A stretch of DNA of 64,000 nucleotides. Source: Candidatus Heimdallarchaeota archaeon (GTDB lineage: Archaea > Asgardarchaeota > Heimdallarchaeia > Heimdallarchaeales > Heimdallarchaeaceae). Below, piece by piece: positions 1 through 64,000 of the stretch. Within the stretch, counting starts at the first letter, position 1; each line of letters starts with the position of its first letter. Made by a program: the position numbers and the translations under genes. Location of the stretch: positions 32,001 through 96,000 of the forward strand of contig JAUVXV010000007.1 in NCBI GenBank assembly GCA_030603365.1. The letters run 5' to 3'. The notes below the pieces were generated by a model. That model worked only from the letters and a program-made list of their open reading frames with translations. It had not been told where the DNA came from and did no database searches.

Positions 1-418
1 TAAGAAGTTGTCTTCCATTGTTCTTTATTGCAGAAAAGAAAGGATAATACACTGGAGATTGAACAATTATCTTATCACCTGGTATGGAAAATGTTCGAAT
101 AATTACATTTATCGCAGGAACAATTCCAGGACTAAAAACGATCCAATCGTTGTCAATTTGCCAATTATGTCTTCTTTTCATCCAACCTGATATAGAATCA
201 AAATACTCTGGAGTTTTATGCCAGCTGTAACCATAGATGCCTTCTTCGGCTTTTTTCTTAACCGCATCAATTACTGGTTGTGGACATTGGAAATCCATAT
301 CAGCAACCCATAAAGGTAAAACATCAGCTGTTTCAAAGAATTCTTCAAGGAGAGCTTTATCCCATTTTACAGAATGAGTATTAGTTCTGTCAATGACTTG
401 ATCAAAATCATATTTCAT
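1..418 (-). CDS. MalY/PatB-family PLP-dependent C-S lyase (cystathionine beta-lyase-like), 5' part; runs off the left edge
   Basis: Not in the ORF track. Manual translation from ATG at 418: MKYDFDQVIDRTNTHSVKWD...VLPLWVADMDFQCPQPVIDAV...GIYGY...IVFSPGIVPAI...GDKIIVQSPVYYPF. S-x-KWD, PLWVADMDF and PVYYPF are MalY/PatB hallmarks. Confidence 0.92.
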   Translation of the reverse strand, partial: MKYDFDQVIDRTNTHSVKWDKALLEEFFETADVLPLWVADMDFQCPQPVIDAVKKKAEEGIYGYSWHKTPEYFDSISGWMKRRHNWQIDNDWIVFSPGIVPAINVIIRTFSIPGDKIIVQSPVYYPFFSAIKNNGRQLL

Positions 419-636
419 ATACTTTCAATTCAAAACATCTGAACTATTTCTTAAATATTTAGCAGTAAGAAATCAGGAAATTAACAGTTAGAATCTGTTT
501 TTGTGAAGTTTCATCTATTATTGGATAAAGTTTATAATTTTTAAAGTAGAATTCAAGTAGTTACAAAAATAATTCTTTGGAATTATATTGAGATTATAAA
601 AATTATAATAATTTTCGATATGAAGTTGATAAAAAA

Positions 637-1623
637 ATGAAGAAGAGAGTAGGAATTCCAAGAGCTTTACTTTATTACAAATTTATGGCATTGTGGACAA
701 CATTTTTTGAGGAACTTGGTGCTGAGGTTATTATTTCTCCAGAAACAGATAAGACCATCAAAGATTTAGCAGTAAGCTTTGCTCCTGATGAAGATTGTTA
801 CTCAACAAAATTATTTTTTGGTCATTTTCTATATCTTAAAGATAAAGTTGATTATTTTTTCATCCCAAGATTTGGGAGTGATCATGAGTTTAATGTTGGC
901 TGCCCTAAATTTCTTGGTCTTGCTCATGTTTTAAATTCTCTTTTTCCAGATTTTCCAAAAATCATTATGCCCTATTATTCGCAAGCAAAAGCAAATCATG
1001 GCAAGAGACGAATACTTCGAATTATATTCGAAATAGGCTTTAAATTCTCTTATAATCCAATAAAAATTCTTAAGGCTGGAATTAGAGCTTTTAAAGCCCA
1101 AGCAGAATATGAAAATCAACTTTACATCACTGAACAGCAGTTAAAAAAATGGATAAAATCTAAAATTTTTCTAAATGGAAAACCAAATTTAGAAAATAGA
1201 GAAAAACCTTTGAAAATTGCATTAGTAGGACATCGTTATGTGTTAAATGATGAATTGTCTAATTTAAGTATTAGAGAAAGATTATTACAAGCAGGAGTGG
1301 ATATTATTACGTCTATACAAATGCCTAGAAGTTTAATTGAAAGTCAGATGGAAAAACTCGATTTTAACATGTACTTCAGTGATGAAAGAGAGATTCTTGG
1401 AACAATTTTGTATTTTCTAGAGAATAATATTATAGATGGGATATTACAACTAGCTATCTTCAGCTGTGGTCCTGATTCAATAATTTTAGAATTAGCTTCG
1501 AGGTACTCAAGGAGACAACCTGAAACGCCATTATTACAACTTGTACTAGATGAGCTAACCTCTGAAATAGGATTTAGTACACGCATAGAAGCGTTTATTG
1601 ATATGATCGATAGGAGGAATTAA
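637..1623 (+). CDS. Acyl-CoA dehydratase activase-associated protein (DUF2229-like)
   Basis: VGIPRALLYY start, D-C-x-x-x-K-LFFGH, CPKF, ALVGHRYVLND, FSCGPDS and C-terminal DE...GFSTRIEAFIDM. Confidence 0.85.
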   Translation: MKKRVGIPRALLYYKFMALWTTFFEELGAEVIISPETDKTIKDLAVSFAPDEDCYSTKLFFGHFLYLKDKVDYFFIPRFGSDHEFNVGCPKFLGLAHVLNSLFPDFPKIIMPYYSQAKANHGKRRILRIIFEIGFKFSYNPIKILKAGIRAFKAQAEYENQLYITEQQLKKWIKSKIFLNGKPNLENREKPLKIALVGHRYVLNDELSNLSIRERLLQAGVDIITSIQMPRSLIESQMEKLDFNMYFSDEREILGTILYFLENNIIDGILQLAIFSCGPDSIILELASRYSRRQPETPLLQLVLDELTSEIGFSTRIEAFIDMIDRRN

Positions 1624-1624
1624 G

Positions 1625-2734
1625 CTGCCTTTTACTTACCCACACTTTGGAACTTTAACATATGTTTTTGAAATAATTCTTAGAGAAATTGGAAGAACAG
1701 ATATTATGATTCCAAAAAAACCAACCAGGAAAACTTCTGAACTTGGATCACGTCACTCACCAGAATTTGTGTGTACTCCCTTCAAACTAACTCTTGGAAC
1801 TTTTATAGAGATGCTAGATATGGGGGCTGATGAGCTCGGGATAGGAGGAGGTAATATGTATTGTCGCTTTGGTCTTTATTGGCCAGTTCAGAAACTCATT
1901 TTAGAAGACTTAGGTTATGATTTCAAATTCTATCCTATACCAATTTATGATAAACCGCTTAACATTGTTAAATCAATTCAAGCTGTAAGCAAAGATTTAA
2001 CCGTTTGGGAAGCAATTAAAGCTTTTAGAATGACATGGATCAAAACCAGATATATTGAACTAGTAGACAAATTACATTTCAAATACAGAACTTTGGAACT
2101 TGAAAAGCGGCAAGCTGATAGACTCACAAAAGAAACTCACAGAAAGATAGTAGAAATGAAAGGTTTAGGAAATTTAAGGAGATATGGTAAACAAATTCCC
2201 GAGTTGTTCGCAAAGACTATCGAAATTGATAAGGAAAAACAGAGAAACACTATAAGGATTGGTGTATGTGGTGAAATCTATGTTGCTCTAGAACCTACTT
2301 TAAATCTAGATGTTCACAGAAAACTGAATGAATTGGGAGTAATTACTGAAAACACTGTTTCCTTTGGAATGCTGATCGATTTTGGTCGAAAAATAAACCC
2401 ATTTACAACTTTACACTATCAAAAGGCACGAAAAGTAGCTAAACCCTATATAGGACAAAGGTGTGGGGGAGAAGCTCAAGAAAATATAGGCGATATAATT
2501 CTCTATAAAAGGAAGAAATGGGATGGATTGGTTCACCTATATCCTTTTACTTGTATGCCCGAGATAATTACTAGAAGTATCGCTCCTCAAGTTAGTAAGG
2601 AGTATGATATGCCTTTCTTATCATTGGTTATTGATGAGCACACAGGGGAAGCAGGTTATCAAACAAGATTAGAAGCTTTTGTGGATTTATTACATATAAA
2701 GAAAGAGAAAATTGCAGCTAGAAAAAATAATTAA
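1625..2734 (+). CDS. Partner CoA-activase / 2-hydroxyacyl-CoA dehydratase-related Fe-S protein; probable CTG start
   Basis: The frame is open upstream of the track ATG (1706) to CTG at 1625, with GGAGG at 1613-1617, giving MPFTYPHFG... Motifs: SPEFVCTPFK, CRFG-x-Y, GVCGEIY, PFTCMPE, DEHTGEAGYQTRLEAFVD. Confidence 0.8.
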   Translation: MPFTYPHFGTLTYVFEIILREIGRTDIMIPKKPTRKTSELGSRHSPEFVCTPFKLTLGTFIEMLDMGADELGIGGGNMYCRFGLYWPVQKLILEDLGYDFKFYPIPIYDKPLNIVKSIQAVSKDLTVWEAIKAFRMTWIKTRYIELVDKLHFKYRTLELEKRQADRLTKETHRKIVEMKGLGNLRRYGKQIPELFAKTIEIDKEKQRNTIRIGVCGEIYVALEPTLNLDVHRKLNELGVITENTVSFGMLIDFGRKINPFTTLHYQKARKVAKPYIGQRCGGEAQENIGDIILYKRKKWDGLVHLYPFTCMPEIITRSIAPQVSKEYDMPFLSLVIDEHTGEAGYQTRLEAFVDLLHIKKEKIAARKNN

Positions 2735-2751
2735 GAAGAAAACAATGACTT

Positions 2752-3918
2752 TCAGCTAAGTAGATTAAGGATTTCTTCCCACTCATTCTTATCATGCAGA
2801 ACTTTCAGAAGTTCATCTTCTTCAAGGGTACTTTTGTTGTTGAAACCATATTCCAAAGACATTCTAAGATACTTGAAGGACTCCATTATGTCAGTGATTG
2901 CTGCATAGTAGGTTGATAACCTAAAAATAAACATACTCAGAGGGAATTCTTCCCGGATAATTACTACTTCTTCAAACTCTGGATCTTTATCTACAAATGC
3001 TCTGAGTACCCGTTCATAACACTCTGTTGCTTTTTTGTAATTCTTCTTACTAGCCTGAGTAAAACCATGAACAATCCAGTTATCAATTCTGTTAAAGAAA
3101 CATCCTGCTTTAGTATATTCAGTATGTCTTTCATAACCTATCTTTTCAGCTGCTTTCCATGAACCTATATTATTAGCACTGCAGTTCCAGCCCACAGATT
3201 TATACTTCTTTAATGCATATTCAGCTGTGGCTGAACCAACAATAGAAGCAAATCCTTTTTTCTGAAATTCTGGTTTTGTAGCAATTCCTACTTCTATCTC
3301 ATTATCGTCTGTTAGATATTCTAGAGTGCACCAACTAACTATTTCTTGATTATCTCTTACTAAATAGAACCCTTTATTTTCTTTAAGATGCTCTTCAAAT
3401 GGTAACCAATTCTCTTCTATTTCTTCAATTATCCATTCATAATTACTCAAATGTTTTTTTTCTAACAATGATAGATCAACTTGTTCAAGTGAATAACCTT
3501 TAGGAATGAGATCTCTCCAATTTTCATCTTTGATTTTGGTAATTTCATAATAATACCTTTCATAGAAATAGGGTTCTTTAAGAACGCTTTTCACACCTTC
3601 TAACCACTCAATATTAGATAAATAACAATCGATTTCATGCTGGTTATTTTGTAAAAATTCTTGAATTAGTTCTTCAAAAAGAATTCTTTGAAATTCAGTG
3701 TTAAATTTACTATTGTTAGCTCTTCCACCAAAGTAAAGCCTTGGAATAACTACAATAACAGCTGTTTGAGGTTCCTCTAAGTTATCAACATAGACTTTCT
3801 TGTCTATTGGAGTATGTTCTAGGTGACTTCTATAGATATTTAGGAAGGATGAATCGTGGAATAAATGTCTAACAGAGCGATATTTTTCCTTTGGTAGCAA
3901 ATAGACCATTGAAATCAC
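2752..3918 (-). CDS. GNAT acetyltransferase with C-terminal TPR-like helices
   Basis: IEVGIATKPEFQKKGFAS acetyl-CoA motif, WNCSANNIGSWKAAEKIGY; C-terminal YKKATECYERVL helical repeat. Paralog of 37251-38087. Confidence 0.85.
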   Translation of the reverse strand: MISMVYLLPKEKYRSVRHLFHDSSFLNIYRSHLEHTPIDKKVYVDNLEEPQTAVIVVIPRLYFGGRANNSKFNTEFQRILFEELIQEFLQNNQHEIDCYLSNIEWLEGVKSVLKEPYFYERYYYEITKIKDENWRDLIPKGYSLEQVDLSLLEKKHLSNYEWIIEEIEENWLPFEEHLKENKGFYLVRDNQEIVSWCTLEYLTDDNEIEVGIATKPEFQKKGFASIVGSATAEYALKKYKSVGWNCSANNIGSWKAAEKIGYERHTEYTKAGCFFNRIDNWIVHGFTQASKKNYKKATECYERVLRAFVDKDPEFEEVVIIREEFPLSMFIFRLSTYYAAITDIMESFKYLRMSLEYGFNNKSTLEEDELLKVLHDKNEWEEILNLLS

Positions 3919-3982
3919 AACAAGTTGATTTAAAACAGTTATAAATTTATTGAAGTTAATATCTAACTATATTGAAAGAAGG

Positions 3983-4681
3983 CTAAAGAAAATCAGTCAT
4001 TTGTTTCTGAATATATTTCTTGTAGGTATCTCCCCTCCTTACCCACTCAACACCTTTTTCTCTTTCAGGAGTAGTTGGAATACCCTCACAATCTCTTCTC
4101 ACAATAGATTTTATATCTCCATAACCTTGATAGGAATACCCGTAAGTTTCAACTAATTCAGAAGCAGTTGCTCTAACTTCAGCTTCATTGTAGTGCAAAG
4201 CTGCTGTTAGTGGAGCTATCGCGAATGGATCTTTCAAATCCTTTAATGCAGTTATAAGTGATTTAACAGCTGGTTTACCTATTTTCTCAAGAGCATAAAC
4301 AGCATATTCTCTAACAATTTCATCTTCCTTTTCATCCATGAGAGTTGCAATTAGAGGATCAATAGCACTTGCTTTACCAATTTTTCCCAAAGTTTCTACT
4401 GCACAAATTCTCACACTACTTTGATAGTTACTCAATTCAGCTATTAAAGATGGAACAGCTTTTACACCAAATTTTAGTAGTGCAGAAGATGCAGCAAAAC
4501 GAATTTTCTTATCTTCATCTTTCATAGCAGAAATAAGAGGATCAATTACAGGTTCTCCAATCTTAACTAGAGCGTTCATAGTCTGAGAAATAAACCTAGT
4601 ATTCTTGTTTTTTAGTTCAGAGATTAAAGAGTGTATATCCCCTGAATTTTCAAAATTTTCAATATACTTGTTTACACTCAT
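3983..4681 (-). CDS. HEAT/PBS-lyase repeat protein
   Basis: Repeated ALVKIGEPVIDPLI / ETLGKIGKASAIDPLI / ALEKIGKPAVKSLI units with VR..A. Confidence 0.88.
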   Translation of the reverse strand: MSVNKYIENFENSGDIHSLISELKNKNTRFISQTMNALVKIGEPVIDPLISAMKDEDKKIRFAASSALLKFGVKAVPSLIAELSNYQSSVRICAVETLGKIGKASAIDPLIATLMDEKEDEIVREYAVYALEKIGKPAVKSLITALKDLKDPFAIAPLTAALHYNEAEVRATASELVETYGYSYQGYGDIKSIVRRDCEGIPTTPEREKGVEWVRRGDTYKKYIQKQMTDFL

Positions 4682-4862
4682 AGCTAGCCCTACTGAGGAA
4701 CTAAAGTTTGAACCTTAACACAAACAGAAGAAATAGTGAATATAAAAAGTATTTCCCTATATATAAAGAAATGAAATACTGTCTTACAAATCTAAAAAAT
4801 TCTTCTTTCAGAAATTTTTATATTTGAGAACTAATTAATCTATGTGTTTGAGGAAATTCTAA

Positions 4863-7160
4863 ATGTCTGAAGATATTAATGAATTGTATAACAATGTTGA
4901 ATATCTTTTTAGAGATGGTCAGTATGCAGAGGCATTATACAAAATAAACGAATCTTTGGACTATCTATGGCAAGTAAAGTTCAGTCCTCAAGTTATTCTC
5001 AGACTGACTGCTCTAAAATTATCAGTTTTAGTAAAATTAAAAGAATATGATAAAGCAGTTGAACTAGCAGATGATTTATTAGATCAATGTTCTGATCTGG
5101 ATCTAAAACACATTATAATAGATACTTTACTTGATAAAGCAGAAATTTATATCGACCTAAGAGATAAAAACGAAACAGAGAAGGTTCTGGAAGAAGCAAC
5201 AAGATTAATAGAAGATACTAGAGGCATTGATAAAGAGCTTTACATTGAAAATGTTGCAAAACTTAATATTGTTGTTGGGAAGCACAAAATATCATTGAAT
5301 CAATTTTTCAGATCAATTGATAATTTCGAAGAAAGTTTGAAAAAATATAGACAAATTAGTAATCTCTATGGAATTTCAACAAGTCTCTATTATCTTGGTA
5401 GAGCGCTTTATTTGTCTGGAGAATTCGAAACTGCTGAGAATTTCTGGGATCAAAGTTTTGAAATGTTTCAAGATTTGGGATATAAAAGACCTCTAGTTGA
5501 CTATTACATTGGTAAAGCAGGGATATTCTTCAATAAAGGTCTTCTTAGTCAAGCCTTAGAAACTATAGGAAAAGCGACCATACTTTGCGAAGAATTAGGT
5601 GATGATCTATCTTTAGCTAAAATATATCACAGAACTGGATATATCTACAAAGCTTCTAGTAATTATGATAAATCTCTTGAATATATTTTAAAAAGTAAGA
5701 CTTTTTTTGAAAAGATGGATTTGGAACATGAAGTCGCGAAAACATATTTGGATATAGCAGGAATTTACCGAAATACAGGCAATTATAATCTAGCTCTTAA
5801 TCATCTTAATCAACATTTACAAATAAAAAGAAAGTTGGATGATGAATTAGGAGTAACAATTGCATTATGTTCAATGGGAAGAATTCACTTGATTTTAGGA
5901 AATCTTGAAGTAGCAGAAAAATGTTATATTAATGCTCTAGAAATTGCTATGAATCATGGAAGGCAAGAAACCCTGAGTAATGTTTATTTTAGTTTGGGTG
6001 ATTTTTATTACCTTCTTGGTGATTTGGAGAAATCGTCTAAGAACTATCTACAGAGTCTCCAAATTAGAGAGAAGATAAATAAAGTGTTTCTTATAGCATC
6101 ATCCCTTAAGTCCTTAATTAGTATAAATTTAGATTTAAAATTAAATAAACTAGCAGAAGGATTTCTTCAAAATCTTAAGAAATTATCTGAAACAACAGAA
6201 AACCTCAGTATTAATCAGATGTATAGGCTAGCTGAAGCAATCTACACAAAAACCACTGGTTCAGTAAGAGAAAGACAAAAAGCTTCAGTTATTTTAGAGC
6301 ACATTGCTCAAGAAGAAGTTATTGATTATATGATTAAAATTGAAGCATTATTACATTTGAGTGAATGGTTACTCTGGGAAATATCTCAAACAGAAAATGA
6401 AGAAATATTAGAGGAAATTAATGTACATCTAGAAGCATTAGAGAAAATCGCTCGAAGCCAAAATATGTATCCACTTCTAGCGGAATCATTACTTCTACAA
6501 GCTGAATTATCATTAATTGAGTTGAAAGTAGAAAAGGCAAGAGAAATCTTTGCCGAAGGATTAAGACTTGCAGAAAGTAAAGGTTTAAGAAAATTAGCAA
6601 TTAAAATTTCTAATGAATATGATCAGCTTCTAGATCAACTAGGTTTGTGGGAAGAATTTACATTAAGGTTACCATCTATTGCAGAAAAACTAGAACTTTC
6701 ACATATTGAAGAAAGATTGAATGAAGTAGTTAAGAAGAGATCTGCACTTAGTAGAGGTGTTGAAGCAGAAGAAGAACAACCAGTAATGTTTATGATCTTC
6801 TCAACCGAAAGCTCAATTCTCTTTTCTGAATATTTTGAAGAATTTGATGGTCATCAAATATCAACAAAAATCTTGCAAACATTAAAAGATTATACAATTG
6901 AATTAAAAGAAAACAAAGAAGAAAGAATACGTCTTGAGGATTATACTATTCTTTTTCAGAGCTTTAAATCCATCGTACTATGTTATGTATATATTGGAAA
7001 ATCTTACCTAGCAACACAAAAACTAGCAGAGTTTTGTAAATTATTAAGCAAATCAAAGAAAACACTAGATAAATTGCTCATCGCAGAAAAAAACAATACA
7101 AGTCTACAATATGAAGAAAGAGTTGAAATCTCTAAATTTATAGATGAAATATTCTCATAA
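4863..7160 (+). CDS. TPR-array protein with C-terminal longin-like domain
   Basis: Many ~40-aa TPR units (G..Y...G.Y..AL.Y...SL.I), a helical block LLAESLLLQAELSL...KGLRKLAIKISNEYD shared with 38607, and a C-terminal alpha/beta domain EEQPVMFMIFS...LCYVYIGKSY. Confidence 0.8.
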   Translation: MSEDINELYNNVEYLFRDGQYAEALYKINESLDYLWQVKFSPQVILRLTALKLSVLVKLKEYDKAVELADDLLDQCSDLDLKHIIIDTLLDKAEIYIDLRDKNETEKVLEEATRLIEDTRGIDKELYIENVAKLNIVVGKHKISLNQFFRSIDNFEESLKKYRQISNLYGISTSLYYLGRALYLSGEFETAENFWDQSFEMFQDLGYKRPLVDYYIGKAGIFFNKGLLSQALETIGKATILCEELGDDLSLAKIYHRTGYIYKASSNYDKSLEYILKSKTFFEKMDLEHEVAKTYLDIAGIYRNTGNYNLALNHLNQHLQIKRKLDDELGVTIALCSMGRIHLILGNLEVAEKCYINALEIAMNHGRQETLSNVYFSLGDFYYLLGDLEKSSKNYLQSLQIREKINKVFLIASSLKSLISINLDLKLNKLAEGFLQNLKKLSETTENLSINQMYRLAEAIYTKTTGSVRERQKASVILEHIAQEEVIDYMIKIEALLHLSEWLLWEISQTENEEILEEINVHLEALEKIARSQNMYPLLAESLLLQAELSLIELKVEKAREIFAEGLRLAESKGLRKLAIKISNEYDQLLDQLGLWEEFTLRLPSIAEKLELSHIEERLNEVVKKRSALSRGVEAEEEQPVMFMIFSTESSILFSEYFEEFDGHQISTKILQTLKDYTIELKENKEERIRLEDYTILFQSFKSIVLCYVYIGKSYLATQKLAEFCKLLSKSKKTLDKLLIAEKNNTSLQYEERVEISKFIDEIFS

Positions 7161-7178
7161 AAAAAAGAGAGAAAAAAA

Positions 7179-8093
7179 CTAAATATTCGTAATTTTTTTT
7201 CTTCTTTTTTTGAGGATTACACAAAATACTGTTACCATTAGTCCTAGGAAGACTGAAATGAATTCATAATCAGTTTCACCTACTGGAGGATATGCTAAAC
7301 CGGTTACCGTAACATTACCTATTACTCCGGCATTACTACCTGCTTGAACAGAGTATTTTGATGGGGTACTAGCAAAACCAGATAATGTAGTATCTACACC
7401 AGAGTATGTATCATTTACTGTATGGGTTATATTATTGCAGCATTCAAATTCTTTCAATTCAATATGTATCCATGGAGTTGTAGTGTAGCCAACATTAGCT
7501 TTTAATTTAGGATTTTCCGTTGGTTTCTCACTATTATCTTTTGAGAGTGGTAGTGGCCAATCCCAACAATCTTCATCATCACAAAAACCAAATGAACTAA
7601 ATGTCGTAAATCCTAACCCAAGAGTATTTAGAGATAGTGGAAATATTGTTGTATCAGCGTTATTAGAAGCATTAACATAAATAGTGTTATGGTGACCTAC
7701 TGTAAAGTTTTCATGTGCATCAAAACTGAATTCAAATATGTTATATGTATTAGGGTCTGGGGGTTCATAATTATTTCCAGTTCTTGTCCCAGGTACTTCT
7801 GAACCTGCTATTCCTTCTATTGCAAAGTGATATTCAAATAGTCTGTCATCAAAGTCATTTATAGATACATTAACTTGGGATAGTTTAGACACAGAATCAT
7901 ATATTGTACAATATATCCACCCAGTTAGAAGGAATTTTTCAAGGTTTAAGGTTATATTAGGTGCGATCCAATCAACAACTTGGAAGGTTGAAGGACGTTC
8001 TGGTTGAATATCAAAAGCTATAGAATTAGTGGGAGAGAAAATACTAATTGATAACATAAGAAAACATAATAAAAAGCTTGCTTTTTTTATCAT
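7179..8093 (-). CDS. Secreted/surface protein with C-terminal TM anchor and basic tail
   Basis: N-terminal signal peptide (MIKKASFLLCFLMLSI), paired Cys, C-terminal hydrophobic helix followed by KKRRKK. Confidence 0.7.
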   Translation of the reverse strand: MIKKASFLLCFLMLSISIFSPTNSIAFDIQPERPSTFQVVDWIAPNITLNLEKFLLTGWIYCTIYDSVSKLSQVNVSINDFDDRLFEYHFAIEGIAGSEVPGTRTGNNYEPPDPNTYNIFEFSFDAHENFTVGHHNTIYVNASNNADTTIFPLSLNTLGLGFTTFSSFGFCDDEDCWDWPLPLSKDNSEKPTENPKLKANVGYTTTPWIHIELKEFECCNNITHTVNDTYSGVDTTLSGFASTPSKYSVQAGSNAGVIGNVTVTGLAYPPVGETDYEFISVFLGLMVTVFCVILKKRRKKITNI

Positions 8094-8386
8094 TGCAAAA
8101 AATATGTAATGATTCCTTCTACTTAAACTTTGTTAGAATTGGCAGATTTATTAGGTTTCAGAGCATAAAATAGCACTTTTAGTTTGATTTTCAAAAAATG
8201 AATTAGAATTCACTTGAAATTCAAGAAATACTTGAGCTCTGTATAATTCATACCACATTTATTTTGCTATTCAGTTGAATCCATATTAAAACAAAAATTA
8301 GGTGTTGGAAAAGTACTTAGAAAGATAATGTTTTACGCAATTTTTAAATCAATTAATATTATATAGATGAAATTAGAGGAGTTATC

Positions 8387-9124
8387 ATGCATTCAGATTT
8401 TGAAAAACTCTTTAGTCAAGCAGATAATTTTTATAAAAAAGGAAAGTTTCAAGATGCAATAATTCAATTAGATAGAATTTTATCTGTTTCATCTTTAAGG
8501 ATAAAAGAAAAATTAGCTACAAAATTCCTAAAGACTCTCTCCTTAACTCAACAAAAAGAGTATGACAAAGCAATAATTATAGCAGATTCTATTATTGAAG
8601 AGAGTAAAAAGAATAAGCTTGATCTTTACTCAGTGGATGGTATTTTAGCGAAAGCTGCTATTGAAAACGATCGAAGAAAAATGCGCCAGAGCCTTAAGCT
8701 GATTAAGAATGCAGAAAAAATACTTAATGGCATTCAAAATAAATCGCTAGATAGTTTAAGAATTCGGCAATCTAATTTGCTTAAAATTAAGGGGTGGAGT
8801 TATCTATATAATAATCAAATAAGTAAATCTCTTGACTGTTTTGAACAGAGAATCGATTTAAGTAGAAAATCTGGAGATAAATTCGAAATAGGTGAATCAT
8901 TAAACGATACTGGTGTTGCACTAACAATTTTAGGAGAGAGAGATACAGCTTTAAAGTTTCACATGCAAGCCGTGAAACTATTTGAAATGCTAGGTTTGAA
9001 GCGCCATTTGGCAATAACTTACAATTATATCTCAAATATCTATCACAATGGTGGTGCAACTGAAGAAGCTTTAAACTATGAAAGGAAATATAATTCAACC
9101 AGAAATTCAATTAAAGAAAATTAA
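8387..9124 (+). CDS. Short TPR protein (resembles the N-terminal part of the large TPR paralogs)
   Basis: TPR motifs (GESLNDTGVA...ALKFHMQA; AITYNYISNIY...EEALNY). N-terminus similar to the 4863 and 38607 proteins. Preceded by AGAGGAG. Confidence 0.78.
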   Translation: MHSDFEKLFSQADNFYKKGKFQDAIIQLDRILSVSSLRIKEKLATKFLKTLSLTQQKEYDKAIIIADSIIEESKKNKLDLYSVDGILAKAAIENDRRKMRQSLKLIKNAEKILNGIQNKSLDSLRIRQSNLLKIKGWSYLYNNQISKSLDCFEQRIDLSRKSGDKFEIGESLNDTGVALTILGERDTALKFHMQAVKLFEMLGLKRHLAITYNYISNIYHNGGATEEALNYERKYNSTRNSIKEN

Positions 9125-10632
9125 TTTTTAGCTTTTGTTAGATTTATGGTAAAAACTGAACCCTTTGGAATATTATCTTCAACTGTAATTGATCCACCAT
9201 AAGACTGCAAGACTATTTTTACTAAATACAATCCCATACCGCTAAGCCCTTTGTCAGATCCTCTATAGCCTTGTTGAAAAATAAGTTCCTTTTCTTCATT
9301 AGAAATGCCCTTTCCATTATCTTTTATTTTCACCATAATTTTTCCGTTCTCCTGAATAGTTTCAATTTCCACTTTGACACCTTCTCCACCATGTTGGAAA
9401 GCATTTTGAATCACATTGAAAACAATAGGATAGAGAAGTCTATTGGCATTAACCTTTACATCTTTTGGGAGAGAGATAATTTCAATATTGGTGAAGGATT
9501 CAGTTACATTATAAATAGGGCTCAAATCAATTGGTTGTATTGCTAGAGATCCCAGAAGCATAGATTCGGATTTAAGAGAATCTAACCTTTCTGCAACTGT
9601 GTTAGTTCTTCTAACCACTCTATCTAAATAGTCTTTCTTTCCTGTTTCTAGAAAAAGATCTATACCACTCTGAATAACTACTAAATCGTTGAGTAAATCA
9701 TGTCTTAGTAAAGAAGTAACAGTCACTAAATCTTTAGCAAATACATTCATATCTTCATAGAGTGACTGATATTGTCTTCTTTCTATATCCAATTCTTTCA
9801 CAGAAATTGGTTTTTCATATTTTTCAAATATTGTAATTAAACCGATTAAGAATATCGCGTAACCCACACAATGAAGGTAATCAGAAATCTTCCCTATTTC
9901 GTAAGTATTATCTGCTATAAGGTAACTTTTAGTAGCATCACCAGCAAGCTTGAAAATCCATCCTCCTGCAATTAACAGCCAGAAGTAAGGCTTTCTTATT
10001 TTCCACTGAAGATATACAAAGATGGCAGAAATTGCAAGTATATCTATATCTATAATAATAACAGCAAGTGTGAAAATAAACTGTGCATACTGCCCCTCCT
10101 GAATGAAAACTTGACTGAATTTTGTAATTGCAGGAGAGAGAATAAGTAGAGCAAGAACAGTAATCAACAAGCTAATAAGTTTAACGTTTCTAGAAACATG
10201 TTTTTCTGCAGGTCTAATCTGAGTGATAAGTCGAATATAAAGAGGTAAGAGTCCTACTACGGAAAATATTATAATAGTCATATCTAAAATAGCGAAATTA
10301 TGATCAGACAATATTTCAGAAATTGAATCCAATAGTAAGAAATGAGATAAGACTTCAGAAACAAAGAGAAGAATTAAAGTGATTGTTAAAGGAATCAAGT
10401 ACTTTCTATTTGTTTTATCTTTGCTTCTTGTAAGAAGAATCGCAACAATTACTGCGAAGAGAAGAAAAATACTTTTCAAAACAGGAACATAGAAGAACTT
10501 AACTTCAGGTGTGAAGAAGAGAGGTAGAAAACAGAGAATAAGTGATAAACCTCCTATTATTGAACTAAGGTTCCTCATCCTATTCTCTCTCATATATAAA
10601 GAATCGACAACATTGGTTTTAACTTTAAGCAT
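9121..10632 (-). CDS. Membrane sensor histidine kinase (multi-TM input, HisKA and HATPase_c)
   Basis: About 8 hydrophobic segments, H-box LRHDLLNDL, N-box NVIQNAFQH, G1 DNGKGI, G2 GMGLYLV. The start may be a downstream ATG. Confidence 0.9.
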   Translation of the reverse strand: MLKVKTNVVDSLYMRENRMRNLSSIIGGLSLILCFLPLFFTPEVKFFYVPVLKSIFLLFAVIVAILLTRSKDKTNRKYLIPLTITLILLFVSEVLSHFLLLDSISEILSDHNFAILDMTIIIFSVVGLLPLYIRLITQIRPAEKHVSRNVKLISLLITVLALLILSPAITKFSQVFIQEGQYAQFIFTLAVIIIDIDILAISAIFVYLQWKIRKPYFWLLIAGGWIFKLAGDATKSYLIADNTYEIGKISDYLHCVGYAIFLIGLITIFEKYEKPISVKELDIERRQYQSLYEDMNVFAKDLVTVTSLLRHDLLNDLVVIQSGIDLFLETGKKDYLDRVVRRTNTVAERLDSLKSESMLLGSLAIQPIDLSPIYNVTESFTNIEIISLPKDVKVNANRLLYPIVFNVIQNAFQHGGEGVKVEIETIQENGKIMVKIKDNGKGISNEEKELIFQQGYRGSDKGLSGMGLYLVKIVLQSYGGSITVEDNIPKGSVFTINLTKAKN

Positions 10633-10715
10633 GAATGCAAGTAGGATTACTAAGCTAACTATGCAAAAATTAATAATGATTCTGAAGAATTTACCACATC
10701 TAAAAGTGAGAAAAA

Positions 10716-12047
10716 ATGAAAAAGCGTTATAGACATCTAATTGAAGCTGTTTCTATTTTAGCTTTTATTGGCTTAGTTGGGATTCTTCCTCTTTGGCTTT
10801 TATCTGAAAAACCTCAATCAATAGAGATTAACTCAGATAAAGATTTTCAGAAGTATAATTTTCCAGGAGATGGAAGTTTTGTTAATCCTTACATCATAGA
10901 AAACTTAACAATTTCAGAACAATTGAAACGAGGAATTTCAATTACTAATACAAATAAATATTTCATCATTAGAAATTGTTACATTTATGGAAATCTTCTC
11001 AATGGAATACGTTTAGATACAATTGCAGCGGGTACAGGGTTGATCTTTAATAATACCATCCAAGAACACAGCCAAGCAGGAATTCTAATTTCAACAAGCA
11101 ATAACATCTCAATTATTGACAATATTATTATTGAAAGTAAATACAAAATATGGTTGAATAACTCGGATTATTGTTGGATCTCAAACAATTATTTATTTGC
11201 ATATAGGCCTCCTTTAGGACAGTATGATATTTGGTACAGAGGGATATATTCAGTAAATTCGTTTTTTACTAGAATAGACTATAATACCATCCAGAATACC
11301 GCTTTTGGTATGTATATCTCTAATGGTGATAATAGTATTATATATGGGAATTTAATTCAATCAGCAACCCAAATCGGAATTTACTTATCCGAAAGCACAG
11401 ACTGTAATATCACATCTACTACTTGTTTAGATAGTTATGTTGATAGTTTTAGTCTACGTAATTCTAATTCCAACCTTATTCAGTATAGCTCTTCTCTTAA
11501 TGGTCTTCGAGGTTTGAAATTAAAGGAAAGTGATGAAAACACTATAAGTTATTGTATCTTCGATGAAAATGATATTGCAATCCTTCTAGAAGAAAACAGT
11601 CGATCTAATCTGATATCATTTACCGAATTTACAAGTAATTCTGAAGTAGCTATTCAATTGAATCAGGGAAGAGACAATATTATTCATCATAATTCCTTCA
11701 TAGATAATAATAATTCAGTAGAATACCAAGTAGAAGATCATAGTACCAATAATACGTGGTATGATGAAGTGAGCTCTGAAGGTAATTACTGGCATGGTTG
11801 GAACAGCTCTCTTCCTTATCAGATACCTGGCAGTGTAAACAGTTCTGATCCTTATCCATTAAGTGAGCCTATAGTTCTATTTCCATCTGAACTTATATCA
11901 AAACTTTATCCCAAAAAGACTTTTAATCTTGAAGAATTTTTCAGAGTTAGTGAATTATATCATGACAGATGGAAAAGTTCATCGTATATCAATGAAAGAT
12001 GTTGTTTTCAAAGCAGACCCAGAAAATCCTGCAGTATTAAAAATTAA
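10716..12047 (+). CDS. NosD/CASH right-handed parallel beta-helix protein, N-terminally membrane anchored
   Basis: I.I.SD.DF....FPGDGS...PYIIENL, repeated GI.L..S..N.I..N units, IHHNSFIDN...GNYW...D.YPL. The 3' end overlaps the next gene. Confidence 0.85.
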   Translation: MKKRYRHLIEAVSILAFIGLVGILPLWLLSEKPQSIEINSDKDFQKYNFPGDGSFVNPYIIENLTISEQLKRGISITNTNKYFIIRNCYIYGNLLNGIRLDTIAAGTGLIFNNTIQEHSQAGILISTSNNISIIDNIIIESKYKIWLNNSDYCWISNNYLFAYRPPLGQYDIWYRGIYSVNSFFTRIDYNTIQNTAFGMYISNGDNSIIYGNLIQSATQIGIYLSESTDCNITSTTCLDSYVDSFSLRNSNSNLIQYSSSLNGLRGLKLKESDENTISYCIFDENDIAILLEENSRSNLISFTEFTSNSEVAIQLNQGRDNIIHHNSFIDNNNSVEYQVEDHSTNNTWYDEVSSEGNYWHGWNSSLPYQIPGSVNSSDPYPLSEPIVLFPSELISKLYPKKTFNLEEFFRVSELYHDRWKSSSYINERCCFQSRPRKSCSIKN

Positions 12048-12864
12048 CTCTGGAGATACTGTTGTCTTTGAATGTAGAGATGCTTTCAATCAAACTATTC
12101 AAAAACCTGAAGACCTTCCTATCAATTTTGATATGGAAAAAATTAATCCCGCAACAGGTCCTGTGTATGTAAATGATGCTGAATCAGGAGATACCCTAGA
12201 GGTTCATATCCTAAAATTGGATGTAGCTGATCAAGGATCTTGTTGTATTATTCCGAACTTTGGTTTTCTCGCTAAAGAATTTACAGAGCCTTGGACAAGA
12301 ATAATTCCTATAAAAGATGGTTACGCTGAATTCAGTGATAAGGTAAAGATTCCAATTGATCCTTTTCCAGGTACTATAATTGTTGCTCCTTCTAAGGTAA
12401 CTCATAATCATGGAACTCTCATTCCCAAAGAATATGGTGGGAACATGGATTCAAGAGCTTGCACAGCTGGAACAATAGTCTATCTCCCAATATTTGTTGA
12501 AGGTGCATTGTTTGGTGTAGGAGATGTTCATGCGGTTCAAGGAGATGGAGAAGTGTGCGGAACAGCTGTAGAGATAGATGCAGATGTAACAATCAAATTA
12601 GTCGTAAATAAACAAAAGAAAATAAAGCGACCCCAATATGAAACTGACGAGTTCTTCATGACTACTGCTTGGGGAGAAACAACTGACGAAGCATGTAAGA
12701 TAGCTTTGAGAGATATGATTGAGTGGATTGTAGAAGAAAAGGGATTAACTCGAGAAGAAGCTTATGCTTTATGTAGCTGTGTAGTTGATATGAGAATCAG
12801 TCAACTAGTTGATATAACTCCTGGTGTTCGTGCCGTTATATCTAAAACCGTATTTGTTGATTAA
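11962..12864 (+). CDS. Acetamidase/formamidase family protein
   Basis: NPATGPVYV..AE.GDTLEVHI, PFPGTI, GGNMD, GDVHAVQGDGEVCGTAVE, EAY.LCS...D.RISQ.VD. ATG 11962 preferred to the track TTG at 11929. Confidence 0.93.
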   Translation: MTDGKVHRISMKDVVFKADPENPAVLKINSGDTVVFECRDAFNQTIQKPEDLPINFDMEKINPATGPVYVNDAESGDTLEVHILKLDVADQGSCCIIPNFGFLAKEFTEPWTRIIPIKDGYAEFSDKVKIPIDPFPGTIIVAPSKVTHNHGTLIPKEYGGNMDSRACTAGTIVYLPIFVEGALFGVGDVHAVQGDGEVCGTAVEIDADVTIKLVVNKQKKIKRPQYETDEFFMTTAWGETTDEACKIALRDMIEWIVEEKGLTREEAYALCSCVVDMRISQLVDITPGVRAVISKTVFVD

Positions 12865-12875
12865 GAGCTAAGATT

Positions 12876-13931
12876 ATGTCTAATTTAAAAGTGGAATTAT
12901 CTGAAGATTTAGTAAAAGATGTGTTTACTAATTACTATAATTTAGGTGAGATAACCTATGTTACAGATCTTGAATCAGGGCATGAGAGTGATAATGTTAA
13001 AGTAACCACTTCTACTGGTGATTATGTTCTCAAACTTCTTTTTCATGAACTAGATATTATTGAAGACAAAATGAATCTAAGTGAAATACTATCTTCATTT
13101 GGTGTTAAAATTCCCATTCCAATACGAACTAAAACAAATGGATGGGTTGTAAACTATGATGAGAACAATCTACTTGTTGTTCACACATTTATACCTGGTG
13201 AGTCTATCTATAGAGATGATAAGGAAGAAATGTATAGCAATATGAAATGGTTTGGAAAACAATTTGGAATATTTCATTACAATTCTAAAAAAATACCTCT
13301 GGAAATAATACAACAACGAGTAAAAAACAAAAAACTATATGAGCTGTCTCTCCCTCCAGGGGAATGGATAGGCGAACAATATAACAATTCAGAAACTATT
13401 TTACCGGAACATGAAAAAAACAATAGAATATTAGAGCTTTTTGAAGAATTCATTCAAAAATCTCAAGAGTTGAAATTAGCTAACTTATCAACAGGTATAA
13501 TCCATGGTGATCTCTTTCCAGGAAACTTCTTGATGGAAAATGGCAAACTTACAGGTATTATTGATTTTGGAGGAGCTAATTTCTACTACTTGATGGCTGA
13601 TTTGGGAACATGGGTGTTGTATACTACTCTTTATGATCTTGAGGTGAAAGAGAGATTCCAAGATTTCATAATTCCATATCTTGAGTATTCCAAAGTCTCT
13701 GTTGATGAGCTAAAAACTATAACTTTTTTCTTTAGAGCAAGAGCTTTTGTTCAATATTTCTACTTTGCTTATCGGATTAATAATAATATCACACAAGGAA
13801 ATTTTGAGGAAATTGGAGAAGACAATTGGAAGGGTTTTACAGATGGGATTTTTCTTGTAGAAGCTGCAACTGATTTAGTTGACAATTACTTCTATGATGT
13901 AGCAATTCAAGCTATAAATGAACACCAATGA
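12876..13931 (+). CDS. APH / homoserine kinase type II-like phosphotransferase
   Basis: G.E..N glycine loop, YVLK, Brenner motif IIHGDLFPGN, IIDFG. Confidence 0.88.
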   Translation: MSNLKVELSEDLVKDVFTNYYNLGEITYVTDLESGHESDNVKVTTSTGDYVLKLLFHELDIIEDKMNLSEILSSFGVKIPIPIRTKTNGWVVNYDENNLLVVHTFIPGESIYRDDKEEMYSNMKWFGKQFGIFHYNSKKIPLEIIQQRVKNKKLYELSLPPGEWIGEQYNNSETILPEHEKNNRILELFEEFIQKSQELKLANLSTGIIHGDLFPGNFLMENGKLTGIIDFGGANFYYLMADLGTWVLYTTLYDLEVKERFQDFIIPYLEYSKVSVDELKTITFFFRARAFVQYFYFAYRINNNITQGNFEEIGEDNWKGFTDGIFLVEAATDLVDNYFYDVAIQAINEHQ

Positions 13932-13988
13932 TTTCTCTTTTGTCAGAAATCTTTTTAATTTCTGTGAGAATCTTTTAAGGATGATTAT

Positions 13989-14816
13989 ATGACAAATAAA
14001 GAAAAAGAAATTCTAGATGCAATCGAGTATTCAATGTTTATGTATCCCGGAATTGAAGGAGTTTTAGATGAATACAAACATGATTCGATTAAGGGTTATG
14101 TTTGTCCTGCAGTAGATTATGAGGAATACAACCGTGTTGGAATGTCTCGTTTAACAGAGGAACAAACAGAGGAAGCAATTAAAGAGGTTTTATCTCATTA
14201 CAAATCATTAGGACTTACATCAGTAGGATGGCTCCTATCCCCTCAGTCACAACCTAGCAATCTTGAAAAGAGATTAGTAGATTCTGGATTCAAAAAAGAA
14301 ATACCTATACTGGGTATGGTTAGATCAACAGCAGAGAAACTAGAAATCAATATGACTGATGAATTTGAAATAAAAAAATACGAAGAGGAAGAAGCGATAA
14401 AACTGTTGAAAAATCCTGAAATTCAATATGTCTATGAAAAAGCATATGGGACTCCTGAAGGTGCTTCTCAAATAATGAATTATGTAGGAGATATGTTTAG
14501 AGATATTAATTATACAATTTATGTTGCTCATGATAAAAAAACAGATAAACCAGTAGCATTTGGAGCTATTTCATATGTTCCCAATACCAACTGTGCAGTG
14601 CTAAATGGAGCTGCTACTCTTCCAGAGTATAGAAAAAGAGGAATCTATTCAACACTATTGCAATTGAGATATGATCAAGCTAAAAATGATGGAATTGAAC
14701 ACCTATTAATTCAAGCTAAGGAAGAAACATCTGCTCCTATTGCCGCTAAAAACGGTTTTGAGAAAGTTTGTGAAATACCTATGTATGTATGGAGAGCAGA
14801 GAAAACTGAGCAATAA
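13989..14816 (+). CDS. GNAT family N-acetyltransferase
   Basis: AATLPEYRKRGIYSTL motif A, ...KNGFEKV. Confidence 0.88.
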   Translation: MTNKEKEILDAIEYSMFMYPGIEGVLDEYKHDSIKGYVCPAVDYEEYNRVGMSRLTEEQTEEAIKEVLSHYKSLGLTSVGWLLSPQSQPSNLEKRLVDSGFKKEIPILGMVRSTAEKLEINMTDEFEIKKYEEEEAIKLLKNPEIQYVYEKAYGTPEGASQIMNYVGDMFRDINYTIYVAHDKKTDKPVAFGAISYVPNTNCAVLNGAATLPEYRKRGIYSTLLQLRYDQAKNDGIEHLLIQAKEETSAPIAAKNGFEKVCEIPMYVWRAEKTEQ

Positions 14817-14878
14817 CACTTTTTTTTTCTATTTTTATCGATTGAAGCTCTAAAAAAATGATGTAAAAGTTCACTTTG

Positions 14879-15904
14879 CTATCTGATCAATTTTAGACCC
14901 AATAAGTGCACTGTCTCAATAATAGTGAAGTCATAGTCTAAGCACACAGTTTTTTGATCTTCATCGGAAGTTCTAAGTTCTACAATTGTGTTTTGCTTAA
15001 ATGTAAAATTATTCTTAACATAGATGAGACCATAAGTCAACAGAGGTTTGGTTAATAATTCTCTATGATCTGGATCAAGCATTAATTCGACTCTATGAGG
15101 AGAACCTTCTTTACGTGCAAGATATACATAGAGTGTTCCAATAAGGGCATCTTCACGATGGATAGTCCATTGACTGATTTTCATCTTAATGAAGAGTTTG
15201 ACTAAAGGGCGGATCAACCTAATTAATAATGGCTTATGATATTTCTTCTTGCTAATAGGTTGGAAAATTTGAGTTTCCTCAGGAGTAGATCTAATATCCA
15301 ATTCATAACGACTTTGATTAGTTTTTTTGTTTCTCTTTAGTTCTCCAAAATCATATCCTTTTGGTAAGATTATTGGAACAATTGAAGATAATTTTTCGTG
15401 CTCCAATTTGTATCTCGAAACACTATCATAATGAACAAATTCGAGACTTTTATACAAGTTGTATGCTGGCCTATTTATATCCTTAACTTCTAGAACACAT
15501 AGTTTAGCTCCTAATTCCTTTGCATGATCAACTGCTAGTGTAACAAGTTTTCTAGCTAGTCCTTTTCTTCGATAATCTGGATGAGTTGCAACCATTGATA
15601 TTTCCCAATGATAGATACTATAACTAAGATTAACTGAAGCTATGATTCGTCCCTCAGAATTTTCAATTACAAAACCATCTAAAGTGTGTTTGAAATCTTT
15701 ATTGAATAAACCCATAATCTTGAAGAATGGTAGTAGTGATTTATATTCATCAAAAACATTTTTCATTTCCAATCCTTTAGATTCTAGTTCTTCCTCAAAA
15801 ACTAATTCGAGTAGCTCTGAAACCTTCTCATGGTCTTCTTCGAAATCCCAAGTTCGTAAAGTTAGTTCCTCATCATCGATTTCTAGCTTTTCTTCATAAG
15901 ACAT
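14879..15904 (-). CDS. GNAT family N-acetyltransferase (N-terminal GNAT plus degenerate second domain)
   Basis: VATHPDYRRKGLARKL, LEV...NRPAYNLYKSLEF. Confidence 0.88.
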   Translation of the reverse strand: MSYEEKLEIDDEELTLRTWDFEEDHEKVSELLELVFEEELESKGLEMKNVFDEYKSLLPFFKIMGLFNKDFKHTLDGFVIENSEGRIIASVNLSYSIYHWEISMVATHPDYRRKGLARKLVTLAVDHAKELGAKLCVLEVKDINRPAYNLYKSLEFVHYDSVSRYKLEHEKLSSIVPIILPKGYDFGELKRNKKTNQSRYELDIRSTPEETQIFQPISKKKYHKPLLIRLIRPLVKLFIKMKISQWTIHREDALIGTLYVYLARKEGSPHRVELMLDPDHRELLTKPLLTYGLIYVKNNFTFKQNTIVELRTSDEDQKTVCLDYDFTIIETVHLLGLKLIR

Positions 15905-16066
15905 ATTTACACCTTGAAATACTATAACTACGTTATCTCTGAACAGGCACTATTAAGTTGTTTTACTACCAATCAGTTTAATTTTAATACAAAATAGTAA
16001 ATAGTTTGAATCTTCTAGCTTACTGATAGAAGTAACAGTTTTATACTATTTCAGAAAAGAACTATC

Positions 16067-17650
16067 ATGGCTGAGAGAATCATCTCCTTTGATATCCTTA
16101 GAGGTTGGGCTATACTAGGCAACTTACTGGTACATACTTTTATGATAGTAAGTCAGATACAAGGTCAAGCTGAATCAAGTCCAGGTGATTTAACCTTAAT
16201 TGGTTTTATCATAATGGGTCTAATAGTCGTTTTTGGTCATTGGAGAGGATTGTTCTTACTTATCAGTGCAGCAGTTCATATGCTTATGATGCAAATGAAG
16301 TACAAACGTGGTGTTAGAAGAGGAGTGATTCTTGTTCAAGAATTAATGAAAGGATTTCTTCTATGGCTTTGGTCAATGTTCTTCTATGTATTTCTAGCCC
16401 AATGGGGACCTTCCAAAGCATGGGCTGAACAGAGAGGTGTTAATATACAATGGGAGAATATCTATCATGCAGACCAATTTGCTAATATTGCTTGGGCTAT
16501 AATGATTTCTGCAGTAATTTATTTCATATTGACATCTCATGAAAAACTCAGAAAGCCATTAGTTATGTCAGCTGTTTTTGCAGTTGTTGGACTCTTATTT
16601 GTTTTCCCAGCTCCAATTATTCATGAAGCTGCAAGAGATTTCTGGATGGTAGATCTACATGAAAATATACCATCCCAATATACAGGATTCTTTGGAGCAT
16701 TAAATTATAACGGGTGGAAGGGATATTTTGATAATATCGGATTTACGGGTACGTGGGACTATGTAGTTCGATATAGAGGAGGGCATCTAAGTTATATAGG
16801 AGAGAAAGGATGGTGGGATTATATTCTAAGAATGATTGGAAACCAGTTTAATGCTCGAGAATCTCCTCTTCTTCCACATTTTGCTTATAGTGCTGTAGGT
16901 TCAATTTTGGGTATATACATTTCTCAAGATAAGAAACCTGACAAGAAAAAATTCCTTTCTTGGGGTTACGGACTTGCAGGAGGAAGCATCGCATTTGGAG
17001 CGTTTTGGTTATTTGCTGTTAGTAAGATTCCTGAAGATCCATTCATGCTTGTAGATTTTCATATTCATCCAACTTGGTTTGTCTTCGTGACAATTGGAAT
17101 GTTACTATTTGTTATACTAGGTTTACTGCATGGTCATGAGTTTAGCAGAAAGGTTAATTGGAAAAGAAGACTAAAGTGGTCTCGATTCAGCAGACGAGTG
17201 GGGTTTCTATCTCTCTCAGTTTATTCTTTTGCTTCAATTCAAGCAGTTTTTAGAGTAATATATGGAAGTATTTTTCCAAATCAAGGATTTAGGACAGCTT
17301 TTGGACTCAATCTAGGATTTACTATTCTGTTGATAGCAACTGAATTTGTATTTTGGTTTGGAATTTTATGGTTATGGGAGAAATGGCATTTCAATTTATC
17401 AGGGGAATGGTTATTTGCACTCATACTCAAACGACCTTCTCAGAGAAAACAAGAAAATAAACCTAAACTATTTGGAGATTTTCTAGATGTGAAAGGAAGA
17501 GTAATTGAAGTCACTCCTATTCATTGGGTAGATCCTTTACTAACTGAAGAAAGAGAAGAAATAGGAAAAATCAGAGCAACAATTCACAAAATAAAGTTCA
17601 AGAAGAACAATGTAACATCATCTACAGCTACCGCGAGTCAGAATACTTAA
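16067..17650 (+). CDS. Polytopic membrane protein, acyltransferase-3 / HGSNAT / DUF1624-like
   Basis: N-terminal RIISFDILRGWAI...VH and FLLISA motifs typical of TM acyltransferases; about 11 TM segments; late G..SLSVY motif. Confidence 0.65.
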   Translation: MAERIISFDILRGWAILGNLLVHTFMIVSQIQGQAESSPGDLTLIGFIIMGLIVVFGHWRGLFLLISAAVHMLMMQMKYKRGVRRGVILVQELMKGFLLWLWSMFFYVFLAQWGPSKAWAEQRGVNIQWENIYHADQFANIAWAIMISAVIYFILTSHEKLRKPLVMSAVFAVVGLLFVFPAPIIHEAARDFWMVDLHENIPSQYTGFFGALNYNGWKGYFDNIGFTGTWDYVVRYRGGHLSYIGEKGWWDYILRMIGNQFNARESPLLPHFAYSAVGSILGIYISQDKKPDKKKFLSWGYGLAGGSIAFGAFWLFAVSKIPEDPFMLVDFHIHPTWFVFVTIGMLLFVILGLLHGHEFSRKVNWKRRLKWSRFSRRVGFLSLSVYSFASIQAVFRVIYGSIFPNQGFRTAFGLNLGFTILLIATEFVFWFGILWLWEKWHFNLSGEWLFALILKRPSQRKQENKPKLFGDFLDVKGRVIEVTPIHWVDPLLTEEREEIGKIRATIHKIKFKKNNVTSSTATASQNT

Positions 17651-17682
17651 AAAGAATCTTACTTACTTAGTAATTGAAATAA

Positions 17683-19224
17683 ATGAAGAAGAAGGTAAGA
17701 AGTTACCTCATTATTTTTCTACTCATAACTGTTCTTTTCCTTTCATTTTCTATCAAAGAAAAAACAACTGGCAGAGTTTTTCTACCAGATGATGAATTGA
17801 ATAGTATTACTCTAACTATTTTAACCAGACATGATATAACTATCACAAGTGAGTTTACTTCCAGATTTCTAGCAACACCTGAAGCAATTGCTTTAGACAT
17901 TACAGCATTAGACTTTAGATATGCAACTACAGATGATGGTTGGAAAAAACTTCTCGAAGATCCTTCAAAATCTGTTGACCTTGCATGGGGAGGAGGTCCT
18001 GCTGTATTCACTAAAATGGATGATTTAGGACTACTTTATCACATTAATTCAGTAGCAGATGCCGAATTATTTACAGCTATTAATGAAAGTGTTCCTAACA
18101 CTTTAGCTGGTTCTTTAATGAAAAGCTTCAGTGACACTGGTGATATAATCTGGGCTGCTAATACTATATCTTCTTTTGGTTTTACAGTCAATCATGACTA
18201 CTTAGACACATATGGTCTACCTATTCCACAAACTTGGGAAGAACTTGCTAGTCCAGTTTATTACATAGATAATAGTGAAAAAGCAATTGCTATGGGTGAT
18301 CCACCTTTGACAACTTCTAACACTAGAATTTACCAAATCATTCTTCAGGCATTTGGTTGGGAAGATGGATGGCAGATACTAACCAGAATGGGTGCTAATG
18401 CAGGTATTTATCCTGGATCTGTTGATACCAGAGCTGCTGTAGTCTCAGGAGAAGTCGGTATAGCAATGACTATAGATTTCTATGGCGTGATAGCTCATCG
18501 AGAGAACCCCAATTGCGAGTATATCATTCCTGAAGGTCAATCAATGATTAGCGGAGACCCAATCGCAATGGGAATCAATGTTGACCACTATGATGCTGCA
18601 GCAGCTTTCATGAAGTTTGTTTTTTCTCCTGAAGGTCAAACTGCATGGATGGTTCCAGGTCTAGACCGTCTTCCAGTCAATGAATCTGCTTTTCATACTC
18701 CTGAAGGTTCAACTTATATTGAATTATATGAGCTTTATAATCAAACATTATTGAATTATGGAATAATGTTTGACGAAACTCTTGCAGTAGCTAACTTAGA
18801 CACAACAATTTATTATTTCCATAATACAATTCAACAAAAACATACTTTATTGAGATCAGCATGGGGAGAGATGGTAACTCAATTTCGCGATGGAAATATT
18901 AGTGCTACAGAGTTCATCAGCTTGGTGGATATTCTTGGATTTCCGGGTATGACATTACAAGAATCTATTGATTGGAATACTCAGTATCAGTCTGATCCAA
19001 CGTTTGCGGCAGAAAAAGATTCAGGATGGAGAATTTATGCAGAAACACAATATAATACTATACTCGATTATTTCATAGTTGAAACACCCACTCCAACACC
19101 AACGCCAACACCAACGCCAACGCCAACAGAAACTGAAACTACTCCACCTACAACTATAGTGACGATTGGCATACTCATGAGTGTAATTTCATTATTCATT
19201 ATAAGAAAGAAACAGAAAAAATAA
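17683..19224 (+). CDS. ABC substrate-binding protein (iron/thiamine-like class) with PT linker and C-terminal anchor
   Basis: DLAWGGG, PQTWEELASP, MGDP..T.SN, AAAFMKFVFSPEGQ, (TP)n linker at about 19084-19130, C-terminal TM plus RKKQKK. Confidence 0.85.
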   Translation: MKKKVRSYLIIFLLITVLFLSFSIKEKTTGRVFLPDDELNSITLTILTRHDITITSEFTSRFLATPEAIALDITALDFRYATTDDGWKKLLEDPSKSVDLAWGGGPAVFTKMDDLGLLYHINSVADAELFTAINESVPNTLAGSLMKSFSDTGDIIWAANTISSFGFTVNHDYLDTYGLPIPQTWEELASPVYYIDNSEKAIAMGDPPLTTSNTRIYQIILQAFGWEDGWQILTRMGANAGIYPGSVDTRAAVVSGEVGIAMTIDFYGVIAHRENPNCEYIIPEGQSMISGDPIAMGINVDHYDAAAAFMKFVFSPEGQTAWMVPGLDRLPVNESAFHTPEGSTYIELYELYNQTLLNYGIMFDETLAVANLDTTIYYFHNTIQQKHTLLRSAWGEMVTQFRDGNISATEFISLVDILGFPGMTLQESIDWNTQYQSDPTFAAEKDSGWRIYAETQYNTILDYFIVETPTPTPTPTPTPTPTETETTPPTTIVTIGILMSVISLFIIRKKQKK

Positions 19225-19267
19225 TTGGGACTAATACTAGTCCTTTTTTTATTGATTCAAAAAGCAA

Positions 19268-20488
19268 CTATTTCTTATTAATCACTTTTTGATAACAACT
19301 TTGGCAATAGATAGGTTTGCTAGTAGTTGGTTTGAAGGGAATAATAACCTCTGATTTACAGTCTCTACAAATTGTTGTATGCATTCTTTTGTTTGACCTA
19401 TATGGTCCTTTTCTGTCACCAAATCTCTCTACTGGTTTTTCATTTTTAGTTGTCTCAAAAGTAGCTTCATTTCGACTACTTTCTACCAGTCTTCTTCTAG
19501 GTCTTTGAGGTTTATCGGTTGATCTTCTTCTTGATTGTTCAGAACCACTATCTCTAGGTTTGTGATCTTGGAAACAATCTCTACAATAAACAGGTTTGAC
19601 TCCAGTAGGTTTGAAAGGTAAGGTTGTTTCCTTATTACAGTCACTACAAACAGCTTTGAATTCTTGTCTGGGTCTACCTTCAGAACGACTGCTTGATCTA
19701 TCATCATACCTTCTTCGTGATCCGTCAGATGAACGATAGTCTTGTCTTCCTCTCGAACGATCAGTTGGTCTTCTTCTTCGATCAGAATCTGTATCTCTAG
19801 GTTTGTGATCTTGGAAACAATCTCTACAATAAACAGGTTTGACTCCAGTAGGTTTGAAAGGTAAGGTTGTTTCTTTATTACAGGCACTACAAACAGCTTT
19901 GAATTCTTGTCTGGGTCCATCTCTAGAACGGCTACTTGATCTATCATCATACCTTCTTTGTGGTCTATCAGATGATCTTCTTCTTGGTCCGTCAGATCCT
20001 CTATCTCTAGGTTTGTGATCTTGGAAACAGTCTCTGCAATAAACAGGTTTGGATCCCGAAGGTTTGAAAGGTAAGGTTGTTTCTTTGTTACAAGAACTAC
20101 ATACAGCTTTGAATTCTTGTCTGGGTCCATCTCCAGAACGACTACTAGAACGACTACCTGATCTACTGTCAGATCTTCTATTTGGTCTATCTGTTGAACG
20201 GTAATTTGATCTACCATCCGAACGACTGCTTGATCTATCACCATACCTTCTTTGTGATCTGTCACTTGAGCTACTTTCTGGTCTACCTCTTGGACGGTTG
20301 TTTGGTCTTCTTCTTCTAGGATTATCAATTCCTCGATCTCTAGTACTACTACTTGGTCTATTACCAGATCTATATTGAGGTTTGTCTCTGGCTTTAAAAT
20401 TATCATGAGTTTTGGAATGTGTTGAATTTACCTTCCTTTTGACAGATTTCTGACTACTTGAGCCTCCAGAAGCTCGATTACTTGACAT
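19268..20488 (-). CDS. Protein with four CxxC-x17-CxxC zinc-ribbon modules separated by Arg/Ser/Asp-rich disordered linkers
   Basis: AVCSxCNKETTLPFKP(S/T)GxKPVYCRDCF three times, plus TICRDCKSEVIIPFKPTTSKPIYCQSCY; low-complexity RSSSRSD linkers. Confidence 0.88.
   Translation of the reverse strand: MSSNRASGGSSSQKSVKRKVNSTHSKTHDNFKARDKPQYRSGNRPSSSTRDRGIDNPRRRRPNNRPRGRPESSSSDRSQRRYGDRSSSRSDGRSNYRSTDRPNRRSDSRSGSRSSSRSGDGPRQEFKAVCSSCNKETTLPFKPSGSKPVYCRDCFQDHKPRDRGSDGPRRRSSDRPQRRYDDRSSSRSRDGPRQEFKAVCSACNKETTLPFKPTGVKPVYCRDCFQDHKPRDTDSDRRRRPTDRSRGRQDYRSSDGSRRRYDDRSSSRSEGRPRQEFKAVCSDCNKETTLPFKPTGVKPVYCRDCFQDHKPRDSGSEQSRRRSTDKPQRPRRRLVESSRNEATFETTKNEKPVERFGDRKGPYRSNKRMHTTICRDCKSEVIIPFKPTTSKPIYCQSCYQKVINKK
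19549..20127. repeat. Three near-identical ~125-bp intragenic repeats encoding the zinc-ribbon modules
   Basis: TCTCTAGGTTTGTGATCTTGGAAACA... begins at 19551, 19794 and 20004 (spacings 243 and 210, both multiples of 3). Confidence 0.9.
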
Positions 20489-20742
20489 GTTTTACACCTA
20501 TATACTTCATAGCACAGAGTATATTGGAATATTAGAAAGACCAGATTCCAGAAAGAAAGAGAATTCCTTTATGAACCTTAACTTGTTAATATCGCTAATA
20601 CTTTACTATACTAAGCTCAACCTTTAAAACGGCTATTTAAACCACACTATTCGCGTACTAATTATTGATTGTGATAGAAAATAATGCTAGAATAAAACGA
20701 AAATATGTTTATCTCAAATCTTGAGTAATCTCAAGTATTTTA

Positions 20743-21906
20743 CTATTCTTCATGAATATAATCCAAAGCTGTATCAATATCTTCTTCTTTTACTCTTGCT
20801 TTATCAGCATAATATTTTGTTAAATCCCATTTATTAAACTGAGCTCTTGTTAACTCAGTTATGCTTTGTTCTGTTTGTAGTATATTTGATAGAATCTCAT
20901 CTACTATCGTATCTTGAGAGAAATGGTTATTTGTGCTTAAACCAGGACAAGAAAAGTCAACCTCAACTAAGAATTGTTTTTCTTCAATTTGATTTATCAT
21001 GAACGGGTAATTTCGACAGCTCATTGGTTTAACGTCATGAATTGAACATAATTTATTTTCGAGATTTTGGTAGATGCATATACCTTCATTTTGTCTAAGA
21101 GCTAATTGAGTATCAGTAATCTCTCCAGAGATATTTTTCATGAACAGAATTGGTAGAGCAATGTCTTTAACATCACTCTTTGTTTCAGATGAAATGTTCA
21201 ATACTTCAATTATTGATGTGCTGACCATATTTGATGGAAAACCAATTCGTCTCTCAGAGAATAGCTTACCATAAGGTTGATTGCCTTTGTTTGGGATTGG
21301 ATTAATAGAATAATTGCTAGGTAACTCACATAAGTTACATTGTTTACAAGAATAACTGAAATCTTCAGGTAGAATGAGATCAATTGTTAAGCCATTATAA
21401 GAAATTGAATCTCTTGTCAGTTTGAATTTCTCAGTGATATAACTAAGAGAACTATCATCGAGTATGGTAATAACCTCTTCTAAGATTTCTGCAGCTGAAA
21501 CTTCAGTAAAAACTGATATTGACCCTCTGTAAATTCTATCGTTTTTGGGATTAAGTTTCTTAATTTCATTCAATTTATTCCAAATTGTTGTCTTTACTTC
21601 ATGATTCTTTATCAAAATTACTAGTTCAATTGTGTTACCTATTTTCTCACTATCTATTACTCTCAATATAACATCATGTTCTATAGGTAGAGATAGTTCT
21701 TTCCAGTATTTATCTATAATTTCTTTTTTACTTAGTTCTCCTAAACCTACCGAATACCCCTTTTCTAATAATTTCTCATTTACACATCTCAATATAAAGG
21801 GAGAATAATTAAATGACTCTGGTTCTAAATTTCTTCCCAATAATAATCTCATTAAATCTTCTTCTGCTTTTTGCTTAATTCCATCATTGATAAGAAGTCT
21901 AGTCAT
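20743..21906 (-). CDS. YkgJ-like cysteine-cluster protein with N-terminal extension
   Basis: FSYSCKQCNLC...CIYQ....KLCSIHDVKPMSCRNYPF...CPG. Confidence 0.8.
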   Translation of the reverse strand: MTRLLINDGIKQKAEEDLMRLLLGRNLEPESFNYSPFILRCVNEKLLEKGYSVGLGELSKKEIIDKYWKELSLPIEHDVILRVIDSEKIGNTIELVILIKNHEVKTTIWNKLNEIKKLNPKNDRIYRGSISVFTEVSAAEILEEVITILDDSSLSYITEKFKLTRDSISYNGLTIDLILPEDFSYSCKQCNLCELPSNYSINPIPNKGNQPYGKLFSERRIGFPSNMVSTSIIEVLNISSETKSDVKDIALPILFMKNISGEITDTQLALRQNEGICIYQNLENKLCSIHDVKPMSCRNYPFMINQIEEKQFLVEVDFSCPGLSTNNHFSQDTIVDEILSNILQTEQSITELTRAQFNKWDLTKYYADKARVKEEDIDTALDYIHEE

Positions 21907-21939
21907 TATCTCAAAAAACTAGATATTAACATAATACAA

Positions 21940-22014
21940 AATTCTTTCTGTAAACAAAGATAATTTTCAGAAAAAGGTTATAAGTGCATTTCCATTACAT
22001 TAAGTGGTTTGCAT
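21940..22014 (+). promoter_or_regulatory. BRE/TATA-type promoter, duplicated at 24062-24137
   Basis: ...agataattttcagaaaaaggTTATAAgtgcatttccatta..gtggtttgcatATG versus ...agataattgtgagaaaaaagTTATAAgtgtatatccatta..gtggtttgcttATG ahead of the paralog. Confidence 0.7.
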
Positions 22015-24054
22015 ATGTCTAAGAAATGCAGTGTAATTGCTCTAATTCTGTTATTTGTTATTCCTGTACAAGTAAGTGCAATCGGAATTAATCCAAATGA
22101 TCCGATTTTTCCTTATGATGATATAATGCCTTTAGCAAATTTAGTTTTGAAGACAAATGGGGGAGGTGTTAGACCGGATTATGCATTGTTTATAGCTGAT
22201 TATCTAAGAGATATAGGAATAGAAGTAGAGATAAAAATAGAAGAATGGTCAGTTTTCGTAGGTGCATTATTAGTAACACATGATTATGACATGGGGATAG
22301 TGAGTATTTCTGGAGGAGGTGCATCACCAGATATGAGGAATATATATACTGAAGCAGGAAATATGAATCTTTGTGGTCTTGATACAGACATACCATATGG
22401 TAATCAAAGCGAACAGATGCAAGAAGAATGTATGACTATGATGGATTTGCAAACTAGGCAACAGCATTATTATGATTGGCAACAGCTGATGATGGACAAG
22501 ATTGTTCCGATGTTACCTTTGTATACACCTCAGTCCTTTGTTGGTACATGGGCAAATACACTTGGTTATGATGCAAGCTGGGGAATAATTGATTCCCTAC
22601 CTTACATGTCTTATGATGGATACCATGAAGGTCAGAAATCTCTAACAGAGTTTAGAATAGCAGACGCAAATTTGAGAGAGCTCAACCCTATGTTTATTGA
22701 CAGTTATTTTGGTTATGGGTTCATTGGTAAAACTCTAAATGAAGAATTGGTTCTTCTTTCCCCCAGTCATGAACCAATAAAAACAGGATTAGTAAGAGAT
22801 TGGGAACGAATAGATGATTTTCATTTCAAATTCTACATGAGAGATAATGTTTTTTGGAACCCTTCGTATAATATTACAGAGAGAGATGAATATTCTCCAC
22901 CACTAAACACAATTCCAACAACTCAGTTAGCACGTGGACTAAAGAGTAACGAATATAGTGATGGATCTAACCAACAAGTAACGGCTAAAGATGCAGTCTT
23001 TACATTACTTCTCTGGGGCAATCCTACGATTAGTGAGTCTACTTCTTATCATGAATGGATTTCTAACATCTATGTAGATCCTGTAGACCCTCTAGTCTTT
23101 CATGTTCATATAGATGAAGATCCAGTTACTCCCGAGCCTGACTACTATCCTGACTTCTGGGAAAGATTGAACTGGATAGTCATGCCTGAATTCTTCTTGA
23201 ACTCAACTGACCCAACTGTTTCATATTCATCTGGAGGTGTTAAATGTACTGGACTCCACTTTGATATGATTAATTCTCCTCAATGGAGAATGTACAGCAT
23301 CTCACAATTTGGCTGTGGGAAGTATATGCTGGACTATACAGTTAGAAATGAAAAGACAGTACTCCAAGCTAGTCCATATTGGATGGGAGTTGGACCTAAG
23401 GATGGGTCAATAGAGGATTTGGATATTGAAACAATTACTGTCAGTGTTATCGTTGATGCTTCTGAAGAATTGGATGCTTTTAGAAATGGATATCTAGATT
23501 GGTCAGGTTTAAGGCAGTTCCCATCAATAAGAAAACAAATGCAGAAAGATCCAAGATTCAATGTTCAGTCATTCATTACTTCAAGTATGTCTTTCTTATT
23601 CTTCAATTTACAAAGACCTTTTATTGGTGGTTATGACAACTTTATTTATCTAGATGCAGCAGGTAAAGAAGAATACACTAAAGCTGTTTCAGTACGTAAA
23701 GCAATTTGTTATGCAATTGACAGAGAAGAGATGAATGAAGTAATCCACAATGGTGATTATCTTATTGCTCACAGTGTACTCTATCCTTATACAGGCTATT
23801 ATTACTACGATGACATTATCAAATACAAACGTGATCTCAAATTAGCTTCTGAATGGATGGGTTCTTGCGGGTATCCTGTACCTGATTACACTCCAACAGA
23901 CAATTCACTATGTTGTATTAATGGTACAACTACACCAACATCTTCCTTATCATATGTAACTAGCATAGTTGCATTTGTATTTATCATTGTGATCTCCTTG
24001 ATGACTAGAAGATTTCATTTTAGAATACCAAAAAGGAAATTAGAGAGAAAATAA
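22015..24054 (+). CDS. Family-5 (peptide/nickel) ABC solute-binding protein, circularly permuted, C-terminally anchored
   Basis: VTAKDAVFT, FGCGKYML, FLFFNLQRPF, VRKAICYAIDR. The YL..IGIEVEI...EW...PMLPLY block lies at the N-terminus. ATG 22015 preferred. Confidence 0.85.
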   Translation: MSKKCSVIALILLFVIPVQVSAIGINPNDPIFPYDDIMPLANLVLKTNGGGVRPDYALFIADYLRDIGIEVEIKIEEWSVFVGALLVTHDYDMGIVSISGGGASPDMRNIYTEAGNMNLCGLDTDIPYGNQSEQMQEECMTMMDLQTRQQHYYDWQQLMMDKIVPMLPLYTPQSFVGTWANTLGYDASWGIIDSLPYMSYDGYHEGQKSLTEFRIADANLRELNPMFIDSYFGYGFIGKTLNEELVLLSPSHEPIKTGLVRDWERIDDFHFKFYMRDNVFWNPSYNITERDEYSPPLNTIPTTQLARGLKSNEYSDGSNQQVTAKDAVFTLLLWGNPTISESTSYHEWISNIYVDPVDPLVFHVHIDEDPVTPEPDYYPDFWERLNWIVMPEFFLNSTDPTVSYSSGGVKCTGLHFDMINSPQWRMYSISQFGCGKYMLDYTVRNEKTVLQASPYWMGVGPKDGSIEDLDIETITVSVIVDASEELDAFRNGYLDWSGLRQFPSIRKQMQKDPRFNVQSFITSSMSFLFFNLQRPFIGGYDNFIYLDAAGKEEYTKAVSVRKAICYAIDREEMNEVIHNGDYLIAHSVLYPYTGYYYYDDIIKYKRDLKLASEWMGSCGYPVPDYTPTDNSLCCINGTTTPTSSLSYVTSIVAFVFIIVISLMTRRFHFRIPKRKLERK

Positions 24055-24137
24055 GGAAAATAATTCTCTCTGTAAAACTTAGATAATTGTGAGAAAAAAG
24101 TTATAAGTGTATATCCATTAAATTAGGTGGTTTGCTT

Positions 24138-26138
24138 ATGTCTAGAAAAGGAAAGATAATCACAATTATATTAATTCTAATTATTTCATTTCAAATTAGC
24201 TTTACTCAAGAAGCAGATGCAGCTGATGCAATAGCTAATCTCGTTTTGAAGACTAATGGTGGAGGAGTAAGACCAGATTATGCATTGTTTATAGTAGATT
24301 ATCTGAGAGTTATAGGAATTGAGGTAGAAATTAAAGTTGAAGAATGGTCAGTATTTTTGGGTGCACTAACATTGACGCATGATTATGACATGGGAATAGT
24401 GAGTATTTCAGGTGGAGGAGATTCTCCAGATATGAGATCTTTATACACAGAAGAAGGTCAAATGAATATATTTGGATTAGACAAAGCAATACCCTATGGT
24501 AATCAAAGTGAAATAATGCAAGCAACCGGTGTTACTATTACCGATCTTCCTGCTAGACAACAGCACTATTACGATTGGCAACAGCTAATGATGGACAAAA
24601 TAATCCCAATGTTACCTCTTTATGCTCAGAGAATGTATGTAGCCACATGGGCTAATACCCGTGGTTACGAGGGTAGATGGGGTATTGACGAATCCTTACC
24701 TTACATGGAATATGATGGTTATCATGAGGGTCAAACATCTCTTTCAGAATTCAATATACCAGGTAATAATTGGGGTGATCTTTTTCCATTGTTTATAAAT
24801 GATGAAACTGAAGAAATTATCTGGGATTTTGTATCTGAACCAGTTATACAGTATAGTCCTGATCTTGTTCCGTTGACAACTGGTATAATTTATAATTGGG
24901 TAGAAGTTGAAGAGTTTCATTATAAATTTTATCTGAGAGATAATGTTTATTGGAATCCATCGTACAATATAGCAGAACGAGATGAAGGTTCTAACCAATT
25001 GAGCACTGTACCTGTTGAACAACTTATGAAGGGACTAAAGAGTAATGAAACTAGTGATGGATATAACAAACAGGTTTCTGCAAAGGATGCTGTTTTTACG
25101 TTGCTAATCTGGGCAAATAATCTTCTAAATGAAGAATCTCAATCCTATGAATGGTTATCAGATTTATATGTTGATCCACTTGATCCTTTAGCTTTTCACC
25201 TCCACATAGATGGTAATCCAGCTACTCCACAAAATGAACATTATGTTGACTTTTTGTTAAGAATGAATGTTGGATTTCTACCAGAATTCTTCTTAAATTC
25301 ATCTAGATCAGATATAACTTATACAGATGGAGGAGTTGAATGTAGAGGGCTTTATCCGGAAATTGTTGAGACCCCTCAGTGGAGCAATTATTCTGATTCG
25401 GCATTTGGTTGTGGAAAGTATATGTTAGATTACTCAATTAAAGATTCTATCACTATTCTAAGAAGAAATCCTAACTGGTTTGGTATTGGAAGTATTGATG
25501 GTAACTTCCAAGACTTAGATTTTGATACTATTAACGTTCATGTTATCCCAAATGAAATAGATCAATTCAACGAATTTGTAGAAGGTAAACTTGATTGGTG
25601 TTCATTAGAAAAAGTTCGTAAATGGTATTATAATCCCTGGGATCCTATATTTAATATTCAAACGTTTATTACAGATAGTATGTCATTCTTATTTTTCAAC
25701 CTTCAGCGCCCTTTTATTGGGGGTGCAGATAACTTCATTTACCTTGATTACATAGGTAAGGAGACATACACTGTAGGTATAGCAGTACGTAAAGCAATTT
25801 GTTATGCTATAAATAGAGACGAAATGAACCAAGAACTACATGATGGAGAATACTTGGTTGCTCATAGTGTTCTTTACCCTTTTACCGCCTATTATTACTA
25901 TAATGATATCATAAAATACAATTATGATCTCCGTACTGCTTTCGAATGGTTAGGTGCTACAGGTTATCTTGTTCCAGACATTCCAATTGAAACTTATCCA
26001 TGTTGCACAACACCAAGTCCTATTAAAACAACTACTGCATCATACTTGAGTATCATAGTAGCTTTTGTTTCAATAGTTATAGTATCTTTGATGACCATAA
26101 GAATTCATATTAGAAAAACGAAACGAAAAATGAATTAA
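24138..26138 (+). CDS. Tandem paralog of the permuted family-5 solute-binding protein
   Basis: Same motif order and long identical stretches (ANLVLKTNGGGVRPDYALFI, RQQHYYDWQQLMMDK, SFLFFNLQRPFIGG). Confidence 0.85.
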   Translation: MSRKGKIITIILILIISFQISFTQEADAADAIANLVLKTNGGGVRPDYALFIVDYLRVIGIEVEIKVEEWSVFLGALTLTHDYDMGIVSISGGGDSPDMRSLYTEEGQMNIFGLDKAIPYGNQSEIMQATGVTITDLPARQQHYYDWQQLMMDKIIPMLPLYAQRMYVATWANTRGYEGRWGIDESLPYMEYDGYHEGQTSLSEFNIPGNNWGDLFPLFINDETEEIIWDFVSEPVIQYSPDLVPLTTGIIYNWVEVEEFHYKFYLRDNVYWNPSYNIAERDEGSNQLSTVPVEQLMKGLKSNETSDGYNKQVSAKDAVFTLLIWANNLLNEESQSYEWLSDLYVDPLDPLAFHLHIDGNPATPQNEHYVDFLLRMNVGFLPEFFLNSSRSDITYTDGGVECRGLYPEIVETPQWSNYSDSAFGCGKYMLDYSIKDSITILRRNPNWFGIGSIDGNFQDLDFDTINVHVIPNEIDQFNEFVEGKLDWCSLEKVRKWYYNPWDPIFNIQTFITDSMSFLFFNLQRPFIGGADNFIYLDYIGKETYTVGIAVRKAICYAINRDEMNQELHDGEYLVAHSVLYPFTAYYYYNDIIKYNYDLRTAFEWLGATGYLVPDIPIETYPCCTTPSPIKTTTASYLSIIVAFVSIVIVSLMTIRIHIRKTKRKMN

Positions 26139-26238
26139 GTTATGATGTTTGAGATATTGAGAAATCAAAGCTAGTCAAATGAATAAGTGAAACATCTTCT
26201 TACGTATTAGAATAAACTTGAGTTTCATATTATTTAAA

Positions 26239-26266
26239 ATGCAGTATAACTTATGTTATACCGCAC
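26239..26266. other. dif-like (Xer-type) 11-6-11 palindromic site
   Basis: ATGCAGTATAA-CTTATG-TTATACCGCAC; arms match 9/11 as an inverted repeat with ATAA-N6-TTAT core, in a non-coding gap. Confidence 0.45.
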
Positions 26267-26503
26267 CACTTTACCTAGAGTTATAGTTTAAGTTATAGGG
26301 GAAAACAATAATAGTTAAACAGATAAATTAACAAAAAATTACTGTAGTATATTAACTAAAGGTAAAATCAAATCAATGATTAAGTAAAAGATGAGTTAAA
26401 TGAGTAATAACAAGGACAAAATTAAAAATTTGGAATATTATTATTTCTAATGATTTGTATTCCTAGAAGGAAGAAGTTTTAAAAAGTCTATTCAAAGTAA
26501 GAA

Positions 26504-28144
26504 TTGACTGTTTTGATGATACTAATCAACATTCTGAAGAGAAAGAAGATTTTAGCAATTAGTTTTGGGATTCTAATAGTTCTTGGAACTACTTTAATTC
26601 TCATAAACTTCTTTGTTTCTTTACCTCCAAAAATTGACAGAATAGATGCAAGTCTTACATGGACAGATGTTTCAGTATTTCCACAAGCTGAGGGGTATGG
26701 TTCATTAACGCCTGGTGGGAGATACAACCCATTAACAGGACAACAAGGTGTAGTAATTAAAGTTACAAATCTAAATGATGCAGGATCTGGATCCCTAAGG
26801 GAAGCAATTGAAACTAAAGGACCAAGAATTGTGGTTTTTGAGGTGTCTGGGATAATCGAACTGGAAACTGAAATAGCGGTGTTAGAACCTTTTCTTACCC
26901 TAGCTGGTCAAACTGCACCTGGGGATGGAATATGTTTGAAAAATTATGGTATGACAATAATGGCTCCGAATGTTGTTGTTAGATTTATTAGATCGAGACC
27001 AGGTGACTCAATAACAGAAAATGCAGATAATATTGATTCAATGGCGATCATAGGAATACCACCACGAACTGATACCTACAATGTTGTCATTGATCATTGC
27101 AGTTTATCTTGGAGTCAGGATGAAATAATAAGTACATGGTATTCAGCTCATGATATCACAATTCAATGGTGTATATTTTCCGAAGCATTGAATAGAGCTA
27201 ATCATCCCAAAGAAACACATTCAATGGGTGTTTTAGTAGGGGATGGTGGTGACAATGTTACTCTTCATCACAATTTAAATGCTCACAATCTATGGAGGAA
27301 TCCTTTGCTCACTTGTGCTTCAGTTGATTATTTCAATAACATACACTATAATTTTGAAAGGGGGATGGAATTACATTACAGTCATTCATATCCAGTAAGA
27401 TTGAATGCTATAGGAAATAAATGGATACCAGGTACCAATACAACACTAGAATACATGCCGACATTCATTATCTACACAGATACACCCAAGAAAGACGAAC
27501 CTAGAATTTTTCTAGAAGACAATGAAGGACCTGCCAAAGGAGATCTCCTTAACAGAGGATATGATTATGATTTAGTGGGACCTACTTGGTCTTACCTTTA
27601 TGGTACAGAGCATGATGAGTTCATATCACACTATGCAGTTGAACAAAAGTTTCCCAATAGACCAAATGTAACTATCCAATCAGCAATTGATGCCTATGGT
27701 GATGTTCTAGATTTTGCTGGAGCTAGCTTGAGTAGGGATTCAACAGATAGTAGAATCATAAATGATGTTATATTCAAATCAGGAAGCTCTATTGACAGAG
27801 TATCTGAGGTAGGTGGATGGTCAATTTATAGTCAAGGAATTATTCTAATGGATAGTGATAACGATGGAATTCCTGACTCATGGGAAATAGCAAATGGTCT
27901 TGACCCCTTCAATTCAAGTGATAACTGGAATGATGAGGATGAGAATGGTTATGTTGCTATTGAAGAATATATCAACTCACTTGCTGATCATCTCTATCCT
28001 GCAGGCTTATACCAAAATATAAGAGAAAAGGATGATAATAACCTAAAAACAGAAGAAACTGATCATTTCGAGAACTTAAGAATAGATATTACAAGAAAAG
28101 AGAAAATTACAAATGTTAAACCATTCAAGAAGAGAAAAATGTGA
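26504..28144 (+). CDS. Polysaccharide lyase family 1 (pectate lyase-like), N-terminally anchored
   Basis: FPQAEGYG..TPGGR, VTNLNDAGSGSLREA..GPRIVVFEVSG, AGQTAPGDGI, IDHCSLSW..DE, RNP motif, C-terminal DSDNDGIPDSWE...GLDP. Exact start uncertain. Confidence 0.9.
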   Translation: MTVLMILINILKRKKILAISFGILIVLGTTLILINFFVSLPPKIDRIDASLTWTDVSVFPQAEGYGSLTPGGRYNPLTGQQGVVIKVTNLNDAGSGSLREAIETKGPRIVVFEVSGIIELETEIAVLEPFLTLAGQTAPGDGICLKNYGMTIMAPNVVVRFIRSRPGDSITENADNIDSMAIIGIPPRTDTYNVVIDHCSLSWSQDEIISTWYSAHDITIQWCIFSEALNRANHPKETHSMGVLVGDGGDNVTLHHNLNAHNLWRNPLLTCASVDYFNNIHYNFERGMELHYSHSYPVRLNAIGNKWIPGTNTTLEYMPTFIIYTDTPKKDEPRIFLEDNEGPAKGDLLNRGYDYDLVGPTWSYLYGTEHDEFISHYAVEQKFPNRPNVTIQSAIDAYGDVLDFAGASLSRDSTDSRIINDVIFKSGSSIDRVSEVGGWSIYSQGIILMDSDNDGIPDSWEIANGLDPFNSSDNWNDEDENGYVAIEEYINSLADHLYPAGLYQNIREKDDNNLKTEETDHFENLRIDITRKEKITNVKPFKKRKM

Positions 28145-28153
28145 AAGTTTTCT

Positions 28154-28750
28154 TTAATTGTTAAGAATTTTTTCCATAGCTTCTATTGTTGAGTTATCAT
28201 AAATTGAGGTTTGGAACAATACTACATTTTCCAATTTGTCCAAATCAAGATATTGTTTAAAGACTCTCATAGCATCATCTCGATTATCTTCTGTAATTAG
28301 ATCCATTTTGTGAGCAAAGACATAAACTCTTGGATCATCTGAGTATTGGTAAACATTTCTTAGTGCTCTTAACAAATACTGTCTTGACGAAGCATAAGCA
28401 CCTAAATTTACCGCTTCAATAACAAAAATCAAAGCTTTGACATTAGCAAAGATTTCCTGTTTAGAAACTTCAATAGCTTCTTCCAGATAAGAAATTTGAC
28501 CTCCAACATCATAGGTGAAGATTTTATGATCATTATAATTATACTTCATACGTTCAAACCTAACAGTAGCAACAAGATCTTCTGTATCCTCAGGTGCTCT
28601 CCCTTCAAATACGGTTTTTATAATAGAAGTCTTCCCTGTTTGAGTTAAACCTAAGAAAAGAATTTTACTACTAGAAGTATCACTCACCATTTCTTCAATA
28701 AGATTCTCTTCTTCTTTTATGTCTTGGTCTAAATAACTCATCATTTGCAA
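28154..28750 (-). CDS. Rag/Gtr-like small GTPase (G domain only)
   Basis: G1 GLTQTGKTS(IIKTVF), G2 ATV, G3 DVGGQ, IF.NV.ALIFV, G4 HKMD, G5 TSIYD. HKxD and TSI(W/Y)D are Rag-family signatures. Confidence 0.88.
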   Translation of the reverse strand: MQMMSYLDQDIKEEENLIEEMVSDTSSSKILFLGLTQTGKTSIIKTVFEGRAPEDTEDLVATVRFERMKYNYNDHKIFTYDVGGQISYLEEAIEVSKQEIFANVKALIFVIEAVNLGAYASSRQYLLRALRNVYQYSDDPRVYVFAHKMDLITEDNRDDAMRVFKQYLDLDKLENVVLFQTSIYDNSTIEAMEKILNN

Positions 28751-28906
28751 TCTTACTTACTAAAATAAAAATATTTCTAAAATCACAACAAAAGTTATAA
28801 CTAATCTGTTAGGTCAAAATAATGATTCTGTAAATGTCGAATATTTGAGACTTAAGAAAAGTTTAATATTTAGTTTATTCATTTTTTTTAAAAAGATGGT
28901 TCATTT

Positions 28907-31900
28907 ATGAATAATAAGTTCAAAGACTTATTTGTGCTTCTGTTATGTTTATCATCAATATACTATTTCAACATAATAAATGAACCTCTTAACAATGAAA
29001 ATTATAACATTAATTTAGAAGACCAATTATGTAATTTACCAATTGCTGAAAATCCAGAAGATGATTTTTGGATAGATAATCCTTACAGCATAAAACAAAC
29101 ACTTGAACCTGGAGATTTTCAACTTAGAGGTTTTTTCGTCCATGATTCCTTTGTCACTTTGAATCAAGATGGAACAGTCTTTGTGCTGGAACGATTTGAA
29201 GATATGTATGAAGATGGAAGTGGAGCTGTTAAAAAGAAACTAGAAATAGATAATACTAAGGTTTCTACCTGGCCATCCCAAAATGATACATACAAATATC
29301 TAAATGAAGAAATTTCCCCATTCACAAACTCCACAATGTTTACTTCTATATTTAATGCCGATTCTCTCATTACAGGAGAAGTCCATGTTCTTACACATCT
29401 TAAATCTGGCGGATATGATCCTCAAATAAACGTTACTCTTAAAGTGAGTCTAGCTTTTTTTAATCCAATAGATAGCAATACAACAGAAATTGCATCACTA
29501 GAGACAGCGATAGAAGTAGGTTTAAGCGAACTCAACCAAACAGTTTTCAATCTTGAGCTTAACAACACTTATTTCATACCTGCTGGGTATAGATTAAAAC
29601 TATCATTTAAGGCAAAAGTTTCTGATACTACTTTAAGAGCTGATGTTGAAATACTAACAAGTGAGAGAGGAGACTTTCCCTATACATGGGAAATTGTTGA
29701 TGGTATATATTCTAACAATTTCACATTCCTTGATTATAACAAAGTATTAGGTATGCAAATACGATATATGGATGTAGAGTATCCTGACATCTTTATTTCT
29801 GGAGTAACTAATGATTCGTTTTATTATGAAGTAATGAATATAACAATTGGTACAACTGGATCTATAAGGAATTCCTATAACTGGGACAATGGTTCTACAA
29901 TCTTTTTTGGAACTTCATCTATAACAATTCTTTTACCTGATACTGAAGGATGGCATTATCTTTATGTTACTGCAAAAGATGAATATGACAATTTAAGAGG
30001 TGTGCTCTATAAGTTTGGATATGATCCTACTTTTGCAGATTTAATATTAAATAGCCCAACTAATGGTTCTATTATTTCTTTAGATTCAATAATAGATTTC
30101 TCAGCTTCTGGATTACATAATTTTCGATATGAATGGGATAACAATGGAACAATAACTGAATTACTAACCCCATATGATATTTCTTCTATACCTGTTTCAG
30201 ATGGCTTACATATTTTATCAATCTATATCAATGATACTTTTGAAGAAACGAAAGTGAATTTTGCATTCTTTGTTGATAATAGCGGCCCACTCATAGAATT
30301 ATATAATGTCATAGATGGTTCAACACAACCAGCAGGAAAAGTTATTGAAGTTAATATTACAGATATACGACCTTTATCATATGTCCAATATAACTGGGAT
30401 GACAAATCAGATCTTGCTTGGACACCAAGTGAAGGAACTATTTTCAAAACCTATCTTCCAGAATCATTGGGGATACACAATTTAACAATTTTTGCAAATG
30501 ATTCATATGGATTTACAAGTGCGGCATATTTCTCCTTTGATGTTGATCCAGATCAAATTCTTATTGAGCTTAGAACAATGAAAGACAATTCGTATTATTA
30601 TGGTGGAGATATAGTAGAAGTAACAGTTTCAGGGATAAATGGATCGATCTTCTTCTCATGGGATGGAGGACCAGAAATAAATGGAACTGATTTTTGGGAT
30701 TCAGTAAATAGTATACTAACATTGAATGGCACGAATGCTTTGTCTATAGATTATACGTATGTGCATTATCTGAATATAACATCTTTTGATAAAGATGATG
30801 TTAAATATAGTGTTGTTTTTACGTTTACTTTAGATCAAGAAAACCCAACAGAAGAGGGTTCAAATGTTAGTGATTTAAATGGAACTAGACATAAAAGTTC
30901 AGAGAGTCTAGTGTTTCTTTTTGATGACAATTTTACTACTGATAGCAACCTAATCATATTAGTGTCCATAGATGGAAATACAAATCAAACTCTATCTTCC
31001 CAATATACTCTAGACTTATATTTGTTAACTGAAGGTGAATATAACTTAACGATTTATGTTTCTGATATAGCAGGCAATTATTTCATCATAAGTATCATAA
31101 TATTCGTAGATGATAGTGCCCCAGTAGTTGATTCACTAGATATTGATAACTTTGCTGATTTAATAGATGGTTCGAAATATGTTCCTGCTAACATTCATGT
31201 AGAAATAAGTTTAACTGATGAAGATCCATTAATTTATAGCTATTATTCTTGGAATAATTCCGCTTTCATTCTTTTTGTAGATAGTTTTGATCTAGTTTCT
31301 GATGAAGGATTATCAACTTTAGTTATCAAAGTAAATGATTCAGCAGGCAACTTCTATATAGCTTTCAGTCAAAATGTAATTGTTGATATCGAAGCTCCAA
31401 TAATTAATTTTGTTTTTCCATATAACTATTCTATCATTAATTCAGATACAAATCTGAATTTCCTTGCCCAAGACATAAAGGATCAAACAATTGAAACTTT
31501 AAAATATACTTGGGACATCTTGCCTGGTGCAGATTTCTATATTGGAGATCCAGAATTCACCATTAATGCTTTAGAGTTTTATAATCACGATTCTATTGCA
31601 ATATTATCTATTCATGCTGAAGATATTGTAGGGAACATCAAACTATATAATTTTAGTTTTACAATTGATAAAGAAGCACCAATAGCAGAGATTCAAATTT
31701 ATGATTATCTTTCCGATAGCTATATACCTATTTTTGATGCTAACAACAGCTATGTCTCAGAAAGTAGCGATATTATAATCAATGATGTTTCAAGTGATAT
31801 AAAATCGTTTATCTACATCTGGGATGAGAATGGAACAGAATTTGTATTAGAGTCTCCATGGGTATTTCCAGCAATAACTTTAACTGGAACTCACTCTATC

Positions 31901-33286
31901 AAATTTATTCTTCTGGATACATCAGGTGAGGGAACATCTCCAAACATCAATATCTTCTACTATAATTTCACAATAAGGATTAAGGGTAATCTGCTTTTGC
32001 ATGAATTCTCTCAAAGCATCACTTATGGTGATGATTTTCTGCTTAATATCACCCTAAATGATGATCTAAACAGTACATCTCAAGAAATAACGGAAATAAT
32101 AATCAATGGGCAGAATCTTGATACTGAAAGTTTTGTCCAACAAATATATTCAGCAATTGATAACTCTGTTCTAATTATAATTTCTGCTCAAAACATAAAT
32201 ATCTATCCTACGACAAAAGGCAGTCTTTCATTACAAATCTATGCTGCTTCTGCTTACTATTTCGATGATTTGAATAGCTCAGATGAGATAAATCTTGAGG
32301 TTAACCCTATTATTGTTAATCTACAAATTTATGTTTCAAATTATTCAATCATTGAAAATAATAATGTAATATTTGATGTTTATCTTTCTGAACCAAATGG
32401 GGATCCATTGGTTAATGCTAGAATTTTAATTTATATTGAAATCACTTTTGTAGATGTAATAGATACTTCGTTGGTTTATGCACTTTCATATAATGATTCA
32501 TATTTCACAAATGAAGCAGGATATGTAGGAATACCTTTTGAGATGACTGAAGACATCGATTTTATAACAGCAAGAATCGTTTATGAAGGTGATGATACTC
32601 ACGATTTTATTGAACAAATAATAGCAGATCCAATCTATACTATCCCTCCACTAGGTCTTCCAAAATATATTATCTATATTATTATTGCTAGCTCTATTGG
32701 TCTAGCTGTTATTGCTTCTTATATTGTATATCGTATTGTGAGAAAGAAATCTATTGAGAAAGCTATGGCTGAAATAGATGAACAAACTATTTTACAGAAT
32801 TTAGATAGAATTAATCCTGGAGTAGTTTTATGTATTTTTGAACAAACAAGAGGTGCCATGCCCTTAGTTAGAGAAGATTCTTTAGAAACAGAATACTTAT
32901 CTAGAATGACTATAGGCGTTGATAATTTCTTATTGAAGATTTCTGATCAAGCTTATTCGAGTTTGGGTTTTGGTGAGGCTGTTCATGAAAGTAGAAGAAT
33001 TGGAACTATAATCCTCCCAAAAGAGAAAATGGCTGGGTTTATTCATGGTCTCCAACTTGAAATCGAATCAGCAAGAGGTGGACTTGAGAACTTAGTATTG
33101 GTAGTTCTTGTAGATGCCGATCATGATGAAATGATTTTGGCTAACAAACATCTTCTATATGATCTAATTGATGTCTTAAGAGAAATGCTACACGAGGAGA
33201 AAGCATTAAATGAAATTAGAGCACAGCTTGTAGAAATTCGAAAACAAACTGTTAGAATAATATTAGCTGCTCTTGAATTAGAATAA
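28907..33286 (+). CDS. Large single-pass surface protein: Ig-like repeat ectodomain, TM, cytoplasmic longin/uDENN-like domain
   Basis: Signal anchor, repeated Y.WD...G.H.L.I.A.D..GN......F..D...P units, many N-x-S/T sites, TM YIIYIIIASSIGLAVIASYIVY, then about 180 aa with GVVLCIFEQTRGAMP...FIHGLQLEIESARGG. Confidence 0.82.
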   Translation: MNNKFKDLFVLLLCLSSIYYFNIINEPLNNENYNINLEDQLCNLPIAENPEDDFWIDNPYSIKQTLEPGDFQLRGFFVHDSFVTLNQDGTVFVLERFEDMYEDGSGAVKKKLEIDNTKVSTWPSQNDTYKYLNEEISPFTNSTMFTSIFNADSLITGEVHVLTHLKSGGYDPQINVTLKVSLAFFNPIDSNTTEIASLETAIEVGLSELNQTVFNLELNNTYFIPAGYRLKLSFKAKVSDTTLRADVEILTSERGDFPYTWEIVDGIYSNNFTFLDYNKVLGMQIRYMDVEYPDIFISGVTNDSFYYEVMNITIGTTGSIRNSYNWDNGSTIFFGTSSITILLPDTEGWHYLYVTAKDEYDNLRGVLYKFGYDPTFADLILNSPTNGSIISLDSIIDFSASGLHNFRYEWDNNGTITELLTPYDISSIPVSDGLHILSIYINDTFEETKVNFAFFVDNSGPLIELYNVIDGSTQPAGKVIEVNITDIRPLSYVQYNWDDKSDLAWTPSEGTIFKTYLPESLGIHNLTIFANDSYGFTSAAYFSFDVDPDQILIELRTMKDNSYYYGGDIVEVTVSGINGSIFFSWDGGPEINGTDFWDSVNSILTLNGTNALSIDYTYVHYLNITSFDKDDVKYSVVFTFTLDQENPTEEGSNVSDLNGTRHKSSESLVFLFDDNFTTDSNLIILVSIDGNTNQTLSSQYTLDLYLLTEGEYNLTIYVSDIAGNYFIISIIIFVDDSAPVVDSLDIDNFADLIDGSKYVPANIHVEISLTDEDPLIYSYYSWNNSAFILFVDSFDLVSDEGLSTLVIKVNDSAGNFYIAFSQNVIVDIEAPIINFVFPYNYSIINSDTNLNFLAQDIKDQTIETLKYTWDILPGADFYIGDPEFTINALEFYNHDSIAILSIHAEDIVGNIKLYNFSFTIDKEAPIAEIQIYDYLSDSYIPIFDANNSYVSESSDIIINDVSSDIKSFIYIWDENGTEFVLESPWVFPAITLTGTHSIKFILLDTSGEGTSPNINIFYYNFTIRIKGNLLLHEFSQSITYGDDFLLNITLNDDLNSTSQEITEIIINGQNLDTESFVQQIYSAIDNSVLIIISAQNINIYPTTKGSLSLQIYAASAYYFDDLNSSDEINLEVNPIIVNLQIYVSNYSIIENNNVIFDVYLSEPNGDPLVNARILIYIEITFVDVIDTSLVYALSYNDSYFTNEAGYVGIPFEMTEDIDFITARIVYEGDDTHDFIEQIIADPIYTIPPLGLPKYIIYIIIASSIGLAVIASYIVYRIVRKKSIEKAMAEIDEQTILQNLDRINPGVVLCIFEQTRGAMPLVREDSLETEYLSRMTIGVDNFLLKISDQAYSSLGFGEAVHESRRIGTIILPKEKMAGFIHGLQLEIESARGGLENLVLVVLVDADHDEMILANKHLLYDLIDVLREMLHEEKALNEIRAQLVEIRKQTVRIILAALELE

Positions 33287-33524
33287 AATTAGGTTAAGTA
33301 CTCTATATTTGTCTTCCAATATTTTGTTATATATGCAATAACACACAGTTTACACCGTCCTGAATATGGAAAAGAAACGCAGATAAGAAAAGTGGATAAC
33401 ATCCAACAAGTAGAATAAAATGAATAAAGTTAAAGAATTCGAAACAACGGGAATTTTTGCCAAATGTGACACATTTATTAACATGTATGAGTTAATAATA
33501 CATGAGTGATGTAACCTGACCGAT

Positions 33525-33944
33525 ATGACCAACGAGAAAAAGAAAGTAATTCGTTCAAAAGCGAGGCGTTTTGCGCTAGATCTATGGGATGCTCCGCTTG
33601 ATTCAGGTCTAGGTCTTTATCAATCAACTATCGGTGATTTATATGAAGGGTCATCACGAATCAGAATGTGCCTTAAGTGTGGTAAAATCAATTCTATTCA
33701 AGATCTAAAAAAAGAAACTCATTCTTGTGCCCTTTCCTTTAAAAGCTTTCCAGTCTTAGTTACCACAAGTTGGAAATTACTAGCAGACTTCTTTTTAACT
33801 TCTAAATATGTTGAAGCATTACAACAGCTCGGTGTTGAATTGGGTGTTCGTGAGAAAGCAACTATTACTGTTAAGGCTGAACTCAAAGTACCTATATCTA
33901 TTACTGAACAAGAATTAGCTGATGCATCTGTATCTAGTAGGTAG
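33525..33944 (+). CDS. Hypothetical protein with possible Zn site (CLKC...HSC)
   Basis: 139-aa ORF with plausible composition; CxxC plus HxC. Confidence 0.6.
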   Translation: MTNEKKKVIRSKARRFALDLWDAPLDSGLGLYQSTIGDLYEGSSRIRMCLKCGKINSIQDLKKETHSCALSFKSFPVLVTTSWKLLADFFLTSKYVEALQQLGVELGVREKATITVKAELKVPISITEQELADASVSSR

Positions 33945-34136
33945 AATTTAAATCAATTTCTTACTATTTTTTAGACTGTTTTTTGTAAAATTTTACTAAA
34001 AATATCTTTACCTTCTTGAAATTCTTCCGACATCTTCGGCCATATTTACCTCTATTTATTCTACAACTAACAATACCCGTATGTGTATTAAAACGCACTC
34101 TCGCACCAGATTAACCCTTATTTCCACCAAATAAAG

Positions 34137-34208
34137 ATGTCTGATTGTTTCAGACAATTCTTTCTTCTAAAAATGACTTTATAAAGGATGTCGGAGTTAT
34201 TCAGACAT
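34137..34208 (+). promoter_or_regulatory. TATA box bracketed by two palindromic operator-like sites
   Basis: ATGTCTGA-ttgtt-TCAGACAA (34137-34157), TTTATAAA (34178-34185), ATGTCGGA-gttat-TCAGACAT (34188-34208). Confidence 0.7.
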
Positions 34209-34235
34209 AGGAAAAAAAACCGAGGTAGAAAAAAA

Positions 34236-34415
34236 ATGGAAAACGAAATACGAAAACTGCTTGACCGCGATTACAGAAAACTCTGCGAAGATCTAAATCA
34301 ACTGTATAAGGTTCTTGCAACCAGATACCAGGAAAACCATAGCTATCTTCAACCAAAGATAGCATCTTCTTCCAGGTTTTCAGAACTAGAAATGAAAAGA
34401 AAATATTCAAGGTGA
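34236..34415 (+). CDS. Small helical protein (59 aa), first of a microprotein operon
   Basis: GAGGT SD before ATG 34236; MENEIRKLLDRDYRKLCEDLNQLYKVLATRY... Confidence 0.6.
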   Translation: MENEIRKLLDRDYRKLCEDLNQLYKVLATRYQENHSYLQPKIASSSRFSELEMKRKYSR

Positions 34416-34421
34416 ACAAAA

Positions 34422-34571
34422 ATGTCCCAACAAGAACTCTCCAGAACACTGGACCAAGAAATCAAGGCACTCCAAAAGGAGTTAAACGAGTTGAAAAAAG
34501 CTCGTCGCGCCCTTCGAGCAAAAGTACGCTCACAAAAGTTGTTAGTTCAGCGCATCCCCCTTGTGGGATGA
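34422..34571 (+). CDS. Small basic coiled-coil protein (49 aa)
   Basis: AGGTGA SD overlapping the previous stop; MSQQELSRTLDQEIKALQKELNELKKARRALRAKVRSQKLLVQRIPLVG with heptad leucines. Below the ORF-track cutoff. Confidence 0.65.
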   Translation: MSQQELSRTLDQEIKALQKELNELKKARRALRAKVRSQKLLVQRIPLVG

Positions 34572-34622
34572 ACTGAACAATCAATCCCTTTCATCAAAAT
34601 TGAAACGGAGGTGTAAAAGAAA

Positions 34623-34775
34623 ATGTTAAATCTTCCAAACTTTATCAACAAGCTAAAAGTAGAACAACCAAATGTCTATCTGTTTAGAATACTAAGAATA
34701 GTATTACCCCTTTTAGTAGCTGGAATAGTAGCAGTAGTTGGTTTAGCTCCTGAATTTGCCAGAATAGTTATTTAA
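34623..34775 (+). CDS. Small single-TM peptide (50 aa)
   Basis: GGAGGTG SD; MLNLPNFINKLKVEQPNVYLFRILRIVLPLLVAGIVAVVGLAPEFARIVI. Confidence 0.65.
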   Translation: MLNLPNFINKLKVEQPNVYLFRILRIVLPLLVAGIVAVVGLAPEFARIVI

Positions 34776-34781
34776 GAGTTA

Positions 34782-34802
34782 GAAAAGTGTCCCCCACTTT
34801 TC
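34782..34802 (+). terminator. Hairpin followed by a pyrimidine/T-rich tract after the microprotein operon
   Basis: GAAAAGTG-tcccc-CACTTTTC then ctctccctttattatttt. Confidence 0.55.
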
Positions 34803-34848
34803 CTCTCCCTTTATTATTTTACGATTATCATCTCATCTAAGAACTCAC

Positions 34849-35095
34849 GCTGTTTGTATCTTGCTAAAACAGACAAACCAGCAGAGCTCACTATCTGCAA
34901 GGGATCAGGAAACAACAAACTCCTTAGAAAAGAGCTTGTGTGTGCCTTCCTAGTTTCCTGATCCTTCCCTCTTCTTTAAACAACTAATTTTTATTTGAAT
35001 GTTGGAATAATTTCTAAAGCAACTGTTTCCATCTTCGAATTTGTTCTTCCCAGTTGTTTCTCGGAAGGTTGATAATTCCAAAATCTAGTTGTTTA
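34849..35095. ncRNA. Candidate structured RNA or hairpin element (unassigned)
   Basis: 12-bp stem GGATCAGGAAAC (34902-13)/GTTTCCTGATCC (34953-64); second nested hairpin TAAACAACTA (34977-86)/TAGTTGTTTA (35086-95), TTGGAAT/ATTCCAA, CAACTG/CAGTTG; smaller GCAGA/TCTGC hairpin. Confidence 0.4.
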
Positions 35096-35186
35096 TTCAT
35101 ATCTCACTTATTTCTAAGAAATTTATTAGCTTATTCTAGGGATGTTGGGCAATACTATTATAAACATCAAAAACAATTACTAGTTT

Positions 35187-37247
35187 GTGAATATTGAAAG
35201 ATTAATAGATCATTCTGAAATAACAGAAGCTCTCAAGCAAATAGAGGAACAGCTAGAGAATGATAAACTTACTGAAGAAGAGCAATTAGATCTACTAATT
35301 TTTAAGAGCGATGCTACATGTTTGAGTGGAAAATGTGAAAAAGGATTAGAACAGTCTATCGATTTAGTTAATAAAACACGAAGAATTGGCAACTCGTTGC
35401 TTGAAATAAAAGCTTCACTCCAAAGAGCAACTATATTGAACAGATTAAGAAGATATGATGAATCTAAAACTATTTTGGAGGAGACATTTTTACTTTTTCA
35501 GAATCTAGCAAACAAAGATGAGGAGGAATATAAAAAGAACTTAGCTAAATGGTATTCACTGAATGGTGTATACTTACATCTTCAGAAACAGTATAATGAT
35601 GGTTTAGAAGAATATGAAGAAAGTCTTCAAATACGAAGGGAAATTGATTATAAACATGGCATTGCTGAGATTTTAGTTGCTAAAGGACATTCTTATCTGA
35701 AAAAATTGGATTTTGAAAGATATCGAGAGCTTAATGAAGAAGCATATGAAATTTTCAAATCAGAAGACAATAAGAGGATGATGGGTGTTGCTTTGATAAA
35801 TATAGGAAATTCTCACATCTATAAAGGAGATATGCACACTGCAATCAAAATAAATCTAGAAGTATTAGAAATTCGAAAACAAATGGGAAAACAAACAAAT
35901 CTGTTTTATACTAATGATCGATTAGGATACCAGTACTGGAGGATTGGAGATCTAGATAAAGCATTTGAGCATTGGAAGGAAGGTTATGCTTTAACTAAGG
36001 ACATGAAGGATGAAAGAGGTATTTATAGTAGTTTTAAGAGCTTTGGGCTATATTACTATGAGTTGGGAAATCTCGAAAAGTCATTAGAGTATCAATATAA
36101 AGCACTAGAAAAGGCAAGAGAGATAAATATTAAACGTGATGTAACTTACGCTATTGCTGAAAGATTAACAGTAATTGGATATATTTATCTAAGAATGGGT
36201 GAATATGAAAAAGCTCTGGCAAGTATTGAGAAAGGAAAAACCAACATACCTGAGAAATATCATGATTTTATAAGAGCTGAGAACACTAAAGCTTTTGGTA
36301 TTTATTATACAACAGTTGGAGATTTTGAGAAGGCAGAAAAATTTCTTAATGAAGCTATGAAATTTTATGAAACAAGCCAACGACCTTATGATATCTATGA
36401 AGTATTACATTATCTAGGAATAGTATTTCATCAGAGAAATGAAACTAACAAGGCAATTTCTGTCTTGAAAAGAAGTTTAGAAATGAGTCTTCAAATGCAA
36501 GATAAAGTAACAATAGCAACAAATCTTCTAGAATTAACAAAGATATATACTCAGCAGTTCGATCTAGAGAATGCTAGATTTTACCAATTACAACTCTCTG
36601 AATTAAGCTCTAGTATTCAGTTAGCAACTATAAGTCTAAACAGTAAGATTGCTGAAGCAACAGTCCTGAAATTAAGTGAAAACCAGAGAGATAGAATAAA
36701 ATCAGAGACCATTTTTGAACAGATTATAGAAGAAAAAGCTTTATGGCATTCTCAGAAAATTTATGCAATACTATGTCTTTGTGAACTCTTTATTGAAGAC
36801 TTCTCTCATGAGGAGGACAAAGGAATTCTACTCAGAATTAAAGAACTCGTTGAGAAACTTCTCACCATCTCAAAAAGCCAGAATTCACCATCCTTAACGT
36901 GTGAAACATATTGGTTGCAATCTCAATTATCGATGTTCGATTTTGATTCTAAAACAGCAAGGGAATTATTAACAAATGCCTTAGAACTAGCACAAAAAAG
37001 AGGTTTAACCCTTCTAGAAGATAAATATAAATCTAAACTTGAAACATTAAGTAGTTTTGTCGCAAGCTGGAAAAACTTCACTTCTAAAACTGCTTCAGTT
37101 TCTGAAATAATAGAACAAACAGAACTAGATAGTACCATAAACGGAATGAAGAGAAATGGATCTCTATTCATGCAAGAACTACACAAACATACAAGCAATA
37201 GCAAAAAGATTTTTTCGACGGAATTAGAATTGAAACAGAGTCATTAA
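35187..37247 (+). CDS. TPR-array protein (paralog lacking the C-terminal longin-like domain)
   Basis: Numerous TPR units; shared block LTCETYWLQSQLS...ARELLTNALELAQKRGL. Confidence 0.82.
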   Translation: MNIERLIDHSEITEALKQIEEQLENDKLTEEEQLDLLIFKSDATCLSGKCEKGLEQSIDLVNKTRRIGNSLLEIKASLQRATILNRLRRYDESKTILEETFLLFQNLANKDEEEYKKNLAKWYSLNGVYLHLQKQYNDGLEEYEESLQIRREIDYKHGIAEILVAKGHSYLKKLDFERYRELNEEAYEIFKSEDNKRMMGVALINIGNSHIYKGDMHTAIKINLEVLEIRKQMGKQTNLFYTNDRLGYQYWRIGDLDKAFEHWKEGYALTKDMKDERGIYSSFKSFGLYYYELGNLEKSLEYQYKALEKAREINIKRDVTYAIAERLTVIGYIYLRMGEYEKALASIEKGKTNIPEKYHDFIRAENTKAFGIYYTTVGDFEKAEKFLNEAMKFYETSQRPYDIYEVLHYLGIVFHQRNETNKAISVLKRSLEMSLQMQDKVTIATNLLELTKIYTQQFDLENARFYQLQLSELSSSIQLATISLNSKIAEATVLKLSENQRDRIKSETIFEQIIEEKALWHSQKIYAILCLCELFIEDFSHEEDKGILLRIKELVEKLLTISKSQNSPSLTCETYWLQSQLSMFDFDSKTARELLTNALELAQKRGLTLLEDKYKSKLETLSSFVASWKNFTSKTASVSEIIEQTELDSTINGMKRNGSLFMQELHKHTSNSKKIFSTELELKQSH

Positions 37248-37250
37248 TAT

Positions 37251-38087
37251 TCACAAATCTTTCCAAACTCCATTAAAGACTATATATTTTCTTTTTAACA
37301 CAAAACCCAATGAATTAGCTATTCTAATACTTGCGATATTATCTTTTCTACAATGCCAATCAATTGTATAGATATTTTTATCTAAGCAATAGTCAATTGT
37401 AGCAGCTGTAAGAATTTTGGCTAAACCTTTTTTTCGATGTTTTTCAAATGTTACAACACCCAATTCACATTTTGTTCTCTTTTCATCTATATAATTACAA
37501 AAAACAACACTAGCAATTTCTTTATCATCATGAATAACACTAAAACCGAACCCTCGTTGCAGGTATTTCTCAGCTGTATCCCAAATAGATTGCATCCAAG
37601 AGGGGAGCAGACTATAATTTATCATATCGTTTCTCTTAACAAGTCTTTCATCAATTGGGACTATAGTATATCCTTCAGGAATACTTTTTTGCCAATCTAC
37701 GAATTCAGCTGATTTCAAGACGTAATAGTGATTTTGTTCTTCCTCCAGATCAGTGAATATTGTGAAGATTTTCTTCTTCCAATTCTGATCACAAATAACG
37801 CGAAATGATTTTCCGCCATATTTCTCAGAATATTTCTTAAGTAATATTTTAGAAATGAAATCCTTTAATTCTAAATTAAATTCATCATTCTTCTCATTTC
37901 CTGCAAGATAGAAGCATCTACAAGAAGTAAATAGCAAAGCAATTGTAGGTTTTTCTATATCATTTGCATAAAGTTCTCCAAACAAATTACCTTCAAAGAA
38001 AGAAACGACATTTAGATTAAAATTTTCAAGATATTCAAATAGGTAGCGTGCAGAACTAATCTTCTCTTTTTCTATTTGAAATATCAT
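37251..38087 (-). CDS. GNAT family acetyltransferase
   Basis: CELGVVTFEKHRKKGLAK, WHCRKDNIASIRIANSLGF. Confidence 0.88.
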   Translation of the reverse strand: MIFQIEKEKISSARYLFEYLENFNLNVVSFFEGNLFGELYANDIEKPTIALLFTSCRCFYLAGNEKNDEFNLELKDFISKILLKKYSEKYGGKSFRVICDQNWKKKIFTIFTDLEEEQNHYYVLKSAEFVDWQKSIPEGYTIVPIDERLVKRNDMINYSLLPSWMQSIWDTAEKYLQRGFGFSVIHDDKEIASVVFCNYIDEKRTKCELGVVTFEKHRKKGLAKILTAATIDYCLDKNIYTIDWHCRKDNIASIRIANSLGFVLKRKYIVFNGVWKDL

Positions 38088-38182
38088 ATTAGAGCTCTCT
38101 ATTAAATGAATTTAAAGTTTATTCAAGATAATTCAGTTTTTTGAGAGAACTCTTTATAAATTTACACTACTAAGTACTGTTT

Positions 38183-38533
38183 ATGAGTGTCAATGAATTT
38201 TTCCTTGAGTTTCATGCTATAGATTCAAGAATTAAGAGTGGAAAGTATAAAAGTAGTGATAAACCTTACCAGGAATTTGCTCTGAATATGTTTAAACAAG
38301 CTGACTGCCAGTCCTTAACTTTAGATGATTCTATTAAAGCTGTTGAACTGCTCAATGATCTAAATGTCAAATTACACCAAGAATTCTTAGAATTAGGGGA
38401 AGGACATTGGTTATCTTCTGTTGCTGAGTATAAGACTCTACAAGATCAAGAGATATTGGTTTTTGTACTATATCCGATTGGAATCTCAGACTCAACTGAA
38501 GAACCGAAAATTTGTTTAGTAGAGATACCTTGA
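38183..38533 (+). CDS. Hypothetical protein
   Basis: 116-aa ORF about 25 nt downstream of a TTTATAAA box; no motif recognised. Confidence 0.6.
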   Translation: MSVNEFFLEFHAIDSRIKSGKYKSSDKPYQEFALNMFKQADCQSLTLDDSIKAVELLNDLNVKLHQEFLELGEGHWLSSVAEYKTLQDQEILVFVLYPIGISDSTEEPKICLVEIP

Positions 38534-38606
38534 GCACAAAAAACATCATATTAGCAACAAGTTTTATATTGATGATTGAAGTATCTTTTTTTTACGGGGT
38601 ATAAGA

Positions 38607-40931
38607 TTGTCAACTTCATATAGCAGTTTATTTTCTAAAGCACAACAGCTTTATCGTGAGGGTCTCTATGCTGAAGTTGATGTCCAGTTATCTAATCTTG
38701 AAAAACTTACCGAAATTACAGAAGAAGAAAATAAAAAGATAAGTTTACTGAAACTTAAAAATTTGATAAAACAAAAGAAAAATGAAAAAGCTTTGAATTA
38801 TGCAGACTCATTGATTTCTAATTATACAGATAAGGATACTGAATTGGAAAAAGTAAAGGTAATGCTTCACATAATTGAGGTTCAGATGAATTTAAGAGAA
38901 TGGGAAGAATCGACTATAATTATTATTTCAGCTGAAAAAACGCTAACTAAATACTCAAAATCACAGGAAGATGATGTTTTAGATCTTAATGCTAGATTGG
39001 AGTATGTTAAAGGTTGGGAATTTCTTGGAAAAAATCTTTATGACAGAGCACTTGACCATCTGGAAAAAAGTCTTGAAATGTACAGGGAATTGGGGGATAA
39101 ATATAAGATAGCTTTAGCAATGCGTTTAATCGCAACCAATTTATTCTATCTTGGTGAATTTGAGAGCTCAAGAAATTTTTATGATACATGTTTAGAGATT
39201 TTTAAGAGCTACAAATCAAGAATGGAAATTGCATCAGTTTATTTTGGCATTGCAGGTATTCACTATAGACGAGGAGAACTGAATCAAGCTTTGGAAATTG
39301 CAAGTAAATCATTAGCAATACGAGAACAAACAGATGATCAATATGAAATTGCTGGTTCTGTTCAAGGAATCGCTTACATCTATAGTCACATGGGAGATTT
39401 GGACAAAGGATTAGAATACCTTCGAAGATGCAAAATGATCTATGAAAAACTTGGATTTAAGCATGATGTAGCAAAATGTCTCATGGACATTCATGGTAAT
39501 TTTCGTCAAAAAGGTGAATACGATAGAGCTCTTGCAACTATTTTTGACTACTATAGTTTGAAAAAAGAACTTAATGATGAAAGATGTGTAGGTATTGCTT
39601 ACGGATACATTGGAACGATCTATGAAATAAAAGGTGAATTTGATGAAGCAATAATCAACTACCAGAAAGCTCTCAAGATGTTAACTAATTTTGATGTTGT
39701 TGATTCGATTTCAGATGTTCATTATAATTTGGGGAATATTCTTCATAAGAAAGGTGAAAATGAAGAATCTATTAAGCATCATCTTCAGGCTCTAGAAACT
39801 CGAAAGAAGGGCTATGGAGGTAGAAGTCAAGGAGTACTTATTGCAAAATCTCTGAAAAGTTTAATTCAGATAAATTTAGATTTAGAACTTCCGAAAACTG
39901 CTGAGAAGTATTTTGAAGAGCTTAAGGAAGTAGAAAGACAAGTAGAGAACAAAATAGTTTATTATCTTTACAGGCTTTCAGAGGGTCTCATTCTTAAGAA
40001 CAAACCATTGGATGAGAAAAAGGAGAGGGCAGGGATCATTTTTGAAGAGTTAAGTAAAGATACTATAATTGACTATACACTAACAGTTGAAGCTCTCTTA
40101 AATTTAGCAGATATTTTATTGTGGAAATTAAGTAAATCTGAAAGAGAGGATATCCTAAAGGAAGTTAAGGACATAATACTGAATCTAGAAACGATAGCTT
40201 CGGAAAAGAACTCATATGCTTTGTTGGCTGAGACTTATTTCTTACATGCTCAACTATCATTGATAGAACTGGAAACAGAGCAAACTCAGGAATTATTAAC
40301 AAATGCATTACAAATTGCAGATGATAAGGGTTTAAACAAATTAGCAATCAAAATTTCAAATGAATATGATAATCTACTTGATAAGCTAGATAGATGGGAA
40401 GATTTTACATTAAAATTACCATCAATTGCTGAAAAAATGGAACTAACTCACATTGAAAAACAACTTAACAATGTGATAAAAGGTAGGATGACTATAGATG
40501 TTGTCCAAGAAAATGAACAACCCATTCTTTTCTTCATGTTAGATCATAATGAAAGAATTCTATATTCCGAGCAATTTGATTCAGGTCTTACTCAAGAAAG
40601 AATAGACAAAATATTGATCGATGTACATAAAAAAATAAAAAAAGAAGCTATTCTTGGGAAACTACATCGAGCAAGAATTCAAGAACTAAATTGTGTAATC
40701 AGAAGTGAATTTGGTGTGATCTTGTGCTATTTCTTCATTGGGAAATCTTATTCAGGATTGAAGAAAATTGAAAACTTAGTTGAATTAATAGAAAACAACA
40801 AAGATGTCAAGGAAAAAGTAGAAATAATTTCTTGTTCAGATCAATCTCTTAGTGTCAATGATAGAATAAAACTAACAGAGCTGCTCGATGAGGTTCTTCT
40901 TGTAAAGAATGGGGAGATTCTTAGTAGTTAA
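38607..40931 (+). CDS. TPR-array protein with C-terminal longin-like domain
   Basis: Close paralog of 4863-7160 (KLAIKISNEYD..L..L..WE.FTL.LPSIAEK.EL.HIE; ENEQPILFFML...LCYFFIGKSY). Confidence 0.82.
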   Translation: MSTSYSSLFSKAQQLYREGLYAEVDVQLSNLEKLTEITEEENKKISLLKLKNLIKQKKNEKALNYADSLISNYTDKDTELEKVKVMLHIIEVQMNLREWEESTIIIISAEKTLTKYSKSQEDDVLDLNARLEYVKGWEFLGKNLYDRALDHLEKSLEMYRELGDKYKIALAMRLIATNLFYLGEFESSRNFYDTCLEIFKSYKSRMEIASVYFGIAGIHYRRGELNQALEIASKSLAIREQTDDQYEIAGSVQGIAYIYSHMGDLDKGLEYLRRCKMIYEKLGFKHDVAKCLMDIHGNFRQKGEYDRALATIFDYYSLKKELNDERCVGIAYGYIGTIYEIKGEFDEAIINYQKALKMLTNFDVVDSISDVHYNLGNILHKKGENEESIKHHLQALETRKKGYGGRSQGVLIAKSLKSLIQINLDLELPKTAEKYFEELKEVERQVENKIVYYLYRLSEGLILKNKPLDEKKERAGIIFEELSKDTIIDYTLTVEALLNLADILLWKLSKSEREDILKEVKDIILNLETIASEKNSYALLAETYFLHAQLSLIELETEQTQELLTNALQIADDKGLNKLAIKISNEYDNLLDKLDRWEDFTLKLPSIAEKMELTHIEKQLNNVIKGRMTIDVVQENEQPILFFMLDHNERILYSEQFDSGLTQERIDKILIDVHKKIKKEAILGKLHRARIQELNCVIRSEFGVILCYFFIGKSYSGLKKIENLVELIENNKDVKEKVEIISCSDQSLSVNDRIKLTELLDEVLLVKNGEILSS

Positions 40932-40978
40932 TTACATTAAGAAATGTCTTAAAAAAATCTTGTTAATGTCTTGAGCAA

Positions 40979-42226
40979 ATGTATTTAATAAGTGAAATTA
41001 TGTTATATTTGACAGAGATGAGTAAGAAAATTAATCGTAATCTAATAATAACAGTGTCAATTATTACACTGATTTGTTCTATTTCTTTTTATCAGTTTCA
41101 AACAAATGGAAGTACTGAAACCACTAGTTTTACTACAGAAATAAAAGCATATACAGATCATGACCCTATTCAAATTCTATCGGATGAAAATTTTATAGAT
41201 TATGGTTTTGAAGGAGAAGGAACATATGATGAACCTTACTTAATTGAAAACTTAAGAATCATTAACTCCACACACAAAGGTATAGAGATAAATGAAACCT
41301 CAATGCATTTCATTATAAGAAATTGTTATATTGAAACTGATCAAAAAGGAATACTTGTAAGATTCGCTGCTAATTGGACAGTAAGAATTTACGATAATAT
41401 TCTAATTGATAACAATCTAGATGGAATAGTCGTTGCTAATACTCACCATTTCTCTATAGTGGGTAATGCAGGTACAGGGGATCACACCGCAATCAGAATC
41501 AATAATGTTTCTAATGGCTATATAGCTAATAATGAGCATATTGGTGGAGAAAACATAGACTTTCTTAGATCTGTAGGAACTCATCTAAGTAATACTAAAG
41601 ACACTGTTATTTACAATAACTACTTCGATAGTTTCAATAGAGGAATATACACAATTGAATGTAGCAACTTAACAATACAGCAAAATTATTGTGTGAACAG
41701 TAAAGAATATGCAGGATTGTATCTCTACTATTCTCATTTAAATCTAGTACTAAACAACACTTGCATATCTAATGTTGAAGCAGGAATTTTATTGTATAAG
41801 TCTAATTTTAACGTTATAAAATATAATAATATCTCGTTAAATGGAGTAATGGGTTTAGCTGCTACTCTTAGTGGATTAAATGTAATTTATCACAACGATT
41901 TTGTTGATAATGGATTTACTGGTAGTTATTCTTCCCAAGGATGGGATGATACTGGAGACAACCTTTGGTGTAATTTGGAATTAAAAGAGGGTAATTATTG
42001 GTCTGATTTAAACACAAATGTGTACCTTATTGATCCTGGATTCAATATAGATTTTTATCCTTTAGAATCACCAGTCTCTGGTGAAGTAATAGATCCAATA
42101 CTTGAACCTACAACACCCTATATTACAGAATATTCAACCTACATTCAAGTAATATTGCCTTTTGCTCTAATACTAGGTCTTGCAGTTTTTTACTCAAATA
42201 GAAGAAACAAGAAAAAAAATTATTGA
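40979..42226 (+). CDS. NosD-type parallel beta-helix surface protein with C-terminal anchor
   Basis: HDPIQILSDENF..GFEGEGT..EPYLIENL, IYHNDFVDN...GNYWSD...D.YPL, TM plus RRNKKK. Start likely at the second Met (41018). Confidence 0.85.
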   Translation: MYLISEIMLYLTEMSKKINRNLIITVSIITLICSISFYQFQTNGSTETTSFTTEIKAYTDHDPIQILSDENFIDYGFEGEGTYDEPYLIENLRIINSTHKGIEINETSMHFIIRNCYIETDQKGILVRFAANWTVRIYDNILIDNNLDGIVVANTHHFSIVGNAGTGDHTAIRINNVSNGYIANNEHIGGENIDFLRSVGTHLSNTKDTVIYNNYFDSFNRGIYTIECSNLTIQQNYCVNSKEYAGLYLYYSHLNLVLNNTCISNVEAGILLYKSNFNVIKYNNISLNGVMGLAATLSGLNVIYHNDFVDNGFTGSYSSQGWDDTGDNLWCNLELKEGNYWSDLNTNVYLIDPGFNIDFYPLESPVSGEVIDPILEPTTPYITEYSTYIQVILPFALILGLAVFYSNRRNKKKNY

Positions 42227-42440
42227 GAGTCAGGAACAGCGTCAACTTTAGCTCCTTTCTCTTTTGCCATTTTTTTCCAACCTCTATTATTCGTCCAAGC
42301 TACAATTTTTGACATTGTTTTGGCGTTCCAGAAATCTGGAAGTATCGTCAATTATTTCCAAGTTCTTCTTCCATTATTTGTTGTAAAGACTCTAGATGAT
42401 TTTGGTTCCTCAAACTGCCATTGAAAATTATAACATCCAT
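42220..42440 (-). pseudogene. Internally deleted remnant of a flavodoxin-like / NAD(P)H-dependent oxidoreductase gene
   Basis: ATG 42440 gives MDVIIFNGSLRNQNHLESLQQIMEEELGNN* (flavodoxin-type NGS.R start); a second frame gives ...PDFWNAKTMSKIVAWTNNRGWKKMAKEKGAKVDAVPDSQ*, which looks like a C-terminus. Confidence 0.55.
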
Positions 42441-42634
42441 AGTAAATCTTGCAAGGATTTTATATTTCATTTCTTTTATTAAACATTTTATAAACTATGT
42501 TGAGAATATTGACCTTTTACATTTTCAAGGAATAACATTTTTTTTGTCATATATTTTTCAATGTCAAGAACGATTGAGTTTTAAAGAGTTCTATCGTTTT
42601 GTTTTTCGTTAGAAAAAGTATTCTTGGGATTATA

Positions 42635-44341
42635 ATGACAAAGAAATTATTGATTGTTGGTGGAGTAGCTGGAGGTGCATCAACAGCTGCAAGATACAGA
42701 CGACTCAATGAATTCGCAGAAATCACTATTCTTGAAAGAGGGCCATATGTTTCTTTTGCGAATTGTGGATTACCCTACTATGTTGGTGGAGTAATAGAAG
42801 ATAAAGAGAATTTAGAATTAGTTACACCTCAAGTTTTTCTAGAAAGATTCAATATTGATGTTCGTATAAACAACGAAGCTATTTCAATTGATAGAGTGAC
42901 CAAAACAGTAAAGGTAAAAAATCTAGAAGATGATAATGAATTCAACCTAGAGTATGATACTTTAGTCTTGTCACCAGGAGCTGAACCTATTAAACCTCCT
43001 TTCAAAGGTATGGATAATATTCCTGTTTTTACTCTACGTACTATTCCTGATACACTGCAAATTGTTGAATATATTGAGACAAATAAACCTAAGAGAGCTA
43101 CAATTATTGGAGGAGGGTTCATTGGATTAGAGATGGCTGAAAACCTTCATGCAAAAGGTATAGAGATAACAATCATCGAATTGATGGATCAAGTAATGGT
43201 TACTCTAGATAGAGAAATGGCTCAATATGTACATTACGAATTGTATCGTAATGATGTTGAGTTAGTTCTAGGAGATGGTGTGAATTCATTTGAAAAGGAT
43301 GAGAGCGGACAAGTGTTTGTGATAACTCAGAGTGGCAGAAAAGTTTCCACTGATATAGTTGTTCTGGCGATAGGTGTCCGTCCGGAATCAAAATTAGCTA
43401 AAGAGTGTGGTCTTGAACTTGGCGAGAGAGGTCATATAGTAGTAAATAAATTCATGCAGACATCAGACCCTCATATCTATGCAGTAGGTGATGTAGTTCA
43501 GGTTTCAAACTATATAACTCAAGAAAAAATAGCTGTTCCTCTAGCTGGTCCAGCAAATAAACAAGGGAGGATAGCTGCTAACAATATTGCGGGAGAAACT
43601 GAAGAATATGAAGGTGTTCTTGCTGCAGCTGTTGTGAAGGTTTTTGATTTAACAGTCGCTCAAGTAGGATTAAATGAGAAGATGCTCAAAAACATGAACA
43701 TAGAATATGAAAAAGTATACCTTCACCCTATGAACCATTCTGGTTACTATCCTGGAGGAAATAAATTAGCACCTAAATTGCTTTTTGATAAGAAAAATGG
43801 CAAAATTTTAGGAGCTCAAGTGCTAGGAGGAGATGGAGCAGAAAAGAGAATTGATGTTATTTCTACAGTTATACACTTTGGTGGTACAGTTTTTGACTTA
43901 GAAAAATTAGAATTAACTTATGCTCCCCCATTTGGCTCTGCTAGAGATCCTGTAAACATGGCAGGTCATATAGCTGCAAATATGGTTAAAGGAAAGATGA
44001 AACCTTATCATTGGCATGATGTTGATGATCTAGTTGAGAAGGGTTCCTTTTTGATAGATGTAAGAAGAGACGATGAATTTGAAATAATCACGATTAAAGG
44101 TGCAATTCATATTTCAGAATTTGAGATGAGACAAAGATTAGACGAATTACCAAAAGATAAACCAATTTATGCTTTCTGTCAAGAAGGCTTTAGAGCTTAT
44201 ATTTCGCAAATGAATCTTCTGCAAAGGAACTTTGATGTTCAAAACCTAATTGGTGGAATCAAGACATATATTATAGCAACAGCTACACAAGAAGAATTGA
44301 AAAAAATGGCAAAGAACCCTCCCTATAGAATAATATTCTAA
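42635..44341 (+). CDS. CoA-disulfide / persulfide reductase with C-terminal rhodanese domain
   Basis: GGVAGG, SFANCGLPY redox Cys, IGGGFIGLEMAE, TSDPHIYAVGD, YAPPF, rhodanese IDVR...FCQEGFRA...NL.GG. Confidence 0.93.
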   Translation: MTKKLLIVGGVAGGASTAARYRRLNEFAEITILERGPYVSFANCGLPYYVGGVIEDKENLELVTPQVFLERFNIDVRINNEAISIDRVTKTVKVKNLEDDNEFNLEYDTLVLSPGAEPIKPPFKGMDNIPVFTLRTIPDTLQIVEYIETNKPKRATIIGGGFIGLEMAENLHAKGIEITIIELMDQVMVTLDREMAQYVHYELYRNDVELVLGDGVNSFEKDESGQVFVITQSGRKVSTDIVVLAIGVRPESKLAKECGLELGERGHIVVNKFMQTSDPHIYAVGDVVQVSNYITQEKIAVPLAGPANKQGRIAANNIAGETEEYEGVLAAAVVKVFDLTVAQVGLNEKMLKNMNIEYEKVYLHPMNHSGYYPGGNKLAPKLLFDKKNGKILGAQVLGGDGAEKRIDVISTVIHFGGTVFDLEKLELTYAPPFGSARDPVNMAGHIAANMVKGKMKPYHWHDVDDLVEKGSFLIDVRRDDEFEIITIKGAIHISEFEMRQRLDELPKDKPIYAFCQEGFRAYISQMNLLQRNFDVQNLIGGIKTYIIATATQEELKKMAKNPPYRIIF

Positions 44342-44345
44342 TCTA

Positions 44346-45485
44346 TCAATATAACTTGGGAATCATTTTGAATTTAGCAATATCACAGTAATCTTCCCAG
44401 AGTTTTCCGTATTTCTTCCGACATCTTTTATCATCTCTCCATGCTCGGTGAATAAGAAGAATTAACAAAGAACCAGGAAGTATCAAAGGTATTGCAGAGA
44501 TTAATCCTGTGGTTAATACAATTACTAAATAAGTAAGTATTTCACCAGTATAGTTCAGCTTTCTTCCAATTCCCCAAAACCCTGAGATTAGAATTTTTCC
44601 TTCCAAAGATTTAGCCTGTTTAAACCATATTTTGGCTTTTGGGTTCTTTTTGAATCTGTACTTTTGAATATTTGAAGCCCTAAAAATCCAAAGAGAGATA
44701 AGATAAGCAACACATAAAAAGATTATAACAAAATTACTGAAAGCGATTTCTTGAGTAATAATGAACCATCCACCTATAGAATAGAAAAATGGCACATAAA
44801 CTGTATCTCCCCAAGCAAGCATAAATCCAAAATTCTCAGACATTACATCCCAAGTAGAGAGCATAAACTCTTCGAATATGTAATGTGTAAAAAGATACCC
44901 CCACCAAAATGCTTGGTATAACCACATCTGAGGAAGAACATACCCTAGATTATTCAGCTGAGTGAATAGAAAACTCCAGTTTAAGATTGACAAACCTATC
45001 AATGAGGGCTGATATGCAAACATTTTCAGATCTACTCCCCACCATGTAGGATTCAATTCAGAACCAAACCAGATGTCATGGAGAATGCCCTTCAAACCTT
45101 TTCTTCTATCCTTTCCTTGTTTTCTTCTTCCTAAGAAGAATAGTAAAATTGTCCACAATACAGCATAACAATTAGCCACAATTAGAAGCGACCAAAATCG
45201 TATAGTAATATACTCAAGATTCCAAATGAAGGACGATACTTTCTCGTAGAGTACAAAAACAAGTAAAGCTACAAAAGTGAAAAGAAGAAATAAAATAAGA
45301 CCAGTAAGTTTATACTCTTTTTTGGTTCCATTTTTTAAGATTTCACCTATTCCTTTGATTCCAGGGAGAAATTTAGCTCCTAGAAACATTATAACAATAA
45401 ATATGGTAATCATTGCTAAAGCTGTTAGAAGGTTCCAAGGAGTAACAGGAAGCATTAATTCTAGAATACCAGCCATCTTATTCAC
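44346..45485 (-). CDS. ERG4/ERG24 / lamin-B-receptor family sterol reductase homologue
   Basis: DIWFGSELNP, DLKMF, E..LSTWD..SENFGFMLAWGD..VPFFYS, SNIQKYRF, ILISGFWGIGRKLNYTGE, LLIHRAWRDDKRCRKKYG..WEDYC......IP.LY. Confidence 0.92.
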   Translation of the reverse strand: MNKMAGILELMLPVTPWNLLTALAMITIFIVIMFLGAKFLPGIKGIGEILKNGTKKEYKLTGLILFLLFTFVALLVFVLYEKVSSFIWNLEYITIRFWSLLIVANCYAVLWTILLFFLGRRKQGKDRRKGLKGILHDIWFGSELNPTWWGVDLKMFAYQPSLIGLSILNWSFLFTQLNNLGYVLPQMWLYQAFWWGYLFTHYIFEEFMLSTWDVMSENFGFMLAWGDTVYVPFFYSIGGWFIITQEIAFSNFVIIFLCVAYLISLWIFRASNIQKYRFKKNPKAKIWFKQAKSLEGKILISGFWGIGRKLNYTGEILTYLVIVLTTGLISAIPLILPGSLLILLIHRAWRDDKRCRKKYGKLWEDYCDIAKFKMIPKLY

Positions 45486-45800
45486 CTAATAGATAACTAA
45501 TCTTTCAGAGCTTGCTTAAAATTGTTATCCATGATATCTGTTCTTACTATTATAGCATTAACCTCAATTTCACTTATAAGAAACGAATGAGCTACTTTAT
45601 TACAAAGTCATGAAGTTTGTAAGCCAAAGAAGGGTGATAAAATAAAATTGGAAACTGCTCAAGAAGTTTGTTTAGAGATGAGAGAAGGAAAAGCTAAAGG
45701 GATATGGAAAATGCAATGCTACTTCTGCAATAAAATAGCTAAGAACAATCCCAAAAAATACTGTTATTACAATAAACCTAATTATTCTGGTTGTAACATC

Positions 45801-47235
45801 ATGATGAGTTATTGTCATCTTGTCATATTGACAAGAACAGTTAAATTTCTTTCTTAGAGGTCATCACATAGTACATGAGAGGTGTTCTATGCTCACTCTG
45901 AGGGGATACATCACGTATCCTCCTACCCCGTTCACACTCCTTTTAGGAAGCGCTTTCGGATCGCTTTTAACTAAAATGTTGTAAGCAGCATTCACATCAG
46001 CATTGATGAGGTGTCCTTGAGCAGATTTGAACAATCCCCGTTTGACTCTTTTTCCTGCATACTTCTTTCTAAATTGCGGGAATTCGTTATCAAGAAAACT
46101 ATTTTTAGAAGTGTATTGCTCAGGAATGAGTTCAACCTTTATCCCCCTCTCTGCTGCTTTATATTTCAGCATGTTGATAATCCGCATAAAGGGGATGGAA
46201 ACAAACATTTGGGTGATCTTTTTCCAGAAATGCACTCCTTGCTTCCACTTCTCGTTATAGCCGATGATCACCTCATGAAGCTCTCGTTCCACCCACAGTT
46301 CTACCAAGTAATGGCTGAGCTTATGGATAGCATCTTTGAGTTTCTTCCTCCACTTCTCTCGAAGCGTGTAGAAAACTGTTCCGTACTTCAATTTGTTCTT
46401 CGCTTTCAGCTGCTGTCTTTGCTGTTGCACATATTGTTCTCGTAATTGTGTTTGTTTTTTCAGATAATACTGGGTAATTGATTTTATTCCTTTCCCCTCG
46501 TCCTTGATAACAATCGGCTGATTCCCGAGGTTATCCACAAAGGTTACAAGGTTATGCATCCCTAAATCGATAGCTCCTTTTCTTCTAGGTCGTCTCCTTA
46601 GTTTGGGCATATTCTTCATATAAACTAGTTCGATGGTATATCCTACTCTTCTAGGAACTATTCTCACTTCCCGCAGTTTGGTACCAGCAGTTAATCTTGT
46701 TTTATAATGAAAACCTACTTTCTTAGGCAACACTAGCCAGCTATTCTTAATCCTTGCTTGTTGGTTGGTGAAGATTGCTACCACCTCCCCATCTTTGGTT
46801 TTGTAATTGGGTGGATGGGGCATGGCAAAAAATGCTGCAGGATTGTTTTTCCACTCCTTCAATGCTTGAAAGTACCCTTTCCAATTCCTAGATAGAAGTT
46901 TAAGCGTGTGTTGTGCAGTGTGAGCAGGAAGCACCTTGTAGCACTCTTCTCCTTTAAGGAGAGTGTTAAGGTCGGAGTAGAAGAGTAGTGTTTTTGTCTT
47001 CTTCAGAGAAGTTTTGATCAGAAAATTCGCTCGATTATAGAGATTTTTGACTCGATGACAGAGCTTGCTTAACGCAGGATGATAAGATACTTCTATACAC
47101 TCTACACGTAAAGCTTGCACCATCAGTCTTTTACCTAGAATTTCCTATAAAAACTCCAGTAATATCTCGTTCCAAAGTGTCTTTCAAAGTGATCTCTTGT
47201 ACACATAAGATGACAGGATGACAAAATTTCTTTAT
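45801..47235 (-). mobile_element. Non-autonomous tnpB-only insertion element (IS607-like or IS200/IS605-like), about 1.43 kb, no tnpA
   Basis: AT at both junctions; inverted 15-mers TTGTCATCTTGTCAT (45812-26) and ATGACAGGATGACAA (47210-24), each 9 bp from the AT; hairpin TCTTGTCA-tat-TGACAAGA (45818-36); visibly more GC-rich than the flanks. Confidence 0.85.
45864..47123 (-). CDS. tnpB: RNA-guided endonuclease TnpB
   Basis: KNLYN.AN, W..YF, P.Y, EVRIVP, RuvC-I AIDLG, HKLS, IIGYN..WKQ, EQYTSK.SFLD, KRGLF, RuvC-III INADVNAAYNI. Full length, no internal stops. Confidence 0.95.
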   Translation of the reverse strand: MVQALRVECIEVSYHPALSKLCHRVKNLYNRANFLIKTSLKKTKTLLFYSDLNTLLKGEECYKVLPAHTAQHTLKLLSRNWKGYFQALKEWKNNPAAFFAMPHPPNYKTKDGEVVAIFTNQQARIKNSWLVLPKKVGFHYKTRLTAGTKLREVRIVPRRVGYTIELVYMKNMPKLRRRPRRKGAIDLGMHNLVTFVDNLGNQPIVIKDEGKGIKSITQYYLKKQTQLREQYVQQQRQQLKAKNKLKYGTVFYTLREKWRKKLKDAIHKLSHYLVELWVERELHEVIIGYNEKWKQGVHFWKKITQMFVSIPFMRIINMLKYKAAERGIKVELIPEQYTSKNSFLDNEFPQFRKKYAGKRVKRGLFKSAQGHLINADVNAAYNILVKSDPKALPKRSVNGVGGYVMYPLRVSIEHLSCTM

Positions 47236-47307
47236 AAATAGTTATCTTAAAAACAGAAAGATTAGATTTGTTACAAGACAGAACAATATTTATAAATTCT
47301 CAGTAAA

Positions 47308-48501
47308 ATGAGAATTAGATATTGTATTGATGAGAATAAATTAAAGGTTAGAATGATGATAAAAAAAACTTCAATTATGCTTCTTCTAGTTTTCACATCT
47401 TTAGTGATTAATCAGAATTCAATTAGAGGAGAGATTGAGCTCGATTTAATTCCTATAGATTTTAAATTTGTTCATGCAACAAGATCGGATTTAGGAGATC
47501 AAGTTCATGTAGAATTTAATGATACGCTCATGCCAGATAACCAAGTTTATGGTCCTGATGATGAAGTTTGGTTCAGTTTTACTATGGATGTTGCCGAATT
47601 CAGGTTGGATCCTCAACAAGAAGTTGATTATAGCCAGGCAGATTATTGGTTCTTTGCCGAAGAAGACGAATTTGGTGTTTATAATGAGACTAGATTCCAA
47701 GGTGTTCTTAATTTATATCTAGATAGAAATGATTTTGGTTTATCAAATATTCATAACTTCGGTGGAACAATAAACACAACTCAGGATTTATTACAATTCT
47801 ATTTAACTCCTGGTTGGCATTTACTAACAGTTTTTGCAGCTGAATACGTTTCTGATCCAACAAGAACTGTAATGTATTGGCAAACATCAAAGGATGAGAA
47901 ATGGTTCTATATTTCTGCAGATACGACAAGTGAACCCCCTGTAAGAGAAAGCTCAGAAGACACTGTTACAGTTAAAGCTAATCCTCTTAATAACACTGAA
48001 TGGAATCCTTCATTTGATTGGAACTTTCTTAATATCTGGCCACGAGCTGAGAGAACAGATGGAACATCTATAGAACAAACATTAAATCAAGAAGGACAAG
48101 TTGCTAGAGTAGAAGCCAATTATAATGTAACTACAAGCTCATTATGGCTAAATGAAACAAATGAGGAAGGAAGACCACAGGCAGTTTATTATGATTCTAC
48201 ACATATGGGTGAGGGGGGCATTTTTTGGTGGATAAATGATGGACCTGTTACAAGTGAACTTGAAACAAGTTTCGAGCTCAACAAAGGTGTTAACTTCATT
48301 TACTTTGCAGCTGTAGGTTTTAGAGTTTACTTCACATTGGTCTATGATCCATTACTTCTACCTAGAGCAGATGTAGATAGTAATGTGTTTATTGTAGAGA
48401 ATAATATTCCACTTCCATCACCATTTGGATTCGAAAGTTTTGTATTAGCTTTAGCAGTTTTTGCAACAATTAGTCTCTATGTAAAGAGGAAAAGAAATTA
48501 A
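47308..48501 (+). CDS. Secreted surface protein with PGF-CTERM-like C-terminal anchor
   Basis: Signal peptide after MMIKK (likely start 47353), beta-rich body, PSPFGFESFVLALAVFATISLYVKRKRN. Confidence 0.75.
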   Translation: MRIRYCIDENKLKVRMMIKKTSIMLLLVFTSLVINQNSIRGEIELDLIPIDFKFVHATRSDLGDQVHVEFNDTLMPDNQVYGPDDEVWFSFTMDVAEFRLDPQQEVDYSQADYWFFAEEDEFGVYNETRFQGVLNLYLDRNDFGLSNIHNFGGTINTTQDLLQFYLTPGWHLLTVFAAEYVSDPTRTVMYWQTSKDEKWFYISADTTSEPPVRESSEDTVTVKANPLNNTEWNPSFDWNFLNIWPRAERTDGTSIEQTLNQEGQVARVEANYNVTTSSLWLNETNEEGRPQAVYYDSTHMGEGGIFWWINDGPVTSELETSFELNKGVNFIYFAAVGFRVYFTLVYDPLLLPRADVDSNVFIVENNIPLPSPFGFESFVLALAVFATISLYVKRKRN

Positions 48502-48523
48502 AATCTTTTCTCTTCAAATTCTT

Positions 48524-48700
48524 TTATTTTTCGTTATTTTTCTTTTCAGATAATTGTAACCAGTTTCCTTCAATATCCTGAAATGTTGCGACAAGAGTTC
48601 GACTAACATCTCTTATTTTGTTTGAAGCATGTTGAAGCCGATTTAGATTACGACAAACCACCTGATGAAGCACCTTCCCTTTATGTTGAATAAATTTCAT
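48524..48700 (-). pseudogene. Possible VOC/glyoxalase-family remnant
   Basis: 58-aa frame ending ...VATFQDIEGNWLQLSEKKNNEK, matching the C-terminal F.DP.GN..QL motif; the N-terminal part is unrecognisable. Confidence 0.35.
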
Positions 48701-48823
48701 CTCCTGAAACAGTACTCAAAACTGAGAATTATGATTAATTTATTCACCTTTTCTTTTTTTTGAAATATTAATCAAAAGAAAAGTCTTAATTATATATTCT
48801 TTTTATTGAGGTTGTGATCATAT

Positions 48824-49960
48824 TTGAAAATCATAGTTTTAGGTGCAGGTTTAGTAGGAAACATAATTGCTTTGGACTTAGCGGAAAATCCTGAAAACAG
48901 AGTTGCTGTTGCAGATATAAATCAAAATGCACTCAACCAACTGAGTGAAAAAGCTGACATCCAAACAGTATTTGCGGATTTATCAAATAAAGACATGATT
49001 AAAGACATAATAGAAGAGTATGACTTAGTAATTGGTGCGCTTCCAGGTTTTATGGGTTATGAAACACTAAAAACTGTAATTGAAGCTGGAAAGAACACTA
49101 TTGATATTTCCTTCTTTGAAGAAGATCCCTTTAGCTTAGATGAACTAGCCAAAGAGAATAATGTGACAGCTGTAGTTGATTGCGGTGTTGCTCCTGGATT
49201 AAGTAATATTGTTCTTGGTCATGTTGATAATCTCCTAGATACTACAGAGAATTTTTTATGCTATGTTGGTGGATTACCTCAAGTAAGAGAATGGCCATTC
49301 GAGTATAAAGCACCATTTTCCCCGACAGATATAATTGAAGAATATACACGGTTAGCTCGATATATAGAAGATAGAGAAGTCGTTATCAAACCAGCTCTTT
49401 CAGATCCTGAATTAATAGAATTTCCAGAAATTGGAACTCTTGAAGCTTTCAATACAGATGGATTAAGAACACTCTTGAGAACCATGGATATTCCTAATAT
49501 GAAAGAAAAAACTATGAGATATCCAGGACATATTGAAAAGATGAGAATGTTAAGAGAAACAGGATTTTTCGATAAAGAACCTATAGAAATCAATGGCAAG
49601 AAAATAATACCTTTAGAGTTGACTTCTAGGCTTCTTTTTAAAAGCTGGAAAATGGAGAAAGGAGATAAAGATCTTACAGTTATGAGAATCATAGTAGAAG
49701 GGACAAAAGATGACAAAAATCTAAGATATGTTTATGATATGTTAGATATGTACGATGAGGAAAAAGAAACAATTTCAATGGCCAGAACAACTGGTTATAC
49801 TTGTACAGCAACAGCTGAACTTGTTGGAAAAGGAGCTTTTAATAAAAAAGGCATAATTCCTCCTGAAATTGTAGGTAAGAATCTCGAAGCATATGAATCA
49901 ATAATAGATTATCTCAAGGAAAGAAAAGTAGTTCTCCATGAAAGAGTAGAAGAGATTTAA
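48824..49960 (+). CDS. Saccharopine dehydrogenase / lysine 6-dehydrogenase family
   Basis: VLGAGLVG, ALPGFMG, DISF, DCGVAPGLSN, VGGLP, EAFNTDGL.TL, EKTMRYPGH, SMARTTGY. Confidence 0.92.
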   Translation: MKIIVLGAGLVGNIIALDLAENPENRVAVADINQNALNQLSEKADIQTVFADLSNKDMIKDIIEEYDLVIGALPGFMGYETLKTVIEAGKNTIDISFFEEDPFSLDELAKENNVTAVVDCGVAPGLSNIVLGHVDNLLDTTENFLCYVGGLPQVREWPFEYKAPFSPTDIIEEYTRLARYIEDREVVIKPALSDPELIEFPEIGTLEAFNTDGLRTLLRTMDIPNMKEKTMRYPGHIEKMRMLRETGFFDKEPIEINGKKIIPLELTSRLLFKSWKMEKGDKDLTVMRIIVEGTKDDKNLRYVYDMLDMYDEEKETISMARTTGYTCTATAELVGKGAFNKKGIIPPEIVGKNLEAYESIIDYLKERKVVLHERVEEI

Positions 49961-50016
49961 TTACTTTTTTACCAAAAACATTTAACACTTTCCTTTTATT
50001 ATTATCTTAGTAGATA

Positions 50017-51075
50017 ATGAATTCAGTGTCAAATCCTTGTTCTATGGTTAAACAAGGTTTTCCCGCAGGTTCTTGTTTGGTTCAGACTAGTTCTTTAGAG
50101 AAAGGAAGAGCTTGTGATTTAACTTTAAGAATTAATGAAGAAGGGGGTTACGAGAGAGTGATAAAATCTATCCATCTTTCTAGACCTGAAGACTATCTCT
50201 CAATTTACCAAAGTGGATGTAATCATACATGCAAGAAATGCCATTCTCATGAGTTCAGTAAGCATGTTAATGGAGATTGGATGAGTAGTGATGATATTGC
50301 AAATAAAGCGATAGAATACGCAAGACATGTTACTGTTTATGAACCTAAAGAACGAGCAACCAGCTGGCATGCCCAACAGCTTTGTAAACATTGTGGATCA
50401 TGTGTCCTTACTGGTGAGTACTCTCCAAAGTGCCCAAGAAAACTAAAGAAGGAACAAATAGTGTTGAGCCCTCAAGGTTTTGGACCAGCAAGAAACATAA
50501 TTGCTTTTACTGGTGGAGACATAATGTGTAAACCAGAATTCTATACTCAAACAGCTGAAAAAATCAAAGCTGAAGAGGAGAATCTATTGATATTATTGGA
50601 GACTAATGGGTATGGTTTAACACCAAAGAATCTAGAGAAATTCGCTTCAGCTGGTATAGATTCCTTCTGGTTGGATATTAAAGCATATTCTGAAAGTATA
50701 TATCAAAATCTCTGCGGAACAACAAACAAACATATTTTAGAAAGTGTTCAAAATATCAAAGATTTAGGGTTTACACTCGAAATATTAACTCTTTTTATTC
50801 CTTCAATTGTAGAAACGGACGAACATAAGAAAATAGCTAAACTAATTGTTGATGTAGATGCAACTATTCCTACAACTTTACTTGCTTTCTTTCCTTGTTT
50901 TGAACTTAACAGTCCTTTATACAGGGGACCTAATGTTTCTGAAATGGCTAAAAGTTTTGAGATTATGAAAGAGATAGGAGTAAAAAACCTTCGAATGGGT
51001 AATTTAGGGGTTTTCATGAAGAATCAGAAAGATATGGATTTTCTCGAAACAAAATTTGGGAAAAATTTCTACTAA
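50017..51075 (+). CDS. Radical SAM protein (PFL-activase-like) with Cys-rich insertion
   Basis: GCNHTCKKCHS (CxxxCxxC), AFTGGD, LETNG, DIKA, extra CKHCGSC...CP. Confidence 0.88.
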   Translation: MNSVSNPCSMVKQGFPAGSCLVQTSSLEKGRACDLTLRINEEGGYERVIKSIHLSRPEDYLSIYQSGCNHTCKKCHSHEFSKHVNGDWMSSDDIANKAIEYARHVTVYEPKERATSWHAQQLCKHCGSCVLTGEYSPKCPRKLKKEQIVLSPQGFGPARNIIAFTGGDIMCKPEFYTQTAEKIKAEEENLLILLETNGYGLTPKNLEKFASAGIDSFWLDIKAYSESIYQNLCGTTNKHILESVQNIKDLGFTLEILTLFIPSIVETDEHKKIAKLIVDVDATIPTTLLAFFPCFELNSPLYRGPNVSEMAKSFEIMKEIGVKNLRMGNLGVFMKNQKDMDFLETKFGKNFY

Positions 51076-51111
51076 ATTGTAAAACAAATTGACAAAACAT
51101 ATAAATTCTTA

Positions 51112-52509
51112 ATGAACTCTTCATTGAGTAGCATGATTAAGCCATTAACAGCGATTCTTATTGGGGCTGGAGAGAGGGGGGCTGATGTTTTTGGAGAATA
51201 CGCTTTGAGAAACCCAGACGAAATAAGATTTATTGCAGTAGCAGAACCGCTGGATAAACGAAGAAATTCTTTTTCATCAAAACATTTTATCGAACAAAAA
51301 AATTGTTTTAAAAGTTGGGAACAATTATTTGAAAAGGACAAGTTTGCAGATGTTGTCATAGTAACAACACAAGATCAACTACATTTTCAACCAGCTATTT
51401 TAGCAATGAAAAAAGGATATGATGTTCTCTTAGAAAAACCAATGGCCACTACTTTAGAGGAATGTAAGGAATTGGTAAATGTTTCTGAAAAGACTAGTCA
51501 AATTCTGCAAATAGGTCATGTTTTACGATATACTCCTTTTTTCTCTTCTATCAACAACCTGATAGTTTCAGGGAAGATTGGTGATTTAGTAAATATTTCT
51601 CTCAGAGAAAATGTAGCTTCTTTCCACTATTCCCATTCTTTCGCTAGAGGTAACTGGCATAATAGAGATAAATCAAGTCCCATGATCCTAGCTAAATCTT
51701 GTCATGATCTAGATATTCTATTCTGGTATGCAAACTCCCGTGCAAGCAAAATAAGTTCTTTTGGCTCTCAAGCTCATTTTGGGAAGAGTAACATGCCTGA
51801 AGGAGCTCCAGAATTTTGTATTGAAGGATGTCCCATTTCTAAGAGTTGTCTATATCATGCACCTCGGATCTATCTAGATATAATTCCACTACTTCAGATT
51901 GCTAAACAAGGAAGTAAAGGATTTACAAGATTCATTGCTAAAGCAGTTTTGAGATTTCCTAGGTTGAAAAATATCCCCCCTTTCACCAAAATACGAGATT
52001 ATTCGGGTTGGCCTGTAAGTGCAATATCAGATGATTTGTCAGTTGAAGGAAAGAAGAAAGCATTGCAATCAAACAATTATGGTAGGTGTGTTTATAGAAT
52101 CACTGATCATGATACAGTAGATCATCAAGTTGTAAATGTAGAATTTGAAAACAAAGTAACGGCTACTTTCACTATGCAGGGTTTTTCTCATGAAGAAGGT
52201 AGAACATTAAGAATAGATGGAACAAAAGGCACAATAATTGGTGAATTTCTACATTCAGGAGATAAAATCACTTTCAATGATTCTTTGACTGGAAAGGAAG
52301 AAGTTATTCGTAAAACTGGAATGTCAGATGGTCATGGTGGTGGAGATGAAGGTATAATGAAAGCTTTCATTAGAAATGTTGGTGGGGAGGATAGAACAAA
52401 AGTTTTAACAGATGCAAGAGCATCTTTAGAATCTCATCTTATGGCGTTTGCAGCAGATATTTCAAGATTAGAAGAAAGGGTAGTTAAGATGGATGAAATG
52501 AGAAAATAA
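51112..52509 (+). CDS. Gfo/Idh/MocA family oxidoreductase
   Basis: IGAGERG, VAVAEP, LLEKPMA, GHVLRY, HSFARGNW, LAKSCHDLD, GHGGGD. Start probably the second Met. Confidence 0.92.
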   Translation: MNSSLSSMIKPLTAILIGAGERGADVFGEYALRNPDEIRFIAVAEPLDKRRNSFSSKHFIEQKNCFKSWEQLFEKDKFADVVIVTTQDQLHFQPAILAMKKGYDVLLEKPMATTLEECKELVNVSEKTSQILQIGHVLRYTPFFSSINNLIVSGKIGDLVNISLRENVASFHYSHSFARGNWHNRDKSSPMILAKSCHDLDILFWYANSRASKISSFGSQAHFGKSNMPEGAPEFCIEGCPISKSCLYHAPRIYLDIIPLLQIAKQGSKGFTRFIAKAVLRFPRLKNIPPFTKIRDYSGWPVSAISDDLSVEGKKKALQSNNYGRCVYRITDHDTVDHQVVNVEFENKVTATFTMQGFSHEEGRTLRIDGTKGTIIGEFLHSGDKITFNDSLTGKEEVIRKTGMSDGHGGGDEGIMKAFIRNVGGEDRTKVLTDARASLESHLMAFAADISRLEERVVKMDEMRK

Positions 52510-52571
52510 AGGATTAGTTTGACGATAAATACAAATAACCAAAAGAAATTATAGTTATAAGGGAAGAATGC

Positions 52572-53183
52572 TTGATGATACAAAATATAATTATAACACA
52601 TCATAGTGGGCTACCTCTTTTTGGACGATCGTTAATGTGCCATATAGGAGTGCATTGTGCAGATTTATCAAAGGATAACACATTTACAGATGAAACTTTG
52701 TTGAATTCTGCTCTATTAAATGCAATGCTTATTTTTGATCAAGCAAATCCTAATGATTTCCATGAATTTGAAATGGAAAAAGCAAAAACGCTAACATTTC
52801 CCACAGAAAAAATTACTGTTATAATGTATGCAGATCCAGAAGACAATTTAGAACAATATAAGAACAGATTAAGATTGTTTGCTGACTTGTTTACAAAGCA
52901 ATATGGGTATCTTCTAGATGATTTCTCCGGAGATGTCAGCCCATTTGGAGATTTTCAGAATATTATTGTAAAGGAAGGCTTACTTGAAGAAGGAGAAAGA
53001 TTCAGGAAAAATTGTGTTGAGTGTACTTATGACAAACATTGTGCATTTAGAATCACTGTTGCCGCACCCAATAAAACATTTAAAGAGATTTTTGATTCTA
53101 TTTATCCAAGTAGCATCTTCAAGAAAATGTGGTTGATTCTTATTGGTATGTTTAAGCCAAAATATTTTCCATTATATTCTTAA
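52572..53183 (+). CDS. Longin-like domain protein with Cys/His motifs
   Basis: IQNIIITHHSGLPLFGRS...L.SALL.AM..F...F..QY...L..F.GDVSPF..F pattern of Asgard longins; CHIGVHC and CVEC....HC. Confidence 0.65.
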   Translation: MMIQNIIITHHSGLPLFGRSLMCHIGVHCADLSKDNTFTDETLLNSALLNAMLIFDQANPNDFHEFEMEKAKTLTFPTEKITVIMYADPEDNLEQYKNRLRLFADLFTKQYGYLLDDFSGDVSPFGDFQNIIVKEGLLEEGERFRKNCVECTYDKHCAFRITVAAPNKTFKEIFDSIYPSSIFKKMWLILIGMFKPKYFPLYS

Positions 53184-54184
53184 TTAGCTTTATTCCTTTT
53201 GTTAGTTTTCTTATTCTTTCTATAATAAGGAGAACGAAATATAAGAAATAATTGTGCTAATGGACTAACCAAACCTATGAGGAATCTACGGAATTTTATA
53301 CGACTTTCGAACTCTTTTGCAAAGCCTTCCATCGTATATCTTTGATATTGTAAAATTCCTTGAGAATCGTCAGTATACAACCAGTCTGTGTGAAACCAAT
53401 CTTTATCATGTTGAGGTTCTTTAAAACATTCTCTGGGGATAGGACCAACTCCAAAAGATTTTAACAATCTTGTTATATATTCACCAGCAAGCATTTGACA
53501 TTTTTCTCCCCCTGCTAAATTCATTATTTTGTGATTGATATCTACATTAATTGCATTCACACATGCTAACCCAACATCCCAAGTATGAATAAATTCTAAT
53601 CGTTGATCGAAAGGTACTTCAAACATCAGAGAAGGTATTTTCATTGGCATTCTGAGTGAAGGAACAGCTGTTAATCGCAAAATTATCCAATCTAAGGAAC
53701 TTGCTTGAAGAATTTTTTCCATTTCCCATTTCTGAAAAGCATAAAGATCATGAGAGATAGGTACTATTTCATCTGTAACATATCTTGGGGGAGGCATATG
53801 CATTTTAGAGCCATAGATAGCTAAAGAACTAGTAAAGATGATTTTAGGTTTCTTCTCAAGTTTTTCAGCTGCATCAACAAGATTCTTCATACCCCCTGCA
53901 TTAACCTCGGTAGCATAATCTGGATTTTCATCAGCTTCGGGAGGAATAATTGCTGCTAGATGGATTACATAATCCACGTCTTGTACGATTCTTTCTACAT
54001 CTGTTTTGTTTCGAATATCTCCCCAAATAGTCTTAAAATTACCTTTCTTTGACATGATTTTTTGAATTTTTTTAGTATGTTTAGTCTTCTTATCAAAACA
54101 TCTAACATCATATCCACGTTCTAATAGAAGTCCTAGTGTACTCTCACCTACATTCCCAAATGGACCTGTTAATAAAATCTTCAT
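53180..54184 (-). CDS. Extended SDR (NAD-dependent epimerase / 3-beta-HSD-like)
   Basis: LLTGPFGNVG, WGDI, VIHLAAIIPP, FTSS.A.YG, Y...K (YAFQK). Confidence 0.88.
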   Translation of the reverse strand: MKILLTGPFGNVGESTLGLLLERGYDVRCFDKKTKHTKKIQKIMSKKGNFKTIWGDIRNKTDVERIVQDVDYVIHLAAIIPPEADENPDYATEVNAGGMKNLVDAAEKLEKKPKIIFTSSLAIYGSKMHMPPPRYVTDEIVPISHDLYAFQKWEMEKILQASSLDWIILRLTAVPSLRMPMKIPSLMFEVPFDQRLEFIHTWDVGLACVNAINVDINHKIMNLAGGEKCQMLAGEYITRLLKSFGVGPIPRECFKEPQHDKDWFHTDWLYTDDSQGILQYQRYTMEGFAKEFESRIKFRRFLIGLVSPLAQLFLIFRSPYYRKNKKTNKRNKAN

Positions 54185-54480
54185 AAACTAATCCTCTGGC
54201 TAGGTTTCAGAGACAAAAGTTCTTTTATTTAATATTTGCTCTGAAATGATTTTGGTTTTTTAGAATTAGTATTCCAATAAAAGAAAAATGAAGGAAGAAT
54301 GAATACTCTAGTAGTGATGGTGTGATAGTTAAATTTCCTTTTTTCTTTTTTTTAGTTTTTTGTTAGACAGTCCCAAACACTTTAATCTCATCATTTTTAT
54401 CGGATTCCTTCTCCTGTGCAAAAGATTTAAATTCCATAAGTGTATAGTTTAACGATTCAATCATCTTGATAGGTTAGAAT

Positions 54481-55743
54481 ATGAAAAGGCAATCAAAACA
54501 ATCCAAAGTTTCAATTAGAAGATTTTTGTGTGTTTTATTTTTAATTTTAGGAATAAGTATATTCTCAAGTATGAGAGTAAATTCTACAACTATACCTTCT
54601 AACCCACCATCTTACTCCTCACTTACCCCACATGATCCTATATCCATTAGTTCTGATAGTTACTTTGCGATTTTTCCAGGAACAGGAACGAAAGAAGATC
54701 CTTATGTTATTGAAGGATATGAAATTATAACATCACAAAATAGAGGTATTTATATCACTGGCACAACGAAACATTTTACTGTTCGTAACTGCTATGTTGA
54801 AGCAAGATGGAGTGGCATTTATATCGGTACTGTAGCTGATGGAACTGCAACTGTCATCAACAACACTTGTAACAACAATGAAAACGGCATCAATCTTCAC
54901 TCTTCTGATTGTGTCGTTACTTACAATCTTGTACAAAAAAATATAGACTATGGAATCTGTCTATCTTCTTCTGCTGACAACAACATTATTCACCATAATA
55001 TTTTCGTAGATAATAACTTAGGAAGTTCTTCTCAAGCTATTGATAATGGAAAGAAAAACAAATGGTATGACACTGAGACAAAAGAAGGGAATTATTGGTC
55101 AGACTTGGGAGATGAATGTACATATAAAATTGATGGTGATGCTCATTCTAAAGATTTATATCCATTAAACAGAGCACAATCTTGCCTAAATCCTATTACT
55201 ATGACAATACTCACTATTGTCCTACCTTTACTAGTTGGAGTTGCTATTCTGGCGTTTGTAGTACCGAAGTATGCCATTCCCTATACTCGAAAAACCATCA
55301 TACCCTATTTTCGCAAAAGAAAAGCTGAAAGACAAGATCGAATAGCAAAATTGTTGTTCTGTCCTAACTGCAGGAATAGTGTTAAATTATCTTCAACATT
55401 CTGTGAAAACTGTGGAACAACTCTTCCAAAGAGAAAGAGATTCGTACTCAGCAGAAAAAGAATGTTACTCTATAAAAGTAAATTAATAGAAAGTTCTAAT
55501 GAAGAATTGATGAAACAGCTGATAATTAATATTGTCATAGCTATTCTTTTTGTATTGGTAATCTCTACTGAAATAGTTTTTGTGATAATTCTGGGGGGTT
55601 TTTTAGCTGCTCATGGTGGGCCTGGTTTTTTAATCGGAGGAATTATTTTAGCACCAATCTTGATAATGCCGCTCATCTTTTTCACCATTCCTAGATTTGC
55701 TGCTTTATTGTCAGAGAAAAAGACAAGGAGAAGAAAGAAATAG
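54481..55743 (+). CDS. Short NosD-type ectodomain, TM, cytoplasmic double-CxxC zinc ribbon, two further TMs
   Basis: HDPISISSD..FPGTGT..DPYVIEG, IHHN.F.DN, GNYWSD, TM, CPNC...FCENCG, two hydrophobic helices. Confidence 0.8.
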   Translation: MKRQSKQSKVSIRRFLCVLFLILGISIFSSMRVNSTTIPSNPPSYSSLTPHDPISISSDSYFAIFPGTGTKEDPYVIEGYEIITSQNRGIYITGTTKHFTVRNCYVEARWSGIYIGTVADGTATVINNTCNNNENGINLHSSDCVVTYNLVQKNIDYGICLSSSADNNIIHHNIFVDNNLGSSSQAIDNGKKNKWYDTETKEGNYWSDLGDECTYKIDGDAHSKDLYPLNRAQSCLNPITMTILTIVLPLLVGVAILAFVVPKYAIPYTRKTIIPYFRKRKAERQDRIAKLLFCPNCRNSVKLSSTFCENCGTTLPKRKRFVLSRKRMLLYKSKLIESSNEELMKQLIINIVIAILFVLVISTEIVFVIILGGFLAAHGGPGFLIGGIILAPILIMPLIFFTIPRFAALLSEKKTRRRKK

Positions 55744-55874
55744 TTCCTTTGCTACTCACAATAAGTATCTCTCGAAAAAGACGAAAAATAGAATAAGAAA
55801 CTACCATTTCTTTTTTTCCCACTTTTTATTTTTCCTCATTGATTTTTCTTCTGATAAAATACATTAAATAAGAG

Positions 55875-57629
55875 TTAGAAAAGATACTTCACTTTCCACT
55901 CTTTTTTAGGAAACATGTAATTGAAAGTGAAAACAAGAAGAACTAAGCAGACAGCTTCACAAGTGAAAATTAGCCAATATCCAACAACAGCTGAAAAAAT
56001 AAACATAACCATCATTAAAGATATTAGAAGTATAATAAGAACATATTTAGAGAATTTATATTATCCTCTGATTTCTTCAACGACATATTTGTGCTTGAAC
56101 TTACCAAATAAACGAACTTTTAGTAGAAGTCCAGCTACACCAATTATCGGAAAAACAGGTAAGAAGGATAAGGTAAGATACAGTGTTCCAATGAAAATGG
56201 GTGTTTTAATCATTACTAGAAGAGACAGAAGCATACCAATTACTATTGTTCCGAAGAAATATGGAATTTTAGATTTCATCTTGTCTCTTTCGTTGATTGG
56301 TAGAGCTGCCATGATTGTTTCTCCTCCCGTTTCTATAGTTGTTGTACTAACAATCATGGCCATTGTATTTGTCAGTACATAAATCATCATGATAATAAAA
56401 TATGCAGTTACTGTCGTGTTTCCATAGATTACATGAAAGTCTTCAACATAACCAGTAAGTGCAGTATAAATTGGCATCATAATCGGTAATATGAGAACAA
56501 CAATTTGTTGCATTTCTCTTGTGACAATTGAAAGATCACGTTTCATAAAAGCCCTAACTGGAGGAAGATTTTTAGTAGAAATGTCTTCTACTTTTGTTTT
56601 TCTTCTTATGATTTCCTTTCTTTTTATTTCAGGAGATGAAATGTTTCTTAATATAGTAAGAGCTTTTCTAATTACTAAGAAAGTAATTAAACAATAGAAT
56701 AAAAATCCAATAACAGAACCAACTATTGTTAGTGGGGCTACACCGTTAAAATCTAAAACAAACATTGATAGTAGATATCCACTTGAGAAAGGATATGGAA
56801 CAAACGAAAGTATGTTACTAATTAAGGTTGAATCTTTAATAGATAATCCGTTCAAGCCATAAAAAGCATCTAAATTCTGTATACCAATATTTACTGCTCC
56901 TATAATAAACATTGACACAAAGAAATAAGCAAACATGGTTCCAATTCGAATAAAACTTGCTTTTTTTGATGCAAAATCATACTCTTCCATCACAATAGCT
57001 AGTTTTCGTGATAAGATAACCAATATACCAATGTTAAAACATGTGTTAACCAAAGAAAGAACTATACTTATTAGAAGAATAGCAACTATTTTCCAGATAC
57101 TAATATAAGGTCCAATTGTCAAGCTTATAACTACAGTCATTCCAATCGGTAAGACAAGTGTCATGGCAATTAGTTGAACATTGATACTTCTAACGAAAGT
57201 TAGTAAACCTATTTTTTCGATTTCCTTTCTGCTGAATGGGAGTGTGTGTATCCATTCGTAAGGTCCACCAGACATTATTCCCCAAGCTAGCATTAAAGCA
57301 AATACAACCAGAATTACAAGTTGAACAAAGAAGAAGGCACCATTAACAATACCACTAGCAAAATTAAGCCATTCAAATGAAGAACCTTCAGATAATTGTC
57401 GATACATTGAAGAGACTGAAACAATAGGGATAAAAGTTAGTGAAGCGATATATATTGTTGCTAGAAATTTATAGATTATATCTGGAGATCTTGCTATTCT
57501 ATCTTTTTCAATTCTTTCCAGATATCTCTGCTGATTACTTCCAGCAGATTGAAGTTGAGCGTGAAGCACCGCTTCTTTATAGACTCTTTTAGAAGCTTTG
57601 TACAGTTCTTTATTTCTCAGAAGAATCAC
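55875..57629 (-). CDS. ABC exporter permease with an in-frame TAA at 56061-56063 ahead of the last two TM helices
   Basis: Multi-TM, LPFS motif, AFMKRDL. The same frame continues 61 codons past the TAA (YKFSKYVLIILLISLMMVMFIFSAVVGYWLIFTCEAVCLVLLVFTFNYMFPKK...) to TAA at 55875. Confidence 0.78.
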
Positions 57630-58453
57630 TTCTTTTTATCATTATGAAACATCTTCCTAAGATTTTGAATAATATGATTCACTGACTCATCTTGTTGAGT
57701 TAGTTTAAGAAAAATCGTTTCCAGATCAGCACCTGCCTTATCTGCCAGTTCTGAGAGTTCTTTTACTGTACCTAAAGCAACAAGTTTACCTCTATCCAGG
57801 ATAGCTATTCTATCACACATATCCTCTGCAATTTCAAGAATGTGTGTAGAAAAAATAACTGATCCTCCTCTTTCACTATGAAGTTCTATAATCTCTTTTA
57901 CGACTTTGGCAGATTTCGCATCTAAACCTGTAAGTGGTTCATCTAGAATTAGTAAATCTGGATCATGAATTAAAGAGGCTATAACTTGCATCTTCTGTTT
58001 ATTTCCTCGAGAAAGTGTAGCTACAAGTTTTTCATAATATTCAACAGCCTCCAAACTCTCTAGATAATAACGAAGCTTTTCTGTGGTTTCAGCTTCATCT
58101 AAATTACGTATTGAAGTAATGAAATCAAATAACATTCGAGGTGTCATTGACTTATAGATTAGAGGATCTTCTGAAACATATCCTAGTCTTTTTTTAATCT
58201 CTATTTCTTCTTTCTCAGGATGGAGTCCGAAAACCTCAATATCACCTTGATCTAATTCCAGAAGCCCTAAAAGCAATTTCACAGTTGTAGTTTTACCTGC
58301 TCCATTGGGTCCTAACAACCCAAATATTTCTCCAGGTTTGACTTCAAAAGACAAATTATTTACAGCTACAACGTCACCAAAACTCTTAGTAATATTTTGT
58401 ACTTTAACCATTGGTTCTAATTCAACATTCATCACAATCTTCCCACAAGACAA
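57626..58453 (-). CDS. ABC transporter ATP-binding protein
   Basis: GPNGAGKTT, LSRGNKQK, LLILDEP, STH. Overlaps the permease start by 4 nt. Confidence 0.95.
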   Translation of the reverse strand: MSCGKIVMNVELEPMVKVQNITKSFGDVVAVNNLSFEVKPGEIFGLLGPNGAGKTTTVKLLLGLLELDQGDIEVFGLHPEKEEIEIKKRLGYVSEDPLIYKSMTPRMLFDFITSIRNLDEAETTEKLRYYLESLEAVEYYEKLVATLSRGNKQKMQVIASLIHDPDLLILDEPLTGLDAKSAKVVKEIIELHSERGGSVIFSTHILEIAEDMCDRIAILDRGKLVALGTVKELSELADKAGADLETIFLKLTQQDESVNHIIQNLRKMFHNDKKK

Positions 58454-58520
58454 AAGAGGAACATCCCTCTACGATGATTTAGAGAAAGACACTTATTAAT
58501 ATTTACAATCAAAAGCCCAT

Positions 58521-59930
58521 TTAAATCAGCTTCATTAAAAGAGGATTACGCTTAAGTGCTAATCCTATTGCCTTATTTACAAAACTTTTAGGAAAACCTG
58601 AATGCTCGAATAAATTTTGAAAAAGTAATTCTGCTTGCTCTTGCGAATAAAGAGAGAATGAAGTGATAATATATGACATTGAAACTAGTTTTCTTAATTC
58701 ATTAAAGATTTCAATTGCAGTTTTATTAATATCTTTATCAATATTCTTCTCATATAATCCAAAAAAGTACTCACTTGCTTGATGACCTTTAACACTACCT
58801 TCAATGAGATTGATAACAACTATCTCACCAAGCTGATTTTTTGTTAGGATAAGTTTATCAAAGAGTTCTTTGTTCATCCCACATAATCCAACATCAAGTT
58901 CTGAAACAATATTAATTGCATCTTCTTCATTATCTACCCATCCTTTAACTTTTATTGCGAGGTGTTGGTTGAAAATTGAGAGTGTATCAATTGTTATCTT
59001 AACTGTTAATTTATCACCTACAACAATCACTTTTTTTCCTGTTGTTACGGAATACAATACTTGATCTAGATTTTTTAATATAGCATTTGAAAGATACGCT
59101 AATGATAATTCCTCAACATCGGTATGAGTAAAATGGTTCCCAGAATCTTCTATATTTTGAATAAGATCGAGAACATCTAACATTTCAAATCTATAATCTT
59201 GATCAGATAGAATACGCAGTTTCTCCTCAATCAAAGGAAACAATCTGAAAACTGTATGATCTAACTCTGGAGAAAACCTCAGTATTCCTACGTTTGTCCT
59301 CATTTCATCCTTCTCAATAACTAATAGTTCTGAAGTTTTTTTCTCAGGAACAAATAACAGAAGTCCTGTTAACTGATTTTCAAAATCATATTTGATTCTA
59401 TGGTTAATAATCATATCAAGTGTTTCTTTGGCTTCTACTTTTTTACCAACAGATTCAATTATTTCAGTGTCTGTTTCATCAAAATGAATCAAACTAAACA
59501 CCTTGGGTTCTGATTCTCGTAAAGGATTTTTAGAGAAGAATAGAGGTAAATTGTAGATATCATGCAAAATGTGTTCGAGTATTAGAGCTGCTTCTCCTTC
59601 AGAAATCAGATTTTCATCCCTATCTTCAAGCAAAGGACTTGCACTGAAATGAATTTGTTCCAGGATTTGTTCAAGATGTCGCTCTGAGAATAGAGTTTCT
59701 TCTACTTTAGTTTCAAGAATAAAAATAAAATCATAAACTTCAACAAAGGAGATGTTTTTGTCATGATAAGAAATTGATTGAAGTTCTTGACGGTGAACTT
59801 CTTTAGCGAAAGTGATAATTGCACTAATCAAACCTGAGGCTAAGATGTGCCTAGTATCATCAGCTGATTCGGGTTTAGTAGCTAACAACAATCCTGAACC
59901 TGAAACCAGTGAAAGTTGCAAGTTTCGCAT
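58521..59930 (-). CDS. Longin plus DENN-like protein (paralog A)
   Basis: N-terminal SGLLL...LASGLISAIITFAKEV...LQSISY longin pattern; later LDQVLYSVTTGKKVIVVGDK...IDTLSIF...GLCG...VVINL, resembling a cDENN core. Confidence 0.68.
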   Translation of the reverse strand: MRNLQLSLVSGSGLLLATKPESADDTRHILASGLISAIITFAKEVHRQELQSISYHDKNISFVEVYDFIFILETKVEETLFSERHLEQILEQIHFSASPLLEDRDENLISEGEAALILEHILHDIYNLPLFFSKNPLRESEPKVFSLIHFDETDTEIIESVGKKVEAKETLDMIINHRIKYDFENQLTGLLLFVPEKKTSELLVIEKDEMRTNVGILRFSPELDHTVFRLFPLIEEKLRILSDQDYRFEMLDVLDLIQNIEDSGNHFTHTDVEELSLAYLSNAILKNLDQVLYSVTTGKKVIVVGDKLTVKITIDTLSIFNQHLAIKVKGWVDNEEDAINIVSELDVGLCGMNKELFDKLILTKNQLGEIVVINLIEGSVKGHQASEYFFGLYEKNIDKDINKTAIEIFNELRKLVSMSYIITSFSLYSQEQAELLFQNLFEHSGFPKSFVNKAIGLALKRNPLLMKLI

Positions 59931-60024
59931 AGTTATTTCATTTAAAGTATCATTTAAGTAAATTTCTTTAGTGCTAATCCATTGAGAAAGATTTTTTTTT
60001 GGAAAGAAAATATCTTAATCCCGA

Positions 60025-60780
60025 ATGAAAACTAGCACTATCCTCTATCAAGAACTAGTTCATAATGCTTGGGCTGCAGAGCATAATGTTCTCTATAAAG
60101 GATGGATATTAAGACTATCAGAAGGGATTACACAAAGAGCAAATAGTGTTCTAACAATCAGATATCTGGGAAATGATGTAATAACTGATATTCGTAATAT
60201 AGAAAATATATTTCAGAGTAGAAATCTTCCGCCTATTTTTCAAGTAGCAGATTATTTTGAACCTTCTAATCTAATTAAAATTTTGATTGGTGAAGGATAT
60301 CATGCCAGAGATGAAACTATAGTTATGAGTAGAAGTACTGAAATATCACAGAATATTGAAAAAAATGAAAATTTGACTTATTTGATTGAGGAAGGAGTCC
60401 CAGATATATGGTTTAAATCATTAACTAAATTTAGTTCCTCATCTGAAATAAGGATTAAAGGTATCGAGAATATAATTAGCAGATCTTCTGCAGAGAAAAT
60501 AACATGTTTTGCTCAAGATGGTAATGAGATAACAGGAATAGTTTTAGGACTTAGGGAAGGAGATTATATTGGGATATATAATCTAACAGTGGATTCCCAA
60601 AGAAGAAGAGAAAGAATCGGTAAGAGCATAATGTTGAAACTAATGGATTGGGCACACAAAAGCAATATAGGGGTGGTTTATCTTGCTGTAGAAGATGACA
60701 ATGTAGGTGCTCGAAAATTATACCAAAAGCTGAATTTTGAAGAGAAATTCAAATACAGATATTTTGTTAGAGAAGAATAA
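60025..60780 (+). CDS. GNAT family N-acetyltransferase
   Basis: GW.LR...G.T.RANSV N-domain; V....RRERIG; LAVEDDNVGARKLYQKLNF. Confidence 0.9.
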   Translation: MKTSTILYQELVHNAWAAEHNVLYKGWILRLSEGITQRANSVLTIRYLGNDVITDIRNIENIFQSRNLPPIFQVADYFEPSNLIKILIGEGYHARDETIVMSRSTEISQNIEKNENLTYLIEEGVPDIWFKSLTKFSSSSEIRIKGIENIISRSSAEKITCFAQDGNEITGIVLGLREGDYIGIYNLTVDSQRRRERIGKSIMLKLMDWAHKSNIGVVYLAVEDDNVGARKLYQKLNFEEKFKYRYFVREE

Positions 60781-60787
60781 ATGAATA

Positions 60788-62194
60788 TTAGAGCAGATAG
60801 TCCAAAAGAGGGTTTCTTCTTACTGCCATTTCTAATGCTTTCTTAATAAAAGTTGAAGAATATCCTGATTGAGAACTTATCTCTTTCAATTTCTGTTTAC
60901 CTTTTACTTCATCTACTAAACTAATTGATGTCATATCAAGAGAAAGTGCTACTAGTTTTTCCAGATCTAGAGCTATTTTTGTAACTATTTCTGCTATTGA
61001 TAGTTTCTTTATTGTATCAAATAATTTTTTGAAATGATGGCTTGATTTAGCTCCAGTAACTCGACTATTTACTAGATTGATGCATACATCTGTTTCCTTA
61101 ATTGTTTCACTACTTAGGAGCGCGTTATAAATTTCTGTAGACATTCCACACATTCTAGCCGAAAGATCACACTTTCCATTTTGAGAAAAATCGTCAGCAG
61201 ATATCCACAAATTGACAGAAGTTTGTAGGTGCTGTGTGAATATGGACATAGAATCAATAACAAGTTTTACTGTTGGTTTATCTCCTACAATGAAAATTGG
61301 TTCTCCAATAACTGCAGAATAAATTGCTTTATCAAGATTACGTCCTACAGTTCTAACTAAGAATGAAGGAGATAAATCCTCTAGATTTATTCTTGATAAT
61401 CGATTTCCTGGATCATCGATGTCTTTTAACGTGTTTAATATGCGTTCCATACTCAAAATTTCTTTGTCTTCTGACATTACTGAAAGCATTCTATCCATCA
61501 TAGTAAACAGCCTGAATAACACCAAATCTAATTCACGTGATATCTTTAAAATTCCTACACGAGAAGTTTTTCCATCTGTGTCAATAACAGTATATGTAGT
61601 ACTCTTTTCTTCAGGTATATGTGTTAGTATTCCTTTTAACCCATTAATACATTTTTCATTTGCTTTTAAGGTATCAAGCATCAATGCAATTGTTGGTATA
61701 AATGATCCGGAACCCACCTTATCTTTAATTTCCCAACCTTTGTCTGTATGAAATAATGTGAAATAAGCACTTTCTGACATTTTTAGAGGTTGTTCAGTGA
61801 TTGAATAATGTAATAATTGAACACCTTGTAGACATTTATCTAGAATTATAGCAGCTTCTCCTTCAGTTATTATATTTGGGTCAACTCCTTCTAGAATTGG
61901 TTCTGTACATTCTTTTAACTGTTGGAGTAATTGTCCAAGCTTTTGTTCAGAAAGTGTTGCTTCTTCATCAATAGTTTCCAAAATTAAGACGAATTCGTGT
62001 ACTCTTACAAATGAAACAGTACGATCATGATAAGAGATAGACTGTAATTCTCTATGATGTACTTCTTTAGAAAAAGAAATCAATGCTGTCATTAAGCCTG
62101 TTGCTAAAATCTGTCTTGTATCATCTACAGCTTCAGGTTTTGAAGCTAGAAGTATACCTGAAGAAGTAACAAGAGATATCTTAATGTTTAGCAT
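60788..62194 (-). CDS. Longin plus DENN-like protein (paralog B)
   Basis: Colinear with 58521-59930: DDTRQILATGLMTALISFSKEVHHRELQSISYHD; LDKAIYSAVIGEPIFIVGDK; RRNPLL terminus. Confidence 0.68.
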   Translation of the reverse strand: MLNIKISLVTSSGILLASKPEAVDDTRQILATGLMTALISFSKEVHHRELQSISYHDRTVSFVRVHEFVLILETIDEEATLSEQKLGQLLQQLKECTEPILEGVDPNIITEGEAAIILDKCLQGVQLLHYSITEQPLKMSESAYFTLFHTDKGWEIKDKVGSGSFIPTIALMLDTLKANEKCINGLKGILTHIPEEKSTTYTVIDTDGKTSRVGILKISRELDLVLFRLFTMMDRMLSVMSEDKEILSMERILNTLKDIDDPGNRLSRINLEDLSPSFLVRTVGRNLDKAIYSAVIGEPIFIVGDKPTVKLVIDSMSIFTQHLQTSVNLWISADDFSQNGKCDLSARMCGMSTEIYNALLSSETIKETDVCINLVNSRVTGAKSSHHFKKLFDTIKKLSIAEIVTKIALDLEKLVALSLDMTSISLVDEVKGKQKLKEISSQSGYSSTFIKKALEMAVRRNPLLDYLL

Positions 62195-62299
62195 TAGGTG
62201 GTTTTAGAAATTAGTTATATAAATAAATTTACTTTAGACTAAGAGCAGAAAAATCAAGTTAGTATTAATAATAATTGAAGAAAAAGATAGAAAATAAAC

Positions 62300-62485
62300 T
62301 TATTTCATGTTCTTTTCTTGATTTCGTTTATCACGAATCTCATCTAGTACTTCAAGAGTGATGGTAGCTACACCTCTCTCCTTAGCTTGTTCTACTATTT
62401 GAGTCATAGCTTTTTTCAAGAAAACCCTAGTAATAGTGACTATTTTTGCGCAAGCTTTATCTGTCCAATAAACCTCGGAATCTAG
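62300..62485 (-). pseudogene. PCP_red-like small helical domain lacking a canonical start codon
   Basis: Open frame LDSEVYWTDKACAKIVTITRVFLKKAMTQIVEQAKERGVATITLEVLDEIRDK... matches W..EA...L..IP.F.R.......E..A...G...IT.E; preceded by an in-frame TGA. Confidence 0.5.
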
Positions 62486-62501
62486 TCACTTGTCAATATT
62501 A

Positions 62502-63335
62502 TCAGTTCTTAGTATTTTGTTGATATTGCATTTCAAACCAAGATTTCTTTCGTATCAACTTTCTGTACCAAGCTGGCATTACCCACCCAAGATACATTGC
62601 AACATAAGCTGTTGCATATGAGATTGCTCGAAAAGCTGAAATTGTAATCATCAAAGCTGGAATATTAGGAATACTACCATGCAAAGCTGAAAACAACCAC
62701 GCTAATAGATATAAAAACACTCCAACACTAATTGTTTGTAATCCTCTCTTTCTAATAGGGTGATCTGATTTTCTTGCAAGCCTAAAAGCTCTAAATCCTA
62801 TTCTACCTGTAACAAAAATTGAGACTACTATTTGGACTAAAAGGATGGGCCAAGTATATGAAATTGCAAATACATTCTTAGTGATGTAGGTTGGTTCAGA
62901 ATACAATGAATGTGTATATATATTATCATAAGCAATTACAGCAGTAACAATACCATAAACTACCATTATTACAGCAAAAATATAGGTTTTGATAATTTCA
63001 TTATCTTTTAAAATATGTCTACAGCCAAAGAAATAGAGAAATGCAAATGCAGGGAGGATAATTAATGGAGTTAAAGACCCTATCTGATAAATAGTATCAG
63101 TCATCACACCTTCATTGTAAATGAGCGAAATACGGTATGCAATACTAAAAGCTGATGCTAAAGAAAATAGGAAGTAGGATGAAAGTAACATGAATGTGCC
63201 TACAGTTTTCTTGCGAAAGAAGTTGACTAAGAGCGTGATAACTAGTGCTAGACTGAAAGCCATGTTTATTACAGATGTAATAATTATGAAAAATGATGCA
63301 GGTTCTATTGCTGAAAGATCTACCATCATCATCAC
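62502..63335 (-). CDS. Seven-transmembrane protein
   Basis: Seven hydrophobic segments, basic loops after TM1 (RKK) and TM5 (RLARKSDHPIRKR), TM7 followed by YLGWVMPAWY and a basic tail. Confidence 0.78.
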   Translation of the reverse strand: MMMMVDLSAIEPASFFIIITSVINMAFSLALVITLLVNFFRKKTVGTFMLLSSYFLFSLASAFSIAYRISLIYNEGVMTDTIYQIGSLTPLIILPAFAFLYFFGCRHILKDNEIIKTYIFAVIMVVYGIVTAVIAYDNIYTHSLYSEPTYITKNVFAISYTWPILLVQIVVSIFVTGRIGFRAFRLARKSDHPIRKRGLQTISVGVFLYLLAWLFSALHGSIPNIPALMITISAFRAISYATAYVAMYLGWVMPAWYRKLIRKKSWFEMQYQQNTKN

Positions 63336-63860
63336 CTAGACAAACTCATCAACAAACCATTTGAAGGCATTGAATATTCCTTCTCCTGTCTTTGCTGAGG
63401 TTTCAAAAACTGCCCATTTAAAAGGTAAATCCAACAACTTGAATTCTTCAATAAAGAGTGATTTTTCTATAACATCAGATTCATCACTCTTATTGAGTAA
63501 AATTAATATTATCAAATCTTGATCCAATTGTGCGTGAATGGTTTGTTCAAACACATCCTTTGCCTCATCAAATCTCATAATATTAGATCGATCAATAACG
63601 AATACAATTCCATCAGATTTTTCGTTGATATTGTGCCACATATTTCTGAAATCTTCCTGACCAGCTAAATCAAAAACGTTAATTTGTAAATTTGGTAAGT
63701 GTAAGGTTTCTCTATTCACACCCATAGTTGGAGTTGTTTCAACGAATTCACCAGTTTCTAGAAACTTTAGTATAGTTGTTTTACCAGCATCATCTAGACC
63801 ACAGATTGTTATATCTGCATGTTTTGTTCTGCTTCGAAATAGGTTTAGTAAGAACGACAT
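63336..63860 (-). CDS. Arf-family small GTPase with N-terminal amphipathic helix
   Basis: MSFLLNLF helix, GLDDAGKTT, PTMGVN, FDLAGQ..FR.MW, IVFVID, NKSD, TSAKTGEGI...FKW. Confidence 0.93.
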   Translation of the reverse strand: MSFLLNLFRSRTKHADITICGLDDAGKTTILKFLETGEFVETTPTMGVNRETLHLPNLQINVFDLAGQEDFRNMWHNINEKSDGIVFVIDRSNIMRFDEAKDVFEQTIHAQLDQDLIILILLNKSDESDVIEKSLFIEEFKLLDLPFKWAVFETSAKTGEGIFNAFKWFVDEFV

Positions 63861-63873
63861 ATTTTTCCCTCAA

Positions 63874-64000
63874 CTAATCCCACAAATCATCAGATAGCTT
63901 ATCTATCGCATTACCATTCTTGTCATTTCCTTGTTTTGGAAAATCAAATTTTATGGTTGACGTAGAAGTTATCTCTATTTTGAACTGTCCTTTGCTAAAT
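63874..64000 (-). CDS. 3' end of an upstream co-directional gene (partial, unknown)
   Basis: Open frame ...FSKGQFKIEITSTSTIKFDFPKQGNDKNGNAIDKLSDDLWD* ending 13 nt before the Arf ATG. Confidence 0.55.
   Translation of the reverse strand, partial: FSKGQFKIEITSTSTIKFDFPKQGNDKNGNAIDKLSDDLWD

What the first reader, a model, noticed from the sequence alone, without database searches (positions are those of the whole stretch)
34137..34802. Unannotated three-microprotein operon under twin palindromic operators
Seen: three consecutive ORFs of 59, 49 and 50 aa (34236-34415, 34422-34571, 34623-34775), each with a strong SD (GAGGT, AGGTGA, GGAGGTG). They encode a helical protein, a basic leucine-heptad coiled coil and a single-TM peptide. 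A TTTATAAA box is flanked by two copies of ATGTC(T/G)GA-N5-TCAGACA(A/T) 51 bp apart, the second lying between the TATA box and the expected start site, and a hairpin closes the unit. Two of the ORFs fall below the track cutoff. Inference: a tightly repressed, highly translated peptide operon. It could be a stress-induced toxin or membrane modulator, or supply peptide ligands for the TPR protein at 35187 (RRNPP-like logic).
Basis: partly seen in the sequence, partly recalled or inferred. Interest (0 to 1): 0.7.

Follow-up and report, generated by a model that had tools for sequence, protein, structure and literature searches.

The report
Zinc-protein-controlled microprotein operon in Heimdallarchaea
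The three tiny genes and their paired DNA switches are real and belong to a gene module found only in one group of Heimdall (Asgard) archaea, most likely switched off by an orphan zinc protein encoded next door and recurrently linked to TPR proteins, but what the module does for the cell is still unknown.

Summary
Two copies of a 21-bp palindrome lie 51 bp apart around a TATA box, followed by three SD-led ORFs and a closing hairpin.

All three ORFs are conserved genes under purifying selection (dN/dS about 0.2-0.5). ORF1 and ORF2 are paralogous helical peptides. ORF2 has an invariant Arg-rich segment and an invariant C-terminal Gly. ORF3 is a single-TM peptide.

The unit is one copy of a module seen only in two sister genera. 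It has an orphan C2HC zinc protein (Z, 33525-33944), ATGT-N13-ACAT operators directly behind TATA boxes, microprotein genes, structured RNA signals and a conserved about 125-nt non-coding element. The window copy duplicates a contig-7 locus and has ORF1 added.

ATGT-N13-ACAT lies upstream of 22 of 42 Z-family genes and 2 of 2,341 control genes. Z is therefore the likeliest repressor, though binding has not been shown.

Two things appear new here. A covarying hairpin embeds the ORF2 stop codon. RRNPP features themselves are not met.

Earlier runs of this scan found the same system on other DNA: contig 7 of this genome and other genomes. No RNA data exist, and the function is unknown.

The parts
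33474..33503 (+). Promoter of the zinc-protein gene: TATA-like TTTATTAA followed by the palindrome ATGTATGAGTTAATAATACAT (33483-33503)
   Evidence: The same layout is found upstream of orthologous Z genes.
33525..33944 (+). Z139, an orphan C2HC zinc-ribbon and helical-bundle protein (139 aa) and the candidate operator-binding repressor
   Evidence: Invariant C49, C52, H66 and C68. AF2 pLDDT above 84 for residues 1-100. No Pfam, NCBIfam, PADLOC or PHROG match and no PDB fold match. Family confined to genera g1 and g2, with only 23 representatives among 1.84 billion proteins.
34026..34050 (+). Conserved upstream element: operator half-site TCCGACAT followed by the palindrome-like GGCCATATTTACC
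   Evidence: Aligned and conserved in all nine type-A promoters. Not enriched genome-wide.
34137..34157 (.). Distal operator ATGTCTGATTGTTTCAGACAA
34179..34186 (+). TATA box TTTATAAA
   Evidence: The position is conserved in orthologues.
34188..34208 (.). Proximal operator ATGTCGGAGTTATTCAGACAT, between the TATA box and the expected start site
34236..34415 (+). ORF1, a 59-aa helical microprotein whose N-terminus is paralogous to that of ORF2; its stop codon lies inside the ORF2 SD
   Evidence: Homologues sit next to Z genes in 12 loci. dN/dS is 0.21 against the contig-7 copy. ORF1 is absent from the contig-7 twin of this operon.
34422..34571 (+). ORF2, a 49-aa single-helix protein with the invariant Arg-rich segment LKRARR..R and an invariant C-terminal Gly
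   Evidence: Alignment A3 of 22 sequences, all 48-49 aa. dN/dS 0.12-0.48. AF2 gives a helix at residues 3-44. Full-length matches occur only in genus g1, in 20 of 24 genomes.
34545..34578 (+). Two-tier RNA hairpin that embeds the ORF2 stop codon (TGA 34569-71): outer stem 34545-50 with 34573-78, inner stem 34553-58 with 34565-70
   Evidence: MFE is -18.9 kcal/mol here. The mean over 23 homologues is -14.3, against -3.5 +/- 2.6 for 1,500 control stop-codon windows. Eight of 11 pairs show compensatory changes, and 0 of 500 shuffles reach the observed values.
34623..34775 (+). ORF3, a 50-aa membrane peptide with a basic N-terminal part and one TM span at residues 23-41
   Evidence: dN/dS 0.23-0.34. 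Paralogous TM peptides occur in the other cassettes.
34782..34802 (+). Terminator-like hairpin GAAAAGTG-TCCCC-CACTTTTC followed by a T-rich tract
   Evidence: Conserved in nine loci, with A-U to G-U changes that fit only the + strand.
34843..34966 (+). Conserved non-coding, RNA-like element with a 12-bp stem GGATCAGGAAAC/GTTTCCTGATCC
   Evidence: The two paralogous copies are 88% identical here, against 49% just beyond. BLAST finds it in 4 of 25 genus genomes, and diverged forms appear in four more loci. No Rfam match. Covariation is weak.
35187..37247 (+). TPR protein (686 aa), a neighbour of the module and a candidate partner
   Evidence: Pfam finds only TPR_12 and TPR_MalT. TPR paralogues recur next to Z genes and microprotein operons in other species. 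There is no close orthologue elsewhere; the best match is 31% identical.

Best explanation
This locus is one copy of a lineage-specific regulatory module of Heimdall-group Asgard archaea.

The module consists of:
- a small orphan zinc protein (Z139);
- an archaeal TATA promoter bracketed by two 21-bp palindromes (ATGT-N13-ACAT);
- an operon of microproteins, namely two paralogous helical peptides (ORF1 and ORF2) that probably pair as a coiled coil, and a membrane peptide (ORF3);
- RNA signals: a hairpin over the ORF2 stop codon, a terminator hairpin and a conserved about 125-nt non-coding element.

Proposed mechanism (inferred): a dimer of the Z protein binds the proximal palindrome, which fills the space between the TATA box and the transcription start, and binds the upstream copy cooperatively. 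This blocks assembly of the transcription machinery. Z also carries a related palindrome behind its own TATA box, so it would regulate itself as well.

The stop-codon hairpin probably couples translation of ORF2 to the fate of the downstream message, through attenuation, stability or reinitiation.

Shown: the ORFs, operators and hairpins are conserved and under selection, and the operator type is tied to Z-family genes. Inferred: that Z is the binder, that it represses, and what the microproteins do.

The window copy arose by duplication of the contig-7 module (33449-34976), with an ORF1 gene of another cassette class added behind the promoter.
For: - The exact operator occurs only at this locus and at its contig-7 twin, with the same 51-bp spacing.
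- The duplicated block spans 33449-34976. ORF1 matches a different cassette at C7:86794-86927.
- Synteny of Z with ORF1, ORF2 and ORF3 holds across the genus.
- Purifying selection acts on all three ORFs. ORF2 length and terminal Gly are invariant.
- The promoter layout, TATA plus an abutting palindrome plus an upstream copy at about 41, 51 or 80 bp, is conserved. The inner operator bases differ by cassette class, and a class's half-sites recur at both the Z promoter and the microprotein promoter of the same cassette.
- An exact ATGT-N13-ACAT lies within 110 nt upstream of 22 of 42 Z-family genes, including solo Z genes with no microprotein genes nearby. The figure for control genes is 2 of 2,341.
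- The ORF2 Arg-rich segment is invariant across operator classes, so it is unlikely to set operator specificity.
- Z has an invariant C-C-H-C site and a confident but unmatched fold.
- The hairpin at the ORF2 stop is supported by energy and by covariation.
- From my own knowledge: several characterised archaeal repressors (MDR1, LrpA, Phr, TrmB-type) act from sites just downstream of the TATA box.
Against: - No binding, transcript or protein data exist. No RNA run holds the locus.
- Z has no recognisable DNA-binding fold.
- Orthologous promoters share sequence by descent, so conservation of operators within a Z clade does not identify the binder.
- Z139's own operator (ATGTATGA..ATACAT) differs in its inner bases from the operon's (ATGTCGGA..CAGACAT). 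One protein would have to accept both, or another Z paralogue acts here.
- Loosely defined ATGT-N13-ACAT palindromes are not enriched genome-wide: 10 found against 5-11 in shuffles.
- The related genomes are not independent samples.
Confidence: 0.6

Rival explanations
1. The microproteins and the neighbouring TPR protein form a peptide-sensing or partner-switch circuit, which is the reader's RRNPP-like idea in modified form. The TPR protein would recognise a short linear segment: the loose C-terminal tail of ORF2 (..P-x-x-G-COOH, clade-specific but always ending in Gly), the basic N-terminus of the TM peptide, or the acidic tail of Z. Through that contact it would control Z.
For: - TPR genes follow the TM-peptide gene about 100 nt downstream in six species (Z | ORF1-ORF2-P87-TM-TPR), and the order is ORF1-ORF2-TM-TPR in a seventh.
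- Solo Z genes lie divergent from or in tandem with TPR genes in further species.
- At least 19 of about 127 TPR matches lie within 2.6 kb of a Z match. By my rough estimate, chance would give about one. There is one case in the sister genus.
- AF2 leaves ORF2 residues 45-49 as a loose tail after the helix.
- From my own knowledge: TPR domains commonly bind free C-terminal peptides (Hop with EEVD, PEX5 with PTS1).
Against: - The closest paralogue of this operon (contig 7) and its orthologues in G016, G020 and G023 have no adjacent TPR gene.
- The window's TPR protein has no close orthologue; the best match is 31% identical.
- No HTH or effector domain was found on the TPR proteins.
- ORF1 and ORF2 lack signal peptides, so secreted-peptide signalling of the RRNPP type is unlikely.
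- In type-B loci the TPR gene has its own terminator and promoter and no palindrome.
- The terminal Gly codon is also part of an RNA stem, so its invariance need not be a protein feature.
Confidence: 0.2
2. The microproteins regulate themselves in the manner of a toxin-antitoxin pair. The basic coiled-coil pair ORF1/ORF2 would bind the palindromes as autorepressor and antitoxin, and the membrane peptide ORF3 would be the toxin. Z would be an unrelated neighbour or an accessory factor.
For: - Paired palindromic operators over the promoter of a small-gene operon are typical of type II toxin-antitoxin autoregulation (my own knowledge).
- ORF2 is strongly basic, with 12 K/R in 49 aa, and helical.
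- ORF3 is a small hydrophobic peptide like many membrane toxins.
Against: - Solo Z genes with no ORF1 or ORF2 nearby carry the same kind of palindrome behind their TATA boxes.
- The ORF2 basic segment does not change between cassettes whose operators differ.
- Type-B cassettes place P87 between ORF2 and the TM peptide.
- The operator half-sites are centred about 16 bp apart, which is not the geometry of a zipper with basic arms.
- No PADLOC or Pfam toxin or antitoxin match.
Confidence: 0.12
3. ORF2 is an RNA-binding arginine-rich protein that binds the hairpin at its own stop codon. Like lambda N with boxB, it would control read-through into the downstream genes.
For: - The Arg-rich segment (LKRARRxRRAKARS) is invariant, and the inner stem of the hairpin is conserved in sequence (AYCCY...RGGRU) while the outer stem covaries.
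- In six type-B loci the hairpin is followed by a run of 7-8 T, and then directly by the SD of the next gene.
Against: - This is pure inference, with no binding data.
- Three class III sequences have a weak or different hairpin.
- In the window the hairpin is not followed by a T-run.
- This reading concerns only ORF2 and can coexist with the best explanation.
Confidence: 0.1
4. The locus is a remnant of a virus, plasmid or other mobile element.
For: - The module has been duplicated to a new place in this genome.
- Copy number varies between species, from 1 to 9 Z matches.
- The surrounding region is poorly conserved between species.
Against: - No PHROG match for any protein.
- No integrase, capsid or replication gene in the cassettes.
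- No target-site duplication at the borders of the duplicated block.
- The main cluster is interleaved with housekeeping genes, an aminopeptidase and a DEAD-box helicase, in the same order in other species.
- The family is present in 24 of 24 genomes of the genus.
Confidence: 0.04

Closest known systems
Archaeal repressors whose operators lie between the TATA box and the transcription start (MDR1, LrpA, Phr, TrmB-type regulators; recalled from my own knowledge)
   Same: A palindromic site abuts the TATA box and covers the expected start. A second upstream copy suggests cooperative binding. The regulator gene carries a similar site, which implies self-regulation.
   Different: The candidate regulator has no wHTH, RHH or other known DNA-binding fold. 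It is an orphan family limited to two genera. Binding has not been shown.
Brz and the small CPxCG-type zinc-finger proteins of haloarchaea (PMC2253796)
   Same: A small archaeal protein with a CxxCG-type zinc motif, whose Cys and His residues are essential in Brz, is encoded directly beside the genes it is thought to regulate. In that family too the mechanism of DNA recognition is unknown.
   Different: Z is larger (about 140 aa), with a four-helix bundle around the zinc ribbon. No sequence similarity was detected: Pfam and NCBIfam gave nothing. Brz activates its targets, and no operator has been defined for it. Membership was not tested beyond the motif.
RRNPP and arbitrium peptide-sensing systems (Rap/NprR/PlcR/PrgX, AimR-AimP)
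   Same: A TPR protein gene lies next to genes for peptides of about 50 aa whose C-terminal residues differ between variants.
   Different: No HTH or phosphatase domain was found on the TPR protein. ORF1 and ORF2 have no signal sequence. The peptides are conserved helical proteins, not pro-peptides. Linkage to a TPR gene is not universal.
Type II toxin-antitoxin operons with autoregulated palindromic operators
   Same: A compact operon of small genes sits under paired palindromes that overlap the promoter, and it includes a small membrane peptide.
   Different: No known toxin or antitoxin domain. The same operator type stands before Z genes that have no such partners.
bZIP transcription factors
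   Same: A heptad-type helix lies beside a strongly basic segment.
   Different: The basic segment is C-terminal to the heptads, the reverse of bZIP. The operator half-sites are too far apart for zipper arms.
Lambda N-boxB and other arginine-rich-motif and RNA-hairpin pairs
   Same: An invariant Arg-rich helix is encoded next to a conserved small hairpin, which in some loci precedes a T-run.
   Different: No evidence of binding. Unusually, the hairpin lies inside the gene's own 3' end and contains its stop codon.

Membership tests
RRNPP-type peptide-sensing system | TPR receptor carries an N-terminal HTH DNA-binding domain or a phosphatase effector domain | tested here: not met
   Pfam, NCBIfam and PADLOC find only TPR repeats on the window's 686-aa protein and on four Z-linked TPR proteins. 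A divergent domain cannot be excluded without a structure.
RRNPP-type peptide-sensing system | Small pro-peptide with a secretion signal, whose C-terminal end is released as the mature signal | tested here: not met
   ORF1 and ORF2 are charged helices with no hydrophobic N-terminus. ORF3 has a 22-residue basic N-terminal part before its single TM span and only 9 residues after it. No signal-peptide predictor was available.
RRNPP-type peptide-sensing system | Conserved adjacency of the receptor gene and the peptide gene | tested here: inconclusive
   Adjacent in seven species' type-B loci and in the window, but absent from the contig-7 twin and from its orthologues.
Type II toxin-antitoxin module | Recognisable toxin and antitoxin domains | tested here: not met
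   No Pfam, NCBIfam or PADLOC match for ORF1-3 above noise.
Type II toxin-antitoxin module | Growth arrest by the toxin, relieved by the antitoxin | not testable with these tools
   Needs expression in a laboratory host.
bZIP | Basic DNA-contact region immediately N-terminal to the leucine zipper | tested here: not met
   In ORF2 the heptad hydrophobics (L10, I14, L17, L21, L24) come before the basic segment at residues 25-37.
Small CPxCG-type zinc-finger regulators (Brz family) | CPxCG-related zinc motif with essential Cys and His residues in a small protein | tested here: inconclusive
   Z has an invariant C-L-K-C-G ... H-x-C, which resembles the motif. It is 139 aa, however, and no homology to any described family was detected. 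The detection rules of PMC2253796 were not run.
Archaeal operator-repressor promoters | Palindromic site overlapping the region between the TATA box and the start site | tested here: met
   The proximal operator at 34188-34208 starts 2 bp after the TATA box (34179-86). The layout is conserved in 21 aligned promoters.
Archaeal operator-repressor promoters | Demonstrated binding of a regulator and repression of transcription | not testable with these tools
   Needs EMSA or footprinting and in vitro transcription.
Known RNA families (Rfam) | Match to a curated covariance model | tested here: not met
   No match at gathering scores anywhere in the window. Only a chance-level hit appears at E = 0.13 in 33900-35250.

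The most novel reading that the evidence does not exclude
Heimdall-group archaea may carry a self-contained signalling switch built from parts with no described relatives. An orphan zinc protein would be the DNA-binding output. A TPR protein would be the sensor, reading the free C-terminal tail of a 49-aa helical microprotein or the cytosolic arm of a membrane peptide. An RNA hairpin containing the microprotein's own stop codon would tie its translation to expression of the downstream genes. That would be a peptide-TPR regulatory logic that arose independently of bacterial RRNPP systems.
Probability: 0.15. Interest if true: 0.8.

Novelty: new variant of a known kind. Interest (0 to 1): 0.58.

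Why it matters
Gene regulation in Asgard archaea is almost unexplored, and most of their lineage-specific genes have no assigned role. This locus offers a complete and compact test case. It has a candidate new family of sequence-specific regulators with defined 21-bp sites, and three microproteins that gene callers largely miss: of 5.8 billion database clusters, only this genome's own ORF2 was on record. It also has an unusual RNA hairpin that contains a stop codon, and a recurrent genetic link to TPR proteins. Every component is small enough to express, footprint and model. If Z binds the palindromes, it defines a new DNA-binding fold. If the TPR link is functional, it would be the first peptide-TPR circuit described in archaea.

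Tried and rejected
- **Rfam.** Nothing at gathering score. There was one chance-level hit at E = 0.13.
- **Protein libraries.** Pfam, NCBIfam, PADLOC and PHROGs gave nothing meaningful for Z, ORF1-3 or P87. The sub-threshold NCBIfam hits of the TPR protein (FxSxx-COOH TPR, HaaT) are far below their cut-offs and reflect generic TPR similarity.
- **Fold searches of the Z model.** Foldseek's best E-value was 2.6. VIA-align's best Z was 5.0, on helical designs and bundles, which is within the noise for helical models.
- **ESM Atlas.** No informative neighbour.
- **Loose operator definition.** ATGT-N13-ACAT with at least 3 of 4 inner positions palindromic is not enriched genome-wide: 10 found against 5-11 in shuffles. 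Only the exact class-specific sites and the promoter-linked test are informative.
- **GGYMA-N3-TKRCC element.** Not enriched genome-wide: 20 found against 15-23 in shuffles. It is conserved only locally.
blastn-short against this genome gave only chance-level matches.
- **Target-site duplication at the borders of the duplicated block.** None found.
- **Structure of the tail element.** RNAalifold found only two helices and one compensatory pair in nine sequences. I therefore call it conserved and RNA-like, not a proven structured RNA.
- **Alternative start at 34188 (75-aa ORF).** Rejected. It lies inside the operator, upstream of the expected start site, and the contig-7 copy has a stop there.
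- **Literature.** A search for Asgard microproteins found nothing on this system.
Full report
**1.

The sequence shows ATGTCTGATTGTTTCAGACAA at 34137-34157 and ATGTCGGAGTTATTCAGACAT at 34188-34208. TTTATAAA lies between them at 34179-34186.

The core pattern TGTCNGA-N5-TCNGACA occurs twice in the window, against 0.10 expected. In the whole 3.65-Mb assembly it occurs only here and as a second pair on contig 7, again 51 bp apart. The reversed-pattern control gave none.

The three ORFs, their SD sequences and the closing hairpin at 34782-34802 are as described. ORF2 models as one helix over residues 3-44, followed by a loose five-residue tail. ORF3 has a single hydrophobic span at residues 23-41.

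**2. The locus is a copy of a larger module**

blastn of 33001-36000 against the genome shows two matching blocks: 33449-34238 and 34398-34976 match C7:87915-89238 at 74-81% identity. ORF1 and its leader (34205-34337) match a different place, C7:86794-86927.

The contig-7 twin has, in order: a 142-aa paralogue of the gene at 33525-33944, the same twin operators, ORF2 (78% identical), ORF3 (72%), the terminator hairpin and the same non-coding tail. It has no ORF1.

A neighbouring contig-7 cassette has a divergently transcribed paralogue of the 139-aa protein. It also has a different pair of repeats behind a TATA box, an ORF1 homologue (51% identical), an ORF2 homologue, an 87-aa protein and another TM peptide.

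The window unit is therefore a duplicated cassette that gained an ORF1 gene of another cassette class. No target-site duplication marks its borders.

**3. The upstream gene is an orphan zinc protein family (Z)**

Z139 has no Pfam, NCBIfam, PADLOC or PHROG match.

An alignment of 35 members shows invariant C49, C52, H66 and C68, plus G28, Y32, T81, W83 and F90. AlphaFold gives a confident model for residues 1-100: two long N-terminal helices, a zinc ribbon and two short helices. A disordered acidic tail follows. Neither Foldseek nor an exhaustive VIA-align search finds a matching solved fold.

The family is present in 24 of 24 genomes of the genus and 2 of 2 of a sister genus. It was not found in 35 other genomes of the class. 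A profile search of 1.84 billion representative proteins finds only 23. The only source name is 'hypothetical protein', from a Candidatus Heimdallarchaeota archaeon. Copies number 1 to 9 per genome and are clustered.

**4. The three ORFs are genes**

tblastn of the fetched Z loci finds ORF1, ORF2 and ORF3 homologues in fixed arrangements next to Z genes.
- Type A: Z, then ORF2, then ORF3.
- Type B: Z transcribed divergently from ORF1-ORF2, followed by P87 and a TM peptide.

All 22 full ORF2 sequences are 48-49 aa with GGTGA-type SDs. They share invariant E5, L10, L17, E20, L21, R29 and a C-terminal Gly, and a nearly invariant LKRARR.

Pairwise dN/dS against the window copy is as follows:

| ORF | dN/dS |
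|---|---|
| ORF2 | 0.12-0.48 |
| ORF3 | 0.23-0.34 |
| ORF1 | 0.21 against its closest relative (more distant pairs are saturated) |

A profile of ORF2 finds full-length matches only in the genus, in 20 of 24 genomes. Outside the family it finds none in 53 genomes. A word-indexed search of 5.8 billion protein clusters returns only this genome's own ORF2, so gene callers mostly miss it.

ORF1 and ORF2 share their N-terminal motif (E-[IL]-x-[KR]-L-L-D-x-E) and are distant paralogues. The TM peptides of the different cassettes are also related.

**5. The operators are a conserved, class-specific feature tied to Z genes**

Nine type-A promoters were aligned. In every species a TATA box is followed at once by ATGTCG[GC]A-N5-..[GT]ACAT. 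A second copy lies 51 bp upstream, or about 80 bp upstream in one clade.

Twelve type-B promoters show the same layout with three operator classes:

| Class | Operator |
|---|---|
| I | ATGTCGGA..TCC[GT]ACAT, distal copy 41 bp upstream |
| II | ATGTCAT../..ATTACAT |
| III | TTACTGCA..TGCAGTAA |

The Z genes themselves have a TATA box followed by a palindrome of the same class or a related one. Examples are ATGTA[TG]GA..TACAT before Z139 orthologues and TGTA[AG]ACAT-ATGT[TC]TACA before solo Z genes.

An exact ATGT-N13-ACAT lies within 110 nt upstream of 22 of 42 Z genes, against 2 of 2,341 control genes of this genome. The related genomes are not independent samples, but the contrast is very large.

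Solo Z genes with no microprotein genes nearby carry such sites. The ORF2 basic segment does not vary between operator classes. Z is therefore the most economical candidate for the binding protein.

The proximal site occupies about -21 to -1 relative to the expected start. From general knowledge of archaeal promoters, this is where repressors block recruitment of the polymerase. That Z binds, and that it represses, are inferences.

**6. RNA signals**

*Hairpin over the ORF2 stop codon.* The last codons of ORF2 and the bases after its stop form a two-tier hairpin at 34545-34578. The stop codon TGA (34569-71) spans the end of the inner stem and the internal loop.
- Across 23 homologues the 42-nt window folds at a mean of -14.3 kcal/mol. 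The figure for 1,500 stop-codon windows of other long ORFs of this genome is -3.5 +/- 2.6. Twenty of the 23 fall at or below the control first percentile.
- On the ungapped alignment, 81% of cells pair, against 66% in shuffles.
- Eight of 11 pairs show changes on both sides.
- There are 45 compensatory cells, against 15 +/- 3.8 in shuffles (0 of 500 shuffles reach this).
- Structures slid by 1-3 columns pair at only 23-52%.
- The Gly codon GGR forms the 3' side of the inner stem, so the invariant terminal Gly may reflect RNA constraints, protein constraints or both.
- In six type-B loci the hairpin is followed by 7-8 T and then directly by the next gene's SD. This suggests attenuation or coupling.

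*Terminator hairpin after ORF3.* It is conserved, with A-U to G-U changes that fit only the + strand.

*Non-coding tail.* The segment 34843-34966 is 88% identical between the two paralogous copies, against 49% just beyond it. It is found next to type-A cassettes in other species and has a 12-bp stem. Covariation is weak and there is no Rfam match. No antisense target was found in this genome.

**7. The TPR question**

The window's TPR protein (35187-37247) has only TPR repeats and no close orthologue; the best match is 31% identical. The contig-7 twin has no TPR neighbour.

Comparing the coordinates of TPR matches with those of Z matches shows at least 19 of about 127 TPR matches within 2.6 kb of a Z gene. 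By my rough estimate, chance would give about one.

Mapping the loci shows three arrangements:
- Z | ORF1-ORF2-P87-TM-TPR in G017, G007, G004, G022 and G011.
- Z | ORF1-ORF2-TM-TPR in G001, the same order as in the window.
- Solo Z-TPR pairs, divergent or tandem, in G002, G004, G011, G012 and G021.

One Z-TPR neighbourhood also exists in the sister genus.

The family-level link is therefore real. It does not amount to RRNPP membership. No DNA-binding domain was found on the TPR proteins, ORF1 and ORF2 have no signal peptide, and in type-B loci the TPR gene has its own terminator and promoter and no palindrome.

**8. What it is not**

There are no viral, defence or toxin-antitoxin signatures. 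The cassettes contain no integrase. The main cluster is interleaved with housekeeping genes in conserved order.

**9. Relation to earlier notes of this scan**

After I had derived the above, look-ups showed that the same system had been described before. The earlier reports cover the contig-7 locus of this genome and other genomes of the genus: the zinc-protein family, the ATGT-N13-ACAT operators, the microprotein cassettes and the conserved RNA. These reports agree with my results.

As far as those summaries show, three points are added here. The first is the origin of the window copy as a duplicate with ORF1 added. The second is the covarying hairpin that contains the ORF2 stop codon. The third is the recurrent linkage of Z genes and microprotein operons to TPR genes.

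**10. Verdict**

This is a real, conserved, lineage-specific regulatory module. Its regulatory layout is of a known kind, an operator between the TATA box and the start site. Its proteins have no described relatives, and its cellular role is unknown.

Noticed in passing
window 34843-34966, also G000 C7:89098-89228: A conserved non-coding element of about 125 nt follows the ORF3 terminator. It has a 12-bp stem and a possible TATA-like box of its own (TTTATTATTTT, 34811-34821). The two paralogues are 88% identical here, against 49% just beyond. In the contig-7 copy it precedes a 47-aa TM-peptide gene that the window copy lacks.
   Followed up: partly
L063:3702-6014 and L070:6424-8550 (G007 contig 11): The Z-linked TPR proteins of 708-770 aa end in an unannotated domain of about 130 aa (..IMLFILNTSDTILFTENF..FQEYTYL..FSYIFEGKAY..). 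By eye it resembles a Roadblock/longin-type domain, but Pfam gives no match. The window's own TPR protein lacks it.
   Followed up: no
L005:3010-3993 (-), L036:10538-11854 and 12047-13231, L070:5345-6328: Several Z paralogues sit next to genes for membrane-anchored surface proteins with parallel beta-helix-like repeats. This is a second recurrent neighbour besides the TPR genes.
   Followed up: no
G000 C14:311364-311474 (-), locus L037:3347-3487: A 46-aa relative of the ORF2 N-terminal coiled coil, with no terminal Gly, leads an operon containing an 81-aa and a 445-aa coiled-coil protein. The 445-aa protein ends in an ArsR-like wHTH-looking segment. Orthologues of this short form occur in most genomes of both genera.
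   Followed up: no
window 34590-34613: A small hairpin (TTTCA/TGAAA plus CC/GG) partly covers the ORF3 SD GGAGG. It is also seen in the contig-7 copy and in two orthologues in the MFE folds. It may make ORF3 translation depend on unfolding.
   Followed up: no
window 28907-33286 and 35187-37247: Both flanking genes, the 1,459-aa surface receptor and the TPR protein, lack close orthologues in the 24 other species of the genus. The module therefore landed in a fast-changing region.
   Followed up: partly

Follow-up and report, generated by a model that had tools for sequence, protein, structure and literature searches.

The window, i.e. the whole stretch of 64,000 nucleotides analysed here, comprises positions 32001–96000 of contig 11 of a Candidatus Heimdallarchaeota genome (3.65 Mb on 17 contigs, 89 % complete, 3.4 % estimated contamination) and has an even GC content of 0.30–0.37. 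On its minus strand an unbroken frame of 379 codons extends over 44346–45485, in agreement with a preliminary description of the sequence, which had announced an intact 379-aa frame without naming the strand. The frame encodes a membrane reductase and lies between a gene for a CoA-disulfide-reductase-like flavoprotein with a rhodanese domain (CoADR-rhodanese) on the left and a TnpB gene and the gene of a putative surface protein on the right (Table 1). Translation from the GTG at 45485 results in 379 aa, translation from the ATG at 45476 in 376 aa. Since this GTG is part of a Shine-Dalgarno-like motif and the N-termini of the orthologues correspond to the methionine encoded by the ATG, the latter is probably the true start and the protein most likely has 376 aa.

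Table 1 Features at the reductase locus (window coordinates)
Feature	Position	Strand	Basis or remark
CoA-disulfide-reductase-like flavoprotein with C-terminal rhodanese domain (left flank)	42599..44341	+	Pfam
ERG4/ERG24-family (short-form, C-14-reductase-type) membrane reductase, CDS	44346..45476	-	Profile, structure-sequence and model comparison
Shine-Dalgarno-like motif GGTG	45483..45486	-	6 nt 5' of ATG 45476; includes the listed start GTG 45485
TnpB / IS605 OrfB-type gene, between the reductase and the right-flank genes	45864..47123	-	Pfam PF07282, PF01385
397-aa predicted secreted/surface protein with C-terminal anchor (right flank)	47308..48501	+	No Pfam match

The CoADR-rhodanese and the reductase genes are convergent and their stop codons are 4 bp apart. 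Homologous loci were taken from ten genomes of the same genus, which are Heimdallarchaeota MAGs of different studies. The CoADR-rhodanese gene adjoins the reductase in 8/10 of these sister genomes (76–84 % identity), and the gene of the 397-aa surface protein adjoins it directly in three sister loci (L018, L019, L022). Within the stretch fetched, five sister loci also contain part or all of a block of genes for a saccharopine-dehydrogenase-like, a radical SAM, a Gfo/Idh/MocA, a 203-aa unknown and an SDR protein. In base composition (GC 0.338, GC3 0.295) the reductase gene resembles its neighbours (about 0.33 and 0.2–0.3). The TnpB gene is unlike them (GC 0.41, GC3 0.44) and is missing between the reductase and the 397-aa genes in L018, L019 and L022. 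It is a later, separate insertion outside the conserved arrangement, and its absence from the sister loci together with its different GC content rules it out as the vehicle of a transfer.

Two species without the reductase (G019 and G030) possess the same colinear locus without this gene. In G019 a spacer of 143 bp separates the CoADR gene from the homologue of the 397-aa protein gene, beyond which lie the saccharopine-dehydrogenase-like, radical SAM, Gfo/Idh/MocA, 203-aa and SDR genes. There is thus one insertion site for the reductase gene, with the CoADR-rhodanese and the 397-aa surface protein genes as its two edges. The identity of the CoADR orthologues, which is 76–84 % among the genomes holding the reductase and at most 69 % in the non-holders, fits one gain of the reductase at the base of a subgroup; loss elsewhere is formally possible. 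A functional link to the CoADR-rhodanese, to the 397-aa surface protein or to the saccharopine-dehydrogenase/radical-SAM/Gfo-Idh-MocA/SDR cluster is not supported, since the same genes are colinear in the reductase-less G019 and most of them in G030, and since the CoADR and the reductase genes point towards each other and are not co-transcribed. Conserved neighbours pointing to a substrate were found neither in the window nor at the sister loci.

The closest proteins are named Candidatus Heimdallarchaeota, and a scan of species-representative genomes led to Heimdallarchaeota MAGs of several studies, including AB_125, at 68–82 % identity, so that the archaeal host assumed in the preliminary description is borne out by named sister genomes. 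Examination of the contig context for contamination revealed conserved flanks and a host-like GC content; because the synteny is conserved in 10 independently assembled MAGs, the gene is native and not a contaminant. That the contig is of bacterial or eukaryotic origin or was mis-binned could be suspected from the MAG-like assembly with its 3.4 % estimated contamination and from the adjoining TnpB element, but it is next to impossible, as the contig has a length of at least 96 kb with the gene located more than 40 kb into the window, both flanks are colinear with 10 other Heimdallarchaeota MAGs of different studies at similar divergence, the GC content differs strongly from Myxococcota values, the branching of the gene tree is well resolved within the genus and the CoADR identities separate holders from non-holders.

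Family, fold and active site

The protein matches the Pfam profile PF01222 (ERG4_ERG24) with an E-value of 4.5e-61 and 207 bits, far above the curated cut-off of 27, over profile positions 71–432 of 432; the aligned region includes the C-terminal, catalytic half and the greater part of the domain. NCBIfam profiles did not match the reductase. Its best solved relative in a sequence search is MaSR1 (PDB 4QUV, E 8e-45). The assignment to the ERG4/ERG24 family, already proposed in the preliminary description, is thus correct, and all four motifs quoted in its favour are present in the translation: FGSELNP, FGFMLAWGD, LISGFWGIGRKLNYTGE and HRAWRDDKRCRKKYGKLWEDYC.

An AlphaFold2 model calculated from an alignment of 88 sequences reached a pLDDT of 95.4 and a pTM of 0.92. 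In a Foldseek comparison it was superimposed on 4QUV over nearly the full length (TM 0.83/0.81, rmsd 2.9 Å, 376 columns), and the reductase is accordingly predicted to adopt the polytopic helical membrane fold of MaSR1. The structural runners-up, steroid 5-alpha-reductases of the SRD5A family, were far weaker matches.

The active-site residues were mapped by a HMMER alignment to MaSR1, whose catalytic and cofactor residues have been assigned previously (PMC12489058; PMC4951196). The predicted catalytic Tyr241 of MaSR1 corresponds to Y197 of the archaeal protein, the NADPH-contacting Asn359 (LBR N547) to N311 and Arg395 of the NADPH pocket (LBR R583) to R347; all three are invariant among the 88 sequences, and the archaeal protein thus retains the NADPH-pocket residues and the predicted catalytic Tyr of the family. 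At the position of the predicted catalytic Asp363 (yeast D374) the carboxylate is retained as E315. Glu is found here in 6/6 archaeal and 70/72 short-form bacterial sequences; eukaryotic and long-form proteins carry Asp. Only four positions conserved to at least 90 % in the bacterial short forms show changes specific for the Heimdall proteins, namely A173L/M, G288F, L298I and R373K. The alignment suggests no remodelling of the active site in the archaeal reductase.

The short-form group at about 50 % identity consists of several hundred bacterial proteins of ~370 aa, mostly from Myxococcota and filamentous cyanobacteria. At 72 bacterial loci the neighbours within 8 kb were examined. The commonest conserved neighbour is a cytochrome P450 (40/72 loci), often located only 7–30 bp away, and a Rieske/KshA_C oxygenase of the SdmA type and ERG2 were found at 18/72 and 13/72 loci, respectively. 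The nearest bacterial relatives of the archaeal clade (L074 and L053) sit in such sterol-type clusters. Enhygromyxa salina and Minicystis rosea, both of which make cholesterol (PMC10202945; PMC12004948), possess exactly two family members each, the second one falling in the DHCR7 clade. From the adjacency of the P450 and from this paralogue count, the short-form bacterial clade is most likely the C-14 reductase acting after CYP51. Nested in this P450-adjacent clade, the archaeal protein would be an orthologue of such enzymes.

Phylogenetic origin of the archaeal gene

The identity to the window's reductase is 65–82 % for Heimdall proteins, about 50 % for bacterial proteins and 29–36 % for eukaryotic delta14-sterol reductases. 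Two trees were calculated, one with FastTree from 198 sequences and one with IQ-TREE (LG+C20 PMSF) from 74 sequences with the DHCR7-like clade as outgroup; only few of the tips carry names. Both agree on the placement of the archaeal proteins. In the IQ-TREE tree the Heimdall sequences form one shallow clade (support 100/99) inside a clade of Nannocystaceae, Polyangia and cyanobacteria (100/99), which is itself part of the wider short-form bacterial clade (96/94). The nearest relatives are two MAGs, one of Myxococcales and one proteobacterial, whose branching order is unsettled in the tree. The Heimdall stem branch is not unusually long in this tree; the IQ-TREE run flagged an unusual amino-acid composition of the Heimdall sequences, which can disturb the placement.

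The eukaryotic C-14 reductases are split into two groups, both outside the bacterial short-form clade. Those of plants and amoebozoans are sister to the short-form bacteria together with a small divergent clade which includes a Monosiga protein and a second paralogue of Plesiocystis. The opisthokont ERG24/LBR proteins group with a long-form myxobacterial protein. These two groups echo the description of ERG24 as the exception with regard to eukaryotic monophyly (PMC8237579).

Alternative placements were compared by AU tests on 45 sequences with constrained iqtree2 searches under LG+F+G4, in which the constrained trees came from fast or shortened searches with a model simpler than LG+C20. A bacterial short-form clade excluding the archaea was rejected (delta lnL 49.5, p-AU 0.002–0.005), as were groupings of the archaea with the plant-type eukaryotic enzymes (delta lnL 172, p-AU about 1e-82 or lower) and with opisthokont ERG24/LBR (delta lnL 285, p-AU 1e-7 to 6e-6). 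According to this nesting the transfer went from bacteria to archaea.

The distribution was determined by a scan of 400 genomes of the phylum with the PF01222 profile. Full-length matches were confined to one genus, in which they occurred in 11/25 genomes. All other matches in the phylum were weak and limited to the last ~90 profile positions. A second match in the window's own genome (G000:C13) belongs to a PEMT-superfamily protein; by analogy, the weak C-terminal matches across the phylum probably do as well.

The preliminary description had left the origin open between a horizontal acquisition and kinship with the ancestral form of the eukaryotic enzyme. The first part stands, as the gene is nested in a clade of Myxococcota and cyanobacteria. 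The second, by which the archaeal gene would be the ancestor or sister of eukaryotic ERG24/LBR/DHCR7 and mark an archaeal contribution to eukaryotic sterol synthesis, is refuted by the very test named in that description, a bacterial nesting combined with a patchy distribution among Asgard archaea. In its favour are the host, since Heimdallarchaeia is the archaeal class usually placed closest to the eukaryotes, and the sister relationship between the entire bacterial short-form clade and the plant and amoebozoan C-14 reductases. However, the archaeal proteins lie several well-supported nodes deep within bacteria, both eukaryotic groupings are rejected by the AU tests, the identity to eukaryotic proteins (29–36 %) is far below that to bacterial ones (about 50 %), and the patchy distribution in Asgard archaea, with one genus among 400 genomes, disposes of an ancestral gene. 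As a late, genus-level import taken from sterol-making bacteria, the gene is uninformative on the origin of the eukaryotic enzyme.

Orphan context and possible substrate

In the own genome (89 % complete) no SQHop (squalene-hopene/oxidosqualene) cyclase, squalene epoxidase or squalene/phytoene synthase was found, nor were P450, KshA_C (SdmA-type), FA_hydroxylase (ERG3/ERG25 type) and EBP; ERG2 was likewise not found, in a search without positive control. The statement of the preliminary description that the window contains neither a cyclase nor a squalene epoxidase gene is thus right and can be extended to the whole assembly, in which the search for other sterol genes yielded none. P450 is missing in 25/25 genomes of the genus. 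A real cyclase is also missing in these 25 genomes, five of which (G019, G021, G022, G028, G030) show weak partial matches of ~120 residues. These may represent the Asgard class II cyclases known to make halimadienyl lipids (bioRxiv 10.1101/2025.02.07.637177). Only G022 carries the reductase as well. Because the other four cyclase-like genomes lack it, the two genes are not partners, and a link of the reductase to the diterpenoid (halimadienyl) cyclases was rejected. No supply pathway for delta8,14-sterols (squalene synthase, epoxidase, oxidosqualene cyclase, CYP51) was detected, which makes the reductase an orphan in these archaea; a completeness of 89 % falls short of proof, though 25 genomes agree.

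Pairwise dN/dS values of the archaeal orthologues are 0.05–0.16, including pairs with unsaturated dS. The reductase gene is vertically inherited in its native location and under purifying selection. It could still be a decaying relic of a transfer without current function, for which one may cite the missing pathway partners and the fact that 2/11 copies are broken, the one in G039 split into two frames by a frame break and the one in G022 present as two pieces on different contigs. This is very improbable, as the gene is intact in at least nine genomes differing by up to 32 % in protein sequence, the dN/dS values are low and the predicted catalytic Tyr and the NADPH-pocket Asn and Arg are retained. 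Pseudogenisation, like contamination, is effectively excluded.

Family, fold and key residues of the protein are established, as are the native position of the gene, its descent from bacteria, its narrow distribution, the selection acting on it and the lack of the pathway. We consider it likely that the gene is an orphan bacterial-derived sterol-type reductase, captured singly, maintained by selection and acting on an exogenous sterol-like lipid. Its product would be a functional NADPH-dependent membrane C=C reductase with ten helices from the short-form bacterial branch of ERG4/ERG24. In Myxococcota and cyanobacteria this donor branch would reduce the delta14 double bond left by CYP51-type demethylation. 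From such a bacterium the single gene would have moved, without its pathway partners, to the ancestor of a subgroup of the AB_125 genus and would have been inserted between the CoADR-rhodanese and surface-protein genes. It would then have taken on the base composition of the host and been inherited vertically under purifying selection. Mechanistically, the conserved Tyr (Y197) is expected to protonate the double bond and NADPH to give the hydride, and the substrate may be a sterol or a sterol-like polycyclic lipid from the surroundings of the cell.

Given that the active site is unchanged in comparison to the bacterial enzymes, the most economical assumption is that the archaeal enzyme keeps the bacterial role and reduces, with NADPH, a ring double bond of a sterol-type lipid. 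Since the archaeon is devoid of a sterol pathway, this lipid would have to be external, and the modification of scavenged sterols proposed in the preliminary description is a possible form of this. Taken by itself, an exogenous sterol-like substrate has chances a little short of even. Free delta8,14-sterols are rare outside the producing cells, and an environmental substrate of the C-14 type is not obvious. A further point against the preferred reading is the Glu in place of the predicted catalytic Asp, which the archaeal protein has in common with its whole clade. Somewhat less probable is the broader view that some Heimdallarchaeia acquire sterols, or polycyclic lipids resembling them, from their bacterial or eukaryotic neighbours and remodel them with the captured myxobacterial reductase.

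The main rival is a recruitment of the enzyme to an endogenous non-sterol isoprenoid such as a polyprenol or dolichol, a quinone side chain or a polycyclic diterpenoid of the halimadienyl type. The genus lacks a sterol pathway and the gene is nevertheless under purifying selection, so some substrate must be available. The related SRD5A-family membrane reductases, to which the next structural matches belong, include polyprenol reductases. Furthermore, Asgard archaea make cyclic diterpenoids (bioRxiv 10.1101/2025.02.07.637177) and weak cyclase-like matches exist in the genus. Against this recruitment, neither the active site nor, apart from four lineage-specific substitutions, the positions conserved in the bacterial sterol-cluster enzymes have changed, and the stem branch is not unusually long. 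In addition, cyclase-like gene and reductase do not co-occur except in G022, and an isoprenoid gene is never a conserved neighbour. A non-sterol substrate is therefore quite unlikely, and an external sterol-like lipid remains the preferred reading.

Significance and comparison with known systems

Sterols are a hallmark of eukaryotic membranes. Current reviews describe Asgard archaea as lacking a sterol pathway (PMC13037920), primary papers do so as well, and among the publications searched for a sterol reductase in Asgard or Heimdall archaea none reports the gene. The protein itself falls into a known family and, within it, into a known bacterial subclade, and is not unusual there; new are the host and the orphan context. 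The tracing of eukaryotic sterol genes to Myxococcota (PMC8237579) is unchanged by the archaeal reductase, because the latter is a late import into one genus and not an ancestor. It demonstrates that a Myxococcota-like gene of the sterol pathway can be fixed and selected in a Heimdall archaeon without the rest of the pathway, and it raises the question of whether these sediment archaea handle exogenous sterols. Uptake and remodelling, if true, would represent the first case of a sterol metabolism among Archaea and a living example of the flow of Myxococcota lipid genes into the archaeal class closest to eukaryotes. For surveys on eukaryogenesis it is a caution that a 'eukaryote-type' gene in Asgard archaea can be a recent transfer from bacteria.

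Most similar to the archaeal protein are the short-form reductases (~360–380 aa) of Myxococcota (Enhygromyxa salina, Plesiocystis pacifica, Nannocystis, Minicystis rosea, Sandaracinus) and of cyanobacteria (Calothrix, Rivularia, Hormoscilla, Nostoc), with which it shares 44–54 % identity from end to end, the overall length, the Glu at the position of MaSR1 Asp363 and all family-invariant residues. The bacterial genes adjoin those of a CYP51-type P450, an SdmA-like Rieske oxygenase and ERG2 in organisms possessing a cyclase, whereas the archaeal gene resides in an Asgard host with none of these partners nearby or in the genome.

MaSR1, the delta14-sterol reductase of Methylotuvimicrobium (Methylomicrobium) alcaliphilum (4QUV), has the same fold and the conserved Tyr241, Asn359 and Arg395. 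However, its identity in the structural alignment is about 30 %, its N-terminus is ~50 residues longer, it has Asp363 in place of the archaeal Glu315, and it is part of the sterol pathway of a methanotroph.

The eukaryotic C-14 reductases (ERG24, D14SR of the FACKEL type, TM7SF2 and the C-terminal domain of LBR) resemble the archaeal protein in Pfam family, signature motifs and predicted mechanism, and the plant-type enzymes also in their length of ~369 aa. They differ by the low identity of 29–36 %, by their separate clades and by the rejection of a common grouping in the AU tests; the N-terminal lamin/chromatin-binding domain of LBR is absent from the archaeal reductase. The DHCR7/ERG4 branch belongs to the same family and fold class, but with 24–27 % identity, as determined for the second paralogues of E. 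salina and M. rosea, it forms a separate clade serving as outgroup.

Eukaryotic C-14 reductases and their bacterial relatives

In both trees (FastTree, 198 sequences; IQ-TREE LG+C20 PMSF, 74 sequences) the eukaryotic C-14 sterol reductases fall into two separate groups. The sister group of the plant/amoebozoan type consists of the short-form bacterial clade (reductases of about 360–380 aa) and a small divergent clade, and a 432-aa myxobacterial form clusters with opisthokont ERG24/LBR, again in both trees. The two-way split suggests two different bacterial affinities of the eukaryotic enzymes. In a Sandaracinus/Polyangiaceae subclade a methyltransferase of the CMAS family (cyclopropane-synthase type) follows the reductase gene after 10–120 bp, in the place of a P450. 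Reductase and methyltransferase may form an uncharacterised sterol-modifying pair.

Gene neighbourhood in the window

Only in the window's own genome does a TnpB gene separate the reductase gene from the 397-aa gene, which encodes a predicted secreted/surface protein. The GC content (0.41) and GC3 (0.44) of the TnpB gene are clearly above those of the surroundings. The sister genome G026 has a copy with 71 % identity about 4 kb from the reductase gene (locus L019). Beyond the 397-aa gene lies a five-gene block whose colinearity is kept across the genus, with or without the reductase gene, and whose SDR epimerase has an additional, weaker 3-beta-HSD match. The block resembles a cluster for the modification of sugars or polyols.

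Three large ORFs in the window gave no Pfam match at E 1e-5. Genes for MalT-like TPR proteins and NosD/beta-helix paralogues are dispersed over the window; in sister genomes beta-helix genes form tandem arrays adjoining the CoADR (flavoprotein-rhodanese) gene.

Features in the window (coordinates without prefix) and in other genomes and loci
Feature	Position	Strand	Details
TnpB / IS605 OrfB-type gene	45864-47123	-	PF07282 + PF01385
Five-gene block	48824-54184		saccharopine-dehydrogenase-like, radical SAM, Gfo/Idh/MocA oxidoreductase, 203-aa unknown, SDR epimerase
Large ORF	16067-17650	+	527 aa
Large ORF	26504-28144	+	546 aa
Large ORF	28907-33286	+	1459 aa
Large MalT-like TPR proteins	4863-7160, 35187-37247, 38607-40931		three
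NosD/right-handed-beta-helix paralogues	10716-12047, 40979-42226, 54481-55743		three
Four treble-clef zinc-finger repeats	19268-20488	-	PF23477, E 9e-62
PEMT-superfamily membrane protein	G000:C13:361128-361373; L002 1177-2034		285 aa
SQHop_cyclase_C-like ORF (example)	G022:C17:1585-1965
Bacterial reductase + CMAS-family methyltransferase	L033, L039, L047, L050, L066, L087		reductase ~10001-11100 in most

Weak family matches in the genus and phylum

The weak second PF01222 match in the window's genome stems from a PEMT-superfamily protein, and similar weak C-terminal matches occur in 257 of the 400 genomes of the phylum. In five genomes of the genus (G019, G021, G022, G028, G030), mostly ones which have no reductase gene, ORFs about 365 aa long match SQHop_cyclase_C weakly and only in part. 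They may represent class II diterpenoid (halimadienyl) cyclases as recently reported from Asgard archaea.

Follow-up and report, generated by a model that had tools for sequence, protein, structure and literature searches.

An Arf-family GTPase gene that runs without a gap into the gene of a seven-helix (7TM) membrane protein in a Heimdall-group Asgard archaeon raises the question of whether the two encode a receptor and its G protein or belong to a unit of another kind. The earlier note proposed that a 7TM sensor recruits or activates the GTPase; the stand-alone N-out 7TM protein, its GPCR-like predicted fold, and its linkage to Arf were borne out, whereas the two-gene unit was not. In the reading that we prefer, with a probability of about one half, a small upstream gene (UP164), the Arf gene, and the 7TM gene encode one membrane-associated GTPase switch, in which the 7TM protein, as a receptor or platform, acts via the small regulator.

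Gene order and linkage

The three genes are tightly packed on the minus strand in the order UP164, Arf GTPase, and 7TM. Coordinates below are those of the window (the whole stretch of DNA analyzed, 64,000 nucleotides), except for the full UP164 gene.

63874..64000, minus strand: 3' end of UP164 (final 41 codons and stop); the gene extends to window-equivalent position 64368
L005:1875-2369, minus strand: full UP164 gene, 164 aa, read beyond the window edge on the contig of the source genome
63861..63873, minus strand: 13-nt spacer between the UP164 stop codon TAG and the Arf ATG, with a Shine-Dalgarno-like GAGGG inside
63336..63860, minus strand: Arf-family small GTPase, 174 aa (Pfam Arf profile)
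62502..63335, minus strand: stand-alone 7TM membrane protein, 277 aa, N-out/C-in (hydrophobic segments and AF2 model)
60788..62194, minus strand: LD468a, 468-aa protein with a longin/roadblock-type N terminus (weak Pfam Intu_longin_1 match, E = 0.00097)
58521..59930, minus strand: LD469b, 469-aa paralogue of LD468a (~38% identity between the paralogue lineages)

The junction of Arf and 7TM reads ...GTC TAG GTG ATG ATG ATG..., with 0 nt between the TAG stop and the GTG start and with a Shine-Dalgarno-like AGGTGA overlapping the Arf stop codon, exactly as the earlier note had read it. The true start of the 7TM gene could be an ATG 1 to 3 codons downstream of the GTG, a difference of at most 3 residues. 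The adjacency of the pair is thus real, but the unit comprises three genes; UP164 was overlooked because its gene runs off the end of the window.

UP164 lies upstream of Arf in all 14 loci with enough flanking sequence, in the same order UP164-Arf-7TM. Among the further core loci, UP164 is present in 16/16 and the complete order in 13/16; in the remaining three, UP164 is followed by 7TM with no Arf between them. There are 20 distinct complete cassettes in public data. Only UP164, Arf, and 7TM recur across the cassettes; the other flanking genes differ, and no conserved effector gene was found in cis. In nearly every one of 32 related loci, a number that includes repeat entries, Arf and 7TM are separated by approximately -8 to +8 nt, and the linkage holds down to 27% 7TM identity; therefore, the adjacency is not due to chance. 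The linkage is to a dedicated group of Arfs: in the phylogeny, the cassette Arfs form one clade (support, 0.996) apart from the approximately 30 other small GTPases of the source genome. The pairwise distances of the three proteins correlate (r = 0.88 to 0.90, with 7TM-Arf the highest at 0.90), although linked genes would be expected to diverge together through shared descent by itself. For all three proteins, paralogous cassettes of one genome group with the orthologues of other genomes; i.e., the cassette duplicates as a block, and the 7TM gene reaches up to 7 copies per genome. A literature search found no published description of a UP164-Arf-7TM operon.

All of the cassette loci come from related Asgard lineages, in which kin share gene order, and the genes might accordingly share an operon through inherited synteny only and have independent functions. 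We consider this very improbable, given that the linkage persists at 27% 7TM identity and across the paralogous cassettes of one genome while the other flanks differ, that neighboring genes touch or overlap at their start and stop codons, and that the pairing of a tail-bearing small protein with a 7TM protein recurs in distant families, as described below.

The downstream gene LD468a is linked to the cassette in close relatives only (6/16 loci), and the LD468a/LD469b pair is kept in the related loci L036 and L039-L041. The N-terminal domain of LD468a aligns with the roadblock family linked to distant 7TM relatives (hhalign probability, 84%), and a homologue has a faint SMCR8_C match; LD468a is possibly longin-DENN-like and may be an effector or a regulator. 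Two other sets of neighbors were rejected as conserved partners: the acetyltransferases near the two 7TM loci of the source genome, considered as an N-acetylation partner, are unrelated beyond the GNAT fold, and the 336-aa and 337-aa genes downstream in two genomes are unrelated to each other.

The Arf GTPase and UP164

The GTPase belongs to the Pfam Arf family (PF00025; E = 8e-41, 139.8 bits against the curated cut-off of 22.3) and has the G1-G5 motifs, i.e., the P-loop GLDDAGKT, PTMG in switch I, DLAGQ with the catalytic Gln of DxxGQ, NKSD, and SAK. Its N terminus (MSFLLNLFRSR) contains a helix, MSFLLNLF, with only a moderate hydrophobic moment (muH 0.25 to 0.37); the helix is conserved as SFLxxLF in the cassette Arfs, with F3 and F8 invariant. 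Position 2 is Ser, and Gly2 occurs in only 1 of 17 cassette Arfs, in agreement with the lack of a myristoylation site stated in the earlier note. The closest solved relative is 8OUN (E = 1.6e-29), which is GerdArfR1 (structures 8OUN/8OUM; Vargova et al., preprint 10.1101/2024.02.28.582541). The membrane binding of GerdArfR1 depends on GTP and on its N-terminal helix, and the interswitch toggle, by which the helix switches with the nucleotide, has been demonstrated for GerdArfR1 (10.1101/2024.02.28.582541). HodArfR1, GerdArfR1, and Arl8 likewise lack Gly2, and the Gly2-less helix of GerdArfR1 is of the same SFLxxLF type. Unlike the Asgard ArfR and AArf GTPases, the cassette Arfs form a clade of their own and carry their own conserved motifs, ICGLD and NEKS. 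A cross-match to the G-alpha profile of Pfam reaches 36.7 bits, below the cut-off of 48.8; unlike G-alpha, the cassette GTPase is a plain Arf with neither a helical insert nor beta-gamma partners.

UP164 encodes a small soluble protein with an invariant or near-invariant Arg71 and the C terminus ...DDLWD, and the family to which it belongs numbers at least 141 proteins. A Pfam search of 15 members returned no domain, the PDB profiles gave no match, and there was no profile match to the longin, roadblock, NPR2, or folliculin family. The converse searches gave the same picture: the NPR2 and Folliculin profiles had no relevant match in the source genome, and the NPR2 profile found nothing across 201 Asgard genomes. 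The hhalign comparisons of UP164 with the N terminus of LD468 and with the roadblock-type partner family of distant 7TM relatives were negative except for the C-terminal tail. By language-model features, on the other hand, the nearest clusters are Asgard clusters in which 19% of members carry NPR2 (score, 0.91). UP164 is a candidate small soluble regulator, for which we infer the fold and a GAP activity.

Topology and predicted fold of the 7TM protein

The 7TM protein has seven hydrophobic segments in its sequence, and the AF2 model built from a 50-sequence alignment (pLDDT, 93.9), which was used in place of a single-sequence model (pLDDT, 66.5), has seven helices at residues 12-42, 45-73, 80-107, 113-140, 162-189, 193-219, and 226-252. 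The model also contains a beta-hairpin in ECL2 and two short helices (255-261 and 266-276). The loops of the family contain 18.3 K+R per sequence on the inner side versus 1.4 on the outer side, and the topology is therefore N-out/C-in. The seven-helix architecture described in the earlier note is supported, and the basic face and the tail that it described were found as well: residues 178-197 between TM5 and TM6 include eight K/R, and the short helices after TM7 resemble helix 8 in the model and are accompanied by a basic tail. The absence of a fused output also stands. No Pfam domain was detected in 24 family members searched at E values up to 10, and no fused forms of the family were found, the longest relatives having 398 aa without any Pfam domain.

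Conservation is concentrated on the cytoplasmic side (0.53 versus 0.33; p = 1e-13), and the outer half is poorly conserved. The conserved cytoplasmic motifs are RKKTxGT in ICL1, CRHILKDNE at the end of TM3 and in ICL2, the basic TM5-TM6 stretch at 178-200, and YLGWxMPxW followed by the basic tail after TM7. Arg106, at the cytoplasmic end of TM3, is near-invariant. ICL3 and the tail together carry approximately 13 K/R per sequence, as against the acidic tail of UP164. A buried, conserved Arg236 in TM7 and an ECL2 of variable length hint at a site within the bundle.

In a Foldseek search of solved structures, the best 50 matches of the model were all class A GPCRs (best E = 8.4e-5). The best 50 matches in VIA-align were likewise all GPCRs, of classes A, B, C, F, and T (Z-score = 12.3 to 16.0, RMSD = ~4 to 6 Å over 209 to 249 residues), figures that belong to a predicted model and to a helical bundle, a kind of structure that easily scores high in such comparisons. 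Neither a transporter nor a channel appeared among the best 50 structural matches. The model is accordingly GPCR-like in both searches, with Z up to 16, in line with the GPCR/G-protein-like pair named in the earlier note. However, it also matches predicted structures of HisKA_7TM type (TM-score = 0.66 to 0.71, RMSD = 3.7 to 4.1 Å, 225 to 254 residues), from clusters in which 75 to 98% of members carry PF16927, and the predicted fold is no closer to GPCRs than to HisKA_7TM sensor domains. HisKA_7TM is a prokaryotic seven-helix module and provides the best predicted-structure matches; its domains are fused to kinase, GGDEF, HD, or DUF835 outputs, whereas the 7TM family is always stand-alone. In sequence, the GPCR families of Pfam gave no match to the 24 family members at E values up to 10, the PF16927 profile matched neither these members nor anything in the source genome, and hhalign of the 7TM family against 20 Heimdall HisKA_7TM domains gave a probability of 0.4%. 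The designation as a GPCR-like receptor thus holds for the predicted fold, but the sequence searches detected homology to neither GPCRs nor HisKA_7TM. Insect-chemoreceptor-like 7TM ion channels, which have been reported in Heimdallarchaeota, were rejected as an identity for the protein described here: they are absent among the structural matches, and their topology is opposite to its own.

The distribution of conserved residues bears on whether the protein senses anything. It could instead be a passive anchor or assembly site for UP164 and Arf, or a regulated transporter, channel, or cargo target, a reading that we hold to be unlikely but worth serious weight. Its strongest conservation lies on a cytoplasmic docking face above which the outer half is poorly conserved, there is no ligand-binding ectodomain, and the Arf has a membrane helix of its own. 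Eukaryotes offer precedents in SLC38A9, PQLC2, and Sys1. SLC38A9 and PQLC2 are polytopic proteins of the lysosome whose binding partners are Rag regulators or the C9orf72 longin complex; Sys1 is the membrane anchor for Arl3/ARFRP1 and takes up the Gly2-less Arl3. Against this reading, the best 50 structural matches are receptors and include no transporter or channel, and Arg236 and the variable ECL2 hint at an intrabundle site. Moreover, up to 7 diverged copies of the 7TM gene occur per genome, and each cassette studied has its own Arf and regulator; with so many diverged copies, parallel inputs fit better than one housekeeping anchor.

Partners of distant 7TM relatives and a possible GTPase switch

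The distant relatives of the 7TM protein (30 to 90 bits), which are found across Asgard, have no Arf nearby. At 11 distinct loci, a ~148-aa protein precedes the 7TM gene at -13 to +12 nt, and at two further loci a divergent, 137-aa relative of this partner flanks it; the pairing in these families occurs in both co-directional and divergent arrangements. PF03259 is present in three close members of the ~148-aa family, which their source annotations call roadblock/LC7, and the family profile matches solved structures of Robl_LC7 (7F8F; E = 1.8e-4) and dynein LC7 (E = 0.006 to 0.04). By these profile matches, the partner is a roadblock/LC7 (PF03259) protein. It shares with UP164 a conserved acidic-Leu-Trp tail at the C terminus, and a Trp is found within the last 3 residues in 116/117 UP164 proteins and 84/87 roadblock-type partners, whereas none of the seven canonical Robl_LC7 proteins of the source genome ends in a Trp tail. 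The two families have no detectable similarity beyond the tail, and the hhalign match of the tail itself spans 14 residues (E = 0.03, probability = 1.7%). Because the distant relatives and 3/16 core loci keep the small protein without Arf, the small protein rather than Arf is the constant and ancient partner of the 7TM superfamily.

This distribution also tells against direct, GPCR-like coupling, in which the 7TM protein would bind Arf with its TM3/TM5/TM6/helix-8 face and act as its exchange factor or recruiter and UP164 would be an RGS-like off-switch. Several features invite such an interpretation: the GPCR-like predicted fold with its ECL2 hairpin, extended TM5/TM6, and helix-8-like segment; the Arf stop codon adjoining the 7TM start; the distance correlation of 7TM with Arf (0.90), which exceeds that of the other two pairs; the sub-threshold G-alpha cross-match of the Arf (36.7 bits versus 48.8); and the near-invariant Arg106 at the inner end of TM3, where class A GPCRs contact G-alpha with their DRY Arg, a likeness by region. 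Nevertheless, the 7TM superfamily is widespread without an adjacent GTPase and nearly always has a small roadblock-type partner, UP164 and 7TM occur without an intervening Arf in 3/16 core loci, GPCR homology was undetected in the Pfam search, and HisKA_7TM sensor domains match the fold equally. We therefore regard direct coupling as improbable. A complex prediction of 7TM with Arf (ipSAE of 0.26 and 0.23, against a mark of 0.32) weighs neither way.

In the preferred switch model, the receptor-type 7TM bundle, with its variable outer half and near-invariant basic cytoplasmic face, would be the membrane input or platform. It would hold or control UP164, probably via the conserved acidic ...DDLW tail of the latter, and UP164 would set the nucleotide state of the dedicated Arf, most likely as a longin-type GAP with Arg71, a GEF role being possible. 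Arf-GTP would then engage the membrane through its N-terminal helix and recruit effectors encoded outside the conserved block. We infer both the physical contacts among the three proteins and the direction of signaling. The presence of up to 7 copies of 7TM per genome is as expected for parallel sensory channels.

An organizational parallel may be drawn to the actinobacterial conservons CvnA-D (Komatsu 2006, as cited in PMC13343842), for which the current model has the membrane sensor work on a Ras-like GTPase indirectly, via a roadblock GAP or a GEF (PMC13343842). Both are operons of a membrane sensor, a roadblock-superfamily regulator (for UP164, by its putative fold), and a Ras-superfamily GTPase, with many paralogous copies per genome. 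The conservon sensor is histidine-kinase-like and its GTPase is MglA/Ras-like, whereas the cassette has a stand-alone 7TM protein, without a kinase domain, and an Arf; the fourth conservon protein, the GEF CvnC, has no counterpart in the cassette. Conservons are bacterial, and the resemblance is one of logic only. Similarly, the roadblock/LC7 (MglB-type) partner of the distant 7TM relatives recalls MglA-MglB pairs and belongs to a class of small-GTPase regulators, but MglB systems are not known to have a dedicated 7TM partner.

Two eukaryotic systems are also comparable. Like GPCR-G-alpha-RGS modules, the cassette has a predicted seven-helix N-out fold in which ECL2 forms a hairpin, the cytoplasmic face is conserved, and the tail is helix-8-like; its GTPase likewise belongs to the Arf/G-alpha branch, and the candidate GAP is a protein of its own. 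Unlike in GPCR signaling, it is the small regulator and not the GTPase that the 7TM superfamily keeps as its constant partner. Like the lysosomal nutrient-sensing modules (GATOR1/NPRL2, FLCN, C9orf72-SMCR8), it combines a polytopic membrane protein with a regulator of putative longin/roadblock type and an Arf/Rag-type GTPase. The GAPs of the lysosomal modules use a longin arginine finger within large multi-subunit complexes, unlike UP164, and unlike NPRL2 and FLCN, UP164 has no NPR2 or folliculin match in Pfam; SLC38A9 and PQLC2 are transporters with folds other than that of the 7TM protein. FLCN/SMCR8-type longins of Asgard archaea that have an arginine-finger Arg have been proposed as possible ArfR or Rag GAPs (PMC12290439).

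Asgard Arfs have been crystallized, and their membrane binding is GTP- and helix-dependent, but according to Zhu et al. (PMC11914678) the native regulators of Asgard Arf GTPases, both GEFs and GAPs, are unknown, as are their membrane partners and their function. Neither this paper nor 10.1101/2024.02.28.582541 mentions gene neighborhoods or membrane partners of Asgard Arfs. In Asgard MK-D1, GTPase genes generally lie outside operons with roadblock or longin genes (Tran et al., PMC10933270), and matching a GTPase to its regulator is therefore hard. The many diverged copies of the cassette described here provide matched triplets of a GTPase, a candidate regulator, and a membrane partner, and the Arf GTPases of archaea thereby gain candidate partners that can be tested.

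If the 7TM protein is a sensor, receptor-controlled small-GTPase signaling would be older than eukaryotes, with consequences for how GPCR-G protein coupling and longin-GAP nutrient sensing arose. G-alpha is thought to derive from the Arf branch, and Asgard archaea are the closest archaeal relatives of eukaryotes. A bolder reading, which we think improbable, takes the cassette for a receptor-G protein system of prokaryotes with a GPCR-fold receptor, an Arf-branch GTPase, and a single-domain longin GAP as the off-switch, of which the roadblock and 7TM pairs across Asgard would be the older form. If true, the cassette would be a present-day counterpart of the ancestor of GPCR/G-alpha/RGS and longin-GAP nutrient-sensing systems, by analogy or even by kinship.

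The UP164-Arf-7TM cassette and its neighbours

The three minus-strand genes of the cassette, and the genes on either side of it, are as follows, in the coordinates of the window or of locus L005, which is part of the same genome (3.65 Mb, 89% complete, carrying the window on contig C11 at 32001-96000).

L005:1875-2369, minus: UP164 gene (164 aa), found by reading beyond the window
63336-63860, minus: Arf gene, a 174-aa ORF
62502-63335, minus: 7TM gene, a 277-aa ORF directly after the Arf ORF
62303-62485, minus: gene remnant
58521-62194, minus: paralogue pair (468 and 469 aa) flanking a GNAT acetyltransferase gene (60025-60780, plus)
56061-58453, minus: ABC ATPase gene (275 aa) and an overlapping 522-aa gene, after the second paralogue (469 aa)
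L005:2808-8580, plus: two successive TldD/PmbA-like gene pairs, just past the window end
L005:9594-11892, minus: two adjacent genes for membrane-anchored proteins with C-terminal Cys-rich RING-like fingers

The descriptive statements of the earlier note on the Arf-7TM pair were all borne out. The abutment of stop and start is read directly in the sequence GTC TAG GTG ATG ATG ATG, with AGGTGA overlying the Arf stop codon; the true 7TM start may be an ATG slightly downstream of the GTG, a shift of at most three residues. The Arf product matches the Pfam Arf domain (139.8 bits), carries the complete set of G motifs and the catalytic Gln, and begins MSFLLNLFRSR, without Gly2, as had been stated. 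Its closest solved structure is 8OUN (E=1.6e-29), the Asgard Arf GerdArfR1, whose membrane binding needs GTP and the helix (10.1101/2024.02.28.582541).

The final 127 nt of UP164 occupy window positions 63874-64000, its stop codon lies 13 nt before the Arf ATG, and the DNA 5' of the gene is an AT-rich stretch containing TATA-like elements. The protein has no Pfam domain match, and every profile search for its fold or family was without a match. Arg71 is nearly invariant, the C-terminus is ...DDLW with at most one further residue, and the language-model features are closest to Asgard clusters, 19% of which carry NPR2. Asgard archaea are rich in NPRL2-like longins (Liu et al.), and for Asgard longins of the FLCN/SMCR8 type that bear an arginine finger, a possible GAP role towards ArfR or Rag GTPases has been put forward (PMC12290439); on the sequence of UP164, a longin-type GAP is a lead and not a result.

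The paralogue pair with its GNAT gene follows the cassette in close relatives only, and a TldD/PmbA pair lies upstream of the cassette in close relatives too. After the 7TM gene, six related loci have a 285-301-aa gene with weak Flavin_Reduct and PCP_red matches, of which the remnant keeps the last 61 codons (75% identity); the first ~225 are deleted, and a 39-aa ORF is left. The position of the ABC ATPase/522-aa pair is held in relatives by ABC_tran and a 12TM_1 protein.

Topology, fold, and conserved face of the 7TM protein

The 7TM protein has no Pfam domain match. The claim of seven transmembrane helices agrees with seven hydrophobic segments in the sequence and with the AlphaFold2 model (50-sequence alignment; pLDDT 93.9, pTM 0.88), in which seven helices, a β-hairpin in the TM4-TM5 loop, and two short helices after TM7 are predicted. 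Because Lys and Arg are concentrated in the predicted inner loops (18.3 per sequence family-wide versus 1.4 in the outer loops), the N-terminus is placed outside, as proposed earlier.

In a Foldseek search of the PDB, the best 50 matches of the model are all class A GPCRs (E 8e-5 to 2e-3, TM ~0.5), and the best 50 in an independent all-against-all alignment to 48,161 representative chains are GPCRs from classes A, B, C, F, and T (Z 12.3-16.0, rmsd ~4-6 Å over 209-249 residues); since unrelated helical bundles can reach Z ~13-14 in this alignment, these matches reflect shared architecture, not homology. Among annotated predicted structures, the model is matched best by HisKA_7TM sensor domains of prokaryotes (TM-score 0.66-0.71), and sequence methods link the protein to neither group. 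The model matches HisKA_7TM domains and GPCR folds equally. The same pair of results bears on a rival reading, in which the 7TM protein would directly drive GPCR-like exchange on Arf: the GPCR matches speak for it, the HisKA_7TM matches against it. HisKA_7TM domains are joined to outputs, whereas the cassette 7TM family is never joined to an output domain, as the absence of a fused output in the window protein had indicated. HisKA_7TM histidine kinases of ~600 aa occur in 19 of 22 genomes of the sister genus g9 (L055-L074) of the same class; they are absent from the genome studied here, and of 12 further genomes sampled from its genus, 1 has them.

Conservation lies mostly in the cytoplasmic half (0.53 versus 0.33, p=1e-13), and the outer loops vary in both sequence and length. 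The conserved elements are:

Loop 1: RKKTxGT
End of TM3: CRHILKDNE
Between TM5 and TM6: a basic stretch
After TM7: YLGWxMPxW and a basic tail

Arg236 lies buried midway along TM7; it does not vary among close relatives, is conserved across the wide 7TM family, and could mark a ligand site, an ion site, or a micro-switch. In one cassette subfamily (L047, L049-L051, L075, L079, L080, and L085), the tail is 30-60 residues longer and ends not in SWFExQY but in a conserved ...V-E-V-S-E/D, which may be a second docking motif.

Conservation of the cassette and the partners of distant 7TM proteins

The 28 close relatives of the 7TM protein are all from Asgard metagenomes, and a large library holds 71 cluster representatives. 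Among 19 loci from species-representative genomes, an Arf gene lies directly upstream in all 16 clear homologues (27-85% identity), confirming the linkage raised earlier, and UP164 precedes Arf in all 14 loci with sufficient flank. A scan matched 104 of 301 Asgard genomes with bimodal scores; the core subfamily (≥230 bits) is found in 16 genomes, which belong to two families within one class and carry as many as 7 copies each. The 16 core loci retrieved in the scan, which overlap the 19-locus set, have UP164-Arf-7TM in 13 and UP164-7TM without Arf in 3; distinct complete cassettes number 20 after duplicate removal. The Arf-to-7TM spacing is ~ -8 to +8 nt nearly everywhere. In the core-type loci L084, L086, and L089, UP164 stands directly before the 7TM gene without Arf; stop codons split the 7TM gene of L086, and the Arf gene of L080 appears broken.

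Pairwise distances of the three proteins correlate (r = 0.88-0.90), related genomes being non-independent samples in which linked genes co-diverge by descent alone. For each protein, cassette paralogues from one genome cluster with orthologues from other genomes, and the cassette Arfs form a single clade (support 0.996) apart from ~30 other small GTPases of the genome studied. On the basis of the linkage, the distance correlation, the paralogue grouping, and the Arf clade, the block duplicates and diverges as a unit. Only UP164, Arf, and 7TM recur, the remaining neighbours being lineage-specific, and a linkage that outlasts the turnover of every flank speaks for a functional unit.

Distant 7TM relatives (30-90 bits) are present in many Asgard lineages, with neither Arf nor UP164 nearby. 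At 11 distinct loci, the gene for a ~148-aa protein precedes the 7TM gene (spacing -13 to +12 nt), and two more lineages have a 137-aa relative in a divergent arrangement beside it. The family of these small proteins is roadblock/LC7: PF03259 is present in some members, whose sources also give them that name, and the family profile matches dynein LC7 as well as a solved Robl_LC7 structure, 7F8F (E=1.8e-4). The 468/469-aa paralogues downstream of the cassette in the window are related to this family through their N-terminal domain (hhalign 84%). A second, distant 7TM paralogue in the genome (C2:116828-117556; L108:5817-6608, minus) lies in a tight operon between an upstream 148-aa roadblock-type gene and a downstream gene for a 336-aa GNAT-containing protein.

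UP164 and the roadblock partners have no detectable similarity apart from the extreme C-terminus, which in the partners is ...D-S-L/F-W or ...A-L-W. A Trp occupies one of the three C-terminal positions in 116 of 117 UP164 proteins and in 84 of 87 roadblock partners; the tail is found in none of the 7 canonical roadblock proteins of the genome, none of which adjoins a 7TM gene. Since both kinds of protein recur beside 7TM with this tail, the constant partner of the superfamily is a small protein of GTPase-regulator type whose tail is acidic and carries Trp. The insertion of the Arf gene came later, and its co-diversification followed.

A proposed membrane GTPase switch

In our reading, the cassette encodes a GTPase switch at the membrane: the 7TM protein would be the input or platform in the membrane, UP164 the regulator that it holds or controls, and Arf the output. 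The bacterial precedent is the conservon, an actinobacterial operon in which, on the current model, a membrane sensor acts on a small GTPase via a roadblock GAP (PMC13343842). Other rival readings would make the 7TM protein a passive anchor or a membrane target under regulation.

The native regulators of Asgard Arfs are described as unknown (PMC11914678), and the Asgard Arf papers (10.1101/2024.02.28.582541; PMC11914678) mention neither gene neighbourhoods nor membrane partners. Liu et al. described a different Asgard operon (LAMTOR1-like, Rab-like, and DENN), a 2026 preprint gives clusters of 7TM and GPCR-like structures from Asgard archaea but no genomic context for them, and we found no published description of the cassette. 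As far as can be told, the roadblock-7TM pairing across the wider superfamily, the C-terminal Trp tail common to UP164 and roadblock partners, and the equal match of the predicted 7TM structure to HisKA_7TM and GPCRs are new. We class the cassette with the known prokaryotic modules that combine a small GTPase, a regulator of roadblock or longin type, and a membrane sensor.
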